Assembly: GCA_963804955.1 (NCBI GenBank)
Contig: CAWDSQ010000011.1
Location: 94,399 to 158,398, forward strand
Direction of reading: 5' to 3'
From: an uncultured delta proteobacterium
GTDB lineage: Bacteria > Desulfobacterota > WTBG01 > CAIYCZ01 > CAIRTM01
Length of the DNA stretch: 64,000 nt
In this document: one piece after another, positions 1 to 64,000 of the stretch
Layout: every line of letters begins with the position of its first letter
Numbering within the stretch: position 1 is the stretch's first letter
The notes under the pieces: generated by a model
Told to the model about the DNA's origin: nothing
The model's database searches: none
The model's input: the letters and a program-made list of their open reading frames with translations, nothing else
Program-made: the position numbers and the translations under genes

Positions 1-1
1 T

Positions 2-568
2 GTGGTCAACACGCCGGGCACTTTTCATGTCTTTGATGATTTCAACCCCGCTCTCATGCGGGCAATTATCGATGAGCTTGGCAAGGGATACGGCCTCCCA
101 CCCTCTCCCGACCCGGGCGCACTCCAGATAGTCCCGGTCCTGATATCGCCGCCGAGCAGCAGTTTAGTGTTTACTGGATTGAATAACGGCGACTATGACA
201 TTACCGACTTTCTCGGGGCGCTGGGAGCAACGGCGTCAGTCAACGGGGTGGAGGCGAGACGCAGGAAACTGGCACGTTTCACCTGCACTGCCTTTGGCAC
301 CCCGTGGTACATTCATGTACGAAATGATTCAACATACAACACATTCGATGATGTCGTGGCGGACACGACCGCTGACATATGCGTGGGGCAGCTTTCCGCA
401 CGGCTCTCAGAGGACTATTTTAAAAACGCCAAAAGCATAACGCAGGTATTTGAAGAAGATGACCTGGTAAAGTGCAGCGAGGGGGTCATGGACGGGACCT
501 ACGATGCCTATCTGCACTTTGACCCTGTGCCGTATTGCGACAATGCTACCGGTAGAGCCGGGAAATAG
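2..568 (+). CDS. 5'-truncated protein, possibly periplasmic substrate-binding (PBP2/SBP_bac_3-like) fold
   Basis: Open from the window edge; LNNGDYDI...RRKLARFT and GTYDAY segments loosely resemble family-3 binding proteins; followed by a terminator. Confidence 0.4.
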   Translation: MVNTPGTFHVFDDFNPALMRAIIDELGKGYGLPPSPDPGALQIVPVLISPPSSSLVFTGLNNGDYDITDFLGALGATASVNGVEARRRKLARFTCTAFGTPWYIHVRNDSTYNTFDDVVADTTADICVGQLSARLSEDYFKNAKSITQVFEEDDLVKCSEGVMDGTYDAYLHFDPVPYCDNATGRAGK

Positions 569-601
569 ATACCGCCGCTTTGCGAATCAGCACATGATTT
601 G

Positions 602-634
602 AAAAAAGGCCGCGGGAGCACCTGCGGCCTTTCT
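602..634 (+). terminator. Intrinsic terminator-like hairpin
   Basis: aaggccgcgg-gagcac-ctgcggcctt flanked by A and T runs just after the first ORF. Confidence 0.6.
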
Positions 635-1028
635 ATTATCAAACGGATACATTCTCCTTAAACTTTGGGAAAAGCAGGATAGCGTGCTCTATTTTTATCA
701 GACGAACGCACAACATCACCTCCAACATACGGGGGCTGAATATGCCTTATAACAATCCATATACATTTCGCATACGATCGAACATTGATAAGTATCCGCA
801 CTGGTCATATGTCAAAGCCGATCCCGATTATCCCGGACTGCGCGCCGTGCCGCAAAATTCTGCTGGATTAGCATCGAAGGCCGCCCTTAAAACTGAGGCT
901 CCGCCGTCCCGGTGCATCAGCCGGGCATTACCGGTTTTCTTTCATTAAAAAATCCATGCACGACCCGCTGCCTTAGTATATATTATATACAGGTGCTGTG
1001 TTTCTAACCTGGAAAGGAGGAATACTCT

Positions 1029-1250
1029 ATGTCGAAGCAGACACTTTTCAGACAGCAGCGAAAAATTGAAGCGCTGCACAAAATAGCGGCCTCCGTCGAA
1101 GGGGGCAGGAAAAATAAATTCAATTATCTGAAGGCCCATCGCTTTAGCCTTGACAGGCCCGTGAGGGGTTTTTCAACCGAGCGCGGCATGAGCCGGTATC
1201 AGATCCATGATTACCGGACACTGCTCCGCAGGAGCAATCAGGAGCTCTGA
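1029..1250 (+). CDS. Small basic hypothetical protein (73 aa)
   Basis: Strong RBS AAAGGAGG 8 nt before ATG. Confidence 0.55.
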   Translation: MSKQTLFRQQRKIEALHKIAASVEGGRKNKFNYLKAHRFSLDRPVRGFSTERGMSRYQIHDYRTLLRRSNQEL

Positions 1251-1344
1251 CCTGCGCGGGAGCGAACGCGCTTGCATGATGTGAAAAACTGCGGGCTGAA
1301 GCCGTGCGGAAAGAAGTATAAACTATAGACTATGAGGTCATTGT

Positions 1345-1689
1345 ATGAAATGCATACATTGCGTGGTAACTGCCGGGTTATTGTTCTGCTGTCTGGCAAT
1401 TCCGGGCATAGCACAAAGCGGGGATACACAGGGCGCCACAGGGAAAAAAGTTCCGGCTGGCGCAACGGGGAGCCTGGGATCACGGGGGCGTTACCGGGAA
1501 AGCACCTGTGGGCGCAATGGGGAAGGCACCTGTCGGCGCAATGGGGAAAGCGCCTGTTGGCGCAACAGGCAGCCTGGGATCCGGGAGCGTTACCGGGAAA
1601 ACAGCCCCGCGTGGCGTCATGAGGAGGGTGAATACGCAAGCGGCAGTAAGAAGGATAGTGATGAGATGGAGGAGGACAACACGGAATAA
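1345..1689 (+). CDS. Secreted Gly-rich repeat protein, apparently frameshifted
   Basis: Signal-peptide-like N-terminus, RBS GAGG, GKAPVGAM repeats in an alternate frame, acidic tail. Confidence 0.45.
   Translation: MKCIHCVVTAGLLFCCLAIPGIAQSGDTQGATGKKVPAGATGSLGSRGRYRESTCGRNGEGTCRRNGESACWRNRQPGIRERYRENSPAWRHEEGEYASGSKKDSDEMEEDNTE
1496..1567 (+). repeat. Three 24-bp tandem repeats (GGGAARGCRCCTGTNGGCGCAAYR)
   Basis: Units at 1496-1519, 1520-1543 and 1544-1567, inside a longer duplication (about 1459-1501 vs 1559-1600). Confidence 0.85.
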
Positions 1690-1888
1690 CTTCCCCCGGC
1701 AGCCCATGATTCGCTCCGCCGCAGGCCGCGGGAGAGGGCAGACACGGGATAAAAATGCCAATCCGCTTTTTCTGCGGCAAGATTAACATCATGGGAGGAA
1801 GCCGTTGTGAAAAACGGTTGCATGCCGGCCTGGAAAACAAAATTCGCACCTGCTCTCTTTGCACTATGCATTGCTGTACATTGCCAAA

Positions 1889-2098
1889 ACGGACGGCATC
1901 ACCGATATAAACAACCTGCCCGGCGGTGACGGCGATCCCAGCGCGTCCACCCTGCCGCAAAAGGAGGCCAACCTGGCCATCGCCAGACTTACCGGCATGT
2001 TCCTGCGTGCGTATCTGTACAACGATGCCGCTGGCCGGAACTATATCTATAATGCCGGGGGACGCAGCGACCCCGCTGTTTCACTGGAGACGCAGTGA
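1889..2098 (+). pseudogene. C-terminal remnant of a chlorophyllase-like alpha/beta hydrolase
   Basis: GITDINN...TLPQ...IARLTGMFLRAYL..D..GRNYIYNAG resembles the tail of bacterial chlorophyllase-like hydrolases; no N-terminal part. Confidence 0.45.
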
Positions 2099-2147
2099 TT
2101 GCGGATTAAACACAGACCTGCCGGTACAGCTGTGAAGCAAAAAAGCT

Positions 2148-2354
2148 ATGGGCAGTGAATCTTCGCTACTATGGGGAATGGTGTTGGGTGCATTCGGGCT
2201 CGGCTATTTCATATATGGCAAAAAGCAGAAAATGATTATGGCGCTCATCTGCGGCATGGCGCTAATGGTGTATCCGTATTTCATCACCAATGCGATTGCC
2301 ATGGTGTGTATCGGCATAGTTCTTTTGGCTGTTCCCTGGTTTATACGATATTGA
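2148..2354 (+). CDS. Small conserved membrane protein
   Basis: GxFGLGYFIYGKKQ and LMVYPYF motifs; three hydrophobic segments. Confidence 0.75.
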   Translation: MGSESSLLWGMVLGAFGLGYFIYGKKQKMIMALICGMALMVYPYFITNAIAMVCIGIVLLAVPWFIRY

Positions 2355-2538
2355 ATAAAATTGCAGCCCCTGGGTTAGGCAAAGAGCAGCATCTATGCAA
2401 CGACACACTATTGTAATTCCAGCAGGTCGGTGAACCCCGGCATTCAATTATTGAAAATAATCGGTGGGTCCGTCCTCTGTGGCGGACTGAACCCGCCTTT
2501 CTGACTGCGCCGCGGAGGTGAACCCGGTATTCGGCGGA

Positions 2539-2933
2539 TCATTTGGTTGTAACGGGCGGCATGACCGTCATTTTTGCCGGTCCCTTGCTGCCATGAATAT
2601 TGCAGCTTGCTTCAGCCTCGATTGAAACGGGGGCGGCAGCATCAACGGGCACTTCCCTGGTGAAGACCTGCGCTTTCGGGTTTGTTCCTCCATGAAAATT
2701 CCCAGCGCGCAATTTCTTTGCCATCGGCGCTCACGCGCACCCACTCCGTGTGGTGCAGAAAGTTGTTGCCGCTGTGAGTAACGGTGCATTTTAATACCGC
2801 TTTGCCGTCTTCATTAGCTTGTGCCGACTGTTCAAGTGCAACCGATGGACTTGTTTGCCTGAGCAGGACCTGCCGCCAGCAGAAAAATTCCAGCCAGAAA
2901 ACATATGCAACCTGCTTTACTGTGAATGCTCAT
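2539..2933 (-). CDS. Exported desulfoferrodoxin/superoxide-reductase-like protein (2 frameshifts)
   Basis: RBS AAAGGAGG and signal peptide ending AQA; re-joined frames give VTHSGNNFLHHTEWVRV...IEAEASCNIHG. Confidence 0.65.
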
Positions 2934-3311
2934 ACGCGCCTCCTTTGATGTTGTTAGGGTATCACGATCGTAATCAGCGTACTTATACAATAGCATAAAA
3001 AAGGTGTTTTTATTCCGATGAGTCAAGATAGGCAGTGAGCTTTTCACAGCAGCACAATCGCTACGAACACGGTCTCCTTGAGCGCAGTGCCACACCAAAG
3101 GCGCACATGCAGATTGTGCTCAATTATGAGGCATGGTGTGCGGTGGAGGGGGCGGATTGACACAGGTGTTTTGGCGTATGATTCGTTCCGTTCAATCTTT
3201 TGCTTGACTTTTTGATTATATTTTTATACTTTATTATATATTTGTTAAAAATAAGATGTCGCAGCGTTACAGAGTGGCAAAAGGTCTTTTATGCTTAATT
3301 AATATAAATTA

Positions 3312-3520
3312 CTCAACTTGACTGGCTTTTAACAGAATCATGGAAAATCCTTGTATTATTCTTGCCCGGCCAGCCTGTTCAGGGGCACAAAGCGTCGCAA
3401 GGGCGGTGCGAATGAATGTGCCGTATCACACAAAAAAGTGGTTTTATGAGCACTTAGCCCGACGCAAGCGGCGTGCCACTGAGCAGGCTGGCGCCAGCTT
3501 AAAAAGTCAGTCAAGTTGAG
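3312..3520. mobile_element. MITE with terminal inverted repeats and a 7-bp target duplication
   Basis: CTCAACTTGACTG...CAGTCAAGTTGAG; TAAATTA at 3305-3311 and 3521-3527; partial copy at 54398-54476. Confidence 0.75.
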
Positions 3521-3592
3521 TAAATTAGCTGGTCACGTCCGCCGAGGGTGCTGCACATGTCCAGTGAATTTCATCTTATAAGGGGAGGCATA

Positions 3593-4166
3593 ATGGCAAA
3601 CAAAACTATCCGGAACTGGGAGCTGGCAGGCATACCCGTGATCTTTCTGACGGGGTCTGCCATGCATTTTGTGTTTGAACTTACAGGCTACTGGCCCCCG
3701 ATTGCGTGGCTGGTAGCGGTGAATGAAAGCGTATGGGAGCATTTCAAGCTCGCCTTCTGGCCCGCGGTCATATATGCCGCGCTGGAGTATGTCTTTGTCC
3801 GGAAATCCGCCAGCAATTTCTGGCTGGGCAAGAGCCTGGGCATTTTTTTCATGCCGCTTTTCATAGGAATAACCTATTACAGCTACATGGCCATTCTGGG
3901 GCAGTTTTGTCTGTGGATTGATATTGAAGCTTTTTTGCCGCCATCGTCATCGGCCAATTGATAAGCTTGCGCCTGCTGACCGGGGCCAAAGTGGGGACGG
4001 TCTGCAGCGGCTGGGAATCATCGGCATGTGGGCGATGATTGCGACCATTGCCGTGTTCAGCTATGCGCCGCCCCGCACCTTTCTGTTTAAGGATTATTAC
4101 AAGGATGAGTACGGTATACTGCAGCAGTACGACAGGCCGGTTTTTTCCGCCGCGCAAAGCAAATAG
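3593..4166 (+). CDS. DUF6512-like membrane protein (frameshift near 3930)
   Basis: GSAMHFVFE and VNESVWEHFKLAFWP motifs; RBS GGGAGG. Confidence 0.7.
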
Positions 4167-4211
4167 CAGCCGGCCCGCGGGCAACCCGCCACTATTGAAT
4201 ACTGACCGTTC

Positions 4212-4405
4212 TTCACCGCCGTACGCTATGGCGGACTCGAGACGCAGAGAACGCAGATGGAAGATATCTTTTTGCTTTCTGCTGAGAGGGCAGAAAGAAA
4301 AAAGAGTTGCCTCTTGTACTGAAAGGAGCTGTTTTTGTTTTTCGCCCTCTCAGCGAAAAACAAAGAACATGTTTATCTCTGCGCCCTCCGCGCCTCTGCG
4401 GTGAA
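4212..4405. repeat. Palindromic intergenic repeat (TTCACCGC...GCGGTGAA) with nested hairpins
   Basis: Terminal inverted repeat; internal ctgagagggc/gccctctcag pair; right half recurs at about 15390-15459. Confidence 0.65.
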
Positions 4406-4421
4406 GTTCTTCCAGCCTTCT

Positions 4422-5636
4422 CTAGCTCGCCTGTACGGCGGCACGGGTTTCTTCGATGAAGGCGCGCATGTCTTTCATGAGCACGGCATCGGGCTTGCAG
4501 CTCAGCACCATGCCGTCGAGATACATGAGGCTTTTGATGATGGGGAACATGCCGCGCTCGAACACCATGCCAGAGTCGATCCCCAGGCGTATCGTGTCCA
4601 TCATTTTTTTCGTCAGGCTCACCTGCGCGACCGTCGAGTCGGTAAAGTCGGCATAGAGGTCGACGAACTTTTTGCGAAATGCCTCGAAGCGCCCCCCCTC
4701 AATTTCAACCTCCGACATTTTGTTCAGAAAATGGGCGCATTTGTCATAGTCGTACCAGGAAAGGGCCGCAAAAAATTCGAAGAGACCCTTGCGGATTTTC
4801 GGGCCCGCATGGCTGATGGCGCTGGTGTCGACAAAACATATTTTGCCGTCGTTGAGAATAATATTGCCGGGATGTATGTCGCCGTGGAAGGTGCCGATGA
4901 CAAACATATAGAACCCGTGTATGTGGAAGAGCTCAAGCAGCTGCTGGTAGGAAAGCTCGCCGCGCTCCAGCAGCTCGTCGAATGTTTTGCCTTCGATAAA
5001 GTCGGCAACCAGTATCTGTTCCGAGCACAGCTCGCGGTGGAAATCGGCAAAGCGCAGGCGCGACAGGTCATAGCCGGTGCTGTTTTTATCGTAGATTGTC
5101 CGCAGCACATCCTGCCCTTTTATTTCATTGAGCAGGTTAAGCTCGGTGAGCGTGTAGTCTTCGATATTTTCAAGAACACCCACCGGGTCGGCCACCTTGG
5201 CAAGCTTGGGATAGAAAAAGATGCTGAATTTGAAGAGTTTTTTGACGCTGCGCACATCGGCAGTGAACTGCTCCCGGGCATCATATTTGACCAGCTTTAT
5301 GACAACCTCTCTGCCGTTTTTGAGCCGCGCCCGGTGCACCTGCCCCACCGATGCCGAGGCCAGGGGCGTGGTGTCGATATAGTCGAAGCGCTGCCTGAAA
5401 TGGGAGTCTGTGTAGCGGTCAAGCAGCTTTTCCATCTGCTCGGGCGGCAGGCTCACGGCGCTGCGGTACAGGTGCGCCAGATGGCGGCAGGTGGCCTCGT
5501 TGAGAAAATCGATGCGCAGGGCGAACACCTGCCCGATCTTTACGGCAAGAAGGCCCTGCCGCTGTATGGCGTCAAGATCGGGAAGCTCTTTGCCGTAGAT
5601 GTTTTTTATAAGCCTGATAAAGCCGATCCAGTTCAT
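4422..5636 (-). CDS. AarF/UbiB (ABC1) family atypical kinase
   Basis: VKIGQ, PLASASVGQVHRA, VVIK and FHGDIHPGN motifs. Confidence 0.9.
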   Translation of the reverse strand: MNWIGFIRLIKNIYGKELPDLDAIQRQGLLAVKIGQVFALRIDFLNEATCRHLAHLYRSAVSLPPEQMEKLLDRYTDSHFRQRFDYIDTTPLASASVGQVHRARLKNGREVVIKLVKYDAREQFTADVRSVKKLFKFSIFFYPKLAKVADPVGVLENIEDYTLTELNLLNEIKGQDVLRTIYDKNSTGYDLSRLRFADFHRELCSEQILVADFIEGKTFDELLERGELSYQQLLELFHIHGFYMFVIGTFHGDIHPGNIILNDGKICFVDTSAISHAGPKIRKGLFEFFAALSWYDYDKCAHFLNKMSEVEIEGGRFEAFRKKFVDLYADFTDSTVAQVSLTKKMMDTIRLGIDSGMVFERGMFPIIKSLMYLDGMVLSCKPDAVLMKDMRAFIEETRAAVQAS

Positions 5637-5656
5637 AGGTGCGCCTCTGATTCAGG

Positions 5657-6550
5657 TTAAGAAAAACAGTAGTGCTGCCGCTGCCATGAGCAGAACATTT
5701 GCGCCCACTGCGCAGGTAACAAACAGAGCCCCAGACGCCGTGAGCCCGGCGGTGACGCCGTGCGCAGCGCAAGCATGCCTGCGAAGCAGGCCGCTGGCAG
5801 CAGGAGGACGGCTACAGTATAGTGCAGCGGGGCAGGGGAGAAAAGGAAAAAGAAAATAAGGCTTGCGCCGTTGAGCCCGATAATCGCGGGCTTCACCACC
5901 CCAGGCCCCAGCAGCACGGCAGCCGTGTGCTTGGAGCTGGCCCGGTCTGAAGGTTCATCGGGCAGGGCCGTCGCCATGGCGCAGGCAAGCTGGCAGGGCA
6001 GGATGAAGGCCAGCAGATGCCAGGGGAAAGCAGCAAGCGAGCCTGCCTGCCCGTAATAGCCGAAGACAGGCAGCACCATGCCTACACCCAGCATTTGCAG
6101 CAGTTCGCCGCCGCCGCGGTAGGACAGGCGCACGGGCGGAAAGCTGTACAGCCATAAAAGCCCCAGCGACAGGGCGATAAACGGCAGGGCAAGCCCGCTC
6201 TGGAAGAATGCTGTCAGCGCAAGCCCGACAGCTGCGTTAAGAATAACGACCGTGAGCACTGCGGCATAATTTTCACGCACCGAAATGAGCTCGTTTACCA
6301 GTGTGCGGGAGCCGCCGGAGAATATGGTGAAGGTCGTGTTCAGGCGGTCTGTTTCAATGTCGGCCCGGTCATTGGCATAGACGATGAAAAGCTGAAGAAA
6401 AAGCCCGTACAGATGCAGCAGCAGAAAGACCGTCCAGTCAAGCTGGCCGGACAGGCCGAAGTGTAGGGCCTGCCCCAGCAGCAGGGGAAAGAAAATATAG
6501 GACTGTGAGGGCAGGCGCGATGCCTGCAGCCAGGCCTTTATTTTGTGCAT
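5657..6550 (-). CDS. UbiA-family (MenA-like) prenyltransferase
   Basis: NDRADIETD, SGGSR, YSFPPVRLSYRGGGE and PDEPSDRASSKHT motifs; multi-TM. Confidence 0.85.
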   Translation of the reverse strand: MHKIKAWLQASRLPSQSYIFFPLLLGQALHFGLSGQLDWTVFLLLHLYGLFLQLFIVYANDRADIETDRLNTTFTIFSGGSRTLVNELISVRENYAAVLTVVILNAAVGLALTAFFQSGLALPFIALSLGLLWLYSFPPVRLSYRGGGELLQMLGVGMVLPVFGYYGQAGSLAAFPWHLLAFILPCQLACAMATALPDEPSDRASSKHTAAVLLGPGVVKPAIIGLNGASLIFFFLFSPAPLHYTVAVLLLPAACFAGMLALRTASPPGSRRLGLCLLPAQWAQMFCSWQRQHYCFS

Positions 6551-7296
6551 GCAGCCTCGCTTGCTGTGCGGTGTATGAAACGCCTGCCGTAAACGTAGGG
6601 ATAGAAGGCCGTGGCAACAAAGCCCGAGGAGTATCCGTACAGCAGCTCCTCAAGCGGCACGCCTGCAATAAATATATTCAAAAATTTCTCCGTATGCCAG
6701 ATATTTTTGAAAAGCCCGGGCATGAGCGCTGCTGCTGCAAGGCACAGTAGAAAATAGGTTGCGGCTGAAATACAACCGCCAAGCAGTGCCGGAGCTGTAA
6801 GATCGGGCCGCTGCCGGAGCATGGCAAGTGCTGCCGCAGCCATGGCCAGGCAGGCCCCATAAATTATCGGTATGCCGAAAGCGAGCAACAGCACGAGAAG
6901 GGCTCCGGTGAGGCCGAACAGCCCCAGCGCCCTCATGAAGCATGAGCGCGAAAGCGAGGCTGCACCATGCTGCCCGTAGGCGCGGTTGAAGCCGCAGGCA
7001 TAGGCCGTTGTGGTGAAGGCTGCCAGACCGGTCACAAAAATGATATCCTCGATGCCGAAACCGATGCGCCGCCCCAGGTCAAACAGGAAAGCAGGCTCCC
7101 AGTAGGAGGGGTAGAATAAAAATTCGGTGCAGGCAAAGGGCAGAGAAAAGGGTATGACGCAGGCAATCACGCGGCGCAGGTCGGGCCGCGCAGCCCCTAT
7201 CAGTATGCCCGGCAGGGCAAACAGCAGCGCCAGGGTCAGAAAATTCCAGGTCTGAAAAAATTGCAGCATAGTCAGTGGATAAAAAAAGGCGGGCAT
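6538..7296 (-). CDS. Lycopene cyclase (CrtYc/d, CarR-type) domain membrane protein with two repeats
   Basis: W...GFGIEDIIF and W...GVPLEELLY repeats; overlaps the prenyltransferase start. Confidence 0.75.
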   Translation of the reverse strand: MPAFFYPLTMLQFFQTWNFLTLALLFALPGILIGAARPDLRRVIACVIPFSLPFACTEFLFYPSYWEPAFLFDLGRRIGFGIEDIIFVTGLAAFTTTAYACGFNRAYGQHGAASLSRSCFMRALGLFGLTGALLVLLLAFGIPIIYGACLAMAAAALAMLRQRPDLTAPALLGGCISAATYFLLCLAAAALMPGLFKNIWHTEKFLNIFIAGVPLEELLYGYSSGFVATAFYPYVYGRRFIHRTASEAACTK

Positions 7297-7320
7297 ATGA
7301 TGCCCGCCGCAAGCAGCCGG

Positions 7321-7875
7321 TTAATGCGATGCCGGTATGTCTTCCATGGGCATCGGATTGCAGAGGCTGGCGCGGTTGTCGGCCATTCTGCCGCAGTTCA
7401 TGCACATGTAATCGGGCTTTTTCGCAAGCTCTTTGATGAGGTCGAAACGTTCACTGCCGGCGATCTCGCAGAGATGCTGGGTATGGTCGCCGGAGCATTT
7501 TTCGCAGATCAGCGGCAATTCTCTATCAACGCGGAAATGGACCAGAAATTTAACAAGCTTGCCCGCGCCCGGATGCACATATTTATCGGTCATGGCACGG
7601 ATCTCTTCAAGAAGCGGCCCCGATGTCTCTTCTTTTGTTTTGTGGAGATAGAACCGCCTGCCGCCAAAGCCGCGCTCTTCTGCAAAAGCATACACCGCAT
7701 TGGCGTTTTCCTGCAGGTTGGTGTGCGTGAGCCGGTCGGTCATGCCGAACACAAATGAGCCGTCTTTTTGCACCTGCGGCCGGGAATAGATGGCAATGTT
7801 GATTTCTCCCTGGGCATTCGACGTGGCCAGAAAACCCTTGCCGTTGGTATTGCTGAAATATTCTTTCGCGTCCAT
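7321..7875 (-). CDS. Pyridoxamine 5'-phosphate oxidase-like FMN-binding protein with a C-terminal Cys/His-rich domain
   Basis: GFLATSNAQGEINIAIYSRP...THTNLQEN; tail CEKC..HTQHLC...CMNCGR...LCNP. Confidence 0.8.
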   Translation of the reverse strand: MDAKEYFSNTNGKGFLATSNAQGEINIAIYSRPQVQKDGSFVFGMTDRLTHTNLQENANAVYAFAEERGFGGRRFYLHKTKEETSGPLLEEIRAMTDKYVHPGAGKLVKFLVHFRVDRELPLICEKCSGDHTQHLCEIAGSERFDLIKELAKKPDYMCMNCGRMADNRASLCNPMPMEDIPASH

Positions 7876-8179
7876 TGCTATCCCTCCTGCTGTGTGGTTT
7901 GTGGGAATAAAATGATACTAACAATATAGCATATGAATTTTAAATAAATTTCAGAATATACTCGTTTCCCTGCACGGAGCGGCGCAGGGGCGGGGCCCCC
8001 CCCCTGGTTGCGCTGCTTTTACATTCCTAACCCTCCTCGCAACCCTTCAGGGGGAGAGGAGCGAGGTGAGGGGGTCGTGTTTTTCGCAACTCAGGCGAAA
8101 AATAAATTTCCTACCAGTCCGCGTCCTCTGTGCTGAGCAATTTTCCTGTCTTCTGAATTCTGGATTCTGACTCCTGCTC

Positions 8180-8293
8180 TTGACCGGAATGTGCCGCGCA
8201 AGCCCCGCTTTGTAAGCGGGGTCAAGCGGCACGTCTCAAAAAAGTCAATCTTATCTACCGGGATGCCCCGCCTTGTATGCGGGGAGCATCACT
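8180..8293 (+). mobile_element. 114-bp double-hairpin element resembling IS200/IS605-type ends, copy 1
   Basis: Two gccccgc...gcgggg hairpins; inverted near-identical copy at 11672-11785. Confidence 0.65.
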
Positions 8294-8321
8294 GCTACTC
8301 TTGACTACTGCCTTTATTTCC

Positions 8322-8384
8322 TTTGACAAATATTTTTTATTTTATTACTTATCATTTAAATTTGCATGCCTTTGAAGAGCGGGG
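8322..8384 (+). promoter_or_regulatory. Duplicated promoter-like block, copy 1
   Basis: TTTGACAAATATTTTTTATTTTATTACTTATC is identical to the block at 15527. Confidence 0.5.
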
Positions 8385-8486
8385 TACAAAACTACACAAA
8401 GATCAAATCACTGTAAAAATGGGAAAGAAACTGCCTGCTGAACAATGTTAAAGGATCCTTTGATGGTTAGGGAAGAATAATCAAAA

Positions 8487-8720
8487 CTCAAGCATCAGCT
8501 GGATGTACTGTATCGTGTCGACCCCTTTATGAGCACGCTCTCGGATCTGAAGCAGCTTCTGGAGCAGATCATGCTGGAGAGCCAGGACATTACCGATGCC
8601 GAAGCAAGCAGCCTTGCCCTGTATGATGAGGCGGCACAAGACTTTGTCTTTGAAATTGTGCTGGGGGAAAAAGGCTCTGAAACCAAACAGCTCAGGGTGA
8701 AGTACGGAGAAGGCATAAGA
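8487..8720 (+). pseudogene. Truncated GAF-domain fragment
   Basis: LDVLYRV...DLKQLLEQIM..DAEASSLALYDE..FVFEIVLGEKG..VKYGEGI, then similarity stops. Confidence 0.6.
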
Positions 8721-8921
8721 ACCTTTACCTGTTCTATTATCCACAGGAGTCAGGATGTTGACTGCTGTTCCGAATTAATACGGAAGCAATGCAACTCATT
8801 CAACAAGGCACATGCGTAATATGGGTACATACTACAGTGCTTAAGCGTATCAGTATAGTTGAAGAGGGATAGAACAAGCTCCGGCAGCAGGGTGTCAAAG
8901 ATGCGCCCTACAAGGATCAGG

Positions 8922-9614
8922 ATGGCGAATATCCTCAAACGATTAAAAAAATATCTGCGTTTGTGCCTGACGATCCGTCAGCCGCTTATCCATTTCCGCA
9001 AGGATCTTGACGGCTTTTCACTGCCTGCAGATGCCTTTGAAGCGGTCGAGCGCAACGGCTGTAAGGTCTATATCGAGAGGGGAGACCGGCTTTCTGAATC
9101 CTACCATAGTTTTTTCGCTCTATCATTGCATGCTTTTGCTTTCAAGCATATCAGCAGCCAGACGGTATGCGGTTTTATCGTCAAGGGCGATGTCCCTATA
9201 GCCTGTACCTTGTTGAACGTGGATGGGCTTGGGTTTTTGGGGTATCCGTTTGAGCGCATGATCCCATTCGACAGAGGGCACGGATATGGATGGGCCCTGT
9301 TCGTGAAAGAGGAATTCCGCAATCGGGGCTTTGGGGCGGCGCTTCATTTTCTTCAGTTCCAAACGGCAAAACAACAGGGCCTAAGGTTCTGCAACCGCTT
9401 TATCGAAAAAGATAATTCGGTCCCCGTCCGTATTGCCGAAAAACTCGGGTATAAAAAGATCCGCGAGCTCGTCTTGATGCGGTTTTTCGGCTCCGATGCC
9501 CTTCTCATACTTGCGACAAGACCGGAGCAGCAGGTATACGCGCTGGCGCGCATGGCAGGCAAAAAAATATACATTTCAGGAGCTGCGCGAAAGAGAGCAG
9601 TAATTGCGGCGTGA
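8922..9614 (+). CDS. GNAT family N-acetyltransferase
   Basis: LFVKEEFRNRGFG acetyl-CoA motif A; N..PVRIAEKLGY. Confidence 0.75.
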   Translation: MANILKRLKKYLRLCLTIRQPLIHFRKDLDGFSLPADAFEAVERNGCKVYIERGDRLSESYHSFFALSLHAFAFKHISSQTVCGFIVKGDVPIACTLLNVDGLGFLGYPFERMIPFDRGHGYGWALFVKEEFRNRGFGAALHFLQFQTAKQQGLRFCNRFIEKDNSVPVRIAEKLGYKKIRELVLMRFFGSDALLILATRPEQQVYALARMAGKKIYISGAARKRAVIAA

Positions 9615-9861
9615 AATTATTGTGGATGCTACAGAGATGCTTTTTTTTCGTGCAGCATTTCGTCAGATAAACATGAAAGATATTGCGGATGAAGCAAATG
9701 TTTCGGTTGCAAGTACCTACCGATATTTCGCATCACAGGATGATCTGTTGCTCGCGGTTTTTTTGAAACATATTGATACTGTTGACAAGCTGATTGAAGA
9801 CCTTGTGTCGGCCGCTTCATCATCGCTGACGGATATTCCCTGTATTTATAAAAAGCGATAA
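9604..9861 (+). pseudogene. TetR HTH fragment
   Basis: NMKDIADEANVSVASTYRYFASQDDL; no C-terminal domain. Confidence 0.7.
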
Positions 9862-9933
9862 TTGTTAAACCAAGATTGGCCTTCCTGGAGGCCTTTTTGT
9901 GTTGCATACACAACACACGGTATTTATTCTATA

Positions 9934-9962
9934 TTGACATAAAATATCGCTTTTGTTATATT
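9934..9962 (+). promoter_or_regulatory. Sigma70 promoter
   Basis: TTGACA-17-TATATT with extended TG, upstream of the 10078 gene. Confidence 0.6.
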
Positions 9963-10077
9963 TTTTTCAATCATGGAGTGATTTAATTAATATAATCACT
10001 GCGGGTTTATTCCCAGTCCGCTTGCGGCGGGGTGGTTCATTTATTTTTTTCGAAAAAATGGGATTATAAAAAGATAA

Positions 10078-11529
10078 GTGATGAAAAATTTTAATAAAAT
10101 ACACGCTTATTTTATAAGCAAAATAACTTTTCCCCTGTCTAATTACCTTTATAATAGGAAAAATATTTTAACAAATTATAAAAAATTAATTAAATCAGAA
10201 TATTATACTGAAGAGAGCCTAAGAGCCATTCAATTGAAAAGGCTTAAAAGGACCATAGAATACAGTAACCGGTACGTGCCATATTATCAAAAAAAATTTA
10301 AAGAAATAGGCCTTCAGCCTGAAGATATAAAACAGCTCGAGGATATTAAACTAATTCCACCGCTCAACAGAGAGGAACTTATTGAACATCGTAAAGACAT
10401 GGTTGATAGACGATTCTCCTCTTCAATACCAGTAGCAGATTGTCGTAAAGGAGAACCCGGTGCCCCTATTCCATTTGCGCTTTTTCGAAAGCATAAATTA
10501 GTAAGAGATACATCCAGCGGATCCACGGGAACTCCTAAAATTTTTTATGAAAACGGCTCTAAATCCGCCCTGAACTGGGTATATGAATTGAGGTTGAAAA
10601 ACTGGTATGGCATTCAACAGGGCGCACGAGAAGCCAGAATAGTAAATGTATCGGCAGAGCACATGCCAAATGACAAAATTATGCAATTGAGAAAATTGTT
10701 ATGGAACAATATGATGTTACCGGGCCTCAATTTGAAAGACACGCATTATGAAGTGTGCCTTCAGGGTATAATAAAATTCAGGCCGGAAATCCTTTGGGGT
10801 ATTCCATCAGCTCTTGTCGGTTTAGCCGAATATATCCAAGAAAATAAAAAGGAATTGGGTATGTACCGTCCAAAACTGATTATTGGAAGGGCCGCACCCG
10901 TTTATGATCATGAAGAAAAGTTTCTAAAAAGCGTCTTCAAGTGCCCGGTAGGTGATCTTTACAGTGCAAGGGAAGTAGGTCATATCGCAGCCAAATGTCC
11001 TGAGGGGCAGTTTCATATTAACCAGGAAAATTTGCTCGTTGAAAGTGAAAGAGAATTCATAGGGATGAAGGGTAACGGTCCGGGAGATATTCTGATCACA
11101 ACGCTGTACGAATCACCAATGCCTTTTATGCGCTATCGTCTGGGTGATATTGGAGAAGTTGCATCATCCACATGTTCTTGCGGAAGGACGCTTCAAATAT
11201 TGAAAAACCTTTTGGGCCGAACTGAAGAAATATTTAAAACAAAAGACGGCAGAATGATTTCATCCATTTTTTGGGACCAAACATTCATGCATGATGCTTT
11301 GGCAAGAGCAATTAAAAGGTTTCAAATACTTTATACAAAGGAAAGAAATATATCTATAAAAATCGTCAGAAACGATAATTATTCGCATGAAACAGAAATT
11401 TATTTAAAAAAAGCAATAAAGAAAAACTTTGACCCGGAGACTAAAGTTGAACTTATTTACGTCTCGAATATCAAACCACAGCGCTCAGGAAAATATCAAA
11501 TTGTAAAATGGGAAAAAGACTTCTCATGA
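10078..11529 (+). CDS. Phenylacetate-CoA ligase family (PaaK/CapK-like) adenylate-forming protein
   Basis: TSSGSTGTP, YSAREVG, PFMRYRLGD, GR and SGKYQ motifs; AT-rich. Confidence 0.9.
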   Translation: MMKNFNKIHAYFISKITFPLSNYLYNRKNILTNYKKLIKSEYYTEESLRAIQLKRLKRTIEYSNRYVPYYQKKFKEIGLQPEDIKQLEDIKLIPPLNREELIEHRKDMVDRRFSSSIPVADCRKGEPGAPIPFALFRKHKLVRDTSSGSTGTPKIFYENGSKSALNWVYELRLKNWYGIQQGAREARIVNVSAEHMPNDKIMQLRKLLWNNMMLPGLNLKDTHYEVCLQGIIKFRPEILWGIPSALVGLAEYIQENKKELGMYRPKLIIGRAAPVYDHEEKFLKSVFKCPVGDLYSAREVGHIAAKCPEGQFHINQENLLVESEREFIGMKGNGPGDILITTLYESPMPFMRYRLGDIGEVASSTCSCGRTLQILKNLLGRTEEIFKTKDGRMISSIFWDQTFMHDALARAIKRFQILYTKERNISIKIVRNDNYSHETEIYLKKAIKKNFDPETKVELIYVSNIKPQRSGKYQIVKWEKDFS

Positions 11530-11621
11530 TACTACAGATCTTTTTTTGATATGAGCCTTTGGCGAGCCGGAATAACTGTGGAGGTCCTTTCGAACTCTGC
11601 GTTAAACCAGAGATAATCAGA

Positions 11622-12051
11622 ATGAAACTCAGAAAATATATTTTTTGAGTAAGTATATAAGAATCAGTGTAAGTGATGCTCCCCGCCTACAAGGCGGGGC
11701 ATCCCGGTAGATAAGATTGATTTTTTTGAGACGTGCCGCTTGACCCCGCTTACAAAGCGGGGCTTGCGCGGCACATTCCGATCAAAAGAAGAGATTTAAA
11801 GAATTCAATTCGGCCTTTTGAAATCGATCGTTTCGCATGCGTATGAGACAGTTTCTTGTTATCGGAGATTTTTTCAACACGCAAATATTCTTACCAATGA
11901 AATTAAATCATTGAATGAGCCGAATAAAATTCATGTGACAAGAAAAAAGGATTTGCTGTCTTTGGAGACGAATCAGCTCGTATCTTTATCCTATCAGCAA
12001 AAGGTCAATTGCCGGTTTGGAAAAAGATCGCGGCACCTTTTGGAAAAATGA
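11622..12051 (+). pseudogene. Remnant of a second PaaK/CapK-like gene interrupted by the 114-bp element
   Basis: RRDLKRIQFGLLKSIVSHAYETVSCYRRFF...VTRKKDL is a PaaK N-terminus; ATG at 11622 lies upstream of the insertion. Confidence 0.6.
11672..11785 (-). mobile_element. 114-bp double-hairpin element, copy 2 (inverted)
   Basis: Reverse complement of 8180-8293 with about 3 mismatches. Confidence 0.65.
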
Positions 12052-13268
12052 AAGAACTACCTTCAATTATCTATGATTGGATGCCAAAAGGCGTGAGAAA
12101 TTTTATTTCTCCCGTATTAGAGCCGGCCTATTCCTTCCTGAAAAGATGTGTTTTGTTGGCCGATAAAATTCGATGGCCTGTTTGTGTACTCAGGGGAAAA
12201 GAAAAATGGAGCAATGAGAATCTTACAGTTTTATGTTGTGCCGCAGAACAGATGGTGACCTATCTTTCCAGTATTCTGTATTCGGGGGAACCTGAAAAAG
12301 AAAGTCTTGGGAAGTGTTTTATATGGCAGGTCGAATCCAGATTTAATTCAGAAAAATTTACTGCTGATTTGATTTTTATTGAAACGGACAAAATATTTTC
12401 CCCTTTCCTGAGGCAGCGCGGATTTAAAATCATCCCACAGTGGATTTTATTCATCCTTGAAATTTCAAGGCCATTATCTGAAATTTGGAGAGAGATAAAA
12501 AATAAAAGCCTGTCGGACAACCTGAGAATAGTTCGGAAGTATCAATATGTTTACGAAATGACACGAGATCTTGCAAAATATAATGACTGGTATCGTCAAA
12601 TGTATGTGCCTTATGCACTGGAGCGGTTCGGAGACGCTTCAATGACTTACGGTTTTCGAAAATTAAAGAGAACCTTTGAAAGGGGTCAAATTCTGTTTGT
12701 TAAGAGAGACAATGACCATCTGGCTGGAACCTTAATCGTGACACATGGAAAAGATGCCTGGGTACATTCATTAGGAATAAGAACCGGGAACCACAATTTC
12801 TTAAAACAGGGGGTTGTTTCAGCCTCATATTATTTCACGGTTCTATGGGCAAAAGAAAAAGGATATGAACATATAGACTTTGGCCATTGCCGTCCTTTTC
12901 TTAATGATGGTGTTTTTATTTATAAAAAAAATTGGGGGATGGCGGTTAAGAAAAGTAACCGAATGCAAAGCGTTTTAGGTCTCAAGGTATTCAATCCAAG
13001 TCAAGGTGTAAAAGCTTTTTTAGCAAATAACCCGTTCGTCTTCATTGACCGGGGAAAGATGAAGGGATTTGTTTTAATTCAAAAAAATGATCCGCTTACA
13101 CCTGGAGAGGTTCGATCTCTATTCAAAAAATACTATATTTCCGGTCTCGATTGCCTGATCATTAATTCCCCCCAGGGTTTTACTTCAAGTGCCCGGGAAA
13201 CAGCTGCGATAGAATTCCCCCAAACCCTTTATCTGACAGAAATGGACTTGAAAACGTTTTTCAAGTAA
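12009..13268 (+). CDS. GNAT/FemAB-like acyltransferase-fold protein
   Basis: ASYYFTVLWAKEKGYEHIDFG..RPFLNDGVFIYKKNWG; AT-rich. Confidence 0.65.
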   Translation: MPVWKKIAAPFGKMKELPSIIYDWMPKGVRNFISPVLEPAYSFLKRCVLLADKIRWPVCVLRGKEKWSNENLTVLCCAAEQMVTYLSSILYSGEPEKESLGKCFIWQVESRFNSEKFTADLIFIETDKIFSPFLRQRGFKIIPQWILFILEISRPLSEIWREIKNKSLSDNLRIVRKYQYVYEMTRDLAKYNDWYRQMYVPYALERFGDASMTYGFRKLKRTFERGQILFVKRDNDHLAGTLIVTHGKDAWVHSLGIRTGNHNFLKQGVVSASYYFTVLWAKEKGYEHIDFGHCRPFLNDGVFIYKKNWGMAVKKSNRMQSVLGLKVFNPSQGVKAFLANNPFVFIDRGKMKGFVLIQKNDPLTPGEVRSLFKKYYISGLDCLIINSPQGFTSSARETAAIEFPQTLYLTEMDLKTFFK

Positions 13269-13384
13269 TCGAAATTCGCTGCACAAGCGTAATATGCCCC
13301 TATTTTAAAATGTCCGAATAAAAAGCAGTTAACATGCAGCTGGGGTTAGTCTCTACTTTTAGGTATATACTTTAAGGGGGCTCC

Positions 13385-13613
13385 ATGCATACAGCAAAAC
13401 TTTTTACCAATGGCAAAAGCCGGGCGGTGCGGTTGCCCAGGGAATACAAATTTTCCGGGGCTGAAGTCTATATCAAACGAATTGGCCGCAATGTCCTGCT
13501 CATCCCGAAAGACAATCCCTGGGCATCCCCTGCTGAAAGTCTTGATACATTCTCCAGCGATTTCATAGCAGAGCGGCAGCAACCTCCAGCACAAAGCAGG
13601 GAGGCATATGTAA
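13385..13613 (+). CDS. vapB: VapB (AbrB/MazE-type) antitoxin; stop displaced by a 1-nt indel
   Basis: TAKLFTNGKSRAVRLPREY; out-of-frame TAA at 13611 abuts the vapC GTG; GTATATAC palindrome at 13363-13370. Confidence 0.85.
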
Positions 13614-13946
13614 GTGCACTGCATGCTCGACACCACTATCTGCATCTATCTCATCAAAAAGAAGCTTGCCGAGCTTGAATACGGCGTTGAAAAAAGCGCG
13701 CTGCCCGATAAAAACCGCGATGCCCTGGATACGTTTCTCGCACCGTTTGAGATCATGCCTTTTGATGACCGTGCAGCTCTTGAGCCCGGACGCATTAGAG
13801 CCGGTCTTGAGCGCAAAGGAAAGCTGATTGGCTCCATGGATATGCTGATTGCAGCCCATGCTCAAAGCCTTGGCGTAACGCTTGTCACCAACAATCCAAA
13901 GGAGTTTAAACTGGTGCCGCACCTGCGGGTGGAGAACTGGGTTTAG
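13614..13946 (+). CDS. vapC: VapC PIN toxin with an internal deletion (possibly inactive)
   Basis: MLDTTICIYLIK, LAELEYG, DMLIAAHA and LVTNN motifs; about 20 aa appear missing after IKKK. Confidence 0.8.
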   Translation: MHCMLDTTICIYLIKKKLAELEYGVEKSALPDKNRDALDTFLAPFEIMPFDDRAALEPGRIRAGLERKGKLIGSMDMLIAAHAQSLGVTLVTNNPKEFKLVPHLRVENWV

Positions 13947-14101
13947 ACCTTTACAACCACAATCAAGGGGAAAGCAATTCAACTAATTCAACAACGCCGC
14001 CTTTTCCACCTCTGCAGGTTTTGCTTTTTATGCTATGTATACAGGTACATGCGGGCATCCGCGCACACTTAATCCTTTAGAAGGGGAAAGGAGACAGAAT
14101 C

Positions 14102-15277
14102 GTGGTGTATTACAAAAAAAGTTACCGTGTCGTTTGTATTGCATTGCTGCTGGTTGCAGCAACAGCCGTCGCAGCTCCGGCCGAGACCTACGTATTTGAT
14201 ATAAAGTGGGGCACGAATGGCTCAGGAGATGGGCAGTTCGAGGGGCCCTGGGGCATAGCCCTTGATGCATCGGGCAATGTATTTGTGGCCGATTCGCAAA
14301 ATGATCGCATTCAAAAATTTGACGCCGACGGAACCTTTATTAAGGCATGGGGGTCACAAGGCGCCGATGCGGGAGAATTTCACAATCCGGACGGCATTGC
14401 CGTTGATGCATCGGGCAATGTGTTTGTCGCCGACTGCTTCATCCAGCGGATCCAGAAATTCGACAATGACGGAAACTTCATAACCGAGTGGGGCATTCAG
14501 GGCGACGACAACGGCGAGTTTGAATATCCCGTTGGCGTAGCTGTTGATTCCTCGGGCAATGTATTTGTGGCTGACATGGACAATCACTGCATCCAGAAAT
14601 TCGACAATAACGGCGCGTTTCTAGCCAAATGGGGAGGCATCAAGGGCGCCGGCCAGGGTGAGTTCGATTCCCCGACCGGCGTGGCTGCCGACGCCTCGGG
14701 AAATGTGTACGTGGCCGATAATTTCAACCAGCGCATTCAAAAGTTCGATAATGACGGGGCCTTCATAACTGAATGGGGCGGCGCAGGCGATGGCGATGGG
14801 CAGTTCTACTGGCCCACCGGCGTGGCCGTTGATGCGGCCGCCAATGTCTATGTTGCACAAGGAGGGCTGGGCCTGCTGAAGAAATTTGATACCAATGGAA
14901 ACTTCATCACCAAATGGGCCTCCAACGGCACCGACGACGGCGAACTCTCCAACCCGAATGCGCTGGCCGTGGATGCCGAGGGCCGCGTCTATGTGTGCGA
15001 CCAAGGCAACAGCCGCGTTCAGAGATTTAAGCCCTCCTCAACCGGCGGCTGCGCAGCCGCTTCTCTCTACGGTGACCAGGCCCCGGAGACCGCGCTTTTG
15101 CGAAACTTTCGGGATTCTGTGCTTACAGGCACGGCCGTCGGCCGCAGGGGCATCGCGCTCTACTACCGGTGCAGCCCGGCTATTGTCGAACTCATGCAGC
15201 GCAGCCGGCCTGCACGGGTTGCGGCAAAAACAGTGGCCGATTGCATCGTCGCGGTACTGGGCTGGCGCATGAAATGA
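14102..15277 (+). CDS. Secreted NHL-repeat beta-propeller with a CFI-box-CTERM-like C-terminal domain
   Basis: Signal peptide; six F..P.G.AVD..GNV.VAD..N.RIQKFD repeats; GGC...YG...LRNFRDSVL...GR...LYY..SP tail. Confidence 0.88.
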   Translation: MVYYKKSYRVVCIALLLVAATAVAAPAETYVFDIKWGTNGSGDGQFEGPWGIALDASGNVFVADSQNDRIQKFDADGTFIKAWGSQGADAGEFHNPDGIAVDASGNVFVADCFIQRIQKFDNDGNFITEWGIQGDDNGEFEYPVGVAVDSSGNVFVADMDNHCIQKFDNNGAFLAKWGGIKGAGQGEFDSPTGVAADASGNVYVADNFNQRIQKFDNDGAFITEWGGAGDGDGQFYWPTGVAVDAAANVYVAQGGLGLLKKFDTNGNFITKWASNGTDDGELSNPNALAVDAEGRVYVCDQGNSRVQRFKPSSTGGCAAASLYGDQAPETALLRNFRDSVLTGTAVGRRGIALYYRCSPAIVELMQRSRPARVAAKTVADCIVAVLGWRMK

Positions 15278-15526
15278 CCGTGGCTGCAGCAAACAACAGG
15301 AGCGGATGCGTTGTTCTACGCATCCGCTCTTTTACAAAGCGCATGGATTAATTTTTAGGAAAAAAGATCAATGCGATCCTTAATTCGCCTGTTTTTCGCC
15401 CTCTCAGCGAAAAACAAATAACATTTTTACCTCTGCGGTCTCTGCTCCTCTGCGGTGAATTTTTTCTGCCTTTTGCTCTTCCCTTCCGCTTTTTTATTTT
15501 TGACCCCTGAACCCTGTTTTTTAAAG

Positions 15527-15590
15527 TTTGACAAATATTTTTTATTTTATTACTTATCTTTAAAACCTGCATGCTCTTCTAAGCGGGGGG
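15527..15590 (+). promoter_or_regulatory. Duplicated promoter-like block, copy 2
   Basis: Matches the block at 8322. Confidence 0.5.
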
Positions 15591-15688
15591 AACCAAGCCG
15601 CACGCAATGACCACGCCATTAAAATTTCGGAATATGATAGAAGACTGCCATGAAGGATTCAAAACAAATGGATCGATTCCCTCCTGAC

Positions 15689-15886
15689 TTTATGTTCGTG
15701 TTTACATCGAGTGAATAGGAGTCTTTAAGGCGCCAGTTTGGTACCTTAAGCGCCAGACCAATGATCGCTTCGTAGGGGCGTATGGCATACGCCCAATTTC
15801 CGCTTGATCATCTGCTGGCAGTTGAAGAGCGGCCGAAAAGCAAAATCGGGTTTATTGCAAAAGAAAAACGCGTAGCGTATGCGGTG
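15689..15886 (+). repeat. About 200-bp direct repeat, copy 1
   Basis: Colinear with 18077-18274 at offset 2388; contains a hairpin and a GTAGGGGCG REP-like palindrome. Confidence 0.9.
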
Positions 15887-15994
15887 AAGTAAAAAACAAG
15901 AAGCAGTGTGAGTACGTTTGTGTAGTTTGTCAACAACGCCGCCCCAGTTCCCCGGATGCGGGGACATCTGCAGGCGGAAAAATCAGGAGCGCCT

Positions 15995-16387
15995 ATGAAA
16001 CCAATTATTATCGTCGGCACCGTCATCGTCCACCTGGCACTGATATCCTACGGTATCGGTATTATTTCCGAACAGATCAAGCACCGGGTAACCCGGCCCA
16101 TTCTTATATTTCTCGGATGCGGGCTGTTCTTTGACCTCACCGCAACCGTATGCATGATAATGGGCTCCGGCCGCGGCTTTATTTCACAGCACGGTTTTCT
16201 GGGGTATTCCTGCCTGCTGGCAATGGCGGTTGACTCCGCCCTGGTTTTGCGGCACCGATTAAAATACGGCGATCAGGAAGTGCCCCGGGCTTTGCATGTT
16301 TTGTCGCGGTATGCCTATGTGTTGTGGGTATTGGGCGCATATATAACCGGGGGGCTGCTTGTCTTTTTCAGAATGAGCGCGAGATAG
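15995..16387 (+). CDS. HsmA-like (TIGR03987-type) membrane protein
   Basis: Four TM segments; GLFFDLTATVCM, HGFLG and LW..AYITG motifs; RBS AGGAG. Confidence 0.65.
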   Translation: MKPIIIVGTVIVHLALISYGIGIISEQIKHRVTRPILIFLGCGLFFDLTATVCMIMGSGRGFISQHGFLGYSCLLAMAVDSALVLRHRLKYGDQEVPRALHVLSRYAYVLWVLGAYITGGLLVFFRMSAR

Positions 16388-16593
16388 TCCGTAGGGCGCA
16401 CCCTGCAAACTGCCAAAGAAATACGCGCAAAGTATGCAGCGTAGTCAACAACAGCTTGCATCGCGGGTTGCTTGATTGCGTCCTGAAAGGGCGTAATTAA
16501 AAACACAGAGTGTTTCTGTTGCCTTCTTCAGGGGCCAACGCCAGAGGCCATTGTTTTCTGAAGACAATAAAATGAAATCGGGGGGTTGTGATT

Positions 16594-16797
16594 TTAGAGC
16601 ATTTAACTAAATCTTGTAACCGAAAATCAGAAAACAGTTGAATGCGTTAGCTGTATGACTTCATTACTTGTCATTCCCGCTTGACGGGAATCCTTTTTGG
16701 TGTGCAGAAAAATGATTCCGGGCAAGCCGGAATGACCGAGGACTGTGTTGCTCATCAACTCATGAATATTGGTTAAGTAATTTGTTAAATGCTCTAA
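16594..16797. mobile_element. MITE with 14-bp terminal inverted repeats
   Basis: TTAGAGCATTTAAC...GTTAAATGCTCTAA; internal gtcattcc...ggaatgac palindrome. Confidence 0.7.
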
Positions 16798-16830
16798 TAC
16801 AATCGTCCCTGTTACTGCATAAAAAAGCAC

Positions 16831-16860
16831 TTGCAAAAGGTATCAATTGATACTATATCT
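16831..16860 (+). promoter_or_regulatory. Promoter with operator palindrome for the TA locus
   Basis: TTGCAA then perfect GTATCAATTGATAC at 16840-16853; ATG directly follows with no RBS. Confidence 0.6.
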
Positions 16861-17217
16861 ATGATCAGGCCTTCGCATAAAGAGATACACAATAAAATCA
16901 GTGAAGCAAAAGAGGCTGCGGCAAGGCAGAAGATTGCTATTGTCGAGCCCATGAGTTTTGCTGCCGATGCTCTCGATCTTGATTATCCGGTTGAGTCAAT
17001 TTCAGAAATTCTTCATATCCTTTTGGATGAAATAACACCCGAGCATTATGCCGGGCACCGGCCGCCGCAGCGCTCGTATGAGAGCTGCATACAGGGGGCT
17101 GACCTTTTTGCCTTTCAATGGAAGAGCAGCGTATTGAACGGTGAAATTTATTTTAAATTTGCCCTTAAAGAGGGCTGCCTTTGGCTTGTGTCGTTGCATA
17201 AAAGCCGAAAAAAGTAA
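16861..17217 (+). CDS. MqsR-like type II toxin
   Basis: IYFKFALK...LVSLH C-terminus; sits upstream of an MqsA-like gene. Confidence 0.7.
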   Translation: MIRPSHKEIHNKISEAKEAAARQKIAIVEPMSFAADALDLDYPVESISEILHILLDEITPEHYAGHRPPQRSYESCIQGADLFAFQWKSSVLNGEIYFKFALKEGCLWLVSLHKSRKK

Positions 17218-17229
17218 GGAGCAGGCATC

Positions 17230-18033
17230 ATGAATTGCCCCAATGGACACGGCGTTATGCCGCTGAAAAAAATTGAAAAAAAAATAACGTTTCGCGATGT
17301 TGCTGTATCCATTGCGTCACGGCTGCACGTATGTCCTGTGTGTGAATTGGAAGCGGGCACTGTTGAGCAGACCGCCGGACTGCAGAAGGCCATTGCCGAT
17401 GCCTATCGTAAAAAGGTTGGGCTCCTGACAGGCGATGACATTCGCACTTTGAGAAAGAAAGCACATAGTACCCAGGACGAGCTTGCCGAGCGCATGGGTG
17501 TCGGAATCGCCAGTATAAAACGCTGGGAGGGCAGCCAGATTCAAACAAAATCAATGGATCAGGCGCTGCGGAGAGCTTTGGTTGAATTGAGGCCCGCAAG
17601 CGATCTCAACGGCAACAGAGACTTGTCGATTCCCCGAATAAAGCTTGTGCTGACGCTTTTTGAAACGTGCCTTGGTTTCAGGCTTATCGAGGGAAACGAC
17701 CGGATGCTTTTTGCAGCAAAGTATCTGTGGTATGCGGACATGGCGGCATGCAGGGATTTGGGTGCAAGCATGACCGGGGCAACCTATGCCGCTCTGCCCT
17801 ATGGGCCGCAATTAAACAACTATAAAGACCTGCTGGATTTGATCAAAAAATCCGATACAAAAAAAACCGAGCCCCTTGCTGCGGAAGAACAACAAATTAT
17901 TGCTGCAATCGCCAGGGCCTTCCCCTCAGGCAAAAAGGTCTATAACGCTGCTCACCGGGAAGCAATCTGGAAAAAAACAGCCGTAGGAGCTATTATTCCG
18001 TATTCAGCGGCCTCCGAATTGACTGCGATTTAG
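17230..18033 (+). CDS. MqsA-like antitoxin: Zn ribbon, XRE HTH and DUF4065 (Panacea)-like domain
   Basis: CPNGH...CPVC; LLTGDDIRTLRKK..TQDELA..IKRWE; KYLWYAD...TGATYAALPYGP; H.E..W. Confidence 0.8.
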   Translation: MNCPNGHGVMPLKKIEKKITFRDVAVSIASRLHVCPVCELEAGTVEQTAGLQKAIADAYRKKVGLLTGDDIRTLRKKAHSTQDELAERMGVGIASIKRWEGSQIQTKSMDQALRRALVELRPASDLNGNRDLSIPRIKLVLTLFETCLGFRLIEGNDRMLFAAKYLWYADMAACRDLGASMTGATYAALPYGPQLNNYKDLLDLIKKSDTKKTEPLAAEEQQIIAAIARAFPSGKKVYNAAHREAIWKKTAVGAIIPYSAASELTAI

Positions 18034-18076
18034 CCGGGGGAGAGAGCTAAACCTGTGGCCTGTTGTCCCCGATTAT

Positions 18077-18274
18077 TTTATGTTCGTGTTGACATCGAGT
18101 GAATAGAAGTCTTTAAGGTGCCAGTTTGGTACCTTAAGCGCCAGGCCAATGATCGCTTCGTAGGGGCGTATGGCATACGCCCAATTTCCGCTTGATCATC
18201 TGCCGGCAGTTGATCAACGGCCAAAACGAAAAAGAGGATTCACCGTAAAAGAAAAACGCGCGGCTTATGCGGTG
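18077..18274 (+). repeat. About 200-bp direct repeat, copy 2
   Basis: Matches 15689-15886. Confidence 0.9.
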
Positions 18275-18428
18275 TAATGAAATAAAAATGTGGGGTGAAT
18301 TTTTTATTGAGTAGTTTCCCGATAAATCCAGAAAGACACGTTCCGCTTATTTAAAAATAAAACAGCCGAGGAGTTTTGCATTATTAGGGCTGCTAAAAAA
18401 AGAATGTCTATAATAGAGGCAACTTTAT

Positions 18429-19268
18429 ATGAGACAAGAATATGAAAATGAAATTCGAAAACAACCAAAAATAAAAAGAATCCATAATAACTTTCGAATT
18501 GCTGAATATGAAGATGCATTCGGGTTACATAGGCAGTTGTTAACAGAGGCAAAAAATTTTCTCGCAACGGAAAGGAGAATCAAGAGCTGGCATAATGCGG
18601 CGATTGATTTGCTGTTTGTAAGGGCTTTCGATACTTTTAATTCAATACTACTGCTTTGCGAAAATGGTTACGGCACTGATGCGTTAATTTTATTAAGGTC
18701 TCTTTTTATTAATTATATATATTGCAAGTACATAATGACGGGTAACAAGGATGAGTTGGGTTTGCGCTTTATTAGATATGAAAAAGTTGTAGCAAAAAAA
18801 TTATATGCCGCTCCCGCTGAAGATAAAATGTATTATGAGCAGCATAAGGAGATTTTAGATTCCTACGATGATGAATACAAAAAATTCAACGATGATTATT
18901 CGTTTGGCGGAAAAAATGGAAAAAACAAAATTGATTTAAGGGAATGGACGGGAAAAACCCTGTGTGACCTTTCAATTTTCGTTGATGAAAAAGAATACTA
19001 TGATACGGTTTTTTTTGTGACCTCCGCATCCTCCCATGTGAATAGCTTTAGTGTAAGTCGTGCGCTAGATCCAGAAGCGAAAGATTATGAAACGGATGTT
19101 GGTGCGAGCGATAGAGAAGTTAACAAAGCATTATTTATATCAGAGGGTTTTTTTATTCACATTCTTGATTTTTGGGCAACAAGTTTTAATGTTAAATTCG
19201 ATGGAAATATATACATCGACAAACTTAAAGCAATCGGTGCAGTTTTAACTGCAAATAAAAAAACATGA
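18429..19268 (+). CDS. DUF5677-like protein (AT-rich)
   Basis: SILLLCENGY..DALILLRSLF, W.G and Y...S.SSH pattern. Confidence 0.65.
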   Translation: MRQEYENEIRKQPKIKRIHNNFRIAEYEDAFGLHRQLLTEAKNFLATERRIKSWHNAAIDLLFVRAFDTFNSILLLCENGYGTDALILLRSLFINYIYCKYIMTGNKDELGLRFIRYEKVVAKKLYAAPAEDKMYYEQHKEILDSYDDEYKKFNDDYSFGGKNGKNKIDLREWTGKTLCDLSIFVDEKEYYDTVFFVTSASSHVNSFSVSRALDPEAKDYETDVGASDREVNKALFISEGFFIHILDFWATSFNVKFDGNIYIDKLKAIGAVLTANKKT

Positions 19269-19699
19269 AACCAATAAATCTACTTGAAAATAATATTAAG
19301 CAGGGTGGGTGCAACCCACCAGTTCGTAGGATGCGCCGCGCGCACCATTGACGGTCGGGGTGTGGGATTTTGTGTTGATATGCCTTGGGTGTGCAAAACC
19401 GGGTTGTTGATGGGGTTTTATAATTTGATTGTTATGATTGAGTATGAAAAGGGGACAGCTGTTAATGCTCAGCTGGACAAGGGGTCAGGTCTACGTTTGA
19501 CTTATGAATGTGCGAGCCTGCAGGGCGGTTGTCGGGCGGTGGAAAATTCCGGGACGTAGATGCATTAGTAGAATTGCTTTAGCAGCAACCAGCGGATCGG
19601 GCCGCAATAAGAAGCTTTTCCAGAAACTCTGCATGTAATAGATACTGCCCCCTGATTCCGATCCCCATGCAAAGAAAAAACCACGATTGGAATTTGTGT

Positions 19700-19734
19700 T
19701 TGCGCTTTTGTGGGTTTAGACTATAATTATAGTC
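19700..19734 (+). promoter_or_regulatory. Sigma70 promoter with an operator palindrome over the -10 box
   Basis: TTGCGC-16-TATAAT; perfect GACTATAATTATAGTC at 19719-19734. Confidence 0.7.
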
Positions 19735-19762
19735 ACTTTGAAAGCGCAAAAGGAGTTTGCCC

Positions 19763-20035
19763 ATGACTAAAACAATTCCGCTTGCCGAGGCGAAAAAAAG
19801 CCTTTCGGCGATCATCAAAGATGTTGATGAAAAATATGACCGGTTTGCCATTACGAAAAACGGTGTCAGCAAAGCTGTTATCCTGAGCAGCGACGAGTTT
19901 GAGGGGCTTCTGGAAACCCTTGATATTCTTTCCTGCAAGGAAGAGCGGGAAGCCATTGGCAGGGCAAAGAAACAGGTGCGCTCGGGGCAGACCGTTTCTT
20001 TGCATGAGGTAAAAAGCAAATACGGTTTTAAATAA
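19763..20035 (+). CDS. Phd/YefM family antitoxin
   Basis: IPLAEAKKSLSAII...ITKNG...VILS.DEFEGLLETL. Confidence 0.9.
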   Translation: MTKTIPLAEAKKSLSAIIKDVDEKYDRFAITKNGVSKAVILSSDEFEGLLETLDILSCKEEREAIGRAKKQVRSGQTVSLHEVKSKYGFK

Positions 20036-20295
20036 TGCAGTACAGCATTGAGTTATCCCGCGAGGCTGCCGGCGATATTGACGAATTGCAGAGGGCTGAT
20101 AGAAAGCTGTGCGGTCGGATAATCAAAAAACTGACATCTCTTGAAGACAGCCCGCAGGCAGGCAAGCCGCTTGTCGGCAACCATGCTGGTGAATATTCCC
20201 TGCGAGTTGGCGATTACCGGATTGTATACGAAATTGACCGTAAGAAACATACGGTCTACATCCTTACCATAAAGCACAGAAGACATGTGTATTAG
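20035..20295 (+). CDS. RelE/ParE family toxin
   Basis: GKPLVG..YSLRVGDYRIVYEI...HRRHVY; TAATG coupling to the antitoxin. Confidence 0.9.
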   Translation: MQYSIELSREAAGDIDELQRADRKLCGRIIKKLTSLEDSPQAGKPLVGNHAGEYSLRVGDYRIVYEIDRKKHTVYILTIKHRRHVY

Positions 20296-20419
20296 CGGGG
20301 GTTGGGCTAAGCCTCGATCCTCTCCCCCTTGCGGGGGCGAGGAGGCATTTTGCTTAATTCGCATGCATTGCGATAAACCGCTGCCTTGCGTAAATTGAGC
20401 ATACAGGCAAGAGGGAATT

Positions 20420-21316
20420 ATGAAAAAACGCACTGGTTCGACGCTTAGTTTTTTTCCGGGGTTTGAGCCGTTCCGCATTGCAACGGCAGGCGCCGAGATC
20501 AATGGCGTGATCGGCGGCAGCGGGCCGCCGGTGCTCCTCATGCATGGCTGGCCGCAGTCCCATGTGGAATGGCATCGGGTGGCGCCGCTGCTGGCCCGCA
20601 ATTTTACCGTTATTGCCACTGATCTGCGGGGTTATGGCGACAGCAGCATTCCTGCCGACGGCGTCAACCATGAAGGGTATTCCAAGCGGGAAATGGCCCG
20701 TGATCAGATTGCGGTCATGCGCAGTCTGGGTTTTGAGCGTTTCGCTGTCGCCGGGCATGACCGCGGCGCGCGGGTCGGGCAGCGCATGGCAATTGACCAT
20801 CCGGCTGCAGTGAAAAGGCTTGCGCTGATAGATGTTGTTCCGACATACAAATTGTACACCCATCTGACAAAAGAATTTGCAACTGTGTACTACCACTGGT
20901 TTCTCCTGATCCAGCCTCCGCCGCTGCCGGAAACTCTTCTCGGGAACAGCGCAGAGTTTTTTCTGCGAAACTGGGCCTTTAGCGGCTTGATTCCCGGGGT
21001 GATCAGCGCTGAAGCTTTTGCCCACTATCTTCGCTGCTTCACAAATCCTGCGACGCTCCATGCCATGTGCGAGGATTACCGCGCCAGCGCAACGATTGAC
21101 CTGGAGCATGAAAAAAAGGAGTGCAAGAAGAAAATGCAATGCCCGGTTTTGGTGCTCTGGGGAGCTCAAGGCGCCATGGGCAGGCTCTATGATGTACAGG
21201 CTGAATGGCAGGCCCGGGCTCTCAGTGTGCGGGGCAGGGCATTTGATGGAGGGCACTGGCTGCCTGAGCAATTTCCGGGAGACGTAGCCGCTGAGCTCGC
21301 AGCTTTTTTTATGTAG
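20420..21316 (+). CDS. Alpha/beta hydrolase, haloacetate (fluoroacetate) dehalogenase-like
   Basis: HGWPQ, DLRGYG, GHDRGARV, YHWF, CEDYRA and GGHWLPE motifs. Confidence 0.85.
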   Translation: MKKRTGSTLSFFPGFEPFRIATAGAEINGVIGGSGPPVLLMHGWPQSHVEWHRVAPLLARNFTVIATDLRGYGDSSIPADGVNHEGYSKREMARDQIAVMRSLGFERFAVAGHDRGARVGQRMAIDHPAAVKRLALIDVVPTYKLYTHLTKEFATVYYHWFLLIQPPPLPETLLGNSAEFFLRNWAFSGLIPGVISAEAFAHYLRCFTNPATLHAMCEDYRASATIDLEHEKKECKKKMQCPVLVLWGAQGAMGRLYDVQAEWQARALSVRGRAFDGGHWLPEQFPGDVAAELAAFFM

Positions 21317-21356
21317 TGTGCAGGGTGTGCTTATCCGTATCCCTGTAGAAAAAAAT

Positions 21357-21391
21357 AACGGCGGCAAAGGGCATATCCTTTAGCCGCCGTT
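21357..21391. terminator. Hairpin terminator between convergent genes
   Basis: aacggcggc...gccgccgtt with an upstream A run. Confidence 0.65.
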
Positions 21392-21414
21392 ATGCATATC
21401 TATAGGTGCTGGGG

Positions 21415-24000
<2,586 letters not shown>

Positions 24001-24036
24001 GGGCTTTCCCCTGACTCCAGTGTTTTATTTTCTTAA

Positions 24037-24064
24037 ACTATAAGTACGACAGGCGGAAAGTCAA
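24037..24064 (-). promoter_or_regulatory. Sigma70-like promoter of clpB
   Basis: TTGACT-16-TATAGT on the minus strand. Confidence 0.5.
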
Positions 24065-24268
24065 TACGGCAGGAGAGATGCCGTCTTGTGATTGGGGCAT
24101 GAAGAGGAGAGGCCTCCAAGGCCTTTAAGTGTTTGAAAAAACTTTGCACATGAGCACAGGCAGCGCCTTGATTTTAAAGCCTGAACCTGCGGGTTTTCTG
24201 TCAACAAAAGCCTGAAAGGATGCTATATAAACCGGCAAACCGCTCTGCTATTCAGGAGGTACTACTCT

Positions 24269-25674
24269 ATGCGAAAAAGCCTTGTACTGGTTCTGCTCAT
24301 ATGCGCCTGCTGCGCTCACCGCCTGCCTTCCTCTGCCGGGCAAGTGCTTTCGGATGCTCTGCTTGTAGCGGGCGGATACGTACAAGGCCGGCTGGCCGCT
24401 ATCTCGAAGCGCTTTCCCTGTATCGCGACATTGCCATGAATCCCGCCTGGGCGGAGCGCGCGGGAGCGCCTCTGTACCTGAGCATGGCAGGTATGTACCG
24501 CGACTATCTTGGCGATACGGCCGAGGCGGATATCTGGTACAGCCGCTACCGGGCACATGCGCCGGAAGCTCCGGCTGCACCGGCCATTGATAAAAGGGTT
24601 CTCGCAGCCGATCAGCCCATGCCGGCCTGTATACGGATTCTTCTTGCCGACAGCTCAGACCAGGTGCGCATCGCCTCCGGCTCCCCTCTGAAGATTTCCA
24701 GCGGCAAGGCTGAAACCATCAGCGCTGGCCCGGCCATTGTCTGCTCCGCCGACCACAACGGCATTAGTGTGAATAATGGCGCACCGGTTCGACGGACCGG
24801 TCAGGGTAACTCCTGCCGATGGCCAGAGCGTTTCCATGGACGGAAAAGCCTACCGGGGGCTTCTCACGCTCTCGGCAGCACAGGGGCGCCTGCTTGTGGT
24901 CAATCATATTCCCCTTGAGGACTATCTCTGCGGCGTGCTGCCCCGGGAAATGGCGCCCTCCTGGCCGCTGGAGGCACTGAAGGCGCAGGCCGTGGCAGCG
25001 CGGACCTATGCCCTGTATCATATGCTGCTGCGGCGCGCTGATGCCTATGATGTGCTCTCCACCACCTCGTCGCAGGTGTATGGCGGCAGCGAAAAAGACT
25101 ATCCGGCGGTACGACAGTGCAGTGGAGGCAACCCGGGGGCTGGTGCTTGCCGAAGGCGGCAGGCTCGCCCTCACGCTTTTTCATGCCAACAGCGGCGGCA
25201 GGACCGAGTCGTTTGAAAATATCTGGGGCGGCAGGCTTGCCTATCTCAGCAGCGTTGAAGATCCGTTCAGCAAAAAACGTCCCCGGCGATGCGTGGGAAA
25301 AGACGCTGACGGCAGAGGAGATAACAGCGGCATGCGTGCAGTTCGGCATTGCCGCCGGAGCAGTACAAGAGATTGCGCCGGTGGAGCGCTCTGCATCAGG
25401 AAGAATACAAAAGCTGAAAGTAGTGACTGACAGCCAGACATTTTTTCTTTCGGGCAACAGCTTCAGGCTTATTGTCGGTCCGGGGAAGATAAAGGGAGCA
25501 AACTTCGAGGTGCGAAGCAGAAGGGGCAGTTTGTATTCAATGGCAACGGCTATGGCCACGGCGCAGGCATGAGCCAGTGGGGCGCCAATGCCATGGCAAA
25601 AAAAGGCTCTGACTATCGGGCCATTCTCGAATTGTATTATCCGGGAGCACACATAGTGCGGATTGCAGCAGTAG
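24269..25674 (+). CDS. SpoIID/LytB domain protein (several frameshifts; end approximate)
   Basis: [21 protein letters not shown]...[18 protein letters not shown] and [11 protein letters not shown]...YYPG in successive frames. Confidence 0.85.
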
Positions 25675-25766
25675 TTCATTTCCCCTTGTACAATAGCCAA
25701 AAAAAATAAAGCATACAAAAGTCCGACAAAGTCTTTTGCTCGTCATGCTAGCGGAAGCCGGCATCC

Positions 25767-25876
25767 AGGATTTGTTGGGTTCGCCCTTATGCCGGTACTT
25801 GTTCGTAAGCAATTGTTTTTGCGCAGGTTGGTTTGAGGCACGAAACTCAACGGTTTCTTCCGGGCTTAACCCAACC
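25767..25876 (-). repeat. REPIN/BIME-like element, copy 1 of 3
   Basis: Reverse complement of 38785-38895 and 54256-54357. Confidence 0.8.
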
Positions 25877-25926
25877 CAGAAATGGCTTTCCTGTACTATG
25901 CGAACATTATGATGAAACACCTGTTT

Positions 25927-26762
25927 TTAGCTGGCGCGCAGCTCCTGCCATACTTCCAGATAGTGTTTCAAATGCTCATTCTCCGGGCTTTCTGCTTTTT
26001 CCCTGAGCATGTCTTCAAGCTGCGCTTCTTCCGAAGAAAAATGTCCGTGGTCAGGTGTCCGGCCATCAGCGCGGCCCGCAGCCATACAAGATAGGTCGTG
26101 AGGGCATCGCATTCATTGTATTGAACGATGCGGCCAATGTCTCCCTTTATCCATAAATCGACAACATCCTGGCCATCGGTTCCGATCTTGCCCGGAATCC
26201 TGCACACCGTTGCCAGTTCATGCAGGCTGGGAGTAGCCCTGCCCCAGCCGCCGAACTCTTCCTTGAGGTCGATATTGTAATCGCTGCCGCGGGCGAAATA
26301 GTCAACTCCCTCCCATGGCTTTGCCGGGCGCCGGCAAAAGTCGGGCAGGCACAGGCTGTTGGCAAGCGAGCGCTGCATCAGAATGATAATGTCGGATGAC
26401 TGCGAGTTATACCCCACGAGCTGGGGTTTTGCTTTTCCGAGTGCCGACAGAAAACGAAAAATAATGTCGGCTTCGGTGGCCTCCATGGCATCCTGCATCG
26501 GCAAAGAATGAAGCTTGAGCGAAACCGAGCCGTCTTTGCCCTGCCTGCGGATCACCGACGCAATTGAAACAACCCGGCACAGCACGGTCTTCAGGTACGG
26601 CTGCGGGTCCTCCTCCGTGGCGCCTCCTTTCTCCCACATATGCCTGCGGACCTCATCGTCGCTGAGGGAAGCAGGCAGTCCATACACCCTGCGGCCGGAC
26701 TGGGGATCAGGCACCCACTCCACATCAAAGGCCCATACTTCCTGCGGCACGATTTTCAGCAT
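25927..26762 (-). CDS. PolB-related predicted 3'-5' exonuclease (frameshift near the C-terminus)
   Basis: FDVEW, QLVGYN...D, IPGK and YNECD (DEDD-type) motifs. Confidence 0.85.
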
Positions 26763-26911
26763 AGCTTCCCCTTTCTGTGGCTTAATTAATTGCTATCGGA
26801 ATCGACGGTCAATGCAGGGCAGTAACGTGAAAGCCGAGCAAACCCCTTACTGTCGCCGGAAAGAATACAGGGAAACACGGCGTTGTGTCAAGCCATGCGA
26901 CAGCATTAGAT

Positions 26912-27553
26912 CTAAAGCAGCATGTGCAGGAGATCTGCGGGTGAGCTTAAGGAAAAATCCCGGCTTTCGCGGCCAGTCCGGCTCCGTCGTGAAAGCCCCA
27001 CCCGGCAAAAGCGCTGTCGATGCCGCAGCGGCTTGCAAATTCAAGATCGATGGGGCTGTCGCCCACCATGAGACAGTCTTCCGGCGAAAACTCTTTACCC
27101 TGCCTGCGGTAGTGGGCGCAGATGCGGGTGAAGGCATCGGGGTCGGGCTTGGGTATGCCCTGGTCAAGGGAGGCGATGAAGTCGAAGTAGTCACGGATGC
27201 CGGCATTGCCGAGCGTGCGCAGGCTGCCTTCATAGGCCTTGTTGGTGGCAATGGCAAGCGGCACTTTGCCGCGCAGCTGCTCCAGAAGCTCGGGCACGCC
27301 GGGGAAGGCAAGCTCCATGTGCGTGTATTTGTGATAATGCTTTCTGTAGGCTGCGCGAGCAGCCTCTATATCCTGCAATGCCCAGTTCACGCAGGATATC
27401 GCTCATGGGAAGACCTATGTGAACGGGCCTTTGCGCAAGCTGCTCCTGCGTGAGCCCCATTTCACGGGCCATGTCGGCCATGGCAGCCATGATGGAGGCC
27501 TTGCTGTCTACCAGCGTGCCGTCGAGATCAAAAATGATGAGCTTATAGTTCAT
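26912..27553 (-). CDS. HAD family hydrolase, phosphoglycolate-phosphatase-like (frameshifted)
   Basis: FDLDGTLVDS, ATNK, KPDP and VGDSPID motifs in two frames. Confidence 0.85.
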
Positions 27554-27571
27554 CGTTCACCGCAGTGAAAA

Positions 27572-27610
27572 AAACCGGGCATGCGCCTTTTTACGACTCA
27601 TGCCCGGTTT
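27572..27610 (-). terminator. Terminator after the FadL-like gene
   Basis: aaaccgggcatg...catgcccggttt with a T run on the minus strand. Confidence 0.6.
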
Positions 27611-27640
27611 AATCCAAAATCTAAATTTCAAAATCAAAAA

Positions 27641-28884
27641 TTAGAACTTATACCCTACGCCGAAGCCGACAATATGCGTTATGCCCTCATGCGCACGGCC
27701 CTTCAGCACGCCGTCTGCAGGACGGGCATTGTAGCTCCAGTTTTCGCCGACGAGATAGGTGTAGGAGAGGTCAAGGGTCCAGGCGCGCCACTTGAAGCCC
27801 GTGCCGATGCAGTACAGCTGGCGGTCATTGGACGGAACGAGATAGTCCTGCGTTTTTCGCGGAATCGGGCCATTATCATACACATATCCGATGCGCAGGT
27901 CGCACCAGTCCGTGACGCCATACTCAACACCCACCTGCCAGCGCCATACATCGTTCCAGTCCTTGGCTTTGGTCACACGGCCCATGCCGGCAACATTGTT
28001 GTCAAATTGTATGCTCATCTGGTCAAAGCTGCTCCAGCGGGTGTACACGGCGCTGAATTCGATGCTCAGGTTGCGCAGCAGCTGGAAGTTGACGCCCATC
28101 ATCAGCTCATCGGGCAGCGTCACATGGGAGTCGATCGCGCCATCGCGGAAAAGCCCGCTGGAGCTGGCCCAGCCGGGCTGAATAAAGTCGGAGCGGCCGC
28201 TGAGGTTGACGCGTATCTTGCTGCGGTAGGAGAGGCCGAGCTTCAGCCAGTCCAGCGCCTTGTAGTGCACGCCGAAATTATACCCAACGCCGTAGCCGTT
28301 GCCGGTAAGGCTTGTGTCATAGCCGAAAATAGGCGCCTTGGACTCAAGCTTCAGGTCCATGCGGGCAAGGCTCACGCCTGCCGAGAGCGACAGCTTGTCA
28401 TCCACCTTCCAGGCTATGTTCGGGATTGAACTCCAACCACGCGCACAAAGGCATTGTAGCTGTTGGTAGCGCCGGGCCAGTCTTCTTCAAACTCCGTTCC
28501 GAGACCGAAGCGGGCAAAAAATCCCGCGCCCAGCCACAGGCGGTCATTGAGCTGATAGGTGAGATAGGCATAGGGCGGCGCGAAATAGTTCCACTTCAGC
28601 TTGGAGTCATCGCTGCGGCCGAACCGTTCGGTGGTCATATGGGTTGACGGCATGATGATGGAAACGCCCATTGCCGTCTGCGTGCCCGGCAGCTGCGTGA
28701 TGCCGGCGGGGTTGAAAAATACCGCCCCGGGATCATCGGCCTTGGCGATTACCGATCCGCCAAGAGCATTGGCGCGCACGCTGCCTTCATACAGCGCAAA
28801 TCCTCCGGCGAATGCCGGCCCGTTCAGTACAAGCAGGCTCAAGCAGACAAGTAAAACGGTACAGCTGTATCCTTTTTTTCTCAT
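27641..28884 (-). CDS. OmpP1/FadL family outer-membrane transporter (frameshift near 28420)
   Basis: AGGFALYEGS, NPAGIT and FGLGTEF motifs; C-terminal YKF. Confidence 0.9.
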
Positions 28885-29019
28885 CCTCCATCCTCCTGTG
28901 TCGTGTGTTGTTGGCGGGTATATGATATGCGGGAATGGACAGGAACATATCCTATTTTATAGAAATGGGCAATAAGAAATCAGCAGTGGCAGTGATTAAT
29001 GCGGGGCGCGGGATGCTGC

Positions 29020-30621
29020 TTACCGGCTTTTTTTGACCAACAGGCCTGTCAGCCTGCGCCGCAGCGGCGCCAGCTCCTGTATGCCCGCAACACTGAGGGC
29101 TGCCCCATAGAAAAGCCCGCCTGCCGCAATGGCTGCAAAAAGGCCAACTGCTGCACCCACTGCGCCGGTGCCGGCCCAGCCTGAGCAGAGGCGGTTGACG
29201 CCATAGGCTACAATGCCCATGCACAGCGACACGGGCAGAATCCTTGCCAGGCTTCCGCGCTATGCGCCTGATGTCATAGCCCTGCGACCTGACGGTACAG
29301 CATGAAGCTGAGCAAGGAAAAATTGGCCATCATGCACAGTGAGGTTGACAGCGCGATGGCCCTGTGCTGGAAGGGCCCCAGGAATGTCAGGACAAAACAG
29401 ATGTTCAGCGCCACGGTAATAAAAGAGGCGACGACGGGGAACCTGGTTTTGTTGAGCGCATAAAAGACCGGCACCACGATCTTCTGGGCTGCATAGGCAA
29501 ACAGACCAATGGCATACAATGCAAGGGCGCCTGCAGTTTGTGCCGTGTCGGCGGCGGTGAAGCGGCCGTGCTGATAGATGACGCGTATAATGGGTTCGGC
29601 GAGCACGATGAGGCCCACCGTGGCAGGGATTGAAAATACGAAAGACAGAATGGTTGAGGAGACATAGGCCTGCCGCAGGCCCTGTATATCGCCCTGAGCG
29701 GCATAACGCGAGACCACCGGCATGGTCGCAATTGAGAGAGAAACGCCCACCAGGCCGATGGGAAACATCATGATGCGGAAAGCGTAGCTGAGCCACGAAA
29801 CGCTGCCTTCGGCACAGCTTGCTGCAAAAAATGTATTTATAAATATATTGACCTCAACTGCGGCAAGGCCGATAACCGCCGGCAGCATCAGCTTGCCGAC
29901 CCGAACAAGGCCGGGATCGGTGAAATCAAGTACCGGCCGGTAGCGGAAACCCTTCCCTGCGCAGTGACGGCCTTTGAACCCACAGCTGCAAAAAGCCGCC
30001 CACCAGCACGCCGAGTGCCATGCCGACAATCGGATGAAGCCCCACCAGCGGCATGCAGAAGCTGAGCAGTATGCCTGAGGCAATGGATCCGAGGTTGAAA
30101 AAACTCGAGGCCATAGCCGGCATGAAAAAACGGCCGAAGCTGTTGAGCATGCCCATGGCTATGGCCGACAGGCTTACCAGCAGCAGAAACGGAAACATGA
30201 TCCATGTCATGAAGGTCGTCAGCTCGATTTTGCCGGCAACTTTGGCAAAATCAGGGCTCATGATGCGCACGATAAAACCGGAGGAAAACATGCCGATAAG
30301 CGACAGCCCACCCACAATCACCAGCGCAGCAGTAATAACCGTGTTTGCGAGCCGCCAGGTATTCTCCGGGCCTTTTTTTGTCCGGTAGTCGGTGAATACG
30401 GTCACAAAGGCAGAGCTGAGCGCACCCTCGGCAAACAGATCCCGCAGAAGGTTGGGTATGCGATAGGCCACCACGAAGGCATCGAAGGCGAACCCGGCGC
30501 CGAAAAAAGCCGCAAAAACCTGCTCGCGGACAAGCCCCAGAATGCGGCTTGCAAAAACGGCGATGCCCACCGTTCCTGCTGAACGGGCTATGGTAGTGGT
30601 CTGCGAAGGGTCTGCGCTCAT
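29020..30621 (-). CDS. murJ: Lipid II flippase MurJ (two frameshifts)
   Basis: SRILGLVRE, RIPNLLRDLFAEGALS, LSYAFRIMMFPIG and FYAL motifs. Confidence 0.93.
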
Positions 30622-30862
30622 GGGCAAGTCCTGGATGAAAATTCAATCGATCATGCCACAGCAGCGCTTTTGAAGACAAGCAAATAATTGACAGACGCTG
30701 GTGCCGGCGCCGCATCCGGTTGCCGGGAGGTTATTGGCATGGCAGGGATTGCTATCATTTCTTTTAACTGTTCTGCATACAGGCTTGCGGGCAAAATACG
30801 GTCGGCCGCTTGCGGCAGCACAGTCTGCATAACCATACGCGCCGCATACACAAAGGCGGGCA

Positions 30863-32128
30863 TTAAAAATTTTCTGCTTTTTCATCTGCCGGCCTGACAC
30901 GCGCAAGCAGCAGCCCGCCAACGATAAAGAGCAGGCCAAGAGATGCTATGCCAAGCCTCGGGCTGCCGGTTGCATAGGAGGTAATGCCGACCAGGGCCGG
31001 GCCCAGGATGGTCGAGCTTTTTCCGATCATATTGTAAAAACCGAAAAACTGCCCGCAGCGGTCCTGAGGAACCAATCCTGCAAACAGGGAGCGGCTCAGC
31101 GACTGGACGCCGCCCTGCACCAGCCCCACCATAACGGCAAGCATATAGAATTCTTTTGTATCCTGAATAAGCATGCCCCAGAGCACGATGAACCCGTACA
31201 GCGCTATGCCCAGCAGAATGCTGCGCCGGGCGCCCCAGCGCCGGCCGAGATACCCGAACAGAATAGCGCAGGGAAAACCGACAAACTGCGTAATGAGCAG
31301 CGCCAGGATGAGGTCCCGGGATGCAAAGCCCAGCGACAGCCCGTAATCAACTGCCATGCGGATAACGCTGTTGACGCCTTCGATATAAAACCAGTAGGCA
31401 AGCAGGAACAGCCAGACCGGCTTCATCTGCCGCACCTGCCTGAATGTTTCCCGCAGCTGGGTAAGGCCGGCACGGTATGCCGCAGCCGGCTTCAGGAATG
31501 CGGCTCTTCCTTCCGGCACATACACAAGCAGGGGCAGGGTAAAAACAGCCCACCAGAGAGCTGCTGCCAGAAAAGATGCTCTGACCACCTCCTCCGGCTG
31601 CATGCCCAGAAGAGCAGGGTACATCGTTGCCAGAACGCACAGGGCAAACACCACTCCGCCGGCCAGGTATCCGAGCGAGTAGCCAAGCGCCGATACGCTG
31701 TGCATGCGGTCTTTGCCGGCAACAGAGGGGAGCAATGCGTCATAGAAGATGTTGGAGGCTTCGAAAGCTGCGCAGCCTGCCGCGTAGAGCACAACCGCCA
31801 GCGGCCACAGGCCCTTGCCTGTCGCGCACAGCAGGGCGGTTGCGGCGCAGCCGGCAAAGGTAAAAAGCCCCAGCAGGCGTTTTTTGTATGAGCCCCCGTC
31901 AGCTATGGCGCCCAGCAGCGGAGCCAGCAGCGCCACGGCAAGTCCGGCTGCTGCGTTTGTCAGGCCGAGCCGGGCTGTGGAAACAGTTACATCGACACCT
32001 GCGCTCCAGAAGGACTTGAAGAATACCGGGAAAAAGCCTGCCATGACAACCGTGGCAAACGCGCTGTTGCCCGCATCATAGAGCGCCCAGGCCCAGACGG
32101 ATTTTTTGTTTTCAGGCATATGCGCCAT
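30863..32128 (-). CDS. MFS transporter, UMF1/ATG22-like
   Basis: WALYDAGNSAF, FYDALLP, QSLSRS and FFGFY motifs. Confidence 0.9.
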   Translation of the reverse strand: MAHMPENKKSVWAWALYDAGNSAFATVVMAGFFPVFFKSFWSAGVDVTVSTARLGLTNAAAGLAVALLAPLLGAIADGGSYKKRLLGLFTFAGCAATALLCATGKGLWPLAVVLYAAGCAAFEASNIFYDALLPSVAGKDRMHSVSALGYSLGYLAGGVVFALCVLATMYPALLGMQPEEVVRASFLAAALWWAVFTLPLLVYVPEGRAAFLKPAAAYRAGLTQLRETFRQVRQMKPVWLFLLAYWFYIEGVNSVIRMAVDYGLSLGFASRDLILALLITQFVGFPCAILFGYLGRRWGARRSILLGIALYGFIVLWGMLIQDTKEFYMLAVMVGLVQGGVQSLSRSLFAGLVPQDRCGQFFGFYNMIGKSSTILGPALVGITSYATGSPRLGIASLGLLFIVGGLLLARVRPADEKAENF

Positions 32129-32137
32129 ACACGTGTT

Positions 32138-32651
32138 TCATGGGAGTGTTGTTACCGGTGAAAAAATCCGCGCAATGGATATGCGCTGTCCGGCATCAAT
32201 GTTTCGGGATGCTGCATAAATATGGTTGACGGATACCAGCAGAAGATTCACCCTCTCCAGGTGCAGGAGGCTGTCGCCGGAGAGGGTGTTTAATGCTCCC
32301 TCTCTGAAATTTTCAGGGCAGCAGTCAATTCGCTGCAGGCCGTTTTCTTCCACCACCAAAGGCATGCCGTGCGTGCGGCAGATGACAGGCCGGTGTTCGT
32401 ACAGTACACACTGTCCTTCATGCAGGAGCGGGCATAGCCCCCTGGCTGTTGCAGGCTTTTTCAGCTGAGCCCTGAGCCGCGGCCTGCAGATAATAGAATT
32501 CAACCGGCAGGAGATCAAGAACCTAACCGCAGCAGGCCGAGCATCCCGGGCTGCAGGCGATATGCCTGCCATGCATGTGCCTGAGCAGCATACAAAAATC
32601 ATCGATACGCGCAAGCAGCGATACGTACTGAGAAAAAGGATTTTCTTTCAT
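32138..32651 (-). CDS. YkgJ family Cys-cluster protein (in-frame TAG and a frameshift)
   Basis: CSPGCSACC then CPLL...CVLYEHRPVICRTHG. Confidence 0.75.
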
Positions 32652-32788
32652 ATGAAAATCACATAATTCATTTTGCCGGCATCTACAATAATATAATTTC
32701 AAACCGTGTAATTTTTTTAAAATATGCTATTTATAAAAGGGAAATATGCATATCTTGAAAAATAGTTTTTTTAACAGATGAGGAATGC

Positions 32789-34319
32789 GATGAAGCGTTT
32801 CGGTTTTGGCGTAAAAGTAAATTTTGGTTTTATACTGCAAATTATTCTCCTCTTGATCCTCACCTCGGTGGTCTTGCGCATACTCCATTATATAAAAGAA
32901 GAGACAACAAGCCTGGTGGATTCAAACGGCTACAATCGGGTGCTGAGCCAGACGGAAATTGACCTGTACAGAGCGCATGTGTCTCATTGAGAAACGTGTG
33001 AATATGCCGGAGTGAAGCTGCGGCACTCGTGGCAAAAGCACAGGAGCAAAAAATACAGCTTTTCTTTCTGATGAAGTGGGAAATTAAGCGCACTTCGGGC
33101 CAGGATCGCAGATGCTTGCACTCATTACTGGAATTGCGGCTGCCCGCATCCGGCTGCTTTCAGCTGAAAAGAAAGATTGTTACTGCGTCTCAGAATCCGG
33201 TGGGCGATCGGCCGTCCGGCAGGTGATCGCAGTTGATGTGTAGCCTGCCTTCAACAGCACTCTGGACAGCCTGCAGAAACTGCGGGAACGGTTTCACGAG
33301 CGCGCTCTTTCCTCGCGGGATGCGCTCTTCGGTCGCTATATTTTTATGCAGTGGGCAGTGGGCTGGACAACGATTGCCGGCGCACATAATCGGTTTGATG
33401 ATTATTTTTTTTGTTCTTCGGCCCGTGTTGCGGCAGATGCGGGAGGTGATTGAAACCCTTACTCGTAATTCCGATCAGGCACATGGCTGCTTCAGAGCAT
33501 ATGTCCGGAGCCAGCCAGGATATAGCCAATGCAGCCAGTCAAAATGCATCAAGTCTAGAGGAGATATCGGCAACCGTGCGGGAGATAGCCGCCACATCAA
33601 AGGAGACAGCGGCCACCACGAAAAATGCCAACGAAGTTCTTGTGGGCACCAAAGATATAGCCGAAAACAGCACCGAGTCTATCGTGAACATGAGCCGGGC
33701 GATTTCAAAAATCCAATCCGCTTCCGTCGAAACCGCCAGAATAATGAAGACGATAGATGAAATTGCCTTTCAGACCAATCTGCTGGCCCTCAACGCTGCA
33801 GTGGAAGCTGCCCGGGCAGGTGAAGCGGGCCGTGGCTTTGCCGTTGTGGCCGAAGAGGTGCGCAATCTGGCACGGCGCAGCGCAGAGGCGTCCAGAAGCA
33901 CCGCAGAGCTTATCGAGGAAGCACAGCGCAGCGCCGAGAACGGCGTTGCTGTGGCGGGAGAGGTGCAGGAATTTACGCGCGGGATCATCGGCAGCGTCGT
34001 CGTGATCGCCGATCTTATGAAGAATGCCACTGAGGCGAACAATGCCCAGGCTTTGGGCATCGATCAGATGAGCGTTGCGGTTGATCATATGGAGGAACTC
34101 ACGCAGAGGACCGCGGCCAATGCGGAGGAGTTTGTTGCCTCGGGGTATGATCTCAAAAATCAGTCAGTCGAGCTTGATAAAGTGATCCGGGTGCTTAAAA
34201 ATCTTATCGGCGGGGGCCGGGATATTCGTTCTGCCGATTCCTTTCAACAACCCGCCAGGGAAAAGCCTGCAGCTGCGGGGTTTAATGCCCGCAGGCAATT
34301 GCCGGCGCAGCGCAAGTAG
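32789..34319 (+). CDS. Methyl-accepting chemotaxis protein with a disrupted N-terminal half
   Basis: [39 protein letters not shown] segments lie in other frames upstream. Confidence 0.85.
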
Positions 34320-34354
34320 GTTCGCACCTGCGTGTGCCCCCTGCCATAGAAATA

Positions 34355-34401
34355 AAAAAACCGCCGGTTTCCTCATATTGTGGAGACAGCGGCGGTTTTT
34401 T
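34355..34401. terminator. Bidirectional intrinsic terminator
   Basis: aaaaaaccgcc...ggcggtttttt between convergent genes. Confidence 0.75.
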
Positions 34402-34419
34402 ATTGCCCTTGACAGGTCT

Positions 34420-36610
34420 TTATGCGCCCTGCAGGAGTTCCTCAGCGTTCAGCACTTCAAAATATTTGCGGGCGCCCGCAAGGGCATCGGCAATTTCCGC
34501 CCGCAGGGTATCGCTGCTCACAAGCTTGATCCGTGCCCGATAGCTTTTCAGCTTTTTCAGGAATTTTTCAAGAGCTTTGATTTCAACTGCCGTCAGGCCG
34601 TTGAAGTTAAGGACAAGCGTCCCTTCATGCTCCTTGAGATACGCGGCGATTCTTTTCTTGAGCTGCTTTGCATTGATGCGGTCAAAGGCCCCCGAGAGTT
34701 CAAGAATGAGGGGGTGCCGTGAGTCGAGGCAGGGCTTCAGCCGTATTTTTAAGAGCCCCTTGCCGCGTATGTCGGCCTGGGCAAGCAGCCATGCCGACAC
34801 CTTGCTCCGGTAATGGGCATAGCCGCTGTGGGGGTACACGGCATAGGTGCGCTTGAGATTGGCCACGAATTCGCAGGCCGTGGAGAAGGCAGCGGCAAGC
34901 CTGCGGCGCTGCGGCTCGATCCAGTTCAGGTCAAGAGCGTGCTTTTCAAGCTGGCGCGCCTGTTCGTTTTTTTCATAGACGGTCATGGGCTCATAGGTCC
35001 AGCCCTGCTCGAGGCGCCGCGCCTCCTTGCTGATGGTATAGTGCAGGAAACGCCCCAGGAGCGGTGCGGTGAGACGCGCCTTTAAGCCGAATTCGGCGTA
35101 CAGATTCTTCAGCGTCCGGTCGAGCCCGCCGCTCAGCGCGGCATTGCCGCCATACCATTTTTTCGTGGCCCACAGCACAGATCCGTACTTGTAGCGCAGG
35201 CCCTCGAATTCCCGGCGGATGCGGTCGCGCACGCGCGGATCGGGATGATTTTTATAGCGCTTCCAGCCGGTAAGCATGGTGCGTATCATGCGGGCGATGC
35301 TGGGGCCGTTTATTTCAAAGTCGCTGGTGAAGGCGCGCCGCAGGTACCCGGTTTCCATCCCGGCGGGTATGTGCCGGTGCCGGTAGTTCAGGCGGTACTG
35401 GCCGTGAGAGTCTGCCGCGGGGCATTCATCTTCGGATAGCAGGGAGCCGTCTTCCAGATGCTGCTGGTACAGGGGCGTGCCGGGCAGGGGCGTGTAGAGC
35501 ATGAACTGGTGAAAGTCGGTATGCGTGGCTCACGGCATGGTCGATAATGGCGCCGATATTGTCCGGCGTGTGGTTTTCAAGGCCGATGATGGTTGAGCCG
35601 AGCACGCAGATGCCGTGGGACTGCAGCTCGCGCACCAGATGAAAGGTGTCGATGCCGTCGAGCTTTTCATACCGGCTCTTTTCGCCCTCAAGGCCCATCC
35701 ATATCCAGGCGATGCCCAGGCGCAGCAGCTGGTCTATCTCGTATGACCGGATGACGCGGGCCGAGCTGAACACATAGAAAGTCCAGCTTTTGTTGTGCTG
35801 CTCCATCAGCTCAAGCAGGCGCAGGGCGCGCTTCTTGTGCAGCAGGAAATTTTCATCCAATACGAAGAAGGATCCGACCTGCAGCTTTTCCTCCAGCCCG
35901 CAGATGACCTTGAACAGCTCGTCGCCGCCCTCGAAAAAATTCACGAAATTGCCCTTGCCGCCGTACAGGGCAGAGGTGGAGCAGAAGTTGCAGCCCATGG
36001 GGCAGCCGACCGACGGTATCAGGGTTGCGGCTGTGTCGCCCTGTTTCTGGGGCAGCGTTATCCCGAGGCTGCGGGTGCCGAAGCCCGAAACCGCAAGGGG
36101 ATGTTTAATGGGGGCTTTTTCATCCTGCCCCAGGAACCGCCGGAACCAGCGAACGCCGTCGCCCTTGACCACATGGTCAAGGCTGACTTTTTTGTCCAGG
36201 TCGGGCACATTGGAAATATGGCCCCCGACGACTATGACGGCGCCGGGGCGCACGGCACGGATGATGTCGCACATTTTGCGCACCTTTCCGATATTGTGCA
36301 TGATGGAGGTAATGCCGATCACGTCGTAGTCATGCTCCCGGACTTCCGCCACAAAGCGCTCCAGTGTGGGAAAATCAAGCAGGGTGCAGGGGGCGTCGAT
36401 ATTGGACTCGATCATCATGAGGCCGAAGGAGCGGTGAAACATGCGCAGGGAAAAAGGTCCCTGTTCGCGCGTTACCTGATTGTGATACAGCTCCATGGGG
36501 TTCATGGCGCGGCTGCCGTATTCATCATCCTGGGCATAGGGCCCGAAAACGCTTGTCAAAAGGATACGGGCTTTTGCGCCGCGGGGATGTACGGGGTAAG
36601 ATTGACTCAT
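34420..36610 (-). CDS. Cobalamin-binding radical SAM protein with a C-terminal STAS-like domain (frameshift near 35520)
   Basis: DVIGIT/IVVGGH B12 domain; GCPMGCNFC; YTPLPGTPLY; tail LELSGAFD...LVLNFNGL. Confidence 0.85.
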
Positions 36611-36848
36611 GTGATTCCTTTCAGGATAAAGCTGTTTGCTCGCTGTTCGAGAGTACCAGCCGTAAGGTTCTCTGACAGGTCATCGTCGTGATTGCCGGGG
36701 GATTTTGTATATTCGGGCTGGCAGTGCAATCGTAATGGCCTTTTTAATTTAATACAGTATATCATATAAAGAAGAACTATGTTGGTAAATAAGAAAAATA
36801 TGAAATTCTGGCATGTTTGACCGTGGAAATGCCGCCATGGCAAAAGCC

Positions 36849-36876
36849 TTGACAATGCAGGTGCGTCCGGTATAGT
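36849..36876 (+). promoter_or_regulatory. Sigma70 promoter of ssb
   Basis: TTGACA-16-TATAGT. Confidence 0.65.
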
Positions 36877-36928
36877 TTTGAAGAGCACTCAAGCACTGTA
36901 TTTTCAAATTTCAGACGGGGAGAATTTC

Positions 36929-37348
36929 ATGTCAGTTAATAAAGTGATTCTTGTGGGGCGGCTGGGCAAAGACCCGGAAGTGCGTTTTACTGCCGGCGGA
37001 CTCGGTATCTGCAGTTTCTCGCTGGCTACCGACCGCAAATATACCAATAAGCAGGGCGAGAAGGTCGATGAAACCGAATGGCACCGCTGTGTCACCTTCG
37101 GCAAATTATCCGAAATTTGCGGGCAGTATCTGCATAAGGGTAGCCTGATCTATGCTGAAGGGCGCCTGCAGACACGCGATTGGCAGGATAAAGACGGCAA
37201 CAAGCGCTGGACCACAGAGATACTCGTCGATCAGATGAAGATGCTGGGCAGCAAGGGGGACCGGCCTGCCGCTTCGAGCGCTTCCCCGGGTGATGATCCC
37301 TTTGACCGCGTTCCCGACATGCCGTCCGATGATGATATCCCCTTCTGA
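36929..37348 (+). CDS. ssb: Single-stranded DNA-binding protein
   Basis: VNKVILVGRLGKDPE, TEWHR and C-terminal DDDIPF. Confidence 0.97.
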   Translation: MSVNKVILVGRLGKDPEVRFTAGGLGICSFSLATDRKYTNKQGEKVDETEWHRCVTFGKLSEICGQYLHKGSLIYAEGRLQTRDWQDKDGNKRWTTEILVDQMKMLGSKGDRPAASSASPGDDPFDRVPDMPSDDDIPF

Positions 37349-37362
37349 TGCTTAGGCCCCGG

Positions 37363-37417
37363 AATACCTTGCAGACTGTTGAAAAACGCCCTGTTTTTGA
37401 ACGGCCTGCAAGGTATT
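37363..37417. repeat. 55-bp palindrome resembling fused IS ends; possible terminator
   Basis: aataccttgcagactgttgaaaaac-gccct-gtttttgaacggcctgcaaggtatt. Confidence 0.55.
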
Positions 37418-37758
37418 GACTTTTCAACGCTTTGCCAGTGCTCACAGCCGGGCATCCCGGGGAGTGTTCTGTTCTGCTTGATCTCCTCTCTAAACAGGTG
37501 CAGTCAAAATAGATATATGCACTGTGTGGCGAATTATTGGTTTTTCTGGAAATTCGGCACTGGCGTAGTACTTTTGAGTGGCCTTCCCGGATGATCCGCA
37601 CGTTCGACAGTCAACAATCCACTACCTGCAGCCGGCCTAAGCATGTCTAAAAACAGACCCTGGCAAAAAATGGTTGTTTAACCAACTTGTTTTTTGACGG
37701 TGTTTTAGGTATATATAGCACAAGGATAAAAACCGATTGTCTTAAGACAGGAGCAGAT

Positions 37759-38742
37759 ATGGCTATACTGGTTGTTGGCGGAGCAGGGTATATAGGATCG
37801 CATGCCGTCAGGGAATTGCGGGAAAAAGGGCGGGATGTGGTCGTTTTCGATAATCTGGAACAGGGCAACAGCCAGGCAATTGGGGACGCGCCTTTTTTTA
37901 AAGGAGATCTGCGCAAGACCGCCGATGTGCGGAAGGTGTTTCAGTCACATGCAATTGATGCGGTCATGCACTGTGCCTCTCGTTCGCTGATTGGCGAGTC
38001 GATGCAGATGCCTGAGCGATATTATGAAACCAATGTTTCGGGTACGCTTAATCTTCTGACTGCCATGCATGCTGCCGGGGTAAAAAATCTTGTGTTTTGC
38101 TCATCCGGTGCAATCTATGGCGAGCCTGAGCGGATTCCCATTGATGAGGATCATCCGCAAAGCCCGATCAGCGTCTATGGCCATACGAAACAGTGCGTTG
38201 AGAAGATGCTTGAGTGGTTTGATACGGTGTATGGCTTGAAAAGTGTTGTTCTGCGCTGCTTTAATGCAGCAGGCGCTGATCCGTCAGGCCGGATCGGCGA
38301 GCTGCATGCCCGTGAAACGCATCTGATTCCGCTGGCAATTGATGCGGCCATGGGCGGCCGGGACTATATTCCCCTGTTCGGCACCGACTACCCGACCCGC
38401 GACGGCTCCTGCGTTCGCGACTATGTTCATGTATGCGATATTGCCGATGCTCATATACGGGCGCTTGACTGGCTGGCCGCGGGTAAGCCTTCGGCTGTTT
38501 TCAATCTCGGCAGGGGCAGCGGGGTGAGCGTGCGGGAAATTGTTGAGGCGGTCGAGAAGGTTTCGGGCAAAAAAATACCTCTGCAGGCCGAGCAGCGCAG
38601 ACCCGGCGATCCGGCCATTTTGATTGCCCGCTCCCATGAGGCAAAACAGAAGCTCGGATGGAAGCCGAAGTTTACGGATATCACCGCAATTATTGAAACA
38701 GCATTTAAATGGCAGACCGGAGCGGCCAAGACCTGGTCGTAA
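37759..38742 (+). CDS. galE: UDP-glucose 4-epimerase
   Basis: GGAGYIGSH, YGHTK, FNAAGAD and DGSCVRDYVHV motifs. Confidence 0.93.
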   Translation: MAILVVGGAGYIGSHAVRELREKGRDVVVFDNLEQGNSQAIGDAPFFKGDLRKTADVRKVFQSHAIDAVMHCASRSLIGESMQMPERYYETNVSGTLNLLTAMHAAGVKNLVFCSSGAIYGEPERIPIDEDHPQSPISVYGHTKQCVEKMLEWFDTVYGLKSVVLRCFNAAGADPSGRIGELHARETHLIPLAIDAAMGGRDYIPLFGTDYPTRDGSCVRDYVHVCDIADAHIRALDWLAAGKPSAVFNLGRGSGVSVREIVEAVEKVSGKKIPLQAEQRRPGDPAILIARSHEAKQKLGWKPKFTDITAIIETAFKWQTGAAKTWS

Positions 38743-38784
38743 TGCGGCCGCTATTTTCCGAGCGCTAATGCTTGCGCATTTTTT

Positions 38785-38895
38785 GCAGGTTGGGTTAAGC
38801 CCGAAAGAAACCGTTGGGTTTCGTACCTCAACCCAACCTACGAAAAACATGGGCTTACGAAGAAGTACAGGCTAAGGGCGAACCCAACAAATCCT
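38785..38895 (+). repeat. REPIN/BIME-like element, copy 2 of 3
   Basis: gcaggttgggttaagcccgaaagaaaccgttgggtttcgtacctcaacccaacc...agggcgaaccc. Confidence 0.8.
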
Positions 38896-38904
38896 AATTA
38901 TCTC

Positions 38905-39469
38905 TTACTTCCCCAGCATCTGCTCCTTCAGGCTTGCCTGCGCGGGCTTTGCGCACAGCCATATGCCGAACAGCGCCTTTTTGAAATCAATGCCCTGAAT
39001 CGTCGTTTTGAGCTTGCCGTTCTTGCTGATTTTCGTTCCGGCGCCGGGTGCATAGACAAATTCATACACATCTTCTTTATTTATCTTCTCCCGAAATACG
39101 GCAATAAAGCTCTCCATCCTGTCGGCAAGAGGAGCCGTAGCGCCGCCCGTGGCGTTCACAAATCCCTCACGCGTTGCCGCCTCCATTTTTTCGCTCGTGA
39201 TGAGCGATGAAATAATGTGCAGCCGTATGGCCATGGGCTCATCGGCTGCAATGATTTTTTCCGCATCGCTTTGCTTCTGCTTCAGATACAGCCCGCCCAC
39301 ATACAGATCCATGAAAAATTTCGTGCGCACGCCCGCGCCGTTGAGCGCAAGGGCCGCGCCGTCTGCCTGCAGCGCGTCGGGCATACTGATGCCGGCTATC
39401 TCTTTTGCCTGGCACAGTGATGCCGAGAGTATGGTGATGATGAAGAATAGCGCTAGATTTATTTTTCAT
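38905..39469 (-). CDS. Chalcone isomerase-like family protein (frameshift in the signal region)
   Basis: LNGAGVRTKFFMDLYVGGLYL; FKKALFGIWL. Confidence 0.85.
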
Positions 39470-39677
39470 ATGGTTTCCTTTGCTGAAGGTTGATGGTTTT
39501 TTTGCAAAATACAGCAGTGCAGCTTCAGAGGTCAATATCAAAATGTGATGGCCGCATAATTGTTGCAACCTGCCGGCTATCCGCTTTGTGCCTCCATGTC
39601 AGCCATCCAGGCCCAGGCTGATGCAAGCCGGGCAAAGCATAAACAGCCCCGCGTTTTATATTGTCGGCCTGCTGAGG

Positions 39678-39867
39678 TTAGACTCTGCGAAAGAGAGAAA
39701 GACCCCAGAGGCTGAGCCCGCCGCAGACAAGCACTGCGGCAGTCGATATTTCCATGGGCACAGCCCAGCCGCCAACCGTAATTTGCCAGCCCAGCATCAG
39801 ACGAACAACATGCACTGCCTGCGGCAAGGCCGAAAAACAGGCTCGTCAGTACACTGTATATTTTCAT
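39678..39867 (-). CDS. Small two-TM membrane protein (1 frameshift)
   Basis: Re-joined FGLAAAVHVVRLMLGWQITVGGWAVPMEIS...LSLWG; RBS GGAG. Confidence 0.55.
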
Positions 39868-39939
39868 GGCGCGTGTCTCCCTTCAGGATGTTTGGTTGGA
39901 AGAGACTGTATTGAAAACAACTACCGTAGCTCCCGGGTT

Positions 39940-40734
39940 TTAGGTATGTATTCTTGCATCCGGGTCGGGCAGCTCACGCACGTCTCCGCGTTCCCACCAG
40001 GTATAGGGCACATAGGTGTTGGGCGGCGCCCCGGCATTGTAAAATGCCTCAAGGTAGCGGTTGATGGTCCTGCGGTCGGCGCTGCGCGGGAAATCATCCG
40101 GCTCCGCACATTCGATGCTGACATTCCTGCGGGGTGAAAAGAAAATGCCGTTTGCCGGGACGGAGCACAGGGCTTTTTTTAAACCAGTGTCAATGCCCGG
40201 CGCATGGCCCGAAGCCCAGCTGAAGGAACTGCCCCACAGGCCCGTGGTGCGCACCAGCACGATGCGCACATCAGGGCAGGACCGCAGTATGGTCTCCACG
40301 GCGCTGGTGCTGCGCAGATTTTCAAAGCGGCTGCGATAGGCGCGGCCTGCGGGATAGAGTATCACATTTTCGCCCTGGTTGAGCGCCGTGATGACCTCAG
40401 CCAGAGCATTTTCTATGATTCCCTTAGCCCTTCTGCCCGCGCGCTTGATGTCGGGAATCGGTATCGTGCCGATGAGCTCACACAGCCAGCGGAGCACCGG
40501 CCGGTTGATTTGATCCTCGAAAGCAAGGGGCCGTGCGCGGAAGGCCGGATAGAGCAGCGTGGTGATGATGAGGGGATCGATGAGGGAGGGGTGATTGGGT
40601 AGAAACAGCACGCCGGTTGCGCCCCGGCCGCGCACCCGGTCAAGCCCGCTGCAGGGTTATGCGATAGCGCAGCCACAGCAGCAGGCGGATGATGTATGAG
40701 GCGAAACAGCAGATTGGAATCATGAAAATACCAT
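39940..40734 (-). pseudogene. PlsC acyltransferase domain of an Aas-like protein; AMP-binding part absent
   Basis: NHPSLID, ILYPAG and GLWGSSFS motifs; ends after NTYVPYTWWE. Confidence 0.65.
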
Positions 40735-40806
40735 ACCCTGCAAGCGGGAATTCGGAAATCGCCGAACTTTCAATTTAAAAGCATTTTGTGACATGTTAGC
40801 TCGAAC

Positions 40807-41036
40807 TAGACATTCAAAAAGTCAGGCAGTGTCTTCTTTATTGTCATGCCGGCGAAAGCCGGCAATCCAGGAGTTTTCATGCAGGGGCACGATGCACGTG
40901 CCCTGCTGAATGACAGAACCATGCTTTTGTTCAGTTGCCGCTTATGCCGTCATCTTCGCAAGCGATCATTTTTGCGGCTACAAGCTGCGAATCCCAGCGG
41001 CTTTTGACCGCAGATAGACTGACTTTCTGAGGTCTA
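40807..41036. mobile_element. Degenerate MITE-like element
   Basis: Imperfect inverted repeat TAGACATTCAAAAAGTCAG / CTGACTTTCTGAGGTCTA enclosing REP-like palindromes. Confidence 0.4.
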
Positions 41037-41100
41037 ATCTATTAAAACCTGATCGAAATGCAGGTCTACTAGATCGACTGCAACAGTAGAAAACAATGCT

Positions 41101-43039
41101 CTAGAATTTGTATTTGATTATAAAGTATGCGTTGCTGCCCTCGCCATTAACCTCGCCGTAAACGCCGCGTGTGGTGTAGGACCGGTCGGTGATATTTCTC
41201 AGCTTGAGCGCAAGCTCCATGTTTTTGACCGGCAGTCCCGTGATGAACAGATTTGCATCAAAGGTGGCGAATCCTCCAAGGTGCCGGCGCGTTTTTTGAT
41301 CGTTGTCGATCTGGCCAAGCTTGCGCTTGTCCACGTAATTCATTTCGAGATCAACCCTGAAGTGGCGCAGAAAACTGTACTCAATGCCGCAGTTGATGAT
41401 GTGATCCGGCGCAACATTGTAAAAGCTTTCGATGGTGTTTTCGATTGTTTCTTCAGGGTTATCAGGATTGGTAATCACGGTTGTTGCGCTGGCTCCCTTT
41501 TGATGCCTTCCCAGAAGCCGTGTATAGTTGCCGTAGAGCGACACGTTCTTGACCGGCTGACAGGTTATTGAAATTTCAACGCCCTTGATGTTGTCCTTGC
41601 CGCTATTGCTGATTTTGCCCAGAGCATTTCGTTCTATAAGATCCTTGAACTTGTTGTAAAAGTAGTTGACCTCGATGCCGAAAATATTCTTGTAGTGATA
41701 GCCGACCTCAGCCTCGTAGCTGTCGATCTGCTCGGGATTCAAACCTGTTTCTTCGATCAGAACGGCAAGGGTCGGGGTGCGGAATGCCCGTCCGTAGAGA
41801 AGCTTTATATCAAAGTCGTCCCAGAAGAGATAGTTGATGCCGAAACGGGGGCTGTAAAAGTTTTCATATATGCTATGGTCGTCATACCGCAGCCCGAAGG
41901 TCGTTTCCAGGTTGTCGGTCAGCTTCCATTTGTCCTGAAAGTAAAAAGAATAGAGGTGCGTTTCATAACTCGGGAAATAGGTGAACTCTTCGCCGTAGGC
42001 CCGCAGCCTGGTTCGAGTTGCCGTCGTTGTAGCGGATGGATGACCCGAATGTGGCATAGTTGTTTGAAAAGAGCGTCTGATCGTATTTGAGCTCAGCGCC
42101 GTACTGGCTGTTTTTTTGGCGGTAGCGTGTCGGGTCGTAGTCTTCAAAGCTGTTAAAGAACTGATACCATCCCTGCAGCGAAACAGAGGATTTTTCAAAG
42201 GACTTGTTGAGGGTCGCCTGAATAAACGAGAACGGCTTGGATTGCTCGCCATTGAGCTTAAAAACAGGCTCGCTATAGTAGTCGCTGTACTTTGAGTAGC
42301 GCCCTGATATTTCAAAAATATCCTTATAGCTTACCTTGCCGTATACTTCGCCAAAGCGGTCGTCGAGACGCTGGCCGCCACCGGGAAGATCATCTTCAAA
42401 GCCGTGGCTCTGTGAGGATGAACCGAAAAGGAATGTGTCCCAGCCGTTTTTTGCAAATCCGCACTGCATGTTCGTGCCGCGCGTATCGTCGGAGCCCAGC
42501 TCGGCTGAGACCTGCGCGCCCTGAAGCTTTTCGCCCTTTTTGGTCACGAGGTTAACGACACCTGAAAAAGCATCGGGGCCCCACATGGCCGACCCCGGCC
42601 CGCGGATGATTTCGATTTTTTCAATATAGTCAAGAGACATTTCCATGCCGCGCGGGTACGCTACGGTGGACGCGTCGCTCGCAAACGGCACGCCGTCCAT
42701 CATGACCAGAAATGAGTTGGGAATGCCCCGCAAAAAAATGCGCTCATGCAACTCGTTGCGGTCGACGAAAAAGCCGGGCACGTGGCGAAGCACCTCGGCC
42801 AGAGTGCGATAGCTGCTGAGGGCTTTGCCCTGTATGACGGTAACCGCCGCAGGCGCCCGGCGCAGGGGCTCTGCCTTGCGCGATGCGATGGATACCGTGT
42901 AGAGGTCTTCGCCCATGAACATGAGCCCCGTTTCATCCAGCGGCGGCGCGGCGGGAGAATCCTGGGCTCGTGCGTCGGCCTGTTGCAGCACGCAGGCGGC
43001 AAGTACCGCCAGCGCCATAAAAAAACTACAGTTCTTCAT
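41101..43039 (-). CDS. TonB-dependent receptor (frameshift near 42020)
   Basis: SIASRKAE...APAAVTVI plug; IEKIEIIRGPGSAMWG; GLRYD; C-terminal YKF. Confidence 0.9.
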
Positions 43040-44410
43040 TGTCACCTCGCAAACGGTTCACCAGGCTGCGGAATTTTCCGCGGCTCAGGCCCAGCAGCCG
43101 CGCAGCCTCGCTCTGATTTTCATTGGCAAGCTCGATTGCGTCGCGCACGAGCTTTATTTCAAATTCTTCAAGATTCATGCCGTCGGGCGGCAGGCGGAAC
43201 TGCCCGGGATCGGCCTGGCGCAGCCGGAGCCGCAATGCCGGGTGTGTTTAAAAAACCGAGATGCTCCGAGCGTATCGTGTCCGTCGGCGGAAAGAATGAC
43301 GGCCCGCTCGATGGCGTTTTGCAGCTCACGGATATTGCCGGGCCAGCCGTGACGCGTGAGCGCCCGCATGGCATCGTCGTTGATCTGCGGATTGTTTTTC
43401 CCCATTGACTTTGCCGAACGCCGCAGAAAATGCAGCGCCAGAGCGGTAACATCCTGCCGCCGCTCCCGCAGGGGCGGCAGATACAGGGGGAAGACATTGA
43501 GGCGGTAAAAAAGATCCTCGCGGAATTTCTGCTGCTCAACCAGCTCCGTAAGGTTTTTATTGGTTGCCCCGATGACCCGCACGTCGGACTGAACGGTTTC
43601 GGTGCCGCCCACCCGCTCGAACTCTTTTTCCTGAAGAAAGCGCAAAAGCTTTGCCTGCGCTTCGAGCGTCAGATCGCCGACTTCGTCGAGAAACACCGTG
43701 CCTTCATTGGCGATTTCAAAGCGGCCCTGCCGCTGCCGGTCGGCGCCGGTAAAGGCCCCCTTTTCATGGCCGAACAGCTCGCTTTCGATGAGCGTCGGGG
43801 CGATGGCGGCGCAGTTGATGGCCATGAATTTTTTTGCAGCACGGCTGCTGTTGTAGTGAATGGCCTGCGCCAGCAGCTCCTTGCCGGTGCCGCTTTCACC
43901 CAGCAGCAGCACGGTCGTGCTCGGGCTTTTGGAAACCATGGCCGCCTGCTTGATGATCTGCAGCATCTGCTGCGATTCGGTAACGATATTGTGGAACTCG
44001 AAAAACTCGGACAGCTCCTCGCGGTGAATGCGCTTCTCATCCACCAGCTCGGAGAACCGGATCGAGCGCTGCACGGTCAGCAGGATTTTTTCTTCCTCAA
44101 ACGGCTTGGTGATGTAGTCGATGGCGCCCTCGCGTATTGCCCCCACGGCCGAATCGATGGAGCCGTAGGCAGTCAGCACGACGACGGGATAATCGGGGTC
44201 GATTTTTTTGATTTCACGGATCAGCTCCAGGCCGTCCATGACCGGCATTTTCAGGTCGGTGATGACCATGGCATAGTGATATTTTTTAATGAGCTCCAGC
44301 GCTTCGCTGCCGTTTGAGGCCTGCTCGGTGCGGTATCCCTTCTGCTCCAGAATGATCTGCAGGATATGCCGCATTTTTTTTTCATCATCGACGATCAGGA
44401 TTTTATTCAT
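43026..44410 (-). CDS. Sigma54-dependent NtrC-family response regulator (frameshift before the HTH)
   Basis: Receiver domain, [22 protein letters not shown] and Fis-type HTH. Confidence 0.93.
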
Positions 44411-44429
44411 ATGATGCTCCTTGCCATGC

Positions 44430-45861
44430 TCAGGCCTCGGCGCCCGGCAGATAGATTTTAAAAATAGCGCCTCCTCCGGGTGCTTCTGCGATGGATATGC
44501 CGCCCTGATGGCTTTCAATAAACTTTTTTACAATTGCAAGGCCAAGGCCCGTGCCCTGCGTTTTGGTGGTGAAAAAAGGCTCGAACACCTTCTCGCGTAT
44601 TTCGAACGGTATGCCCGGCCCGCTGTCCTGGACCTGCAGGGTGACCAGGCCTTCATGGCAGTCGGTCCGGATGGTGATGGTGCCGTCGTGCTCCATGGCC
44701 TGCTGGGCATTGTTGGCCAGGTTCAGCAGCACCTGGTATATCTGGTCTTCATCGATTTCGGTCTGCGTCCGGGCGCACAGGTCCAGCTGCAGCCGAATGT
44801 TTTTCTGTGCTTCGTCGGGCACGCTGAAATGGCCGGCAAGCTTGCGGACAACATCGTTGACATCGCACAGCTGCTTTCTGCGGCGGGGCAGGGCGGGCGA
44901 AGGCCAGAAAATCATCGATAATTTTATTGAGCCTCCGAACCTCGTCCTGAATATAGCCGGTCATGGTTTCGTTCAGCTGGGGCGCGGTTGACGGTTTGGC
45001 TATGATATCGACGGCGCCCTTGATGATGCCCAGCGGATTTTTCAGCTCATGTGCGATGATGGTTGAAAATTTGCCGATTTCGGCCATCCTGTCCCGGTGC
45101 GCAAGGGCCCGGTAGGTGTCCTCAAGCTCGTCGCGCTTGGAGATGAGCGACTGGGCCATGAGGTTAAACGATTCTGTCAGCTGACCGAGTTCATCGGTTC
45201 CCGATACTGAGAGCCGCTCTTCCCAGTTGCCGCGGGCTATCGAGTAGGTGGCCTGCGCAAGCCGCTGAACGGGCAGAATCAGCGTGCGCGAGAAATAGAG
45301 AGCTGCAACTCCGCCGATAAAGGCCGCAATGGTTGCCGATATGAATATCCACCACCGCATGCGGTTCAGGGCGCTGATGATGCTGTCGCGCGAAAAAAGG
45401 ACTTCGATTTTGCCTATGGCGCGGTCCTTGCCCCTGCCGTCACCGCCCTCTGCACCCTGCCGGGAATACAGCTTCATCTCATCGGCCATCGCATCGCCCG
45501 TGTCGGCGGAGAAGTACACCTGATAGACAACAAGCTCCTTCTGCCAGGGGAAAAGCCTGCGGGCCTTGCTGAGCGACACCAGTGCTTTGCCGGATTCATT
45601 ATAAATGCTCACGCTTTGCACCGATGCCTCTTTCATGAGGTTCTGCGCCAGCGAGGTAAGGGCCGACTGGTTTTCGATGAAAAGGGGCACCTCAATATTG
45701 AGCGCCAGATTTTTCACGAGCGATTCTGCGGTATTTCTGAATTCCTGCAGCAGGGCCTTGCGCGACTGGAAGATGAAGACCGCGCTGAACACGAGCGATA
45801 TGAACACGACGATGAATACCGTATAGCAGATGAATTTGAGATTGAGCCCCCATTTCATCAT
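44430..45861 (-). CDS. HAMP-domain sensor histidine kinase (frameshift near 44905)
   Basis: Two TM segments, [30 protein letters not shown] and GTGLGL. Confidence 0.93.
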
Positions 45862-46775
45862 TTGATCACCTCATCGGCCTGCTGGATGGAGGCGGGGGCA
45901 AGCCGCACGCCAAGTTTTTCAGCGGTTTTCGCATCGATGCTTATTTTTATTTTTGCCGGCGGGGCAAAGACCGCGGTTTCCTGGCTGCCGCCCGCAAGAA
46001 AGGTTTGGGCAAGGGCCGCCACCTGCTGCCCCACGCCCTTGTAGTCAACGGCAAAAGCAAGCACGGCGCCGTTTTTGGCAAACCAGCTGTTGTACCCCAC
46101 GACGGGTATTTTTCTGCGCAGCGCCTCTTTGATGATGTATTCGACGATTTTGGTCGATCCCAGCAGTTCGTCGGGAATGATCAGCAGCGCGTCAACGGCG
46201 AAGTCTTTGGATTCAAGGGTGGTTGATATCTGGCCTGCCGAGGTCACGGGAAAGGGCATGAGCGTGAGGGCGTTTTTTTTTGCTTCAGCCGCAAGGGTGT
46301 CAATCGCGGCCTGATTTGCCTCGCGGGTGTAAAAAACTCCGATGCGAGCGCGGCCCGGCAATGTGTCCCGTATCTTTTGCATCTGGAAGGCCGGGGAGAT
46401 ATTGAGGCTCACGCCGGGGAATGCTTCGGCCTGTCCGAAAAGCTTTTCCGGATTCAGTATCATGCAGAACAGGCGCTTCGGTGAACCTTTCTCCTTTGTC
46501 ATCGCAAAAGCGGCCTGCGGTCCGACAGCTATCATCAGCCGGGGGTTTTTGTCCTTAATCTCTTTAACGGCTTCAAGGGCCTCCTCAGTATCCTCAGGTA
46601 GAACAGTTGTTTGAAGTGCATATGCCGAAAGCGCTTCTTTGATGCCGTCTATGCATGCAGTGTAGGGGATTATGTCGCTTGAGGAGACAATGGCCACATC
46701 GGCTGCAAACACCCGCAGAGGGAGCATGCACAGCATGGCCGCCAGTAGAAGCGATCTGGTTGCTCGACGGGACAT
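45858..46775 (-). CDS. ABC-type substrate-binding protein (ABC_sub_bind-like)
   Basis: Signal peptide; GVSLNI, IPVVG..GAV and INxKTAxKLG-like tail. Confidence 0.8.
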   Translation of the reverse strand: MSRRATRSLLLAAMLCMLPLRVFAADVAIVSSSDIIPYTACIDGIKEALSAYALQTTVLPEDTEEALEAVKEIKDKNPRLMIAVGPQAAFAMTKEKGSPKRLFCMILNPEKLFGQAEAFPGVSLNISPAFQMQKIRDTLPGRARIGVFYTREANQAAIDTLAAEAKKNALTLMPFPVTSAGQISTTLESKDFAVDALLIIPDELLGSTKIVEYIIKEALRRKIPVVGYNSWFAKNGAVLAFAVDYKGVGQQVAALAQTFLAGGSQETAVFAPPAKIKISIDAKTAEKLGVRLAPASIQQADEVIK

Positions 46776-46924
46776 AGTTCCTGGCTGTGAGTTAAGGTGA
46801 TTTTTTTGATTGCCTTTGCTGCTGCAAACGGCTAAATCGTTGAAAACTGTTGAATATGTGATGGTTCATAACACTTTCCCCTGTAAAATGGAAGGGTGAA
46901 GTAGGGCGATTGAAGAATCGTGAA

Positions 46925-47030
46925 TTAGAAGTCAGAAGTCAGAATAGATCCAGAAGACGGAAGACGAGAGCCGAAAATCAGAAGCCAGAAGGCAAGAGCC
47001 GGGGGTTAGGGAACAGGGTTCGGGGGTTAA
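46925..47030. repeat. Degenerate heptamer tandem repeats (AGAAGTC-type)
   Basis: agaagtc agaagtc...; similar tracts at 8150-8177, 27611-27641 and 53997-54200. Confidence 0.55.
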
Positions 47031-47120
47031 CAGGGTAGGGGCGCAGGTGCCTGCGCGCCCAAAAAAGAAAACAGAAGTGTCAAATGAAAAATCAGATGCC
47101 GCGAATTTTTAAAAAAATTA

Positions 47121-47813
47121 TTGAGGGCTATACGCAGACTGCTGCTGCTTTTCCTGATCGTTTCAATCGGAGGGGTGCTGCTGCTGCGGTTTGTTGATCC
47201 GCCCTGCACGCCCCTGATGCTCTGGCGCTGGGCGGCGGGCGAGGGTATGCGCCATGAATGGCGCGATTTGAAGGACCTGTCGCCGGCGCTGCAGCAGGCC
47301 GTGATGGCGGCCGAGGACCAGCAGTTTCCCGACCATTTCGGGTTTGACTGGGACCAGATCGACCGGGCCATGAAGGAGAACCTTAAGCGAAAGCGGCCCC
47401 GGGGGGCCAGCACCATAACCATGCAGACGTCGCGCAACCTGTTTCTGTGGCAGGGTGGCGGCCTTGTGCGCAAGGGGATCGAGGCATACTTCACGCTGAT
47501 GCTGGAGCTTTTCTGGCCCAAGGCGCGCATCATGGAGGTATATTTGAATATCGCCGAATGGGGCAGCGGCGTTTTCGGTGCGGAAGCTGCCAGCCGCGCG
47601 TACTTCAACCGGCCGGCTGCACAACTCACGGCGCAGCAGGCGGCCCTGCTTGCCGCGGTTCTTCCCAACCCGCGCCGCTGGTCGCCGGCAAAACCAAGCC
47701 CCTATGTTGCTCGCCGTGCAGCCGATATCGCCGCTGACATGCACGCCTTTGCACCGTTTAAGAAAAAAATATATCCGTCTCAAAAAAATAGGGAAAGCAA
47801 TAAAACAAAATAG
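47121..47813 (+). CDS. mtgA: Monofunctional peptidoglycan transglycosylase
   Basis: AEDQQFPDHFGFD, RGASTITMQ, RKGIEA and EVYLNIAEWG motifs. Confidence 0.93.
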   Translation: MRAIRRLLLLFLIVSIGGVLLLRFVDPPCTPLMLWRWAAGEGMRHEWRDLKDLSPALQQAVMAAEDQQFPDHFGFDWDQIDRAMKENLKRKRPRGASTITMQTSRNLFLWQGGGLVRKGIEAYFTLMLELFWPKARIMEVYLNIAEWGSGVFGAEAASRAYFNRPAAQLTAQQAALLAAVLPNPRRWSPAKPSPYVARRAADIAADMHAFAPFKKKIYPSQKNRESNKTK

Positions 47814-48352
47814 ATGCTCTTAATTATCCGGCCAATGTGCAGGGTGATTGATGATAGGTTCGCGAAAGGGATTCAAATCGTCATATCACGGAAGATGCTT
47901 ATTATATGTTTTGCTCCGCTATACCGCGGTCCGATTGTTGATCTGATTTCGATTATGCGTTTGGAAGAAAATCCTAACCATTTCAGGCAAACCATGTCGT
48001 TTCTCCGTAGTTGGTTTCACCCCCGCTGCAATTCTATCACCCCCGCGACATTTATTTCAGCAGTCCAAAAATCATTCATTGCGCCCCAACCGGCTTGCAA
48101 TATTCTTTCGATGCAACCCTCTCTGCTGGGGTGGATGCGCTGCAATCATATGTAATCTGTTTTTATGCTTTTGTTGAGCCTGTAATAATGCGATAATATG
48201 ATATAAAGAGCCTGTAAGTGCAGATTTTTCAAGGATGCGCCGATCCATGTGCATGCTGCACCGACAAAATACGAACTTATGTGCACAGCCCAACAGCTCT
48301 GCCGGCAGCTTTATGTATGCTTAAAAAAACGCTTATCATAATTACCAATCTG

Positions 48353-48466
48353 GTTGCCCGGGAGCGGATTGAAACCTATATCCGCGAGCGGTCAGATGCG
48401 GAATTCACGCATGGTATTTGCCCTGACTGCGCAAAAAAACTGTACCCGCAGTTTTACAAGGAATAG
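48353..48466 (+). pseudogene. Orphan C-terminal HGICPxC motif fragment of a signalling protein
   Basis: IETYIRERSDAEFTHGICPDCAKKLYP. Confidence 0.55.
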
Positions 48467-48624
48467 GGGGCCGGTTGCAAACCCGCCCCTGCTTGTGATA
48501 AAAAGCGGGGTGCTGCATTGGCGCATGTGCCGCAGCTAACTGCATAAATAAATAGGGCACTGCACACATCAGAGTAATGGCTGAGCGCTCGATACGGCGC
48601 CCAAACGGCTAAAAGGAATCCAGC

Positions 48625-49002
48625 ATGGAAAAAAGCACGGATCAAAGACAGTATATTCGCTATTCGCTCGGGCTTGAGGCAACAGCCGTGGTCGGCAATA
48701 AAGCCCCGATTCAAAGGTGCCTGGTTCATACCATCAGCCACAGCGGCGCCTCCATGAATCTGCTCGTTCAGGAAGAAATCGCCGCCGGACAGAACATCAT
48801 GCTCGGGATCGCGTTTCCGGGAAGAAAGCTTCCCGTCGATGTTATCGTCAAGCTGAAATGGGTTGGCATGATTCAGGATGATGATCAGTTCAACGCTGTG
48901 GCAGGAGGGGTGATTGTATTTGTCAAAGATGAAGACAGGAAAATGCTGCTGGATTATGCCTTCAAGCAGGTCCTGGCGGCGGAAAAAACCCGCAAGCGGT
49001 AA
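48625..49002 (+). CDS. PilZ domain protein
   Basis: RQYIR (RxxxR), TISHSGA and LKWV. Confidence 0.7.
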   Translation: MEKSTDQRQYIRYSLGLEATAVVGNKAPIQRCLVHTISHSGASMNLLVQEEIAAGQNIMLGIAFPGRKLPVDVIVKLKWVGMIQDDDQFNAVAGGVIVFVKDEDRKMLLDYAFKQVLAAEKTRKR

Positions 49003-49063
49003 ACTTTTCTCATCAGAAGCACGCTGCAGGCCGGGCGCGTGCAATAACTGAAAGGCACATACC

Positions 49064-49669
49064 ATGACCATACGGATGCGCATATTTTCCGATTATATAT
49101 GACCCTTCTGCTATATCGGCAAGGGCATTGTCGACGAGCTGAAAAAAGAATTTCCCATCGAGGATGAATGGCTTCCCTTTGAGATTCATCCCGAGACACC
49201 GCCTGAAGGCGTGCTGCTGACCGTGAGCCTTCCCCATATCGACTGGGACGGCATGTACCGCAATCTCCGGAAATCCGGCGAGAGGTTCGGCATACAATTC
49301 GGCACTGTGCAGCTGCTGTCAAACGCGCGCATGTCGCTTGCGGCAGGGGAGTTCGCCCGCGACTGCGGCAGATTCGATTCCTACCACGAGGCAATATTCA
49401 ACAGCTATTTCACGCAGGCCCGCGACATCGGCGACTGGAAGGCTGTGCGGGAGGCTGCTGAGTCCGCAGGGCTTGACACGGCGGAGCTGAAAAAAGCCCT
49501 TGATGACGGCCGCTACCTGCAGCGGCTGTCGGCCGTGACTGAGGCGGCACACCAAAGCGGCATCAACAGCGCACCCACCTTCATCATCAATGAACAATTT
49601 GCCATTGTGGGCGCGCAGCCCCTTGAGACATTCCGGGACGCGCTTGTGCGGGTCATCAGCAAGGGCTAA
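49064..49669 (+). CDS. DsbA/FrnE-family thiol oxidoreductase, selenoprotein (UPFC)
   Basis: MTIRMRIFSDYI-TGA-PFCYIG...FEIHPETP is in frame with ORF 49211-49669 (GINSAPTFII, GAQP). Confidence 0.85.
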
Positions 49670-49696
49670 AGCCTTTTTCTGTCATTTTGATCTCCG

Positions 49697-49724
49697 AGTA
49701 GGGGCTCAAAATTTTGAGCCCCTA
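49697..49724. repeat. REP-like perfect palindrome
   Basis: GTAGGGGCTCAAAATTTTGAGCCCCTAC. Confidence 0.75.
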
Positions 49725-49878
49725 CGAAAAGCCCCTACGAAAAGCTTAGGTTGTCTTCCCGGGAGGCGCTCATACCCCCACCGTGCTTCCATATAATCTG
49801 TTTGGCGACGAGCTGCGAGACGGGCTGGATTTAAAGCTGAAGCTGTAACGGAAGAGAGGCGAAGTGTGAAACGGCGGG

Positions 49879-50070
49879 TTATCGTTTCAGCCACGAACGG
49901 GCCTGGGAAAGGGAAGGGGCTTTAAGCCACTGTTCGAGCTCGTGTTCGTCAACAGCTATTGATTCCGGGGCCTGGCCCAGATCACAGCGCTCACTGTTTT
50001 CAAGCCACTCGATTATTTCTCCCAGGGCTTCAAGTTCGTCAAGAAGTTCTCTATCCTTTTGTTTGCTCAT
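49879..50070 (-). CDS. Small acidic hypothetical protein
   Basis: 63-aa ORF with protein-like composition. Confidence 0.4.
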   Translation of the reverse strand: MSKQKDRELLDELEALGEIIEWLENSERCDLGQAPESIAVDEHELEQWLKAPSLSQARSWLKR

Positions 50071-50747
50071 ACTTTGTGCCGTTATCCCTTTAACAAATCA
50101 TGTTGCGAACAGTTAATAGCATCGACATATTCAAGGGAAACTTTATCGAAATCAGTGGCAAAGTCAGTCTGTTAAAATCTATAAAAAAGCTCTTTTTTTT
50201 GCCCGCCTTTACTATCCTGTGGCTGATACTGGAAAAGAACGTCTGTAAATTTCCGGCCTTTTTTTTCAAAAATTTTTGCTGTCGGCCATGAGAAAAAGCC
50301 CGAAACAAAAAACAAGCCCTGGCGGGGAGCGCATACAGACGTTTTCCGGAGTTGCATACCGTGTGGCCGGACAGTCAGCCGGCCGGGTCGAACCAATAAG
50401 AGAATCCGGGGGTATATCAAACTGTCAACAAAGGGGCCCTATTCAATTATACACAAAAAATATGCCCATTTCATCCCCCTGTGAAAAAGGGGATACAGGG
50501 GATTTTTTGCGCTGATAACCATCTTTTGCAAGGGATTTCGCCAGCTGGGTGTCTACGGGTTTGTGAAGACCGTCATGGCCTGAAGCCCCGGTCGGCGGGT
50601 ATGCCTGTCGTAAACGGGGGGGGGCCGAAAGGTGATAATGAATGGCGTCGGTGAAGGCCAGCGGGCAGGCATGCGTCCTGGCCGAAAACGCACCGGCGGT
50701 GCAGGCTTCGCCTGCACTCACCGGCATGGAGCACGAGGCGTTCCGCC

Positions 50748-52385
50748 TCAGGATTTTGATGCGGACTTCTTGCGGGAAAAAATGCCCTTGATCAGGCTGA
50801 CAAGCTTTGCGCCCTTTTTCTTTTTCGGAGCGGATTCTTCGCCGTAATATTCCACCACCTTGCCTGTCGAAGCTTCTGGTGATTTTGTGCGGTTGGTGGG
50901 ACGGCGCCTGCGCGGTTTCTTTTTCTTGAGCGCATCTCCTTCAGCAGCAGCCGTGATGCCGGATGGCTGTTGCGCAGGTGCCCGTTCGGGCTTTATAGGC
51001 CTGGCAGCAGCGGCTCTTTCGCCTGCTGCCGCAGGCTTGCCTGCCTGAGCCGCGGGCCTCCGGGAGGGCGGCGCTTTCTCAGCCGGCGCGGACCTCTCGG
51101 CATGTCTGGGCCTTGGGGATGGTCCGCCCCTGCCGGCGCCTCTGCCTCCTCTGTCGCTGGTCCGGCCGCCTCTATCGGCGCTCCGGCCGCCCCTGCTGTC
51201 ACCGCCGGGCCGTCGCCTGTCGTCGTGAAAGCGTATGCCGGCCGATGAATCCTCGATAAAATCATCATCTGTGGCAAAGGCTACGGGGATTTTCACATTA
51301 ATGAGAGCTTCAATTGCCTCAAGACCGTAGACATAGCGCTCGCAGACTATGGTAATGGCTTTGCCCGACTTGCCCGCCCGCGCCGTACGGCCGATCCGGT
51401 GCACATATGCCTCGGGATCTTCCGGCAAATCATAATTCACCACCAGGTCAAGGTCATTGATGTGCAGGCCGCGGGCTGCTACATCTGTGGCCACCAGGAT
51501 ATGCAATTGTCCTGATTTCATGGCATTAATGATGCTGAGACGCTTGCTCTGGGGCAGGTCGCCGACGATGTACTCGCAGGTGAAACCGTTGTGCGCAAGC
51601 CGCTTTGCCACCTCTGCGGCCCTGCTTTTCATATTGGTGAATATAAGCGCGCTGCCCGGGTTTTCCTTCTTGAGAATGCCCAGCAGCAGCTTCATCTTCT
51701 CGTCCCTGTCGACATGGTACAGCATCTGGGTGACCGTCTGGACAGTGACCTGCTCGGGGGCCACCTCGACCTCGGCAGGGTCGGTCATATACTCGGCGGC
51801 AAGATCGCGCACTTTGCCCGAAAGGGTTGCGCTGTACAGCATGGTCTGCCGGCTGCCCGTAGGGGGCAGCTTTTTAATCATGCGCCGCAGGTCGGGAAGA
51901 AAGCCCATGTCAAACAGGCGGTCAGCCTCGTCGATAACAAGGATGCCTATATCGTCAAATCGCAGCTTCCCCGACTGATTGAGGTCGATGAGCCGGCCGG
52001 GCGTTCCAATAATCACGTCAACGCCTTTGCGAAGCATTTCCTCCTGGCGGTGGTAGCCGACGCCGCCGTAAAAGCAGCCGGTAGAAAAGGGCAGATGCGC
52101 GCCCAAAAGTTTTGCCTCATCCTCGATCTGTATGGCCAGCTCCCGGGTCGGCGCTATGATGAGGGCCCGCTTGGGAAATTTGAAATGCTCCTGCGTGAAC
52201 AGCTGAAATATGGACACGAGAAATGCCGCTGTCTTGCCCGAGCCGGTCTGCGACTGCACCAGCACATCCCTGCCCTCCAGGGCGTAGACATAGGTTTTTT
52301 CCTGTACGGGCAGGCAGTCGGTAAAATCTGCATCTTTGATGCCCTGTTGAAGTTCTTCCGTAAGATTTAATTCCGTAAATTTCAT
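50748..52385 (-). CDS. DEAD-box RNA helicase (RhlB-like)
   Basis: QTGSGKT, PTRELA, DEAD, SAT and HRIGRTAR motifs; basic tail. Confidence 0.95.
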   Translation of the reverse strand: MKFTELNLTEELQQGIKDADFTDCLPVQEKTYVYALEGRDVLVQSQTGSGKTAAFLVSIFQLFTQEHFKFPKRALIIAPTRELAIQIEDEAKLLGAHLPFSTGCFYGGVGYHRQEEMLRKGVDVIIGTPGRLIDLNQSGKLRFDDIGILVIDEADRLFDMGFLPDLRRMIKKLPPTGSRQTMLYSATLSGKVRDLAAEYMTDPAEVEVAPEQVTVQTVTQMLYHVDRDEKMKLLLGILKKENPGSALIFTNMKSRAAEVAKRLAHNGFTCEYIVGDLPQSKRLSIINAMKSGQLHILVATDVAARGLHINDLDLVVNYDLPEDPEAYVHRIGRTARAGKSGKAITIVCERYVYGLEAIEALINVKIPVAFATDDDFIEDSSAGIRFHDDRRRPGGDSRGGRSADRGGRTSDRGGRGAGRGGPSPRPRHAERSAPAEKAPPSRRPAAQAGKPAAAGERAAAARPIKPERAPAQQPSGITAAAEGDALKKKKPRRRRPTNRTKSPEASTGKVVEYYGEESAPKKKKGAKLVSLIKGIFSRKKSASKS

Positions 52386-52574
52386 AACAAGCCTTTCAAT
52401 TGCTGAACCGTAAAACGTGAAGGATATGCTGCCAGTGTTGAGTAATTGCCATCATACAGGGTTCGGCTGCTATGAGCAAGGCTCTTTTTGGGGCCTGAGC
52501 CTTTTGAGGAATTGCTTTGATGCGGGCGGCAGTCTGTGCTACTCTTTAATCAATTAGAAAAAGGAGATTCTGCC

Positions 52575-53576
52575 GTGCCTGAATTGCGCAAAGACCCCAT
52601 TATAGACCGATGGGTTATCATATCCACTGAACGGTCCAAGCGCCCCTCGGACCTGCTGGTCGAAAAGACCCGCAGCCGGGTCGGATTCTGCCCCTTGTGC
52701 CCCGGCAATGAAGATAAAACCCCGAATGAAGTTTTTGCCGTGCGCGACGGCAATACGCCGCCCGACACGCCCGGCTGGAAGCTGCGGGTCGTGCCCAACA
52801 AATTTCCCGCGCTGGTGACTACGGGCGATCTGAACAAGCGAACCGAAGGCATCTACGACAGAATGAACGGCCTTGGCGCCCATGAGATCATCATCGAAAC
52901 GCCCGACCACTATGCCACCGCCACAACCATGACGGTTGATGACTTCAAAAACATCATGATCGCCTGGCGGCAGCGCATTCTTGCCTACCGGCAGGACAGC
53001 CGCTTCCGCTATACTGCCATATTTAAAAATTACGGCGAAATTGCCGGCGCAACGCTCGAGCATCCCCACTCGCAGCTCATCGCCCTGCCCGTGGTTCCCA
53101 AGCGGGCAGTGGAGGAAATAGAAGGCGCCCAGGCCTATCACGCCCAACGGGATCGCTGCGTTTTTTGCGACATCATCGGCCAGGAACTGGCCGACACGCG
53201 CCGCATTGCCGCCGAGAACGACCGCTTTCTGGCCTTCGAGCCTTTCGCCTCGCGCTTTCCGTTTGAGACCTGCGTTATCCCGAAAATGCATACCGCTTCG
53301 TTCGAGGATGCCGACGAGGCCATGATCGACGCCCTTGCAGATATGATGAATACGATTTTGAAAAAAATCAACGCGGCCCTGAATTCTCCGCCCTACAACT
53401 GCATGCTGCATTCCTCTCCGTTCAATACGGACGTGGGCGCGTTTTACCACTGGCATATAGAGATAACGCCCCGCCTGACGCGTGTCGCGGGCTTTGAATG
53501 GGGAACGGGCTTTTACATCAATCCCACGCCGCCCGAGCAGGCGGCCCAGTATCTGCGCGAAGCGCAGGTAGGCTGA
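52575..53576 (+). CDS. galT: Galactose-1-phosphate uridylyltransferase
   Basis: RSKRP, CPLCPGNE, VPNKFPAL, HPHSQ and HWHIE motifs. Confidence 0.93.
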   Translation: MPELRKDPIIDRWVIISTERSKRPSDLLVEKTRSRVGFCPLCPGNEDKTPNEVFAVRDGNTPPDTPGWKLRVVPNKFPALVTTGDLNKRTEGIYDRMNGLGAHEIIIETPDHYATATTMTVDDFKNIMIAWRQRILAYRQDSRFRYTAIFKNYGEIAGATLEHPHSQLIALPVVPKRAVEEIEGAQAYHAQRDRCVFCDIIGQELADTRRIAAENDRFLAFEPFASRFPFETCVIPKMHTASFEDADEAMIDALADMMNTILKKINAALNSPPYNCMLHSSPFNTDVGAFYHWHIEITPRLTRVAGFEWGTGFYINPTPPEQAAQYLREAQVG

Positions 53577-53609
53577 CCCGGCAGCGCCGGGCAGCACAAG
53601 GAGGATACC

Positions 53610-53963
53610 ATGAAGAAGCTTCTCTTTGCAGACGACGAGGAAAGCATCCGGCTGCTGTACAAGGAAGAATTCGAGGAGCTGGGCTACGAGGTCATTCTCG
53701 CTGCAGACGGCCATGAGGCTCTCGAGTTGTTTTCCCTGCATGCTCCCGACCTTCTGGTCATCGACATCAAGATGCCCGGCATGGACGGCATCGAGCTGCT
53801 CCAGCGCGTGCGCGAGCAGTCGCGCCAGGTGCCGGTCATCCTGTGCACCGCCTATGGCGAGTACAAGCAGAACCTTGAGACCTGGGCATCTGATGAGTAT
53901 GTGGTGAAATCGGCCAATCTCGACGGGCTGATGAAAAAAATTGAAAAGCTGCTGATAAAATAA
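53610..53963 (+). CDS. Single-domain response regulator
   Basis: ADDE, DIKMPGMDG, TA and K motifs. Confidence 0.9.
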   Translation: MKKLLFADDEESIRLLYKEEFEELGYEVILAADGHEALELFSLHAPDLLVIDIKMPGMDGIELLQRVREQSRQVPVILCTAYGEYKQNLETWASDEYVVKSANLDGLMKKIEKLLIK

Positions 53964-54255
53964 TCTTCCCAGGCATATCCGGGGGGCATACTAAGAGAGA
54001 AGTCAGGAGCCAGCAGGTGCGGAAAAAAGTTCGGAGTTCGGAGTTCGGAGCAGGATGATTCAAGATTCCGGATTCATGATTCAAGACACAGTGTGGGGGC
54101 TGGTTGCAAACCTGTTCAGAGTTCGGATTTCGGAGGATTGAAGAGTTAGAAGCTGATGTGCTCTTCTGTGCTGAATTCTGAATACGGAATCCTGTATTCT
54201 TTTCTAAAGGAACATAACCGCACATACCTGCTTCTGAACGAAAAGTCATTTTTTT

Positions 54256-54357
54256 GCAGGTTGGGTTAAGCCCGAAAGAAACCGTTGGGTTTCGTACCTC
54301 AACCCAACCAAAAACAAATGCTTACGAACAAGCACTGTCATAAGGGCGAACCCGACA
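54256..54357 (+). repeat. REPIN/BIME-like element, copy 3 of 3
   Basis: Near-identical to 38785-38895. Confidence 0.8.
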
Positions 54358-54397
54358 TAATGTATGGTTCAGGGTTTTCGTTCAGGCAATAAGTATA

Positions 54398-54476
54398 CTC
54401 AACTTGACTGACTTTTTAAGCGGTGCCAGCCTGCTCAGTGGCACGCCGCTTGCGTCGGGCGGACTAATAAAACCAC
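54398..54476 (-). mobile_element. Partial copy of the 3312-3520 MITE
   Basis: Reverse complement of about 3438-3520. Confidence 0.75.
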
Positions 54477-54531
54477 CTGCGATAATGCTGCATATCTAGA
54501 ATCATAATCTCTTGTGAAAGTGAAAGCTGCA

Positions 54532-55920
54532 ATGGGAAATGATATCTCCGGCCAACTCAACACCTACGGACAGGAACACATTCTCAACTATCTTGAACGC
54601 ATGAACACCTGTGAACGGCAGTCTCTGCTGGAGGATGCGGCACACATTGATCTCAAACAGATAGCCGGGCTTTTCAGCTCCTACCGCTCATCGCGGCAGC
54701 AGGGGCATGAGCAAAAAGTCTTCGAAGCAGCTGAGGTGCTTGCGTTTCCGCCCACTGACGTGTTTGCCGCCGAGCGCGGCAGGCTGACAGCCCTCGGGCA
54801 GGACATGCTGCGGCAGGGCCGCGTGGCGATTTTTCTTGTTGCCGGCGGCCAGGGCACGCGCCTCGGGTACAACGGCCCCAAGGGCTGCTTTCCGGTTTCG
54901 CCGGTCAGGCGGAAAAGCCTGTTTCAGCTGTTTGCCGAAAGCATTATGGCCCTGCGCCGCCGCTATAACGCCGCGCTGCCCTGGTATATCATGACCTCTC
55001 AGGAAAACAATGCCGCCACCTGCGCCTTCTTCAAAGAGCACGGCTTCTTCGGCCTGGGCGCCGACACGGTCCAGTTCATCATCCAGAAGGAAAACCCCTC
55101 TCTTGACCTTGACGGCCGGCTGATCGTATCGCCGGATAAAAAGATTTTCAAAAACCCCAACGGCCACGGCGGCTCTCTCTATGCAATGAAAGATTCCGGC
55201 GCTCTTGCGCAGATGGCAGCCCTCGGCATCGACGAGATATTCTACTTCCAGGTAGACAATCCGCTGGCAAAGATAGCCGACCCCCTGTTTATAGGCGCGC
55301 ATGTGGAAAACCGTGCGCAGATGTCGACCAAGGTCGTGCGCAAGGTGGATCCGTCTGAAAAGGTGGGCATCATAGGCCGCGTCAACGGCAGGCTCGGCTG
55401 CATTGAGTACAGCGAGCTGTCGCAGGCCGAAATAGCCGAGCGGCTCCCTGACGGCAGGCTGCGGTTCTCCAGCGCCAATATGGCCATCCATATGCTGAGC
55501 CGCGCCTTTGTTGAAAAGCTCACCAGCGACCCTGAATTCAGGCTCCCCTATCATATCGCGGTGAAGGGCATTGACTGCCTTGCACCTGACATGGCCACGG
55601 TAAAAAAGATCGATGGCCTCAAGTTTGAGATGTTTATTTTCGACGCCCTGGGTTTTGCCGAGCGCTCGGTGACACTGGAGGTGCCGCGGGAGGAGGAGTT
55701 CTCTCCGGTAAAAAACAGCACCGGCGCCGATTCGCCCGGCACAGCCCGCGCGGCCATGATCAGCCAGCACCGCTCGTGGCTGCAGGGCTCGGGCAAGCTT
55801 CCCGCCGTGCCTGATGATCTGACCATTGAAATCAGCCCCCTCTATGCCCTTGATGCAGCCGAGTTTGCGGAGAAATTCTCATTCCCGCCAAACCTGTCTT
55901 CAACTTTATATGTCGAGTAG
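54532..55920 (+). CDS. UDPGP type 1 family nucleotidyltransferase (UDP-GlcNAc/UDP-Glc pyrophosphorylase)
   Basis: AGGQGTRLG..GPKG, PNGHGG, QVDNPL, IEYSE, KFEMFIFD and EFSPVKN motifs. Confidence 0.92.
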   Translation: MGNDISGQLNTYGQEHILNYLERMNTCERQSLLEDAAHIDLKQIAGLFSSYRSSRQQGHEQKVFEAAEVLAFPPTDVFAAERGRLTALGQDMLRQGRVAIFLVAGGQGTRLGYNGPKGCFPVSPVRRKSLFQLFAESIMALRRRYNAALPWYIMTSQENNAATCAFFKEHGFFGLGADTVQFIIQKENPSLDLDGRLIVSPDKKIFKNPNGHGGSLYAMKDSGALAQMAALGIDEIFYFQVDNPLAKIADPLFIGAHVENRAQMSTKVVRKVDPSEKVGIIGRVNGRLGCIEYSELSQAEIAERLPDGRLRFSSANMAIHMLSRAFVEKLTSDPEFRLPYHIAVKGIDCLAPDMATVKKIDGLKFEMFIFDALGFAERSVTLEVPREEEFSPVKNSTGADSPGTARAAMISQHRSWLQGSGKLPAVPDDLTIEISPLYALDAAEFAEKFSFPPNLSSTLYVE

Positions 55921-56055
55921 GATGAGAGCAGGGGCATCGGCCCCGGCTGACCGGCTGAAGGAGCGAAAAAAAACAAAGCGGTTGAGGCACAGGGCCGCAA
56001 CCGCTTGCTGATTTTGTTTGGTAAAGAAATGGTGCGGTGTGCGCACCCTGTCGTG

Positions 56056-56265
56056 TCACGCAGGTGTTACATTTTCCGCCTGAGGACCCTTCGGACCCTG
56101 GGTGACTTCCATGGTAACCTTCTGGCCTTCGGAAAGCGTTTTGCGGCCGGTTCCATTAATGGCGCTGTGATGTACAAAAACATCTTTGCCGCCTTCTCTT
56201 TCTATGAAACCAAAACCCTTTTCTTCGTTGAACCATTTCACTGTTCCGGTAACTAATTCTGACAT
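56056..56265 (-). CDS. Cold-shock protein (CspA family)
   Basis: GTVKWFN, KGFGFI and DVFVH motifs. Confidence 0.95.
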
Positions 56266-56389
56266 ACAAACCTCTTCACTTAAAAGTTCGCCAACTTCAA
56301 TTGGCATTACAAAACGCAAGCCTCACGACGAGGCTGGCATCTAACCTCTTCGGCTGGAGAGCGCGGGCTCTCTGCCGGAAAGAATACAT

Positions 56390-56539
56390 TCAGTCTGCCT
56401 CTGCACTTCCGGGGCTATCCGCATCGGTTTCCGGCTGCAGCTTTTTTTTCTCTAACCGGACGCGCCTTTTTTCTTCCTGCTTTTTTTTCTTTGCCAAATC
56501 CCTCTGGCGCTTTTCATATTGATAATTCGGTTTTGCCAC
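56390..56539 (-). CDS. 49-aa basic small protein (absent from the ORF track)
   Basis: GTG start; MAKPNYQYEKRQRDLAKKKKQEEKRRVRLEKKKLQPETDADSPGSAEAD. Confidence 0.7.
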   Translation of the reverse strand: MAKPNYQYEKRQRDLAKKKKQEEKRRVRLEKKKLQPETDADSPGSAEAD

Positions 56540-57284
56540 CTTGCCACCATTGTAGGAGAAAAAAAGGAGCTTGCCTAGGAACCGCGCTGCTTTTCTGTAA
56601 TGAAGCGCGATAAGCGGCAGATACTCTCAGCGGATTAAAAAGCCCCAACCTTAATTTTAAAGGATACTATCTCATGTATTCGACCGAGCCATGAACGCTT
56701 ATTTCAAATTGTATAGATATTGTCAAGGGATTTAGTTTCATGCTCTTTTTTGTTGCAAGCAAAAAAAGAGCATGGCGCCCACCGCCCCCTCTTCTTGTAC
56801 TCCATTATAGGGGGTTGGTAAGCTGTAATTTTTTGGCATGCCATGCAGCTGTCCGGAGAGCCGTTATACGGCATTTCAGGCAGGCATGGTTACTCAAGTA
56901 GTATGTTGAGCTAAAGGCTGAACCTCCTCTCCGCTCCTCAAGCCCCTTTTTTTTGCAAAGCTGTTTTTGCTGGCGTACAGGCACAAGGGCTTTAGTAGCG
57001 CATGGCAGCCCCTTGTGCTCATTATGAGTAGATTGATTTGCTAATTGTTACTCATTTTGAATACACACAAGCTGTAAATATGGTTTTTTAGGAGTGAAAA
57101 AACTTTATTTATGTAAGCACGTAAGAAAATTTAAATTTCATGTGCAACATTTTTTAAATTTTTCTCTCTCAATGCAGGAACCAGCAAAGAATGCGTTCAT
57201 ATTGGCACAGTATGTGTAATATGACAAGGTGTCGAGCAAGACACATGTATTAAAAACCAGGCACAGAAAGACATATCAGCAGCA

Positions 57285-57368
57285 AGCCGAAAAAGGCAAA
57301 CCAGTCGTAAGATTGGGACGCAAAACCACCGGTCCTTACATATATGCAAGGATAGCGGGGCAGCCGGA
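57285..57368 (+). promoter_or_regulatory. Cyclic-di-GMP-I (GEMM) riboswitch
   Basis: GGCAAACCagtc-GTAA-gattGGGACGCAAAaccaccGGTCC...GGATAGCGGGGcaGCC follows the class-I consensus. Confidence 0.9.
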
Positions 57369-57395
57369 CAGGGAAATGATATACATATCAGTCCG

Positions 57396-57426
57396 GCCCC
57401 TCCGTGCAATCAGGAGGGGCTTTTTA
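57396..57426 (+). terminator. Riboswitch-linked intrinsic terminator
   Basis: gcccctcc-gtgcaatca-ggaggggc followed by a T run. Confidence 0.85.
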
Positions 57427-57517
57427 TTGCAAGAGGCATTGGGCTTTGCTCAAACCGGCACTCCTATCGCGCACAGCATTTGAAACGATTGCATCAAACG
57501 CTTATCCGGGGATTACT

Positions 57518-57904
57518 ATGACTGTGAATTTTGAAAAGCCGCGCATACTGATTGCCGACGACGATTGCGTCATACGTTCTCTGATCAAAGAGTTTTACGA
57601 GGAATACGACTTTGAGCTGATCGAGGCGGTTAATGGACAGGAGGCGGTTGCCCGGACCCGAGACTGTAACCCCAGCCTGATTCTGCTGGACATACAGATG
57701 CCGGTTTTGAACGGATATGAAGCAGCAGCCATACTGAAAAATGACGAAGCTGTTAAAGACATTCCGATACTTGTTATTACCGGTCAGGAGCGCAGGGAGG
57801 TAGAGAAGCGGATAAGCGGCATGTATGATGGGTATGTGTGTAAACCCTTCAAAAAAGCGGATCTGATTCAAGCGACCATGCAGTGCCTGCCCGGTAGACA
57901 ATAA
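57518..57904 (+). CDS. Single-domain response regulator
   Basis: IADDD, DIQMPVLNG and KPF motifs. Confidence 0.9.
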   Translation: MTVNFEKPRILIADDDCVIRSLIKEFYEEYDFELIEAVNGQEAVARTRDCNPSLILLDIQMPVLNGYEAAAILKNDEAVKDIPILVITGQERREVEKRISGMYDGYVCKPFKKADLIQATMQCLPGRQ

Positions 57905-58000
57905 ATAAAAAGGGGACGCGGAAAATAGAACAGGTAATCAGGGAACCGTACCCGCGTAATCCGGCTGTTTTGTGCGGGACCATCAACCAGTACAGGAGTC

Positions 58001-58357
58001 ATGCAGAACATGGAAGAATCTCTCTATGCAAAGATGCGCGCCAAGGCACGCTTCGATGCCAACCTCAAAGCCACCTACAGTATTAAGGGTCAGGGCGCTC
58101 AGCATCAGGAATGCCGGATCGCCAATCTGAGCTCAAGCGGCGCGACAGCCTGTTTTCCGCGCACAGAAAGCCTGCAGAGAGGGGCTGTTGTTGTTATGGA
58201 TATAGCCATACCCAATACGATCATGCGCATTGCCACTGAGGCGGAAATCATGTGGACCAAGCAGCGCTTCAATGAGTTGATAAGCGGCATCAGGTTTACG
58301 GATATGCTCAGCGACAGCATGATCCGGCAGCTTGTTAAAAAAGACCCCGGAAAATGA
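58001..58357 (+). CDS. PilZ domain protein
   Basis: RAKAR (RxxxR), NLSSSG (D/NxSxxG) and GIRF. Confidence 0.8.
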   Translation: MQNMEESLYAKMRAKARFDANLKATYSIKGQGAQHQECRIANLSSSGATACFPRTESLQRGAVVVMDIAIPNTIMRIATEAEIMWTKQRFNELISGIRFTDMLSDSMIRQLVKKDPGK

Positions 58358-58436
58358 TATGGCCACCGGATTCCAGCTGTGCTGCGCAACTTAGAAAAAG
58401 AAAACCCAATGAAGTCATAAAGGGTCAAAAAAAACA

Positions 58437-58632
58437 GTCATTGCGGACGACGTGAAGCAATCCTGCTGTAGTGAGATTGCCGCGGCCTGCGGCCTCGCAA
58501 TGACATTTTGTTAGAGAGTATGCGCAATGACACAAAACTCTATTATGAACCATGTACTGTCATTGCGGACGAAGTTAAGCAATCCCGTTTTTATTAAGAT
58601 TGCCGCGTCAGCGGCTTCGCTCCTTCCGCGCA
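58437..58632. repeat. Two palindromic gtcattgcg...gcaatc/gattgc...cgcaatgac elements
   Basis: Copies at 58437-58504 and about 58559-58632. Confidence 0.65.
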
Positions 58633-58797
58633 CTGAGCCTCGACGGATATCTGTACGAAGGCCATCAAAATTAAGTTGCACAGTCAGCTAGAGCATGTAA
58701 CTCAACGAAGACGGGTTGTCATGTCGAATCCACCACTACAGAAAAAAGGTACATGCTCTAACCTTCCCCATTCCCCGGCTATGAGAATTTTGTATCT

Positions 58798-58839
58798 AAG
58801 GCACCTTTGTGCCAAAAAAATAGCCTTTAGGGCTATTGT
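58798..58839. promoter_or_regulatory. Double-palindrome operator candidate, copy 1
   Basis: AAGGCAC-cttt-GTGCC-A run-AATAGCC-tttag-GGCTATTGT. Confidence 0.7.
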
Positions 58840-58923
58840 ATCATTCTTAAAAATCCCGTAAAATTGTGCCAATCAAATAATTTATTTTATTATTCCTAAT
58901 AACAATTATTAAAATTTATTAAT

Positions 58924-60765
58924 ATGGCTAAATCTGTCGCCGGCAAACAGCAGCTCCTGGAGAATATTTTCGATACCCTCGAAGATGGTCTGATTATTCT
59001 CGACGGCACTGGCATCATAGAAAAGGCAAATGCCTCCGCACAGAAAGTACTGGGCTATACTGAGCGGGAGCTTGTCGGGAAATGCCTGTCGTCTTTTTAT
59101 GCCCAAGACCATTATGAAGAAAATGAGCCTTCGATAATGAGCAGGCTCCTGGCCTGTGGGGATGCTCAACGCTGCGAAGCGAAATTGAGAAGCAAAGACC
59201 ATAATGTTTTTACTGCTTCAATGCAGGCAAGCTTGATTAAGGACCGGAGCGGCAGTATTCTCGGCGGCCTGTGCAGGATCTGCGATGTCACGGCAGGCAA
59301 CCTGATGGCACAGAGCCTGCAAGCGGCCGAGGAAAAATACCGCATCGTGGCCGATTTTACCTGCGACTGGGAGACCTGGGTGGATCCTCTCGGAAACCTT
59401 AACTATATCTCCCCCTCCTGCAAAAAAATAACCGGCTACTCAGCAGAAGAGTTCCTGTCAAATGCGAACCTGCTCAAAGAAATTATTCTGCCCGAAGAAA
59501 TCGAGGCAGTAAAAGCCAGGTATCAAAAAGCCCTTAAGGGGAAAAAGGAGCTTACCCTGCAGTTTCGTATCCGGCGCCGCGACGGCGGGATTCGCTGGAT
59601 AGAGCTCACCAGTCAGCCCGTCATGATTGAAGGGCGCTACCGGGGCCACCGGGCCAGCAACCGCGATATTACCGATCGCAAAGAAGCTGAAAATTCTCTG
59701 CGCCAGAGCGAAGAGCGCTACCGCAGGCTTACAGAAACAGCCCCCGATGCCATCATTACCGCTGACAGTAAACGCCGCATCGTGGCATGGAATTGCGGCG
59801 CGGAAAAAATCTATGGCTTTAAGGCCGAAGAGGTGCTCGGGCGGGACTGCAGCCGTATGATTCCGGAGCGCTTTCGGGCGCGGCACAATGAAATGTTTTC
59901 TCTGCTGCTTGAAAAGGGAGTGGCTGTTTCCAGCAGCGCCGCGATGGAAGGGATCGGGCTGAGAAAGGACGGATCGGAGTTCATTGCTGAACAGACCTGC
60001 AATACTCAGTGGGTAGGAACGGAGGCCTACTTCACCGTCATTGTGCGCGATATAACGCAGCGAAAGGAGATTGAAAAGAGACTGTATGAAAGCGAGGAAC
60101 TGTTTCGGCTGAGCTTTGAAAACGCGCCCGTCGGCATTGCCATTTTTGACCGGAGCGGAGCGCTCATGCGGGCAAACAGCGCCTTTCAGCAGTGCCTCAA
60201 CCGCACGCTGCAGGAGCTCCAGGAGCAGGGGCTGGATCACTTTCTGCACTACGAGGACCGCGATAAAAGCATCCGGGGCTTTGCTGCCGACCCGCAGCGG
60301 CTTCGTGAGCATATGGTCGTTGAAAGCCGCTATTTCATGGGCAGCGGCACCGTCATGTATACCAATCAGCACATACAGGGGGTTTTCGGCCCCGACGGAG
60401 ACCTGCGGTTTATTGTTGTGCTCATCGAGGATATAACCGACACCAAGCGGTTCAATCTGTTCAATGTGAACATTATAAAAAACATAAAGGGACTCTATCT
60501 CCAGCTGCAGGAACTGTCCGAAACTCTGCCCGACGGCCAGCAGTTAGCCGATTCTAAATCACTGTGCGATTATGCCCTGTCGCCCACGGAAACCCGCGTT
60601 GCAGCCATGATATACCACGGCTACACCAACGAAAAAATAGCCAGGCAGCTCTGCATTTCAGTAAATACGGTCAAGCACCATATCACCAACATTTACGCTA
60701 CGCTCAAGGTGGGAAACCGCCTTGAGTTCATCAGCACGATACGGGATAAACGTATTGTTATCTAG
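58924..60765 (+). CDS. Multi-PAS LuxR-family transcriptional regulator
   Basis: Four PAS/PAC repeats ending DVT/DIT; LSPTETRVA...GYTNEKIARQLCISVNTVKHHITNIY.TL.V. Confidence 0.92.
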   Translation: MAKSVAGKQQLLENIFDTLEDGLIILDGTGIIEKANASAQKVLGYTERELVGKCLSSFYAQDHYEENEPSIMSRLLACGDAQRCEAKLRSKDHNVFTASMQASLIKDRSGSILGGLCRICDVTAGNLMAQSLQAAEEKYRIVADFTCDWETWVDPLGNLNYISPSCKKITGYSAEEFLSNANLLKEIILPEEIEAVKARYQKALKGKKELTLQFRIRRRDGGIRWIELTSQPVMIEGRYRGHRASNRDITDRKEAENSLRQSEERYRRLTETAPDAIITADSKRRIVAWNCGAEKIYGFKAEEVLGRDCSRMIPERFRARHNEMFSLLLEKGVAVSSSAAMEGIGLRKDGSEFIAEQTCNTQWVGTEAYFTVIVRDITQRKEIEKRLYESEELFRLSFENAPVGIAIFDRSGALMRANSAFQQCLNRTLQELQEQGLDHFLHYEDRDKSIRGFAADPQRLREHMVVESRYFMGSGTVMYTNQHIQGVFGPDGDLRFIVVLIEDITDTKRFNLFNVNIIKNIKGLYLQLQELSETLPDGQQLADSKSLCDYALSPTETRVAAMIYHGYTNEKIARQLCISVNTVKHHITNIYATLKVGNRLEFISTIRDKRIVI

Positions 60766-60976
60766 GCGTTTTCACTCCCGACATCCAGGATCATCCATCC
60801 CCTGCTCATGTCAACGCTCAGCAATCCCTGCACCGGCTTTCTTCATTGTCTTCAGAAAATCATCGCCTGTGGCGATACTTCTTGAAGCAGGCACCTCAAA
60901 CACTGCGTGTTTTTGCTGACGCCCTTTCAGGGCGAAATCAAGCGCCGCTCGGGTGGCTTGATTTCAACCAAACCCG

Positions 60977-61018
60977 AAGGCACTATAGTGCCTAAAAAAT
61001 AGCCCTTGGGGCTATTGT
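60977..61018. promoter_or_regulatory. Double-palindrome operator candidate, copy 2
   Basis: AAGGCAC-tata-GTGCC-t-A run-AATAGCC-cttgg-GGCTATTGT. Confidence 0.7.
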
Positions 61019-61377
61019 TGTATCCGATAATATAATTTAATATTCCATTACTAAATTATGTTTCTTGAAAGCAGATGGCAGGAAAGGCAATGGCGAAATC
61101 AACACTCATCTGTTCACAGCCTTCATGGCATATAAGCAAAAAAGGAGGTCGTCATAACCGGCGTTTTCATACTTAGATGATCAGGCTAATGCTTAATAAT
61201 CGATACGGGGTTTGTTATCATATTTCTGCTCACGAAATTGATGCCCGGCAGAGTGCGTGATTGCATATTGAACCGGTTGTTACCACCGGTCTGTGTCTCG
61301 CCGTATCACCTGAGCAGGAAGGCCAATGGCGCCGTGAACGAAACTGAAACAAACTAACTGGAAAATGTAATTTTCTT

Positions 61378-61587
61378 ATGGAAGGCAAAATATATATGAA
61401 TAGAAAGATCGCTAAAAGCCCGCAATTTGATTGCGAGGCCTGTAAAAATAATCGAAGGTTATTAGAGCCCGGCTCTGACAATCAGGGAAAATGCCTGCCC
61501 TTAGAAGGACGGCTATGCCTTCTGGAGTCACCATTAGAAAGATTAAAGGCGCCGCAGTTGAGTGATTACACTGAACTGATTTGGTAA
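61378..61587 (+). CDS. Small Cys-containing hypothetical protein
   Basis: CEAC plus two further Cys; co-oriented with the downstream peptide. Confidence 0.35.
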   Translation: MEGKIYMNRKIAKSPQFDCEACKNNRRLLEPGSDNQGKCLPLEGRLCLLESPLERLKAPQLSDYTELIW

Positions 61588-61657
61588 ACAGGCGTCAATT
61601 AAAAAGCCCCTGTTCTTTTCTTGAATAATTATAAATAGCAAAGGAGGCTGGAGAAAT

Positions 61658-61840
61658 TTGGGCAACAAGAATCCAACTGATAAAAAGCCGTGGCAGAAGC
61701 CGGAACTGATTGTGCTGGTGCGCAGCAATCCGGAGGAGTCGGTTCTGACTATTTGCAAAAATGCAAGCGCTGCAGGCCCGCTCAATAAAAAGAAATGCAA
61801 CAGAGGGCCAAGCGGCTGTAGCGTTATCGGCACTTCCTGA
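61658..61840 (+). CDS. Putative RiPP precursor peptide (60 aa)
   Basis: RBS AGGAGG and TTG start; leader WQKPEL; three Cys in a Gly/Ser-rich core. Confidence 0.7.
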   Translation: MGNKNPTDKKPWQKPELIVLVRSNPEESVLTICKNASAAGPLNKKKCNRGPSGCSVIGTS

Positions 61841-62057
61841 CTATCTCCATTGTACGAGTAATGTTGTAGCGTCAAGACCGGCTTTTGACAGTTTTGATGA
61901 TGAATGGATACGCCTTTTTCCCTCTCTTGCTTCATCTGAACCCACACTCTTTTAGGTGCGCGTTACATTGTGCAGGGGGCGTTAGGTGAAAATATATCCG
62001 GCTGCATTGCAGTGCAGAGTAGCCTGCAGCGCGGTTTTTTTTGTGAAAGGATCCGGG

Positions 62058-63752
62058 GTGGAATTGCGAAGGGACATCGATTTTTTTTTACGATGGTGGT
62101 GGCTTTTGCTGCTTTGCATGGCTGTGGCCGGCGCTTATTCGTATTTCAGGAGCTCCATGCAGGAACCGGTATATGAGGCTGTGAGTTCAATATTGATCAA
62201 TCAAGCTTCCGGCACAAAGAGCGTCGATATAAATTCAATTCAGCTGAGTGAGCGGCTTGCGCGCACGTATGTTGAGCTGCTGCAGTCAGAGGCGATACTG
62301 TCTGAGGTTGTTTCTCATCTGAAGTGTCCGTTCGATGCCAAAACGCTTGCCGGCATGCTTCAGGTGCGTTTAGTGCGGGATACGCAGCTTATCAAGCTGA
62401 GTGTCGACGATACGGATCCGGTTCGCGCCGCAGCGCTCTGCAACCATATTCCTGAAATCTTCAGCTCATATAATACCAGCACGCAGTTGAGCCGTTTTGA
62501 TGAATCAAAGAAAAGCCTGACCAGGGAAATTGCCGCCCTTGAAAAGCAGATTATGCAGATGGAGTCCCGGATTGCTGCTTTACAGAGCGATACTGTGCCT
62601 GAAGCATCAAACAGGAGGGCTTCTTTGGGATCTGATTTGGTGCGTTTGCGGCAGAGCCGGTCCAACCTGGTGGAAAGTTATGAAAATCAACGTCTGGTAG
62701 AAGCCCAAACTCAGAACAATGTGTTTGTGGTAGACCGGGCAAATGTGCCCGGTTTTCCGATTCGGCCAAACATTCCCCGCAGTGTTCTGGCGGGTGTTGT
62801 AATTGGTTTTCTGCTCGGGGTTGCGCTGATTTTTTTTATTGACTATCTTGATGATTCCATTAAGTGCGCTGAACAGATTACGGATTGTCTCGGGCTTCCG
62901 CTGATTGGGGTGGCTGTTCTTCAGTCGGCTAAGGAGGTCGAGGCCAAACCGATTGCTCATACGACGCCCCGCGCACCCATCACCGAGGCATTTCGATTTA
63001 TACGGTCCAATATCCTCTGGTCAGCCGTCGATAAACCTGTACGCAGGATTCTCGTTACAAGCATTAATGCTCAGGAGGGGAAATCGTTTGTGGCTGCAAA
63101 TCTTGCTGTTGTTTTTGCCCAGGCCGGCAAGTCGGTAGCGCTGCTTGACTGCGATTTGCACCGCCCTTCCCAGCACAGGCATTTTAACAGGGCTAACAGG
63201 CCGGGCCTTTCGGGAATCATACTGCAGGAGACTTTCAATCCTGAAAATATTTTGTTCCCTACGGATGTTCCCAATCTCAGACTGCTTACCGCCGGGGCGC
63301 TTCCGCCGCAACCGGCTGAACTGCTGGGCTCTAATAAAATGGGGCTTTTTCTGGACGCTATAGCCGCGCAGCAGGATTTTATCGTTATTGATTCACCGCC
63401 TATTGCGGCACTGACGGATGCCGCCATGCTTGCCAAAAAGGTTGATGGCGTCGTGCTGGTCGTCGAGGCGGGCAAGACAAGTGTCTCAGATGTGAGGCAC
63501 GCCAAAGAGCAGCTGGAGCGCTCAGGCGCGCATATTACAGGCGTTGTTTTAAACAAGGCGCCTCGTGATCGAAGCAGCTATTATCATTATCACTACAGCA
63601 GCTATTATAATTCCACCTATGGGGAAGGTGGCACGCGAGAACCGGGTTTATTCAGGCAGCCGGTTTTTTATATGCGCTGCTTAGTCAAAAAGCTTTTCTA
63701 TCGACGTTTTTCAAATGAAAAGGAAAAACTGAGCCATTCTGTGCGTAGCTGA
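62058..63752 (+). CDS. Wzc-type polysaccharide co-polymerase/tyrosine autokinase
   Basis: PVYEA Wzz domain, coiled coil, EAFRFIRSN, QEGKS, DCDLHRP, IDSPP and Tyr-rich tail; likely GTG start at 62058. Confidence 0.92.
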   Translation: MELRRDIDFFLRWWWLLLLCMAVAGAYSYFRSSMQEPVYEAVSSILINQASGTKSVDINSIQLSERLARTYVELLQSEAILSEVVSHLKCPFDAKTLAGMLQVRLVRDTQLIKLSVDDTDPVRAAALCNHIPEIFSSYNTSTQLSRFDESKKSLTREIAALEKQIMQMESRIAALQSDTVPEASNRRASLGSDLVRLRQSRSNLVESYENQRLVEAQTQNNVFVVDRANVPGFPIRPNIPRSVLAGVVIGFLLGVALIFFIDYLDDSIKCAEQITDCLGLPLIGVAVLQSAKEVEAKPIAHTTPRAPITEAFRFIRSNILWSAVDKPVRRILVTSINAQEGKSFVAANLAVVFAQAGKSVALLDCDLHRPSQHRHFNRANRPGLSGIILQETFNPENILFPTDVPNLRLLTAGALPPQPAELLGSNKMGLFLDAIAAQQDFIVIDSPPIAALTDAAMLAKKVDGVVLVVEAGKTSVSDVRHAKEQLERSGAHITGVVLNKAPRDRSSYYHYHYSSYYNSTYGEGGTREPGLFRQPVFYMRCLVKKLFYRRFSNEKEKLSHSVRS

Positions 63753-64000
63753 TAACACTGCCGCTTGACATGATGAGCAGGACCCCCCTCTTTTATATAA
63801 GAAGTAACTATATGAAAAAAAAGAGTGCCGCTGGCAGCGCGTCCTGTTCAGCTCGTAAGCTCTGCACAAAAAAGCTGCTCAGCTTCAGCTGCGCTTGGCT
63901 ATAATAACGAAAGCTTCAATGCTCGCCGCGCATGCAGAGATCAGGTGCTCAATAAAATCAGATTCGGCCGGTGCCTGGCAGCATTTTTCTACAAATATTC

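Follow-up and report, generated by a model that had tools for sequence, protein, structure and literature searches.

The gene cluster at the 3' end of this 64,000-nucleotide stretch of DNA (the window, which runs to the end of its contig at position 64000) makes more sense as an orphan peptide precursor connected to regulators than as a new system complete in itself. We favor, with somewhat more confidence than doubt, a locus of four adjoining units over a single self-contained biosynthetic system, with the peptide as an orphan precursor from a widespread RiPP family that depends on an RRE and would here be served by a modification cassette on another contig, C3. The first unit would be a c-di-GMP riboswitch that, through its own terminator, controls a receiver-PilZ operon; the second, a PAS-LuxR transcription factor; the third, the conserved ORF0, the Cys-rich ORF A and the 60-aa peptide, following the same 37-bp double palindrome as the PAS-LuxR gene; and the fourth, a lineage-specific additional copy of a Wzc tyrosine kinase. 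All nine features named in an earlier, sequence-only reading (riboswitch, receiver, PilZ, four-PAS LuxR regulator, two "operators", Cys-containing ORF, peptide and Wzc) were recovered, co-oriented on the + strand.

The peptide and its family

The peptide gene (61658..61840, + strand) starts with TTG, 9 nt past an AGGAGG, and encodes 60 aa. Its leader reads W12-x-x-P-E-L-I-V-L-V-R-S and continues to C33-K34; the core carries C47 and C54, and the C-terminal residue is Ser. In an alignment with its relatives (A1), W12 and P15-S23 show no variation, the core differs between members, and the Cys positions have been preserved, as has the Ser at the C terminus. The sequence matches just 18 clusters in 5.77e9, none of them named. 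Among 141 unique relatives in the wider family, the motif-initial Trp is present in all 141 and the C-terminal Ser in 128, and most members have 3-4 Cys residues.

The neighborhoods of these relatives are informative. A cassette of radical SAM (rSAM), PqqD, kinase-like and peptidase-GNAT genes is represented by at least one gene in the fetched flanks of 16 of 31 genome loci, spread over many phyla. The same linkage is found at 58 of 79 metagenome loci (rSAM at 46, PqqD at 35, kinase-like at 26, peptidase-GNAT at 20). Judged from such contexts, the family appears to comprise widespread, unstudied, enzyme-modified peptides. Together with the alignment, the family statistics, the intact ORF and a pN/pS of 0.20-0.47, this linkage supports the view that the peptide, which the sequence-only reading had called precursor-like, is a genuine RiPP-type precursor.

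A single modification cassette on contig C3

That reading had also predicted maturation genes beyond position 64000. An RRE, radical SAM enzymes, a peptidase and an ABC exporter are indeed encoded in the genome, together with a Wzc-like gene, and peptide homologs do adjoin polysaccharide genes, but the cassette is single-copy in the assembly and lies on C3. It carries its own precursor(s), a PqqD-type RRE, two rSAMs, a PF14907 protein, an ABC pump, a peptidase-GNAT fusion and a P-loop kinase-like protein, and ends with the Wzc-like gene. This leaves the window copy as an orphan precursor, probably matured in trans by the C3 enzymes. The leaders of the window and C3 precursors are nearly identical. 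The congener G006 has the same cassette. At an estimated completeness of 87%, the genome could hold a second cassette elsewhere.

We envision that the WxxPxL leader would be bound by the PqqD-type RRE from C3, and that the Cys-bearing core would be modified by the two radical SAM/SPASM-like enzymes. Both of these contain CxxxCxxC and a C-terminal CX2CX5CX2C cluster; Pfam reports no SPASM domain. The invariant C-terminal Ser could be the target of the P-loop kinase-like protein and the PF14907 nucleotidyltransferase, in the manner of paeninodin and pseudomycoidin. Cleavage of the leader would fall to a peptidase-GNAT fusion of the S26 type, whose peptidase domain scores under the family cut-offs, and export of the product to an MsbA-like ABC pump.

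The PqqD proteins align across phyla with a mean column identity of 67%. A predicted PqqD-peptide complex scored 0.50 (best of three controls, 0.06), with at least 95% of contacts agreeing between runs and a partner pLDDT of at least 49. Of 157 solved complexes, 116 reach the mark that it passed, as do 2 of 215 mismatched pairs; at scores of 0.60 or lower, just 18 of the 157 do so, along with both passing mismatches. RRE-leader complexes have already been solved, and the pass may therefore come from the model's memory. The prediction lends weak support to PqqD-peptide binding. Assignment of the P-loop protein as a kinase is likewise weak and holds at the superfamily level only: a profile search against the PDB gave only a P-loop match (E 0.09), and the best fold matches of its model (mean pLDDT 64) were PEP carboxykinases (E 9e-5, TM about 0.4), not HprK itself.

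The PAS-LuxR regulator and a shared palindrome

The regulator gene (58924..60765, + strand) encodes four PAS domains (TIGR00229, 266 bits over four stretches) and a GerE/LuxR helix-turn-helix (PF00196, 51 bits), and has paralogs on C14 (53% identity) and C36. The two "operators" of the sequence-only reading proved to be copies of one 37-bp composite double palindrome, GGCAC-N4-GTGCC-N6-ATAGCC-N5-GGCTAT, with two exact matches here and none in 100 shuffles. Copy 1 (58800..58836, + strand) precedes the PAS-LuxR start by 88 nt, and copy 2 (60979..61015, + strand) lies upstream of the small-gene unit, a position kept in G004 C364, L040 and G006 C34. There are six palindromes in G000, five in G004 and four in G006; the family's remaining 14 genomes had none, and a reversed-pattern control gave none anywhere. 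In G000, copies stand ahead of the PAS-LuxR gene and the peptide unit, ahead of two PilZ paralogs, and ahead of a TSP3-repeat protein; one more comes just 3' of the C14 PAS-LuxR paralog. The palindrome was not found in L074, even allowing three mismatches. We regard these elements as candidate operators. Alternatively, they could be bidirectional terminators: the second hairpin of copy 1 is additionally scored as terminator-like on the minus strand, and the palindrome trails PAS-LuxR genes by 0-214 nt.

Are these units associated by more than chance? It seems to us rather unlikely that they are independent neighbors and that the orphan peptide is a surplus duplicate, lacking dedicated regulation and possibly little used. 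Such incidental adjacency would fit the multiplicity of the receiver-PilZ module (paralogs on C1, C24, C7 and C8) and of GEMM-I aptamers (11 in the genome), and the evident shuffling of DNA between these loci. It would also fit the different genes 3' of the peptide in each sister locus: a CHASE8-HAMP sensor in G006, an MshEN-T2SSE ATPase in L040, and small ORFs without assignment in L074. Orphan precursors at ten loci in other lineages have heterogeneous contexts as well; one has sugar-nucleotide and GT2 genes on its two sides, another adjoins glycoside hydrolases, a third stands ahead of a C39-ABC/HlyD exporter, and the remainder neighbor integrase, toxin-antitoxin or unassigned genes. However, the PAS-LuxR-peptide adjacency recurs at three further loci (L039, which is the G006 C34 locus, L040 and L074), and PilZ is present at the first two of these. 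The peptide ORF has stayed intact under the constraint noted above, and the three genomes with the rare palindrome are the only ones in the family that also hold the window peptide subfamily. Further, a second orphan copy is found in the genome, on C32 behind a histidine kinase/receiver-Hpt pair, and three genomes likewise retain this second class (kinase, receiver, peptide).

If the orphan-precursor reading is correct, the window and C32 copies would let different sensory inputs choose the core that is fed to a single machine. For the window copy, c-di-GMP would act as input through PilZ, and the PAS-LuxR protein through the palindrome. The control by c-di-GMP and PAS-LuxR claimed earlier is sustained insofar as these regulators flank the peptide gene here and in sister loci; that the peptide unit depends on them is our inference.

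The small genes

ORF0 (61190..61357, + strand) is a small frame, conserved in alignment A5, whose translation includes a hydrophobic GFVIIFLL segment. It lacks a canonical start ahead of 61238 here, the frame is longer in relatives, and its status as a coding gene is uncertain (pN/pS 0.54-0.91). ORF A (61378..61587, + strand; 69 aa, four Cys) matched no Pfam or NCBIfam family (pN/pS 0.49-0.80). Four other loci retain it as an open frame. In G004 C364, L040 and L074 it lies immediately upstream of the peptide gene; in G004 C383, what it precedes is a weak peptide-like fragment. With pN/pS spanning 0.49-0.91, constraint on the two frames appears weak.

The C-terminal tail of ORF A, QLSDYTELIW, is common to PilZ paralogs (DYTELIW). 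One could imagine that the peptide, together with ORF0 and ORF A, works unmodified as a small secreted or regulatory module, such as a signaling peptide or a partner-switch acting through this tail, and that the likeness to the C3 leader reflects ancestry only. The small-gene unit does travel together in three or four loci with no cassette gene nearby. We nonetheless deem this improbable. The leader residues are as invariant in orphan copies as in cassette-adjacent ones across phyla, which is hard to explain unless the RRE and enzymes were still met, and the retained C-terminal Ser and Cys positions argue in the same direction.

The riboswitch and the receiver-PilZ operon

The aptamer (57286..57369, + strand) is the sole Rfam match within 14,001 bases and one of the 11 GEMM-I matches in the genome. 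It scores 64.3 bits with RF03167 (E 1.5e-13, cut-off 59) and 61.5 bits with RF01051 (cut-off 35). RF03167 is the GGC variant model, the ligand of which we take to be unsettled; the aptamer reads A where that model's consensus has G (ACGCAAA vs ACGCGAA). As a GEMM-I (c-di-GMP-I class) aptamer, it would be predicted to bind a cyclic dinucleotide. An intrinsic terminator (approximately 57395..57427, + strand), recognized from its sequence, fold and inverted repeat (I4), follows as expression platform, with the stem GCCCCTCC / GGAGGGGC and then a TTTTTATT U-run. Pairing of 57356-57369 with 57391-57404 would compete with it, and ligand binding probably switches expression off. No riboswitch reached the gathering score in sister loci L039-L043, and the riboswitch-peptide link is therefore local.

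The first gene downstream (ATG 57518..57904, + strand) encodes a stand-alone CheY-like receiver (PF00072, 73.7 bits) with the DDD, LLDIQMP, T and K positions; its paralogs stand after other GEMM-I copies, e.g., on C24. The second (58001..58357, + strand) encodes a single-domain PilZ c-di-GMP receptor (PF07238, 33.8 bits; cut-off 22.5) with RAKAR (RxxxR) and NLSSSG ((D/N)xSxxG) motifs and 80% identity to the G006 C34 PilZ.

Wzc and the contig edge

The last complete gene (61986..63752, + strand) encodes a Wzc-type polysaccharide co-polymerase/BY tyrosine kinase (TIGR01007, 190.5 bits; cut-off 108) with Wzz and GNVR domains and a Tyr-rich tail. Its product is 67% identical to the Wzc of the EPS locus on C7, of which it is an extra, apparently lineage-specific paralog; only the gene body is shared. 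The ORF that follows (63825..64000, + strand) is cut by the contig end. This small ORF has a CFI-box-like segment (NF041770, E 0.0012, below cut-off), and its paralogs on C1 and C14 are signal-peptide proteins of about 210-250 aa.

The sequence-only reading had envisioned a self-contained peptide and polysaccharide system, with maturase, exporter and glycosyltransferase genes beyond 64000 co-transcribed with the peptide and wzc. The gap between these two genes is only 145 nt and has no + strand terminator-like site, Wzc-like genes also occur in the cassettes of C3, Actinomycetota and Bacillota, published LPP clusters sit in capsule loci, and the contig end leaves room for further genes. Even so, we give this arrangement little chance. 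The cassette genes are accounted for on C3; the peptide-wzc adjacency was seen in this window alone, with no peptide-adjacent Wzc counterpart found in G004 or G006; and the last ORF before the edge is the truncated CFI-box-like gene, not a glycosyltransferase. The module fared no better in the three sister loci with readable sequence (L039/G006 C34, L040 and L074), where the fetched sequence 3' of the peptide contains no cassette gene, glycosyltransferase or Wzc. Upstream, no glycosyltransferase was found in 36-57 kb.

Comparison with known systems

The riboswitch resembles the GEMM-I c-di-GMP riboswitches that precede surface and signaling genes in Geobacter-type Deltaproteobacteria, namely in its above-cut-off aptamer, terminator-type platform, 11 genome matches and position ahead of receiver and PilZ genes, but it scores slightly higher with the GGC variant model (64.3 vs 61.5 bits).

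For the cassette, the best-named weak matches are to SynChlorMet (Scm; NCBIfam/TIGRFAMs): a ScmC-like uncharacterized protein, a PqqD homolog (ScmD) and two PqqE-like radical SAMs (ScmE/ScmF). However, the scores are far under the equivalog cut-offs (ScmC 23.4 vs 125, ScmD 28.3 vs 100, ScmE/F 63-66 vs 400), and the present cassette adds the peptidase-GNAT, ABC pump, PF14907 and Wzc proteins. A full-text literature search for "SynChlorMet" returned no papers. Shared with sactipeptide and ranthipeptide systems are a radical SAM that depends on an RRE and carries a Cys cluster at its C terminus, and a core holding 3-4 Cys; the C3 rSAMs weakly resemble PapB- and StsB-type maturases over their full length. 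Yet the scores here are far under those family cut-offs, a thioether in the core is only conjectural, and neither an invariant Ser at the C terminus nor additional enzymes of the phosphorylation and glycosylation types are typical of those classes.

The nearest published counterparts are the linear polyphosphorylated peptides (LPP; lppA-K-B-S-D-N) and paeninodin-like lasso peptides of Bacillota, of which LPP clusters occur in capsule loci (Popov et al., Nat Commun 2026, PMC13381572; review PMC8498205). The likeness extends to the [Y/W]xxPx[L/V/I] RRE-binding motif in the leader (here WQKPEL); to the discrete PqqD-type RRE, signal-peptidase-like leader peptidase, P-loop kinase-like protein, PF14907 nucleotidyltransferase and MsbA-like exporter of this genome's cassette; to the adjoining polysaccharide tyrosine kinase; to the C-terminal Ser, invariant here and the phosphorylated site in paeninodin-type peptides; and to the presence of several precursors per genome. 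In contrast, beyond that motif the LPP leader consensus (YxxPxVLxHQxIxFETxxS) is unmatched, the kinase fold is assigned at the superfamily level only, and the core bears Cys. The present cassette has two radical SAM/SPASM-like enzymes and a GNAT fusion, whereas the term "radical SAM" is absent from the text of PMC13381572. The hosts also differ, being anaerobic Deltaproteobacteria-type MAGs and many other phyla rather than Bacilli, and the window copy is set apart as an orphan precursor beside c-di-GMP and PAS-LuxR regulators.

The peptide and its family

The 60-aa reading frame at 61658-61840 (+ strand), which opens with a TTG start after AGGAGG, matches no Pfam or NCBIfam model and, among 5.77 billion clusters, only 18, all of them hypothetical. 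In the alignment of those 18 clusters the leader is invariant at W12, P15-S23, P25-E27, V29, L30 and C33, and the C-terminal part varies, yet its Cys residues and final Ser are kept. The family leader consensus reads WxxPELIVLVRSxPEExVLxxCK. A scan of species genomes for PELIVLVRS returned 31 loci from many phyla, including Chloroflexi, Actinomycetota, Bacillota, Aminicenantes, Coprothermobacterota and a Methanospirillum MAG; on metagenome contigs the motif scan gave 155 relatives, the best 80 of which (79 loci) were analysed. Among the 141 unique peptides from the kept genome and metagenome loci, the motif starts with W in 141/141 and the final residue is Ser in 128, and most carry 3-4 Cys past the leader. 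This large family is without a name in NCBIfam or Pfam.

The source genome, G000, holds three further copies of the peptide, two on contig C3 and one on C32. The C3 cluster comprises genes for an uncharacterised ScmC-like protein, a radical SAM protein, the peptides, PqqD, a signal-peptidase-like/GNAT fusion, a second radical SAM protein, an MsbA-like ABC exporter, a PF14907 nucleotidyltransferase and a 742-aa Wzc-like protein; its congener G006 carries the same cluster. With the C3 proteins as tblastn queries against the fetched flanks, at least one gene of this maturation cassette was found at 16 of the 31 genome loci and at 58 of the 79 metagenome loci (best 80 of 155 relatives), where most contigs are shorter than 5 kb. 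By gene, those 79 loci yielded radical SAM at 46, PqqD at 35, the kinase-like gene at 26, peptidase-GNAT at 20, ABC at 7 and PF14907 at 6. The precursor thus adjoins radical SAM and RRE genes across lineages, an arrangement of the sacti/ranthipeptide-like kind, although the window copy does not. Because the family is linked to the cassette, and the cassette of this genome lies on C3, we regard the peptide, on the evidence of gene content, as a predicted precursor of an RRE-dependent, radical-SAM-bearing RiPP family and its window copy as an orphan. The sequence-only reading had proposed a modified peptide, which the radical SAM/PqqD linkage bears out, and the RRE and maturases that it called for do exist in the genome, as the PqqD and two radical SAM genes of C3. 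It had also placed the maturases beyond position 64000. This was probably wrong, since the assembly has just one copy each of the kinase-like, PqqD, peptidase-GNAT and PF14907 genes, on C3; probably wrong, too, was the notion of a self-contained new system, given that the window peptide is an orphan.

The two C3 radical SAM proteins are 40% identical, and both have CxxxCxxC, a C-terminal CX2CX5CX2C cluster and further C-terminal Cys residues; Pfam matched them, at E up to 0.1, to PF04055 only, with the SPASM domain not among the matches. PqqD scores 60.9 bits and the PF14907 protein 212 bits. The exporter matches ABC_tran and ABC_membrane, and its 281.8 bits against the MsbA model fall under the cut-off. 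The peptidase domain likewise stays below threshold, at 28.4 for TIGR02228 (cut-off 51.85) and 16.3 for PF00717 (cut-off 23.3). In the kinase-like protein a P-loop, GHSEAGKST, is readable; a profile search of PDB sequences found only ABC-transporter P-loops, at E 0.09 or worse, and the best matches of its predicted model (pLDDT 64) are PEP carboxykinases, a superfamily that also includes HprK. Its assignment as a kinase is weak. In the cassettes of four distant loci (L050, L055, L060 and L065), the ScmC-like domain forms the C-terminal part of open frames of 645-730 aa, which may have an N-terminal fusion partner or simply over-extended starts.

Conservation of PqqD is unusually high, with column identity averaging 67% across phyla, which fits the invariant leader. 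When the C3 PqqD was modelled in complex with the window peptide, the score was 0.50, against 0.06 for the best of three controls; at least 95% of contacts recur between runs, and partner pLDDT is at least 49. Of 157 solved complexes, 116 reach the mark for this score, as do 2 of 215 mismatches; at 0.60 or below, it is reached by only 18 of the 157 together with both passing mismatches. The prediction lends weak support to binding, and the score may be memory, because RRE-leader complexes have already been solved.

The copy on C32 (C32:90458-90613, minus strand) is a second orphan precursor, directly 3' of genes for a hybrid histidine kinase and a receiver-Hpt protein. This order of kinase, receiver-Hpt protein and orphan precursor is common to G000 C32, G006 C22 (L031) and C260 of another genome of the family, G004 (L043). 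The surroundings of ten orphan loci from other lineages vary: UDP-glucose dehydrogenase and GT2 genes flank one, a C39-ABC/HlyD exporter comes after another, and integrase, toxin-antitoxin or unassigned genes adjoin the rest. In a Desulfomonile MAG (L061, 10864-14347), an orphan precursor has an outer-membrane efflux protein before it and HlyD-like and C39-peptidase ABC exporter genes after it, the whole making up a bacteriocin-type export set. Orphan precursors like these will escape genome mining that is confined to the vicinity of maturases.

The setting of the window copy

Every feature named in the sequence-only reading was found in the window, all on the + strand. Contig C11, of which the window covers 94399-158398, ends at base 158,398, which is window base 64000, and its end overlaps no other contig end (k = 21-127; blastn) in the assembly of 36 contigs, which is 87% complete. 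Next to none of the window's words occur in three metatranscriptome runs of one study. On C32 (C32:84100-85653 and C32:95563-96399; L011), the genes for GMP synthase, YdjC and a GT1 protein are split into adjacent frames, as they also are in G006. Such splits suggest the indel errors that long-read MAG assemblies typically contain, so the boundaries of short ORFs in this genome need care.

The first element of the locus is a GEMM-I aptamer at 57286-57369 (+ strand). It passes the curated gathering scores of both RF03167 (64.3 bits, cut-off 59) and the general c-di-GMP-I model RF01051 (61.5 bits, cut-off 35), with less than 3 bits between the two. The genome has 11 GEMM-I matches in all, this one included, and the stretch 50000-64000 held no further Rfam match at E up to 1. 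Sequence, fold and inverted repeat place a terminator hairpin, GCCCCTCC/GGAGGGGC followed by the U-run TTTTTATT, 26 nt 3' of the aptamer. In an alternative pairing, the aptamer's 3' strand (57356-57369) joins 57391-57404, a segment that overlaps the terminator's 5' arm. An expression platform is thus coupled to the aptamer, and we infer a transcriptional switch in which termination would occur when the ligand keeps the aptamer closed. The sister loci L039-L043 gave no Rfam match at gathering score. Elsewhere in the genome, three tandem GEMM-I aptamers spaced by about 310 nt occupy C36:6837-6917, 7147-7227 and 7462-7542; just upstream of them are two P-loop (Wzc-kinase-like) matches, at C36:2329-2850 and 5741-6262.

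A stand-alone receiver, recognised by its Pfam domain (57518-57904, + strand), and a single-domain PilZ protein (58001-58357, + strand; PF07238, 33.8 bits, cut-off 22.5) come next. The motifs RxxxR (RAKAR) and (D/N)xSxxG (NLSSSG) are readable in the PilZ translation, marking a predicted PilZ receptor. Domain matches identify the regulator at 58924-60765 (+ strand) as a protein of four PAS domains and a GerE/LuxR helix-turn-helix. That the peptide keeps company with c-di-GMP and PAS-LuxR genes, as first proposed, holds beyond the window: PAS-LuxR lies immediately 5' of the peptide unit in four loci (the window, G006 C34 [L039], L040 and L074), and in three of these (the window, G006 C34 and L040) PilZ lies 5' of PAS-LuxR.

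A shared palindrome

The two operators of the sequence-only reading are present as copies of one element, and their operator role is putative. Exact matches to the 37-bp double palindrome GGCAC-N4-GTGCC-N6-ATAGCC-N5-GGCTAT lie at 58800-58836 and 60979-61015 (+ strand); the window sequence has 2 matches to the pattern, and 100 shuffles gave none. Between PAS-LuxR and the peptide unit, the palindrome occurs in the window, G004 C364, L040 and, with 2 mismatches, G006 C34; in L074 it was not found within 3 mismatches. Across 17 genomes of the family, G000 has 6 copies, G004 5, G006 4 and the rest 0, and a reversed-pattern control gave 0 matches. Strong peptide matches within the genus are confined to the three genomes that bear it; in G014, from another genus, the peptide match is weak and the palindrome absent.

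Elsewhere in G000, palindromes precede two PilZ paralogs (C7:221906 and C7:263023) and, on C10, a TSP3-repeat protein; another comes after a PAS-LuxR paralog on C14. We propose that the palindrome is the operator of a small regulon, with PAS-LuxR the obvious candidate binder. Its second hairpin scores as a minus-strand terminator, as would suit the alternative, a bidirectional terminator, but the C10 copy sits between divergent genes, where there is nothing to terminate. A sigma-54 promoter, for which the consensus is TGGCACG-N4-TTGCW, was also considered for GGCAC-N4-GTGCC and rejected because the spacing is one base short of consensus.

On C14, 3' of both the palindrome and the PAS-LuxR paralog, is a 76-aa ORF (C14:23161-23391; L070 4161-4391) with CxxCK and FSHGICPEC. 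Its sequence looks like a small zinc-ribbon-like domain; such domains occur at the ends of sensor proteins.

The small frames upstream of the peptide

ORF A (61378-61587, + strand) belongs to no Pfam or NCBIfam family, and the best score of an Atlas feature search, 0.78, was under the level worth following. The frame is open directly 5' of the peptide in G004 C364 (67% identity), L040 and L074; in G004 C383 it lies 5' of a fragment resembling the peptide. Four Cys residues are conserved, constraint is weak (pN/pS 0.49-0.80), and the tail, (Q)L.DYTE(L/I)IW, is invariant. The neighbouring ORF0 is conserved in five loci (pN/pS 0.54-0.91) and lacks a canonical start in the window; we treat it as a candidate coding frame.

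In the form QL(S/C)DYTE(L/V)IW, the tail ends exactly three G000 ORFs, namely ORF A (window 61552-61599) and two PilZ paralogs (C7:223007-223039 and C7:438625-438666), and it also terminates a PilZ paralog in G006 (C4; L027 1112-1531, minus strand). It looks like a common docking or recognition tag, or else a recombined 3' segment. Further, about 40 nt of the 5' end of the peptide gene (88% identity) lie just 5' of a tail-bearing PilZ paralog in two species (G000 C7:222610-222649, at about 3600 in L072; G006 C4:63068-63121), where they are read in another frame. An exchange of 5' regions between peptide and PilZ genes seems to have taken place.

The Wzc kinase and the link to polysaccharide

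The gene 3' of the peptide in the window (61986-63752, + strand) encodes a Wzc-type tyrosine kinase, with 33.5 bits to Wzz (PF02706), 31.6 bits to GNVR (PF13807) and 190.5 bits to TIGR01007 (cut-off 108). It has the membrane/periplasmic part, the P-loop tyrosine autokinase domain and the Tyr cluster of such proteins, the last in a Tyr-rich C-terminal tail, SSYYHYHYSSYYNSTY; against the E. coli Wzc equivalog model it scores 154, under the cut-off of 1068. In 36-57 kb upstream and up to the contig end there is no initiating sugar transferase, glycosyltransferase or phosphatase gene, and within that scope the gene does not sit in a polysaccharide locus. A second Wzc, on C7, is surrounded by the LMW-PTP, Bac_transf, epimerase and GT1 genes of a full EPS locus. 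The two proteins are 67% identical, and the gene body is all that they have in common. G004 and G006, both 76-79% complete, have one Wzc of this type each, syntenic with that on C7, not with that of the window. The last ORF (63825-64000) is a short paralog of signal-peptide proteins of about 210-250 aa encoded on C1, C14 and C13; it has a CFI-box-like C-terminal segment, under the family cut-off, and lacks the paralogs' N-terminal domain.

Of the peptide-polysaccharide link claimed earlier, one part stands and another does not. Three lineages have a Wzc-like gene within or beside the cassette: this genus (C3 and G006 C17), an Actinomycetota lineage (L048, L096 and L100) and a Bacillota MAG (L052), amounting to 3/31 genome and 2/79 metagenome loci (best 80 of 155). 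The adjacency of peptide and wzc seen in the window, on the other hand, is not conserved in G006 C34, L040 or L074. The peptide is followed by a CHASE8-HAMP protein in the first; by an MshEN-T2SSE ATPase, an MCP and a TSP3 protein in the second (10499-12199), MshEN being a c-di-GMP-binding domain; and by small unassigned ORFs in the third. The record of L040 is titled Chloroflexia, yet its genes are 78-80% identical to those of the G000 lineage. The peptide is thus tied to polysaccharide genes in part, and more so, within the G000 lineage, to regulators.

Possible wiring

Taken together, the gene content and motifs identify the window copy as a putative orphan precursor of an LPP-like (linear polyphosphorylated peptide), radical-SAM-bearing RiPP family in a c-di-GMP/PAS-LuxR neighbourhood. 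It is embedded among classic biofilm-signalling parts, namely a predicted c-di-GMP riboswitch, PilZ, PAS-LuxR and a Wzc paralog, and a rare common palindrome ties its unit to PilZ paralogs and a secreted repeat protein. We can imagine, while thinking it improbable, a sensory-gated arrangement in which dispersed orphan precursors feed one machine, with c-di-GMP (through riboswitch and PilZ), PAS-LuxR and the kinase/receiver pair choosing the core. After phosphorylation and glycosylation of its C-terminal Ser, the product would pass to a Wzc-type co-polymerase and there prime, cap or regulate exopolysaccharide, and a covalent or regulatory peptide-polysaccharide link would steer the biofilm matrix; the palindrome would be the regulon operator and DYTELIW the docking tag of PilZ receptors and ORF A. 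If the wiring of the window peptide to its regulatory neighbours is real, it would provide a concrete, testable link between this peptide class and matrix control, and would exemplify a single maturation cassette that serves several precursors, each under its own regulation.

Comparison with known systems

The C3 proteins fall far below the SynChlorMet equivalogs, scoring 23.4 bits for ScmC, 28.3 for ScmD and 63.0/66.1 for ScmE/ScmF against cut-offs of 125, 100, 400 and 400. A full-text literature search returned no publication on SynChlorMet, and none on PF14907 together with PqqD.

HPr-kinase homologs, according to a review (PMC8498205), (poly)phosphorylate the C-terminal Ser of paeninodin-type precursors, and a nucleotidyltransferase puts hexoses on that Ser phosphate. 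As described by Popov et al. 2026 (PMC13381572), LPP clusters lie in capsule loci near a tyrosine autokinase; there, LPP- and paeninodin-type phosphopeptides are said to have no known role, and one in biofilms is only speculated. LPPs are the closest published kind to the present family, with the WxxPxL motif, predicted gene types and an invariant C-terminal Ser in common. The LPP RRE-binding motif given there, [Y/W]xxPx[L/V/I/F/A], is matched by W12-Q-K-P15-E-L17 of the window peptide, whereas the full leader consensus, YxxPxVLxHQxIxFETxxS, is not matched by this family. Candidate counterparts of the LPP core genes (discrete RRE, SpI-like peptidase, HprK-like kinase, NTP transferase and MsbA-like exporter) are found on C3, not in the window. 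An LPP assignment would call for a linear peptide with phosphorylation as its primary modification and no other class-defining enzyme; the conserved cassette here includes two genes predicted to be radical SAM/SPASM-like. The term "radical SAM" is absent from the text of the LPP paper (PMC13381572). Relative to LPPs, the present family adds two radical SAM enzymes and a GNAT, and its core bears Cys.
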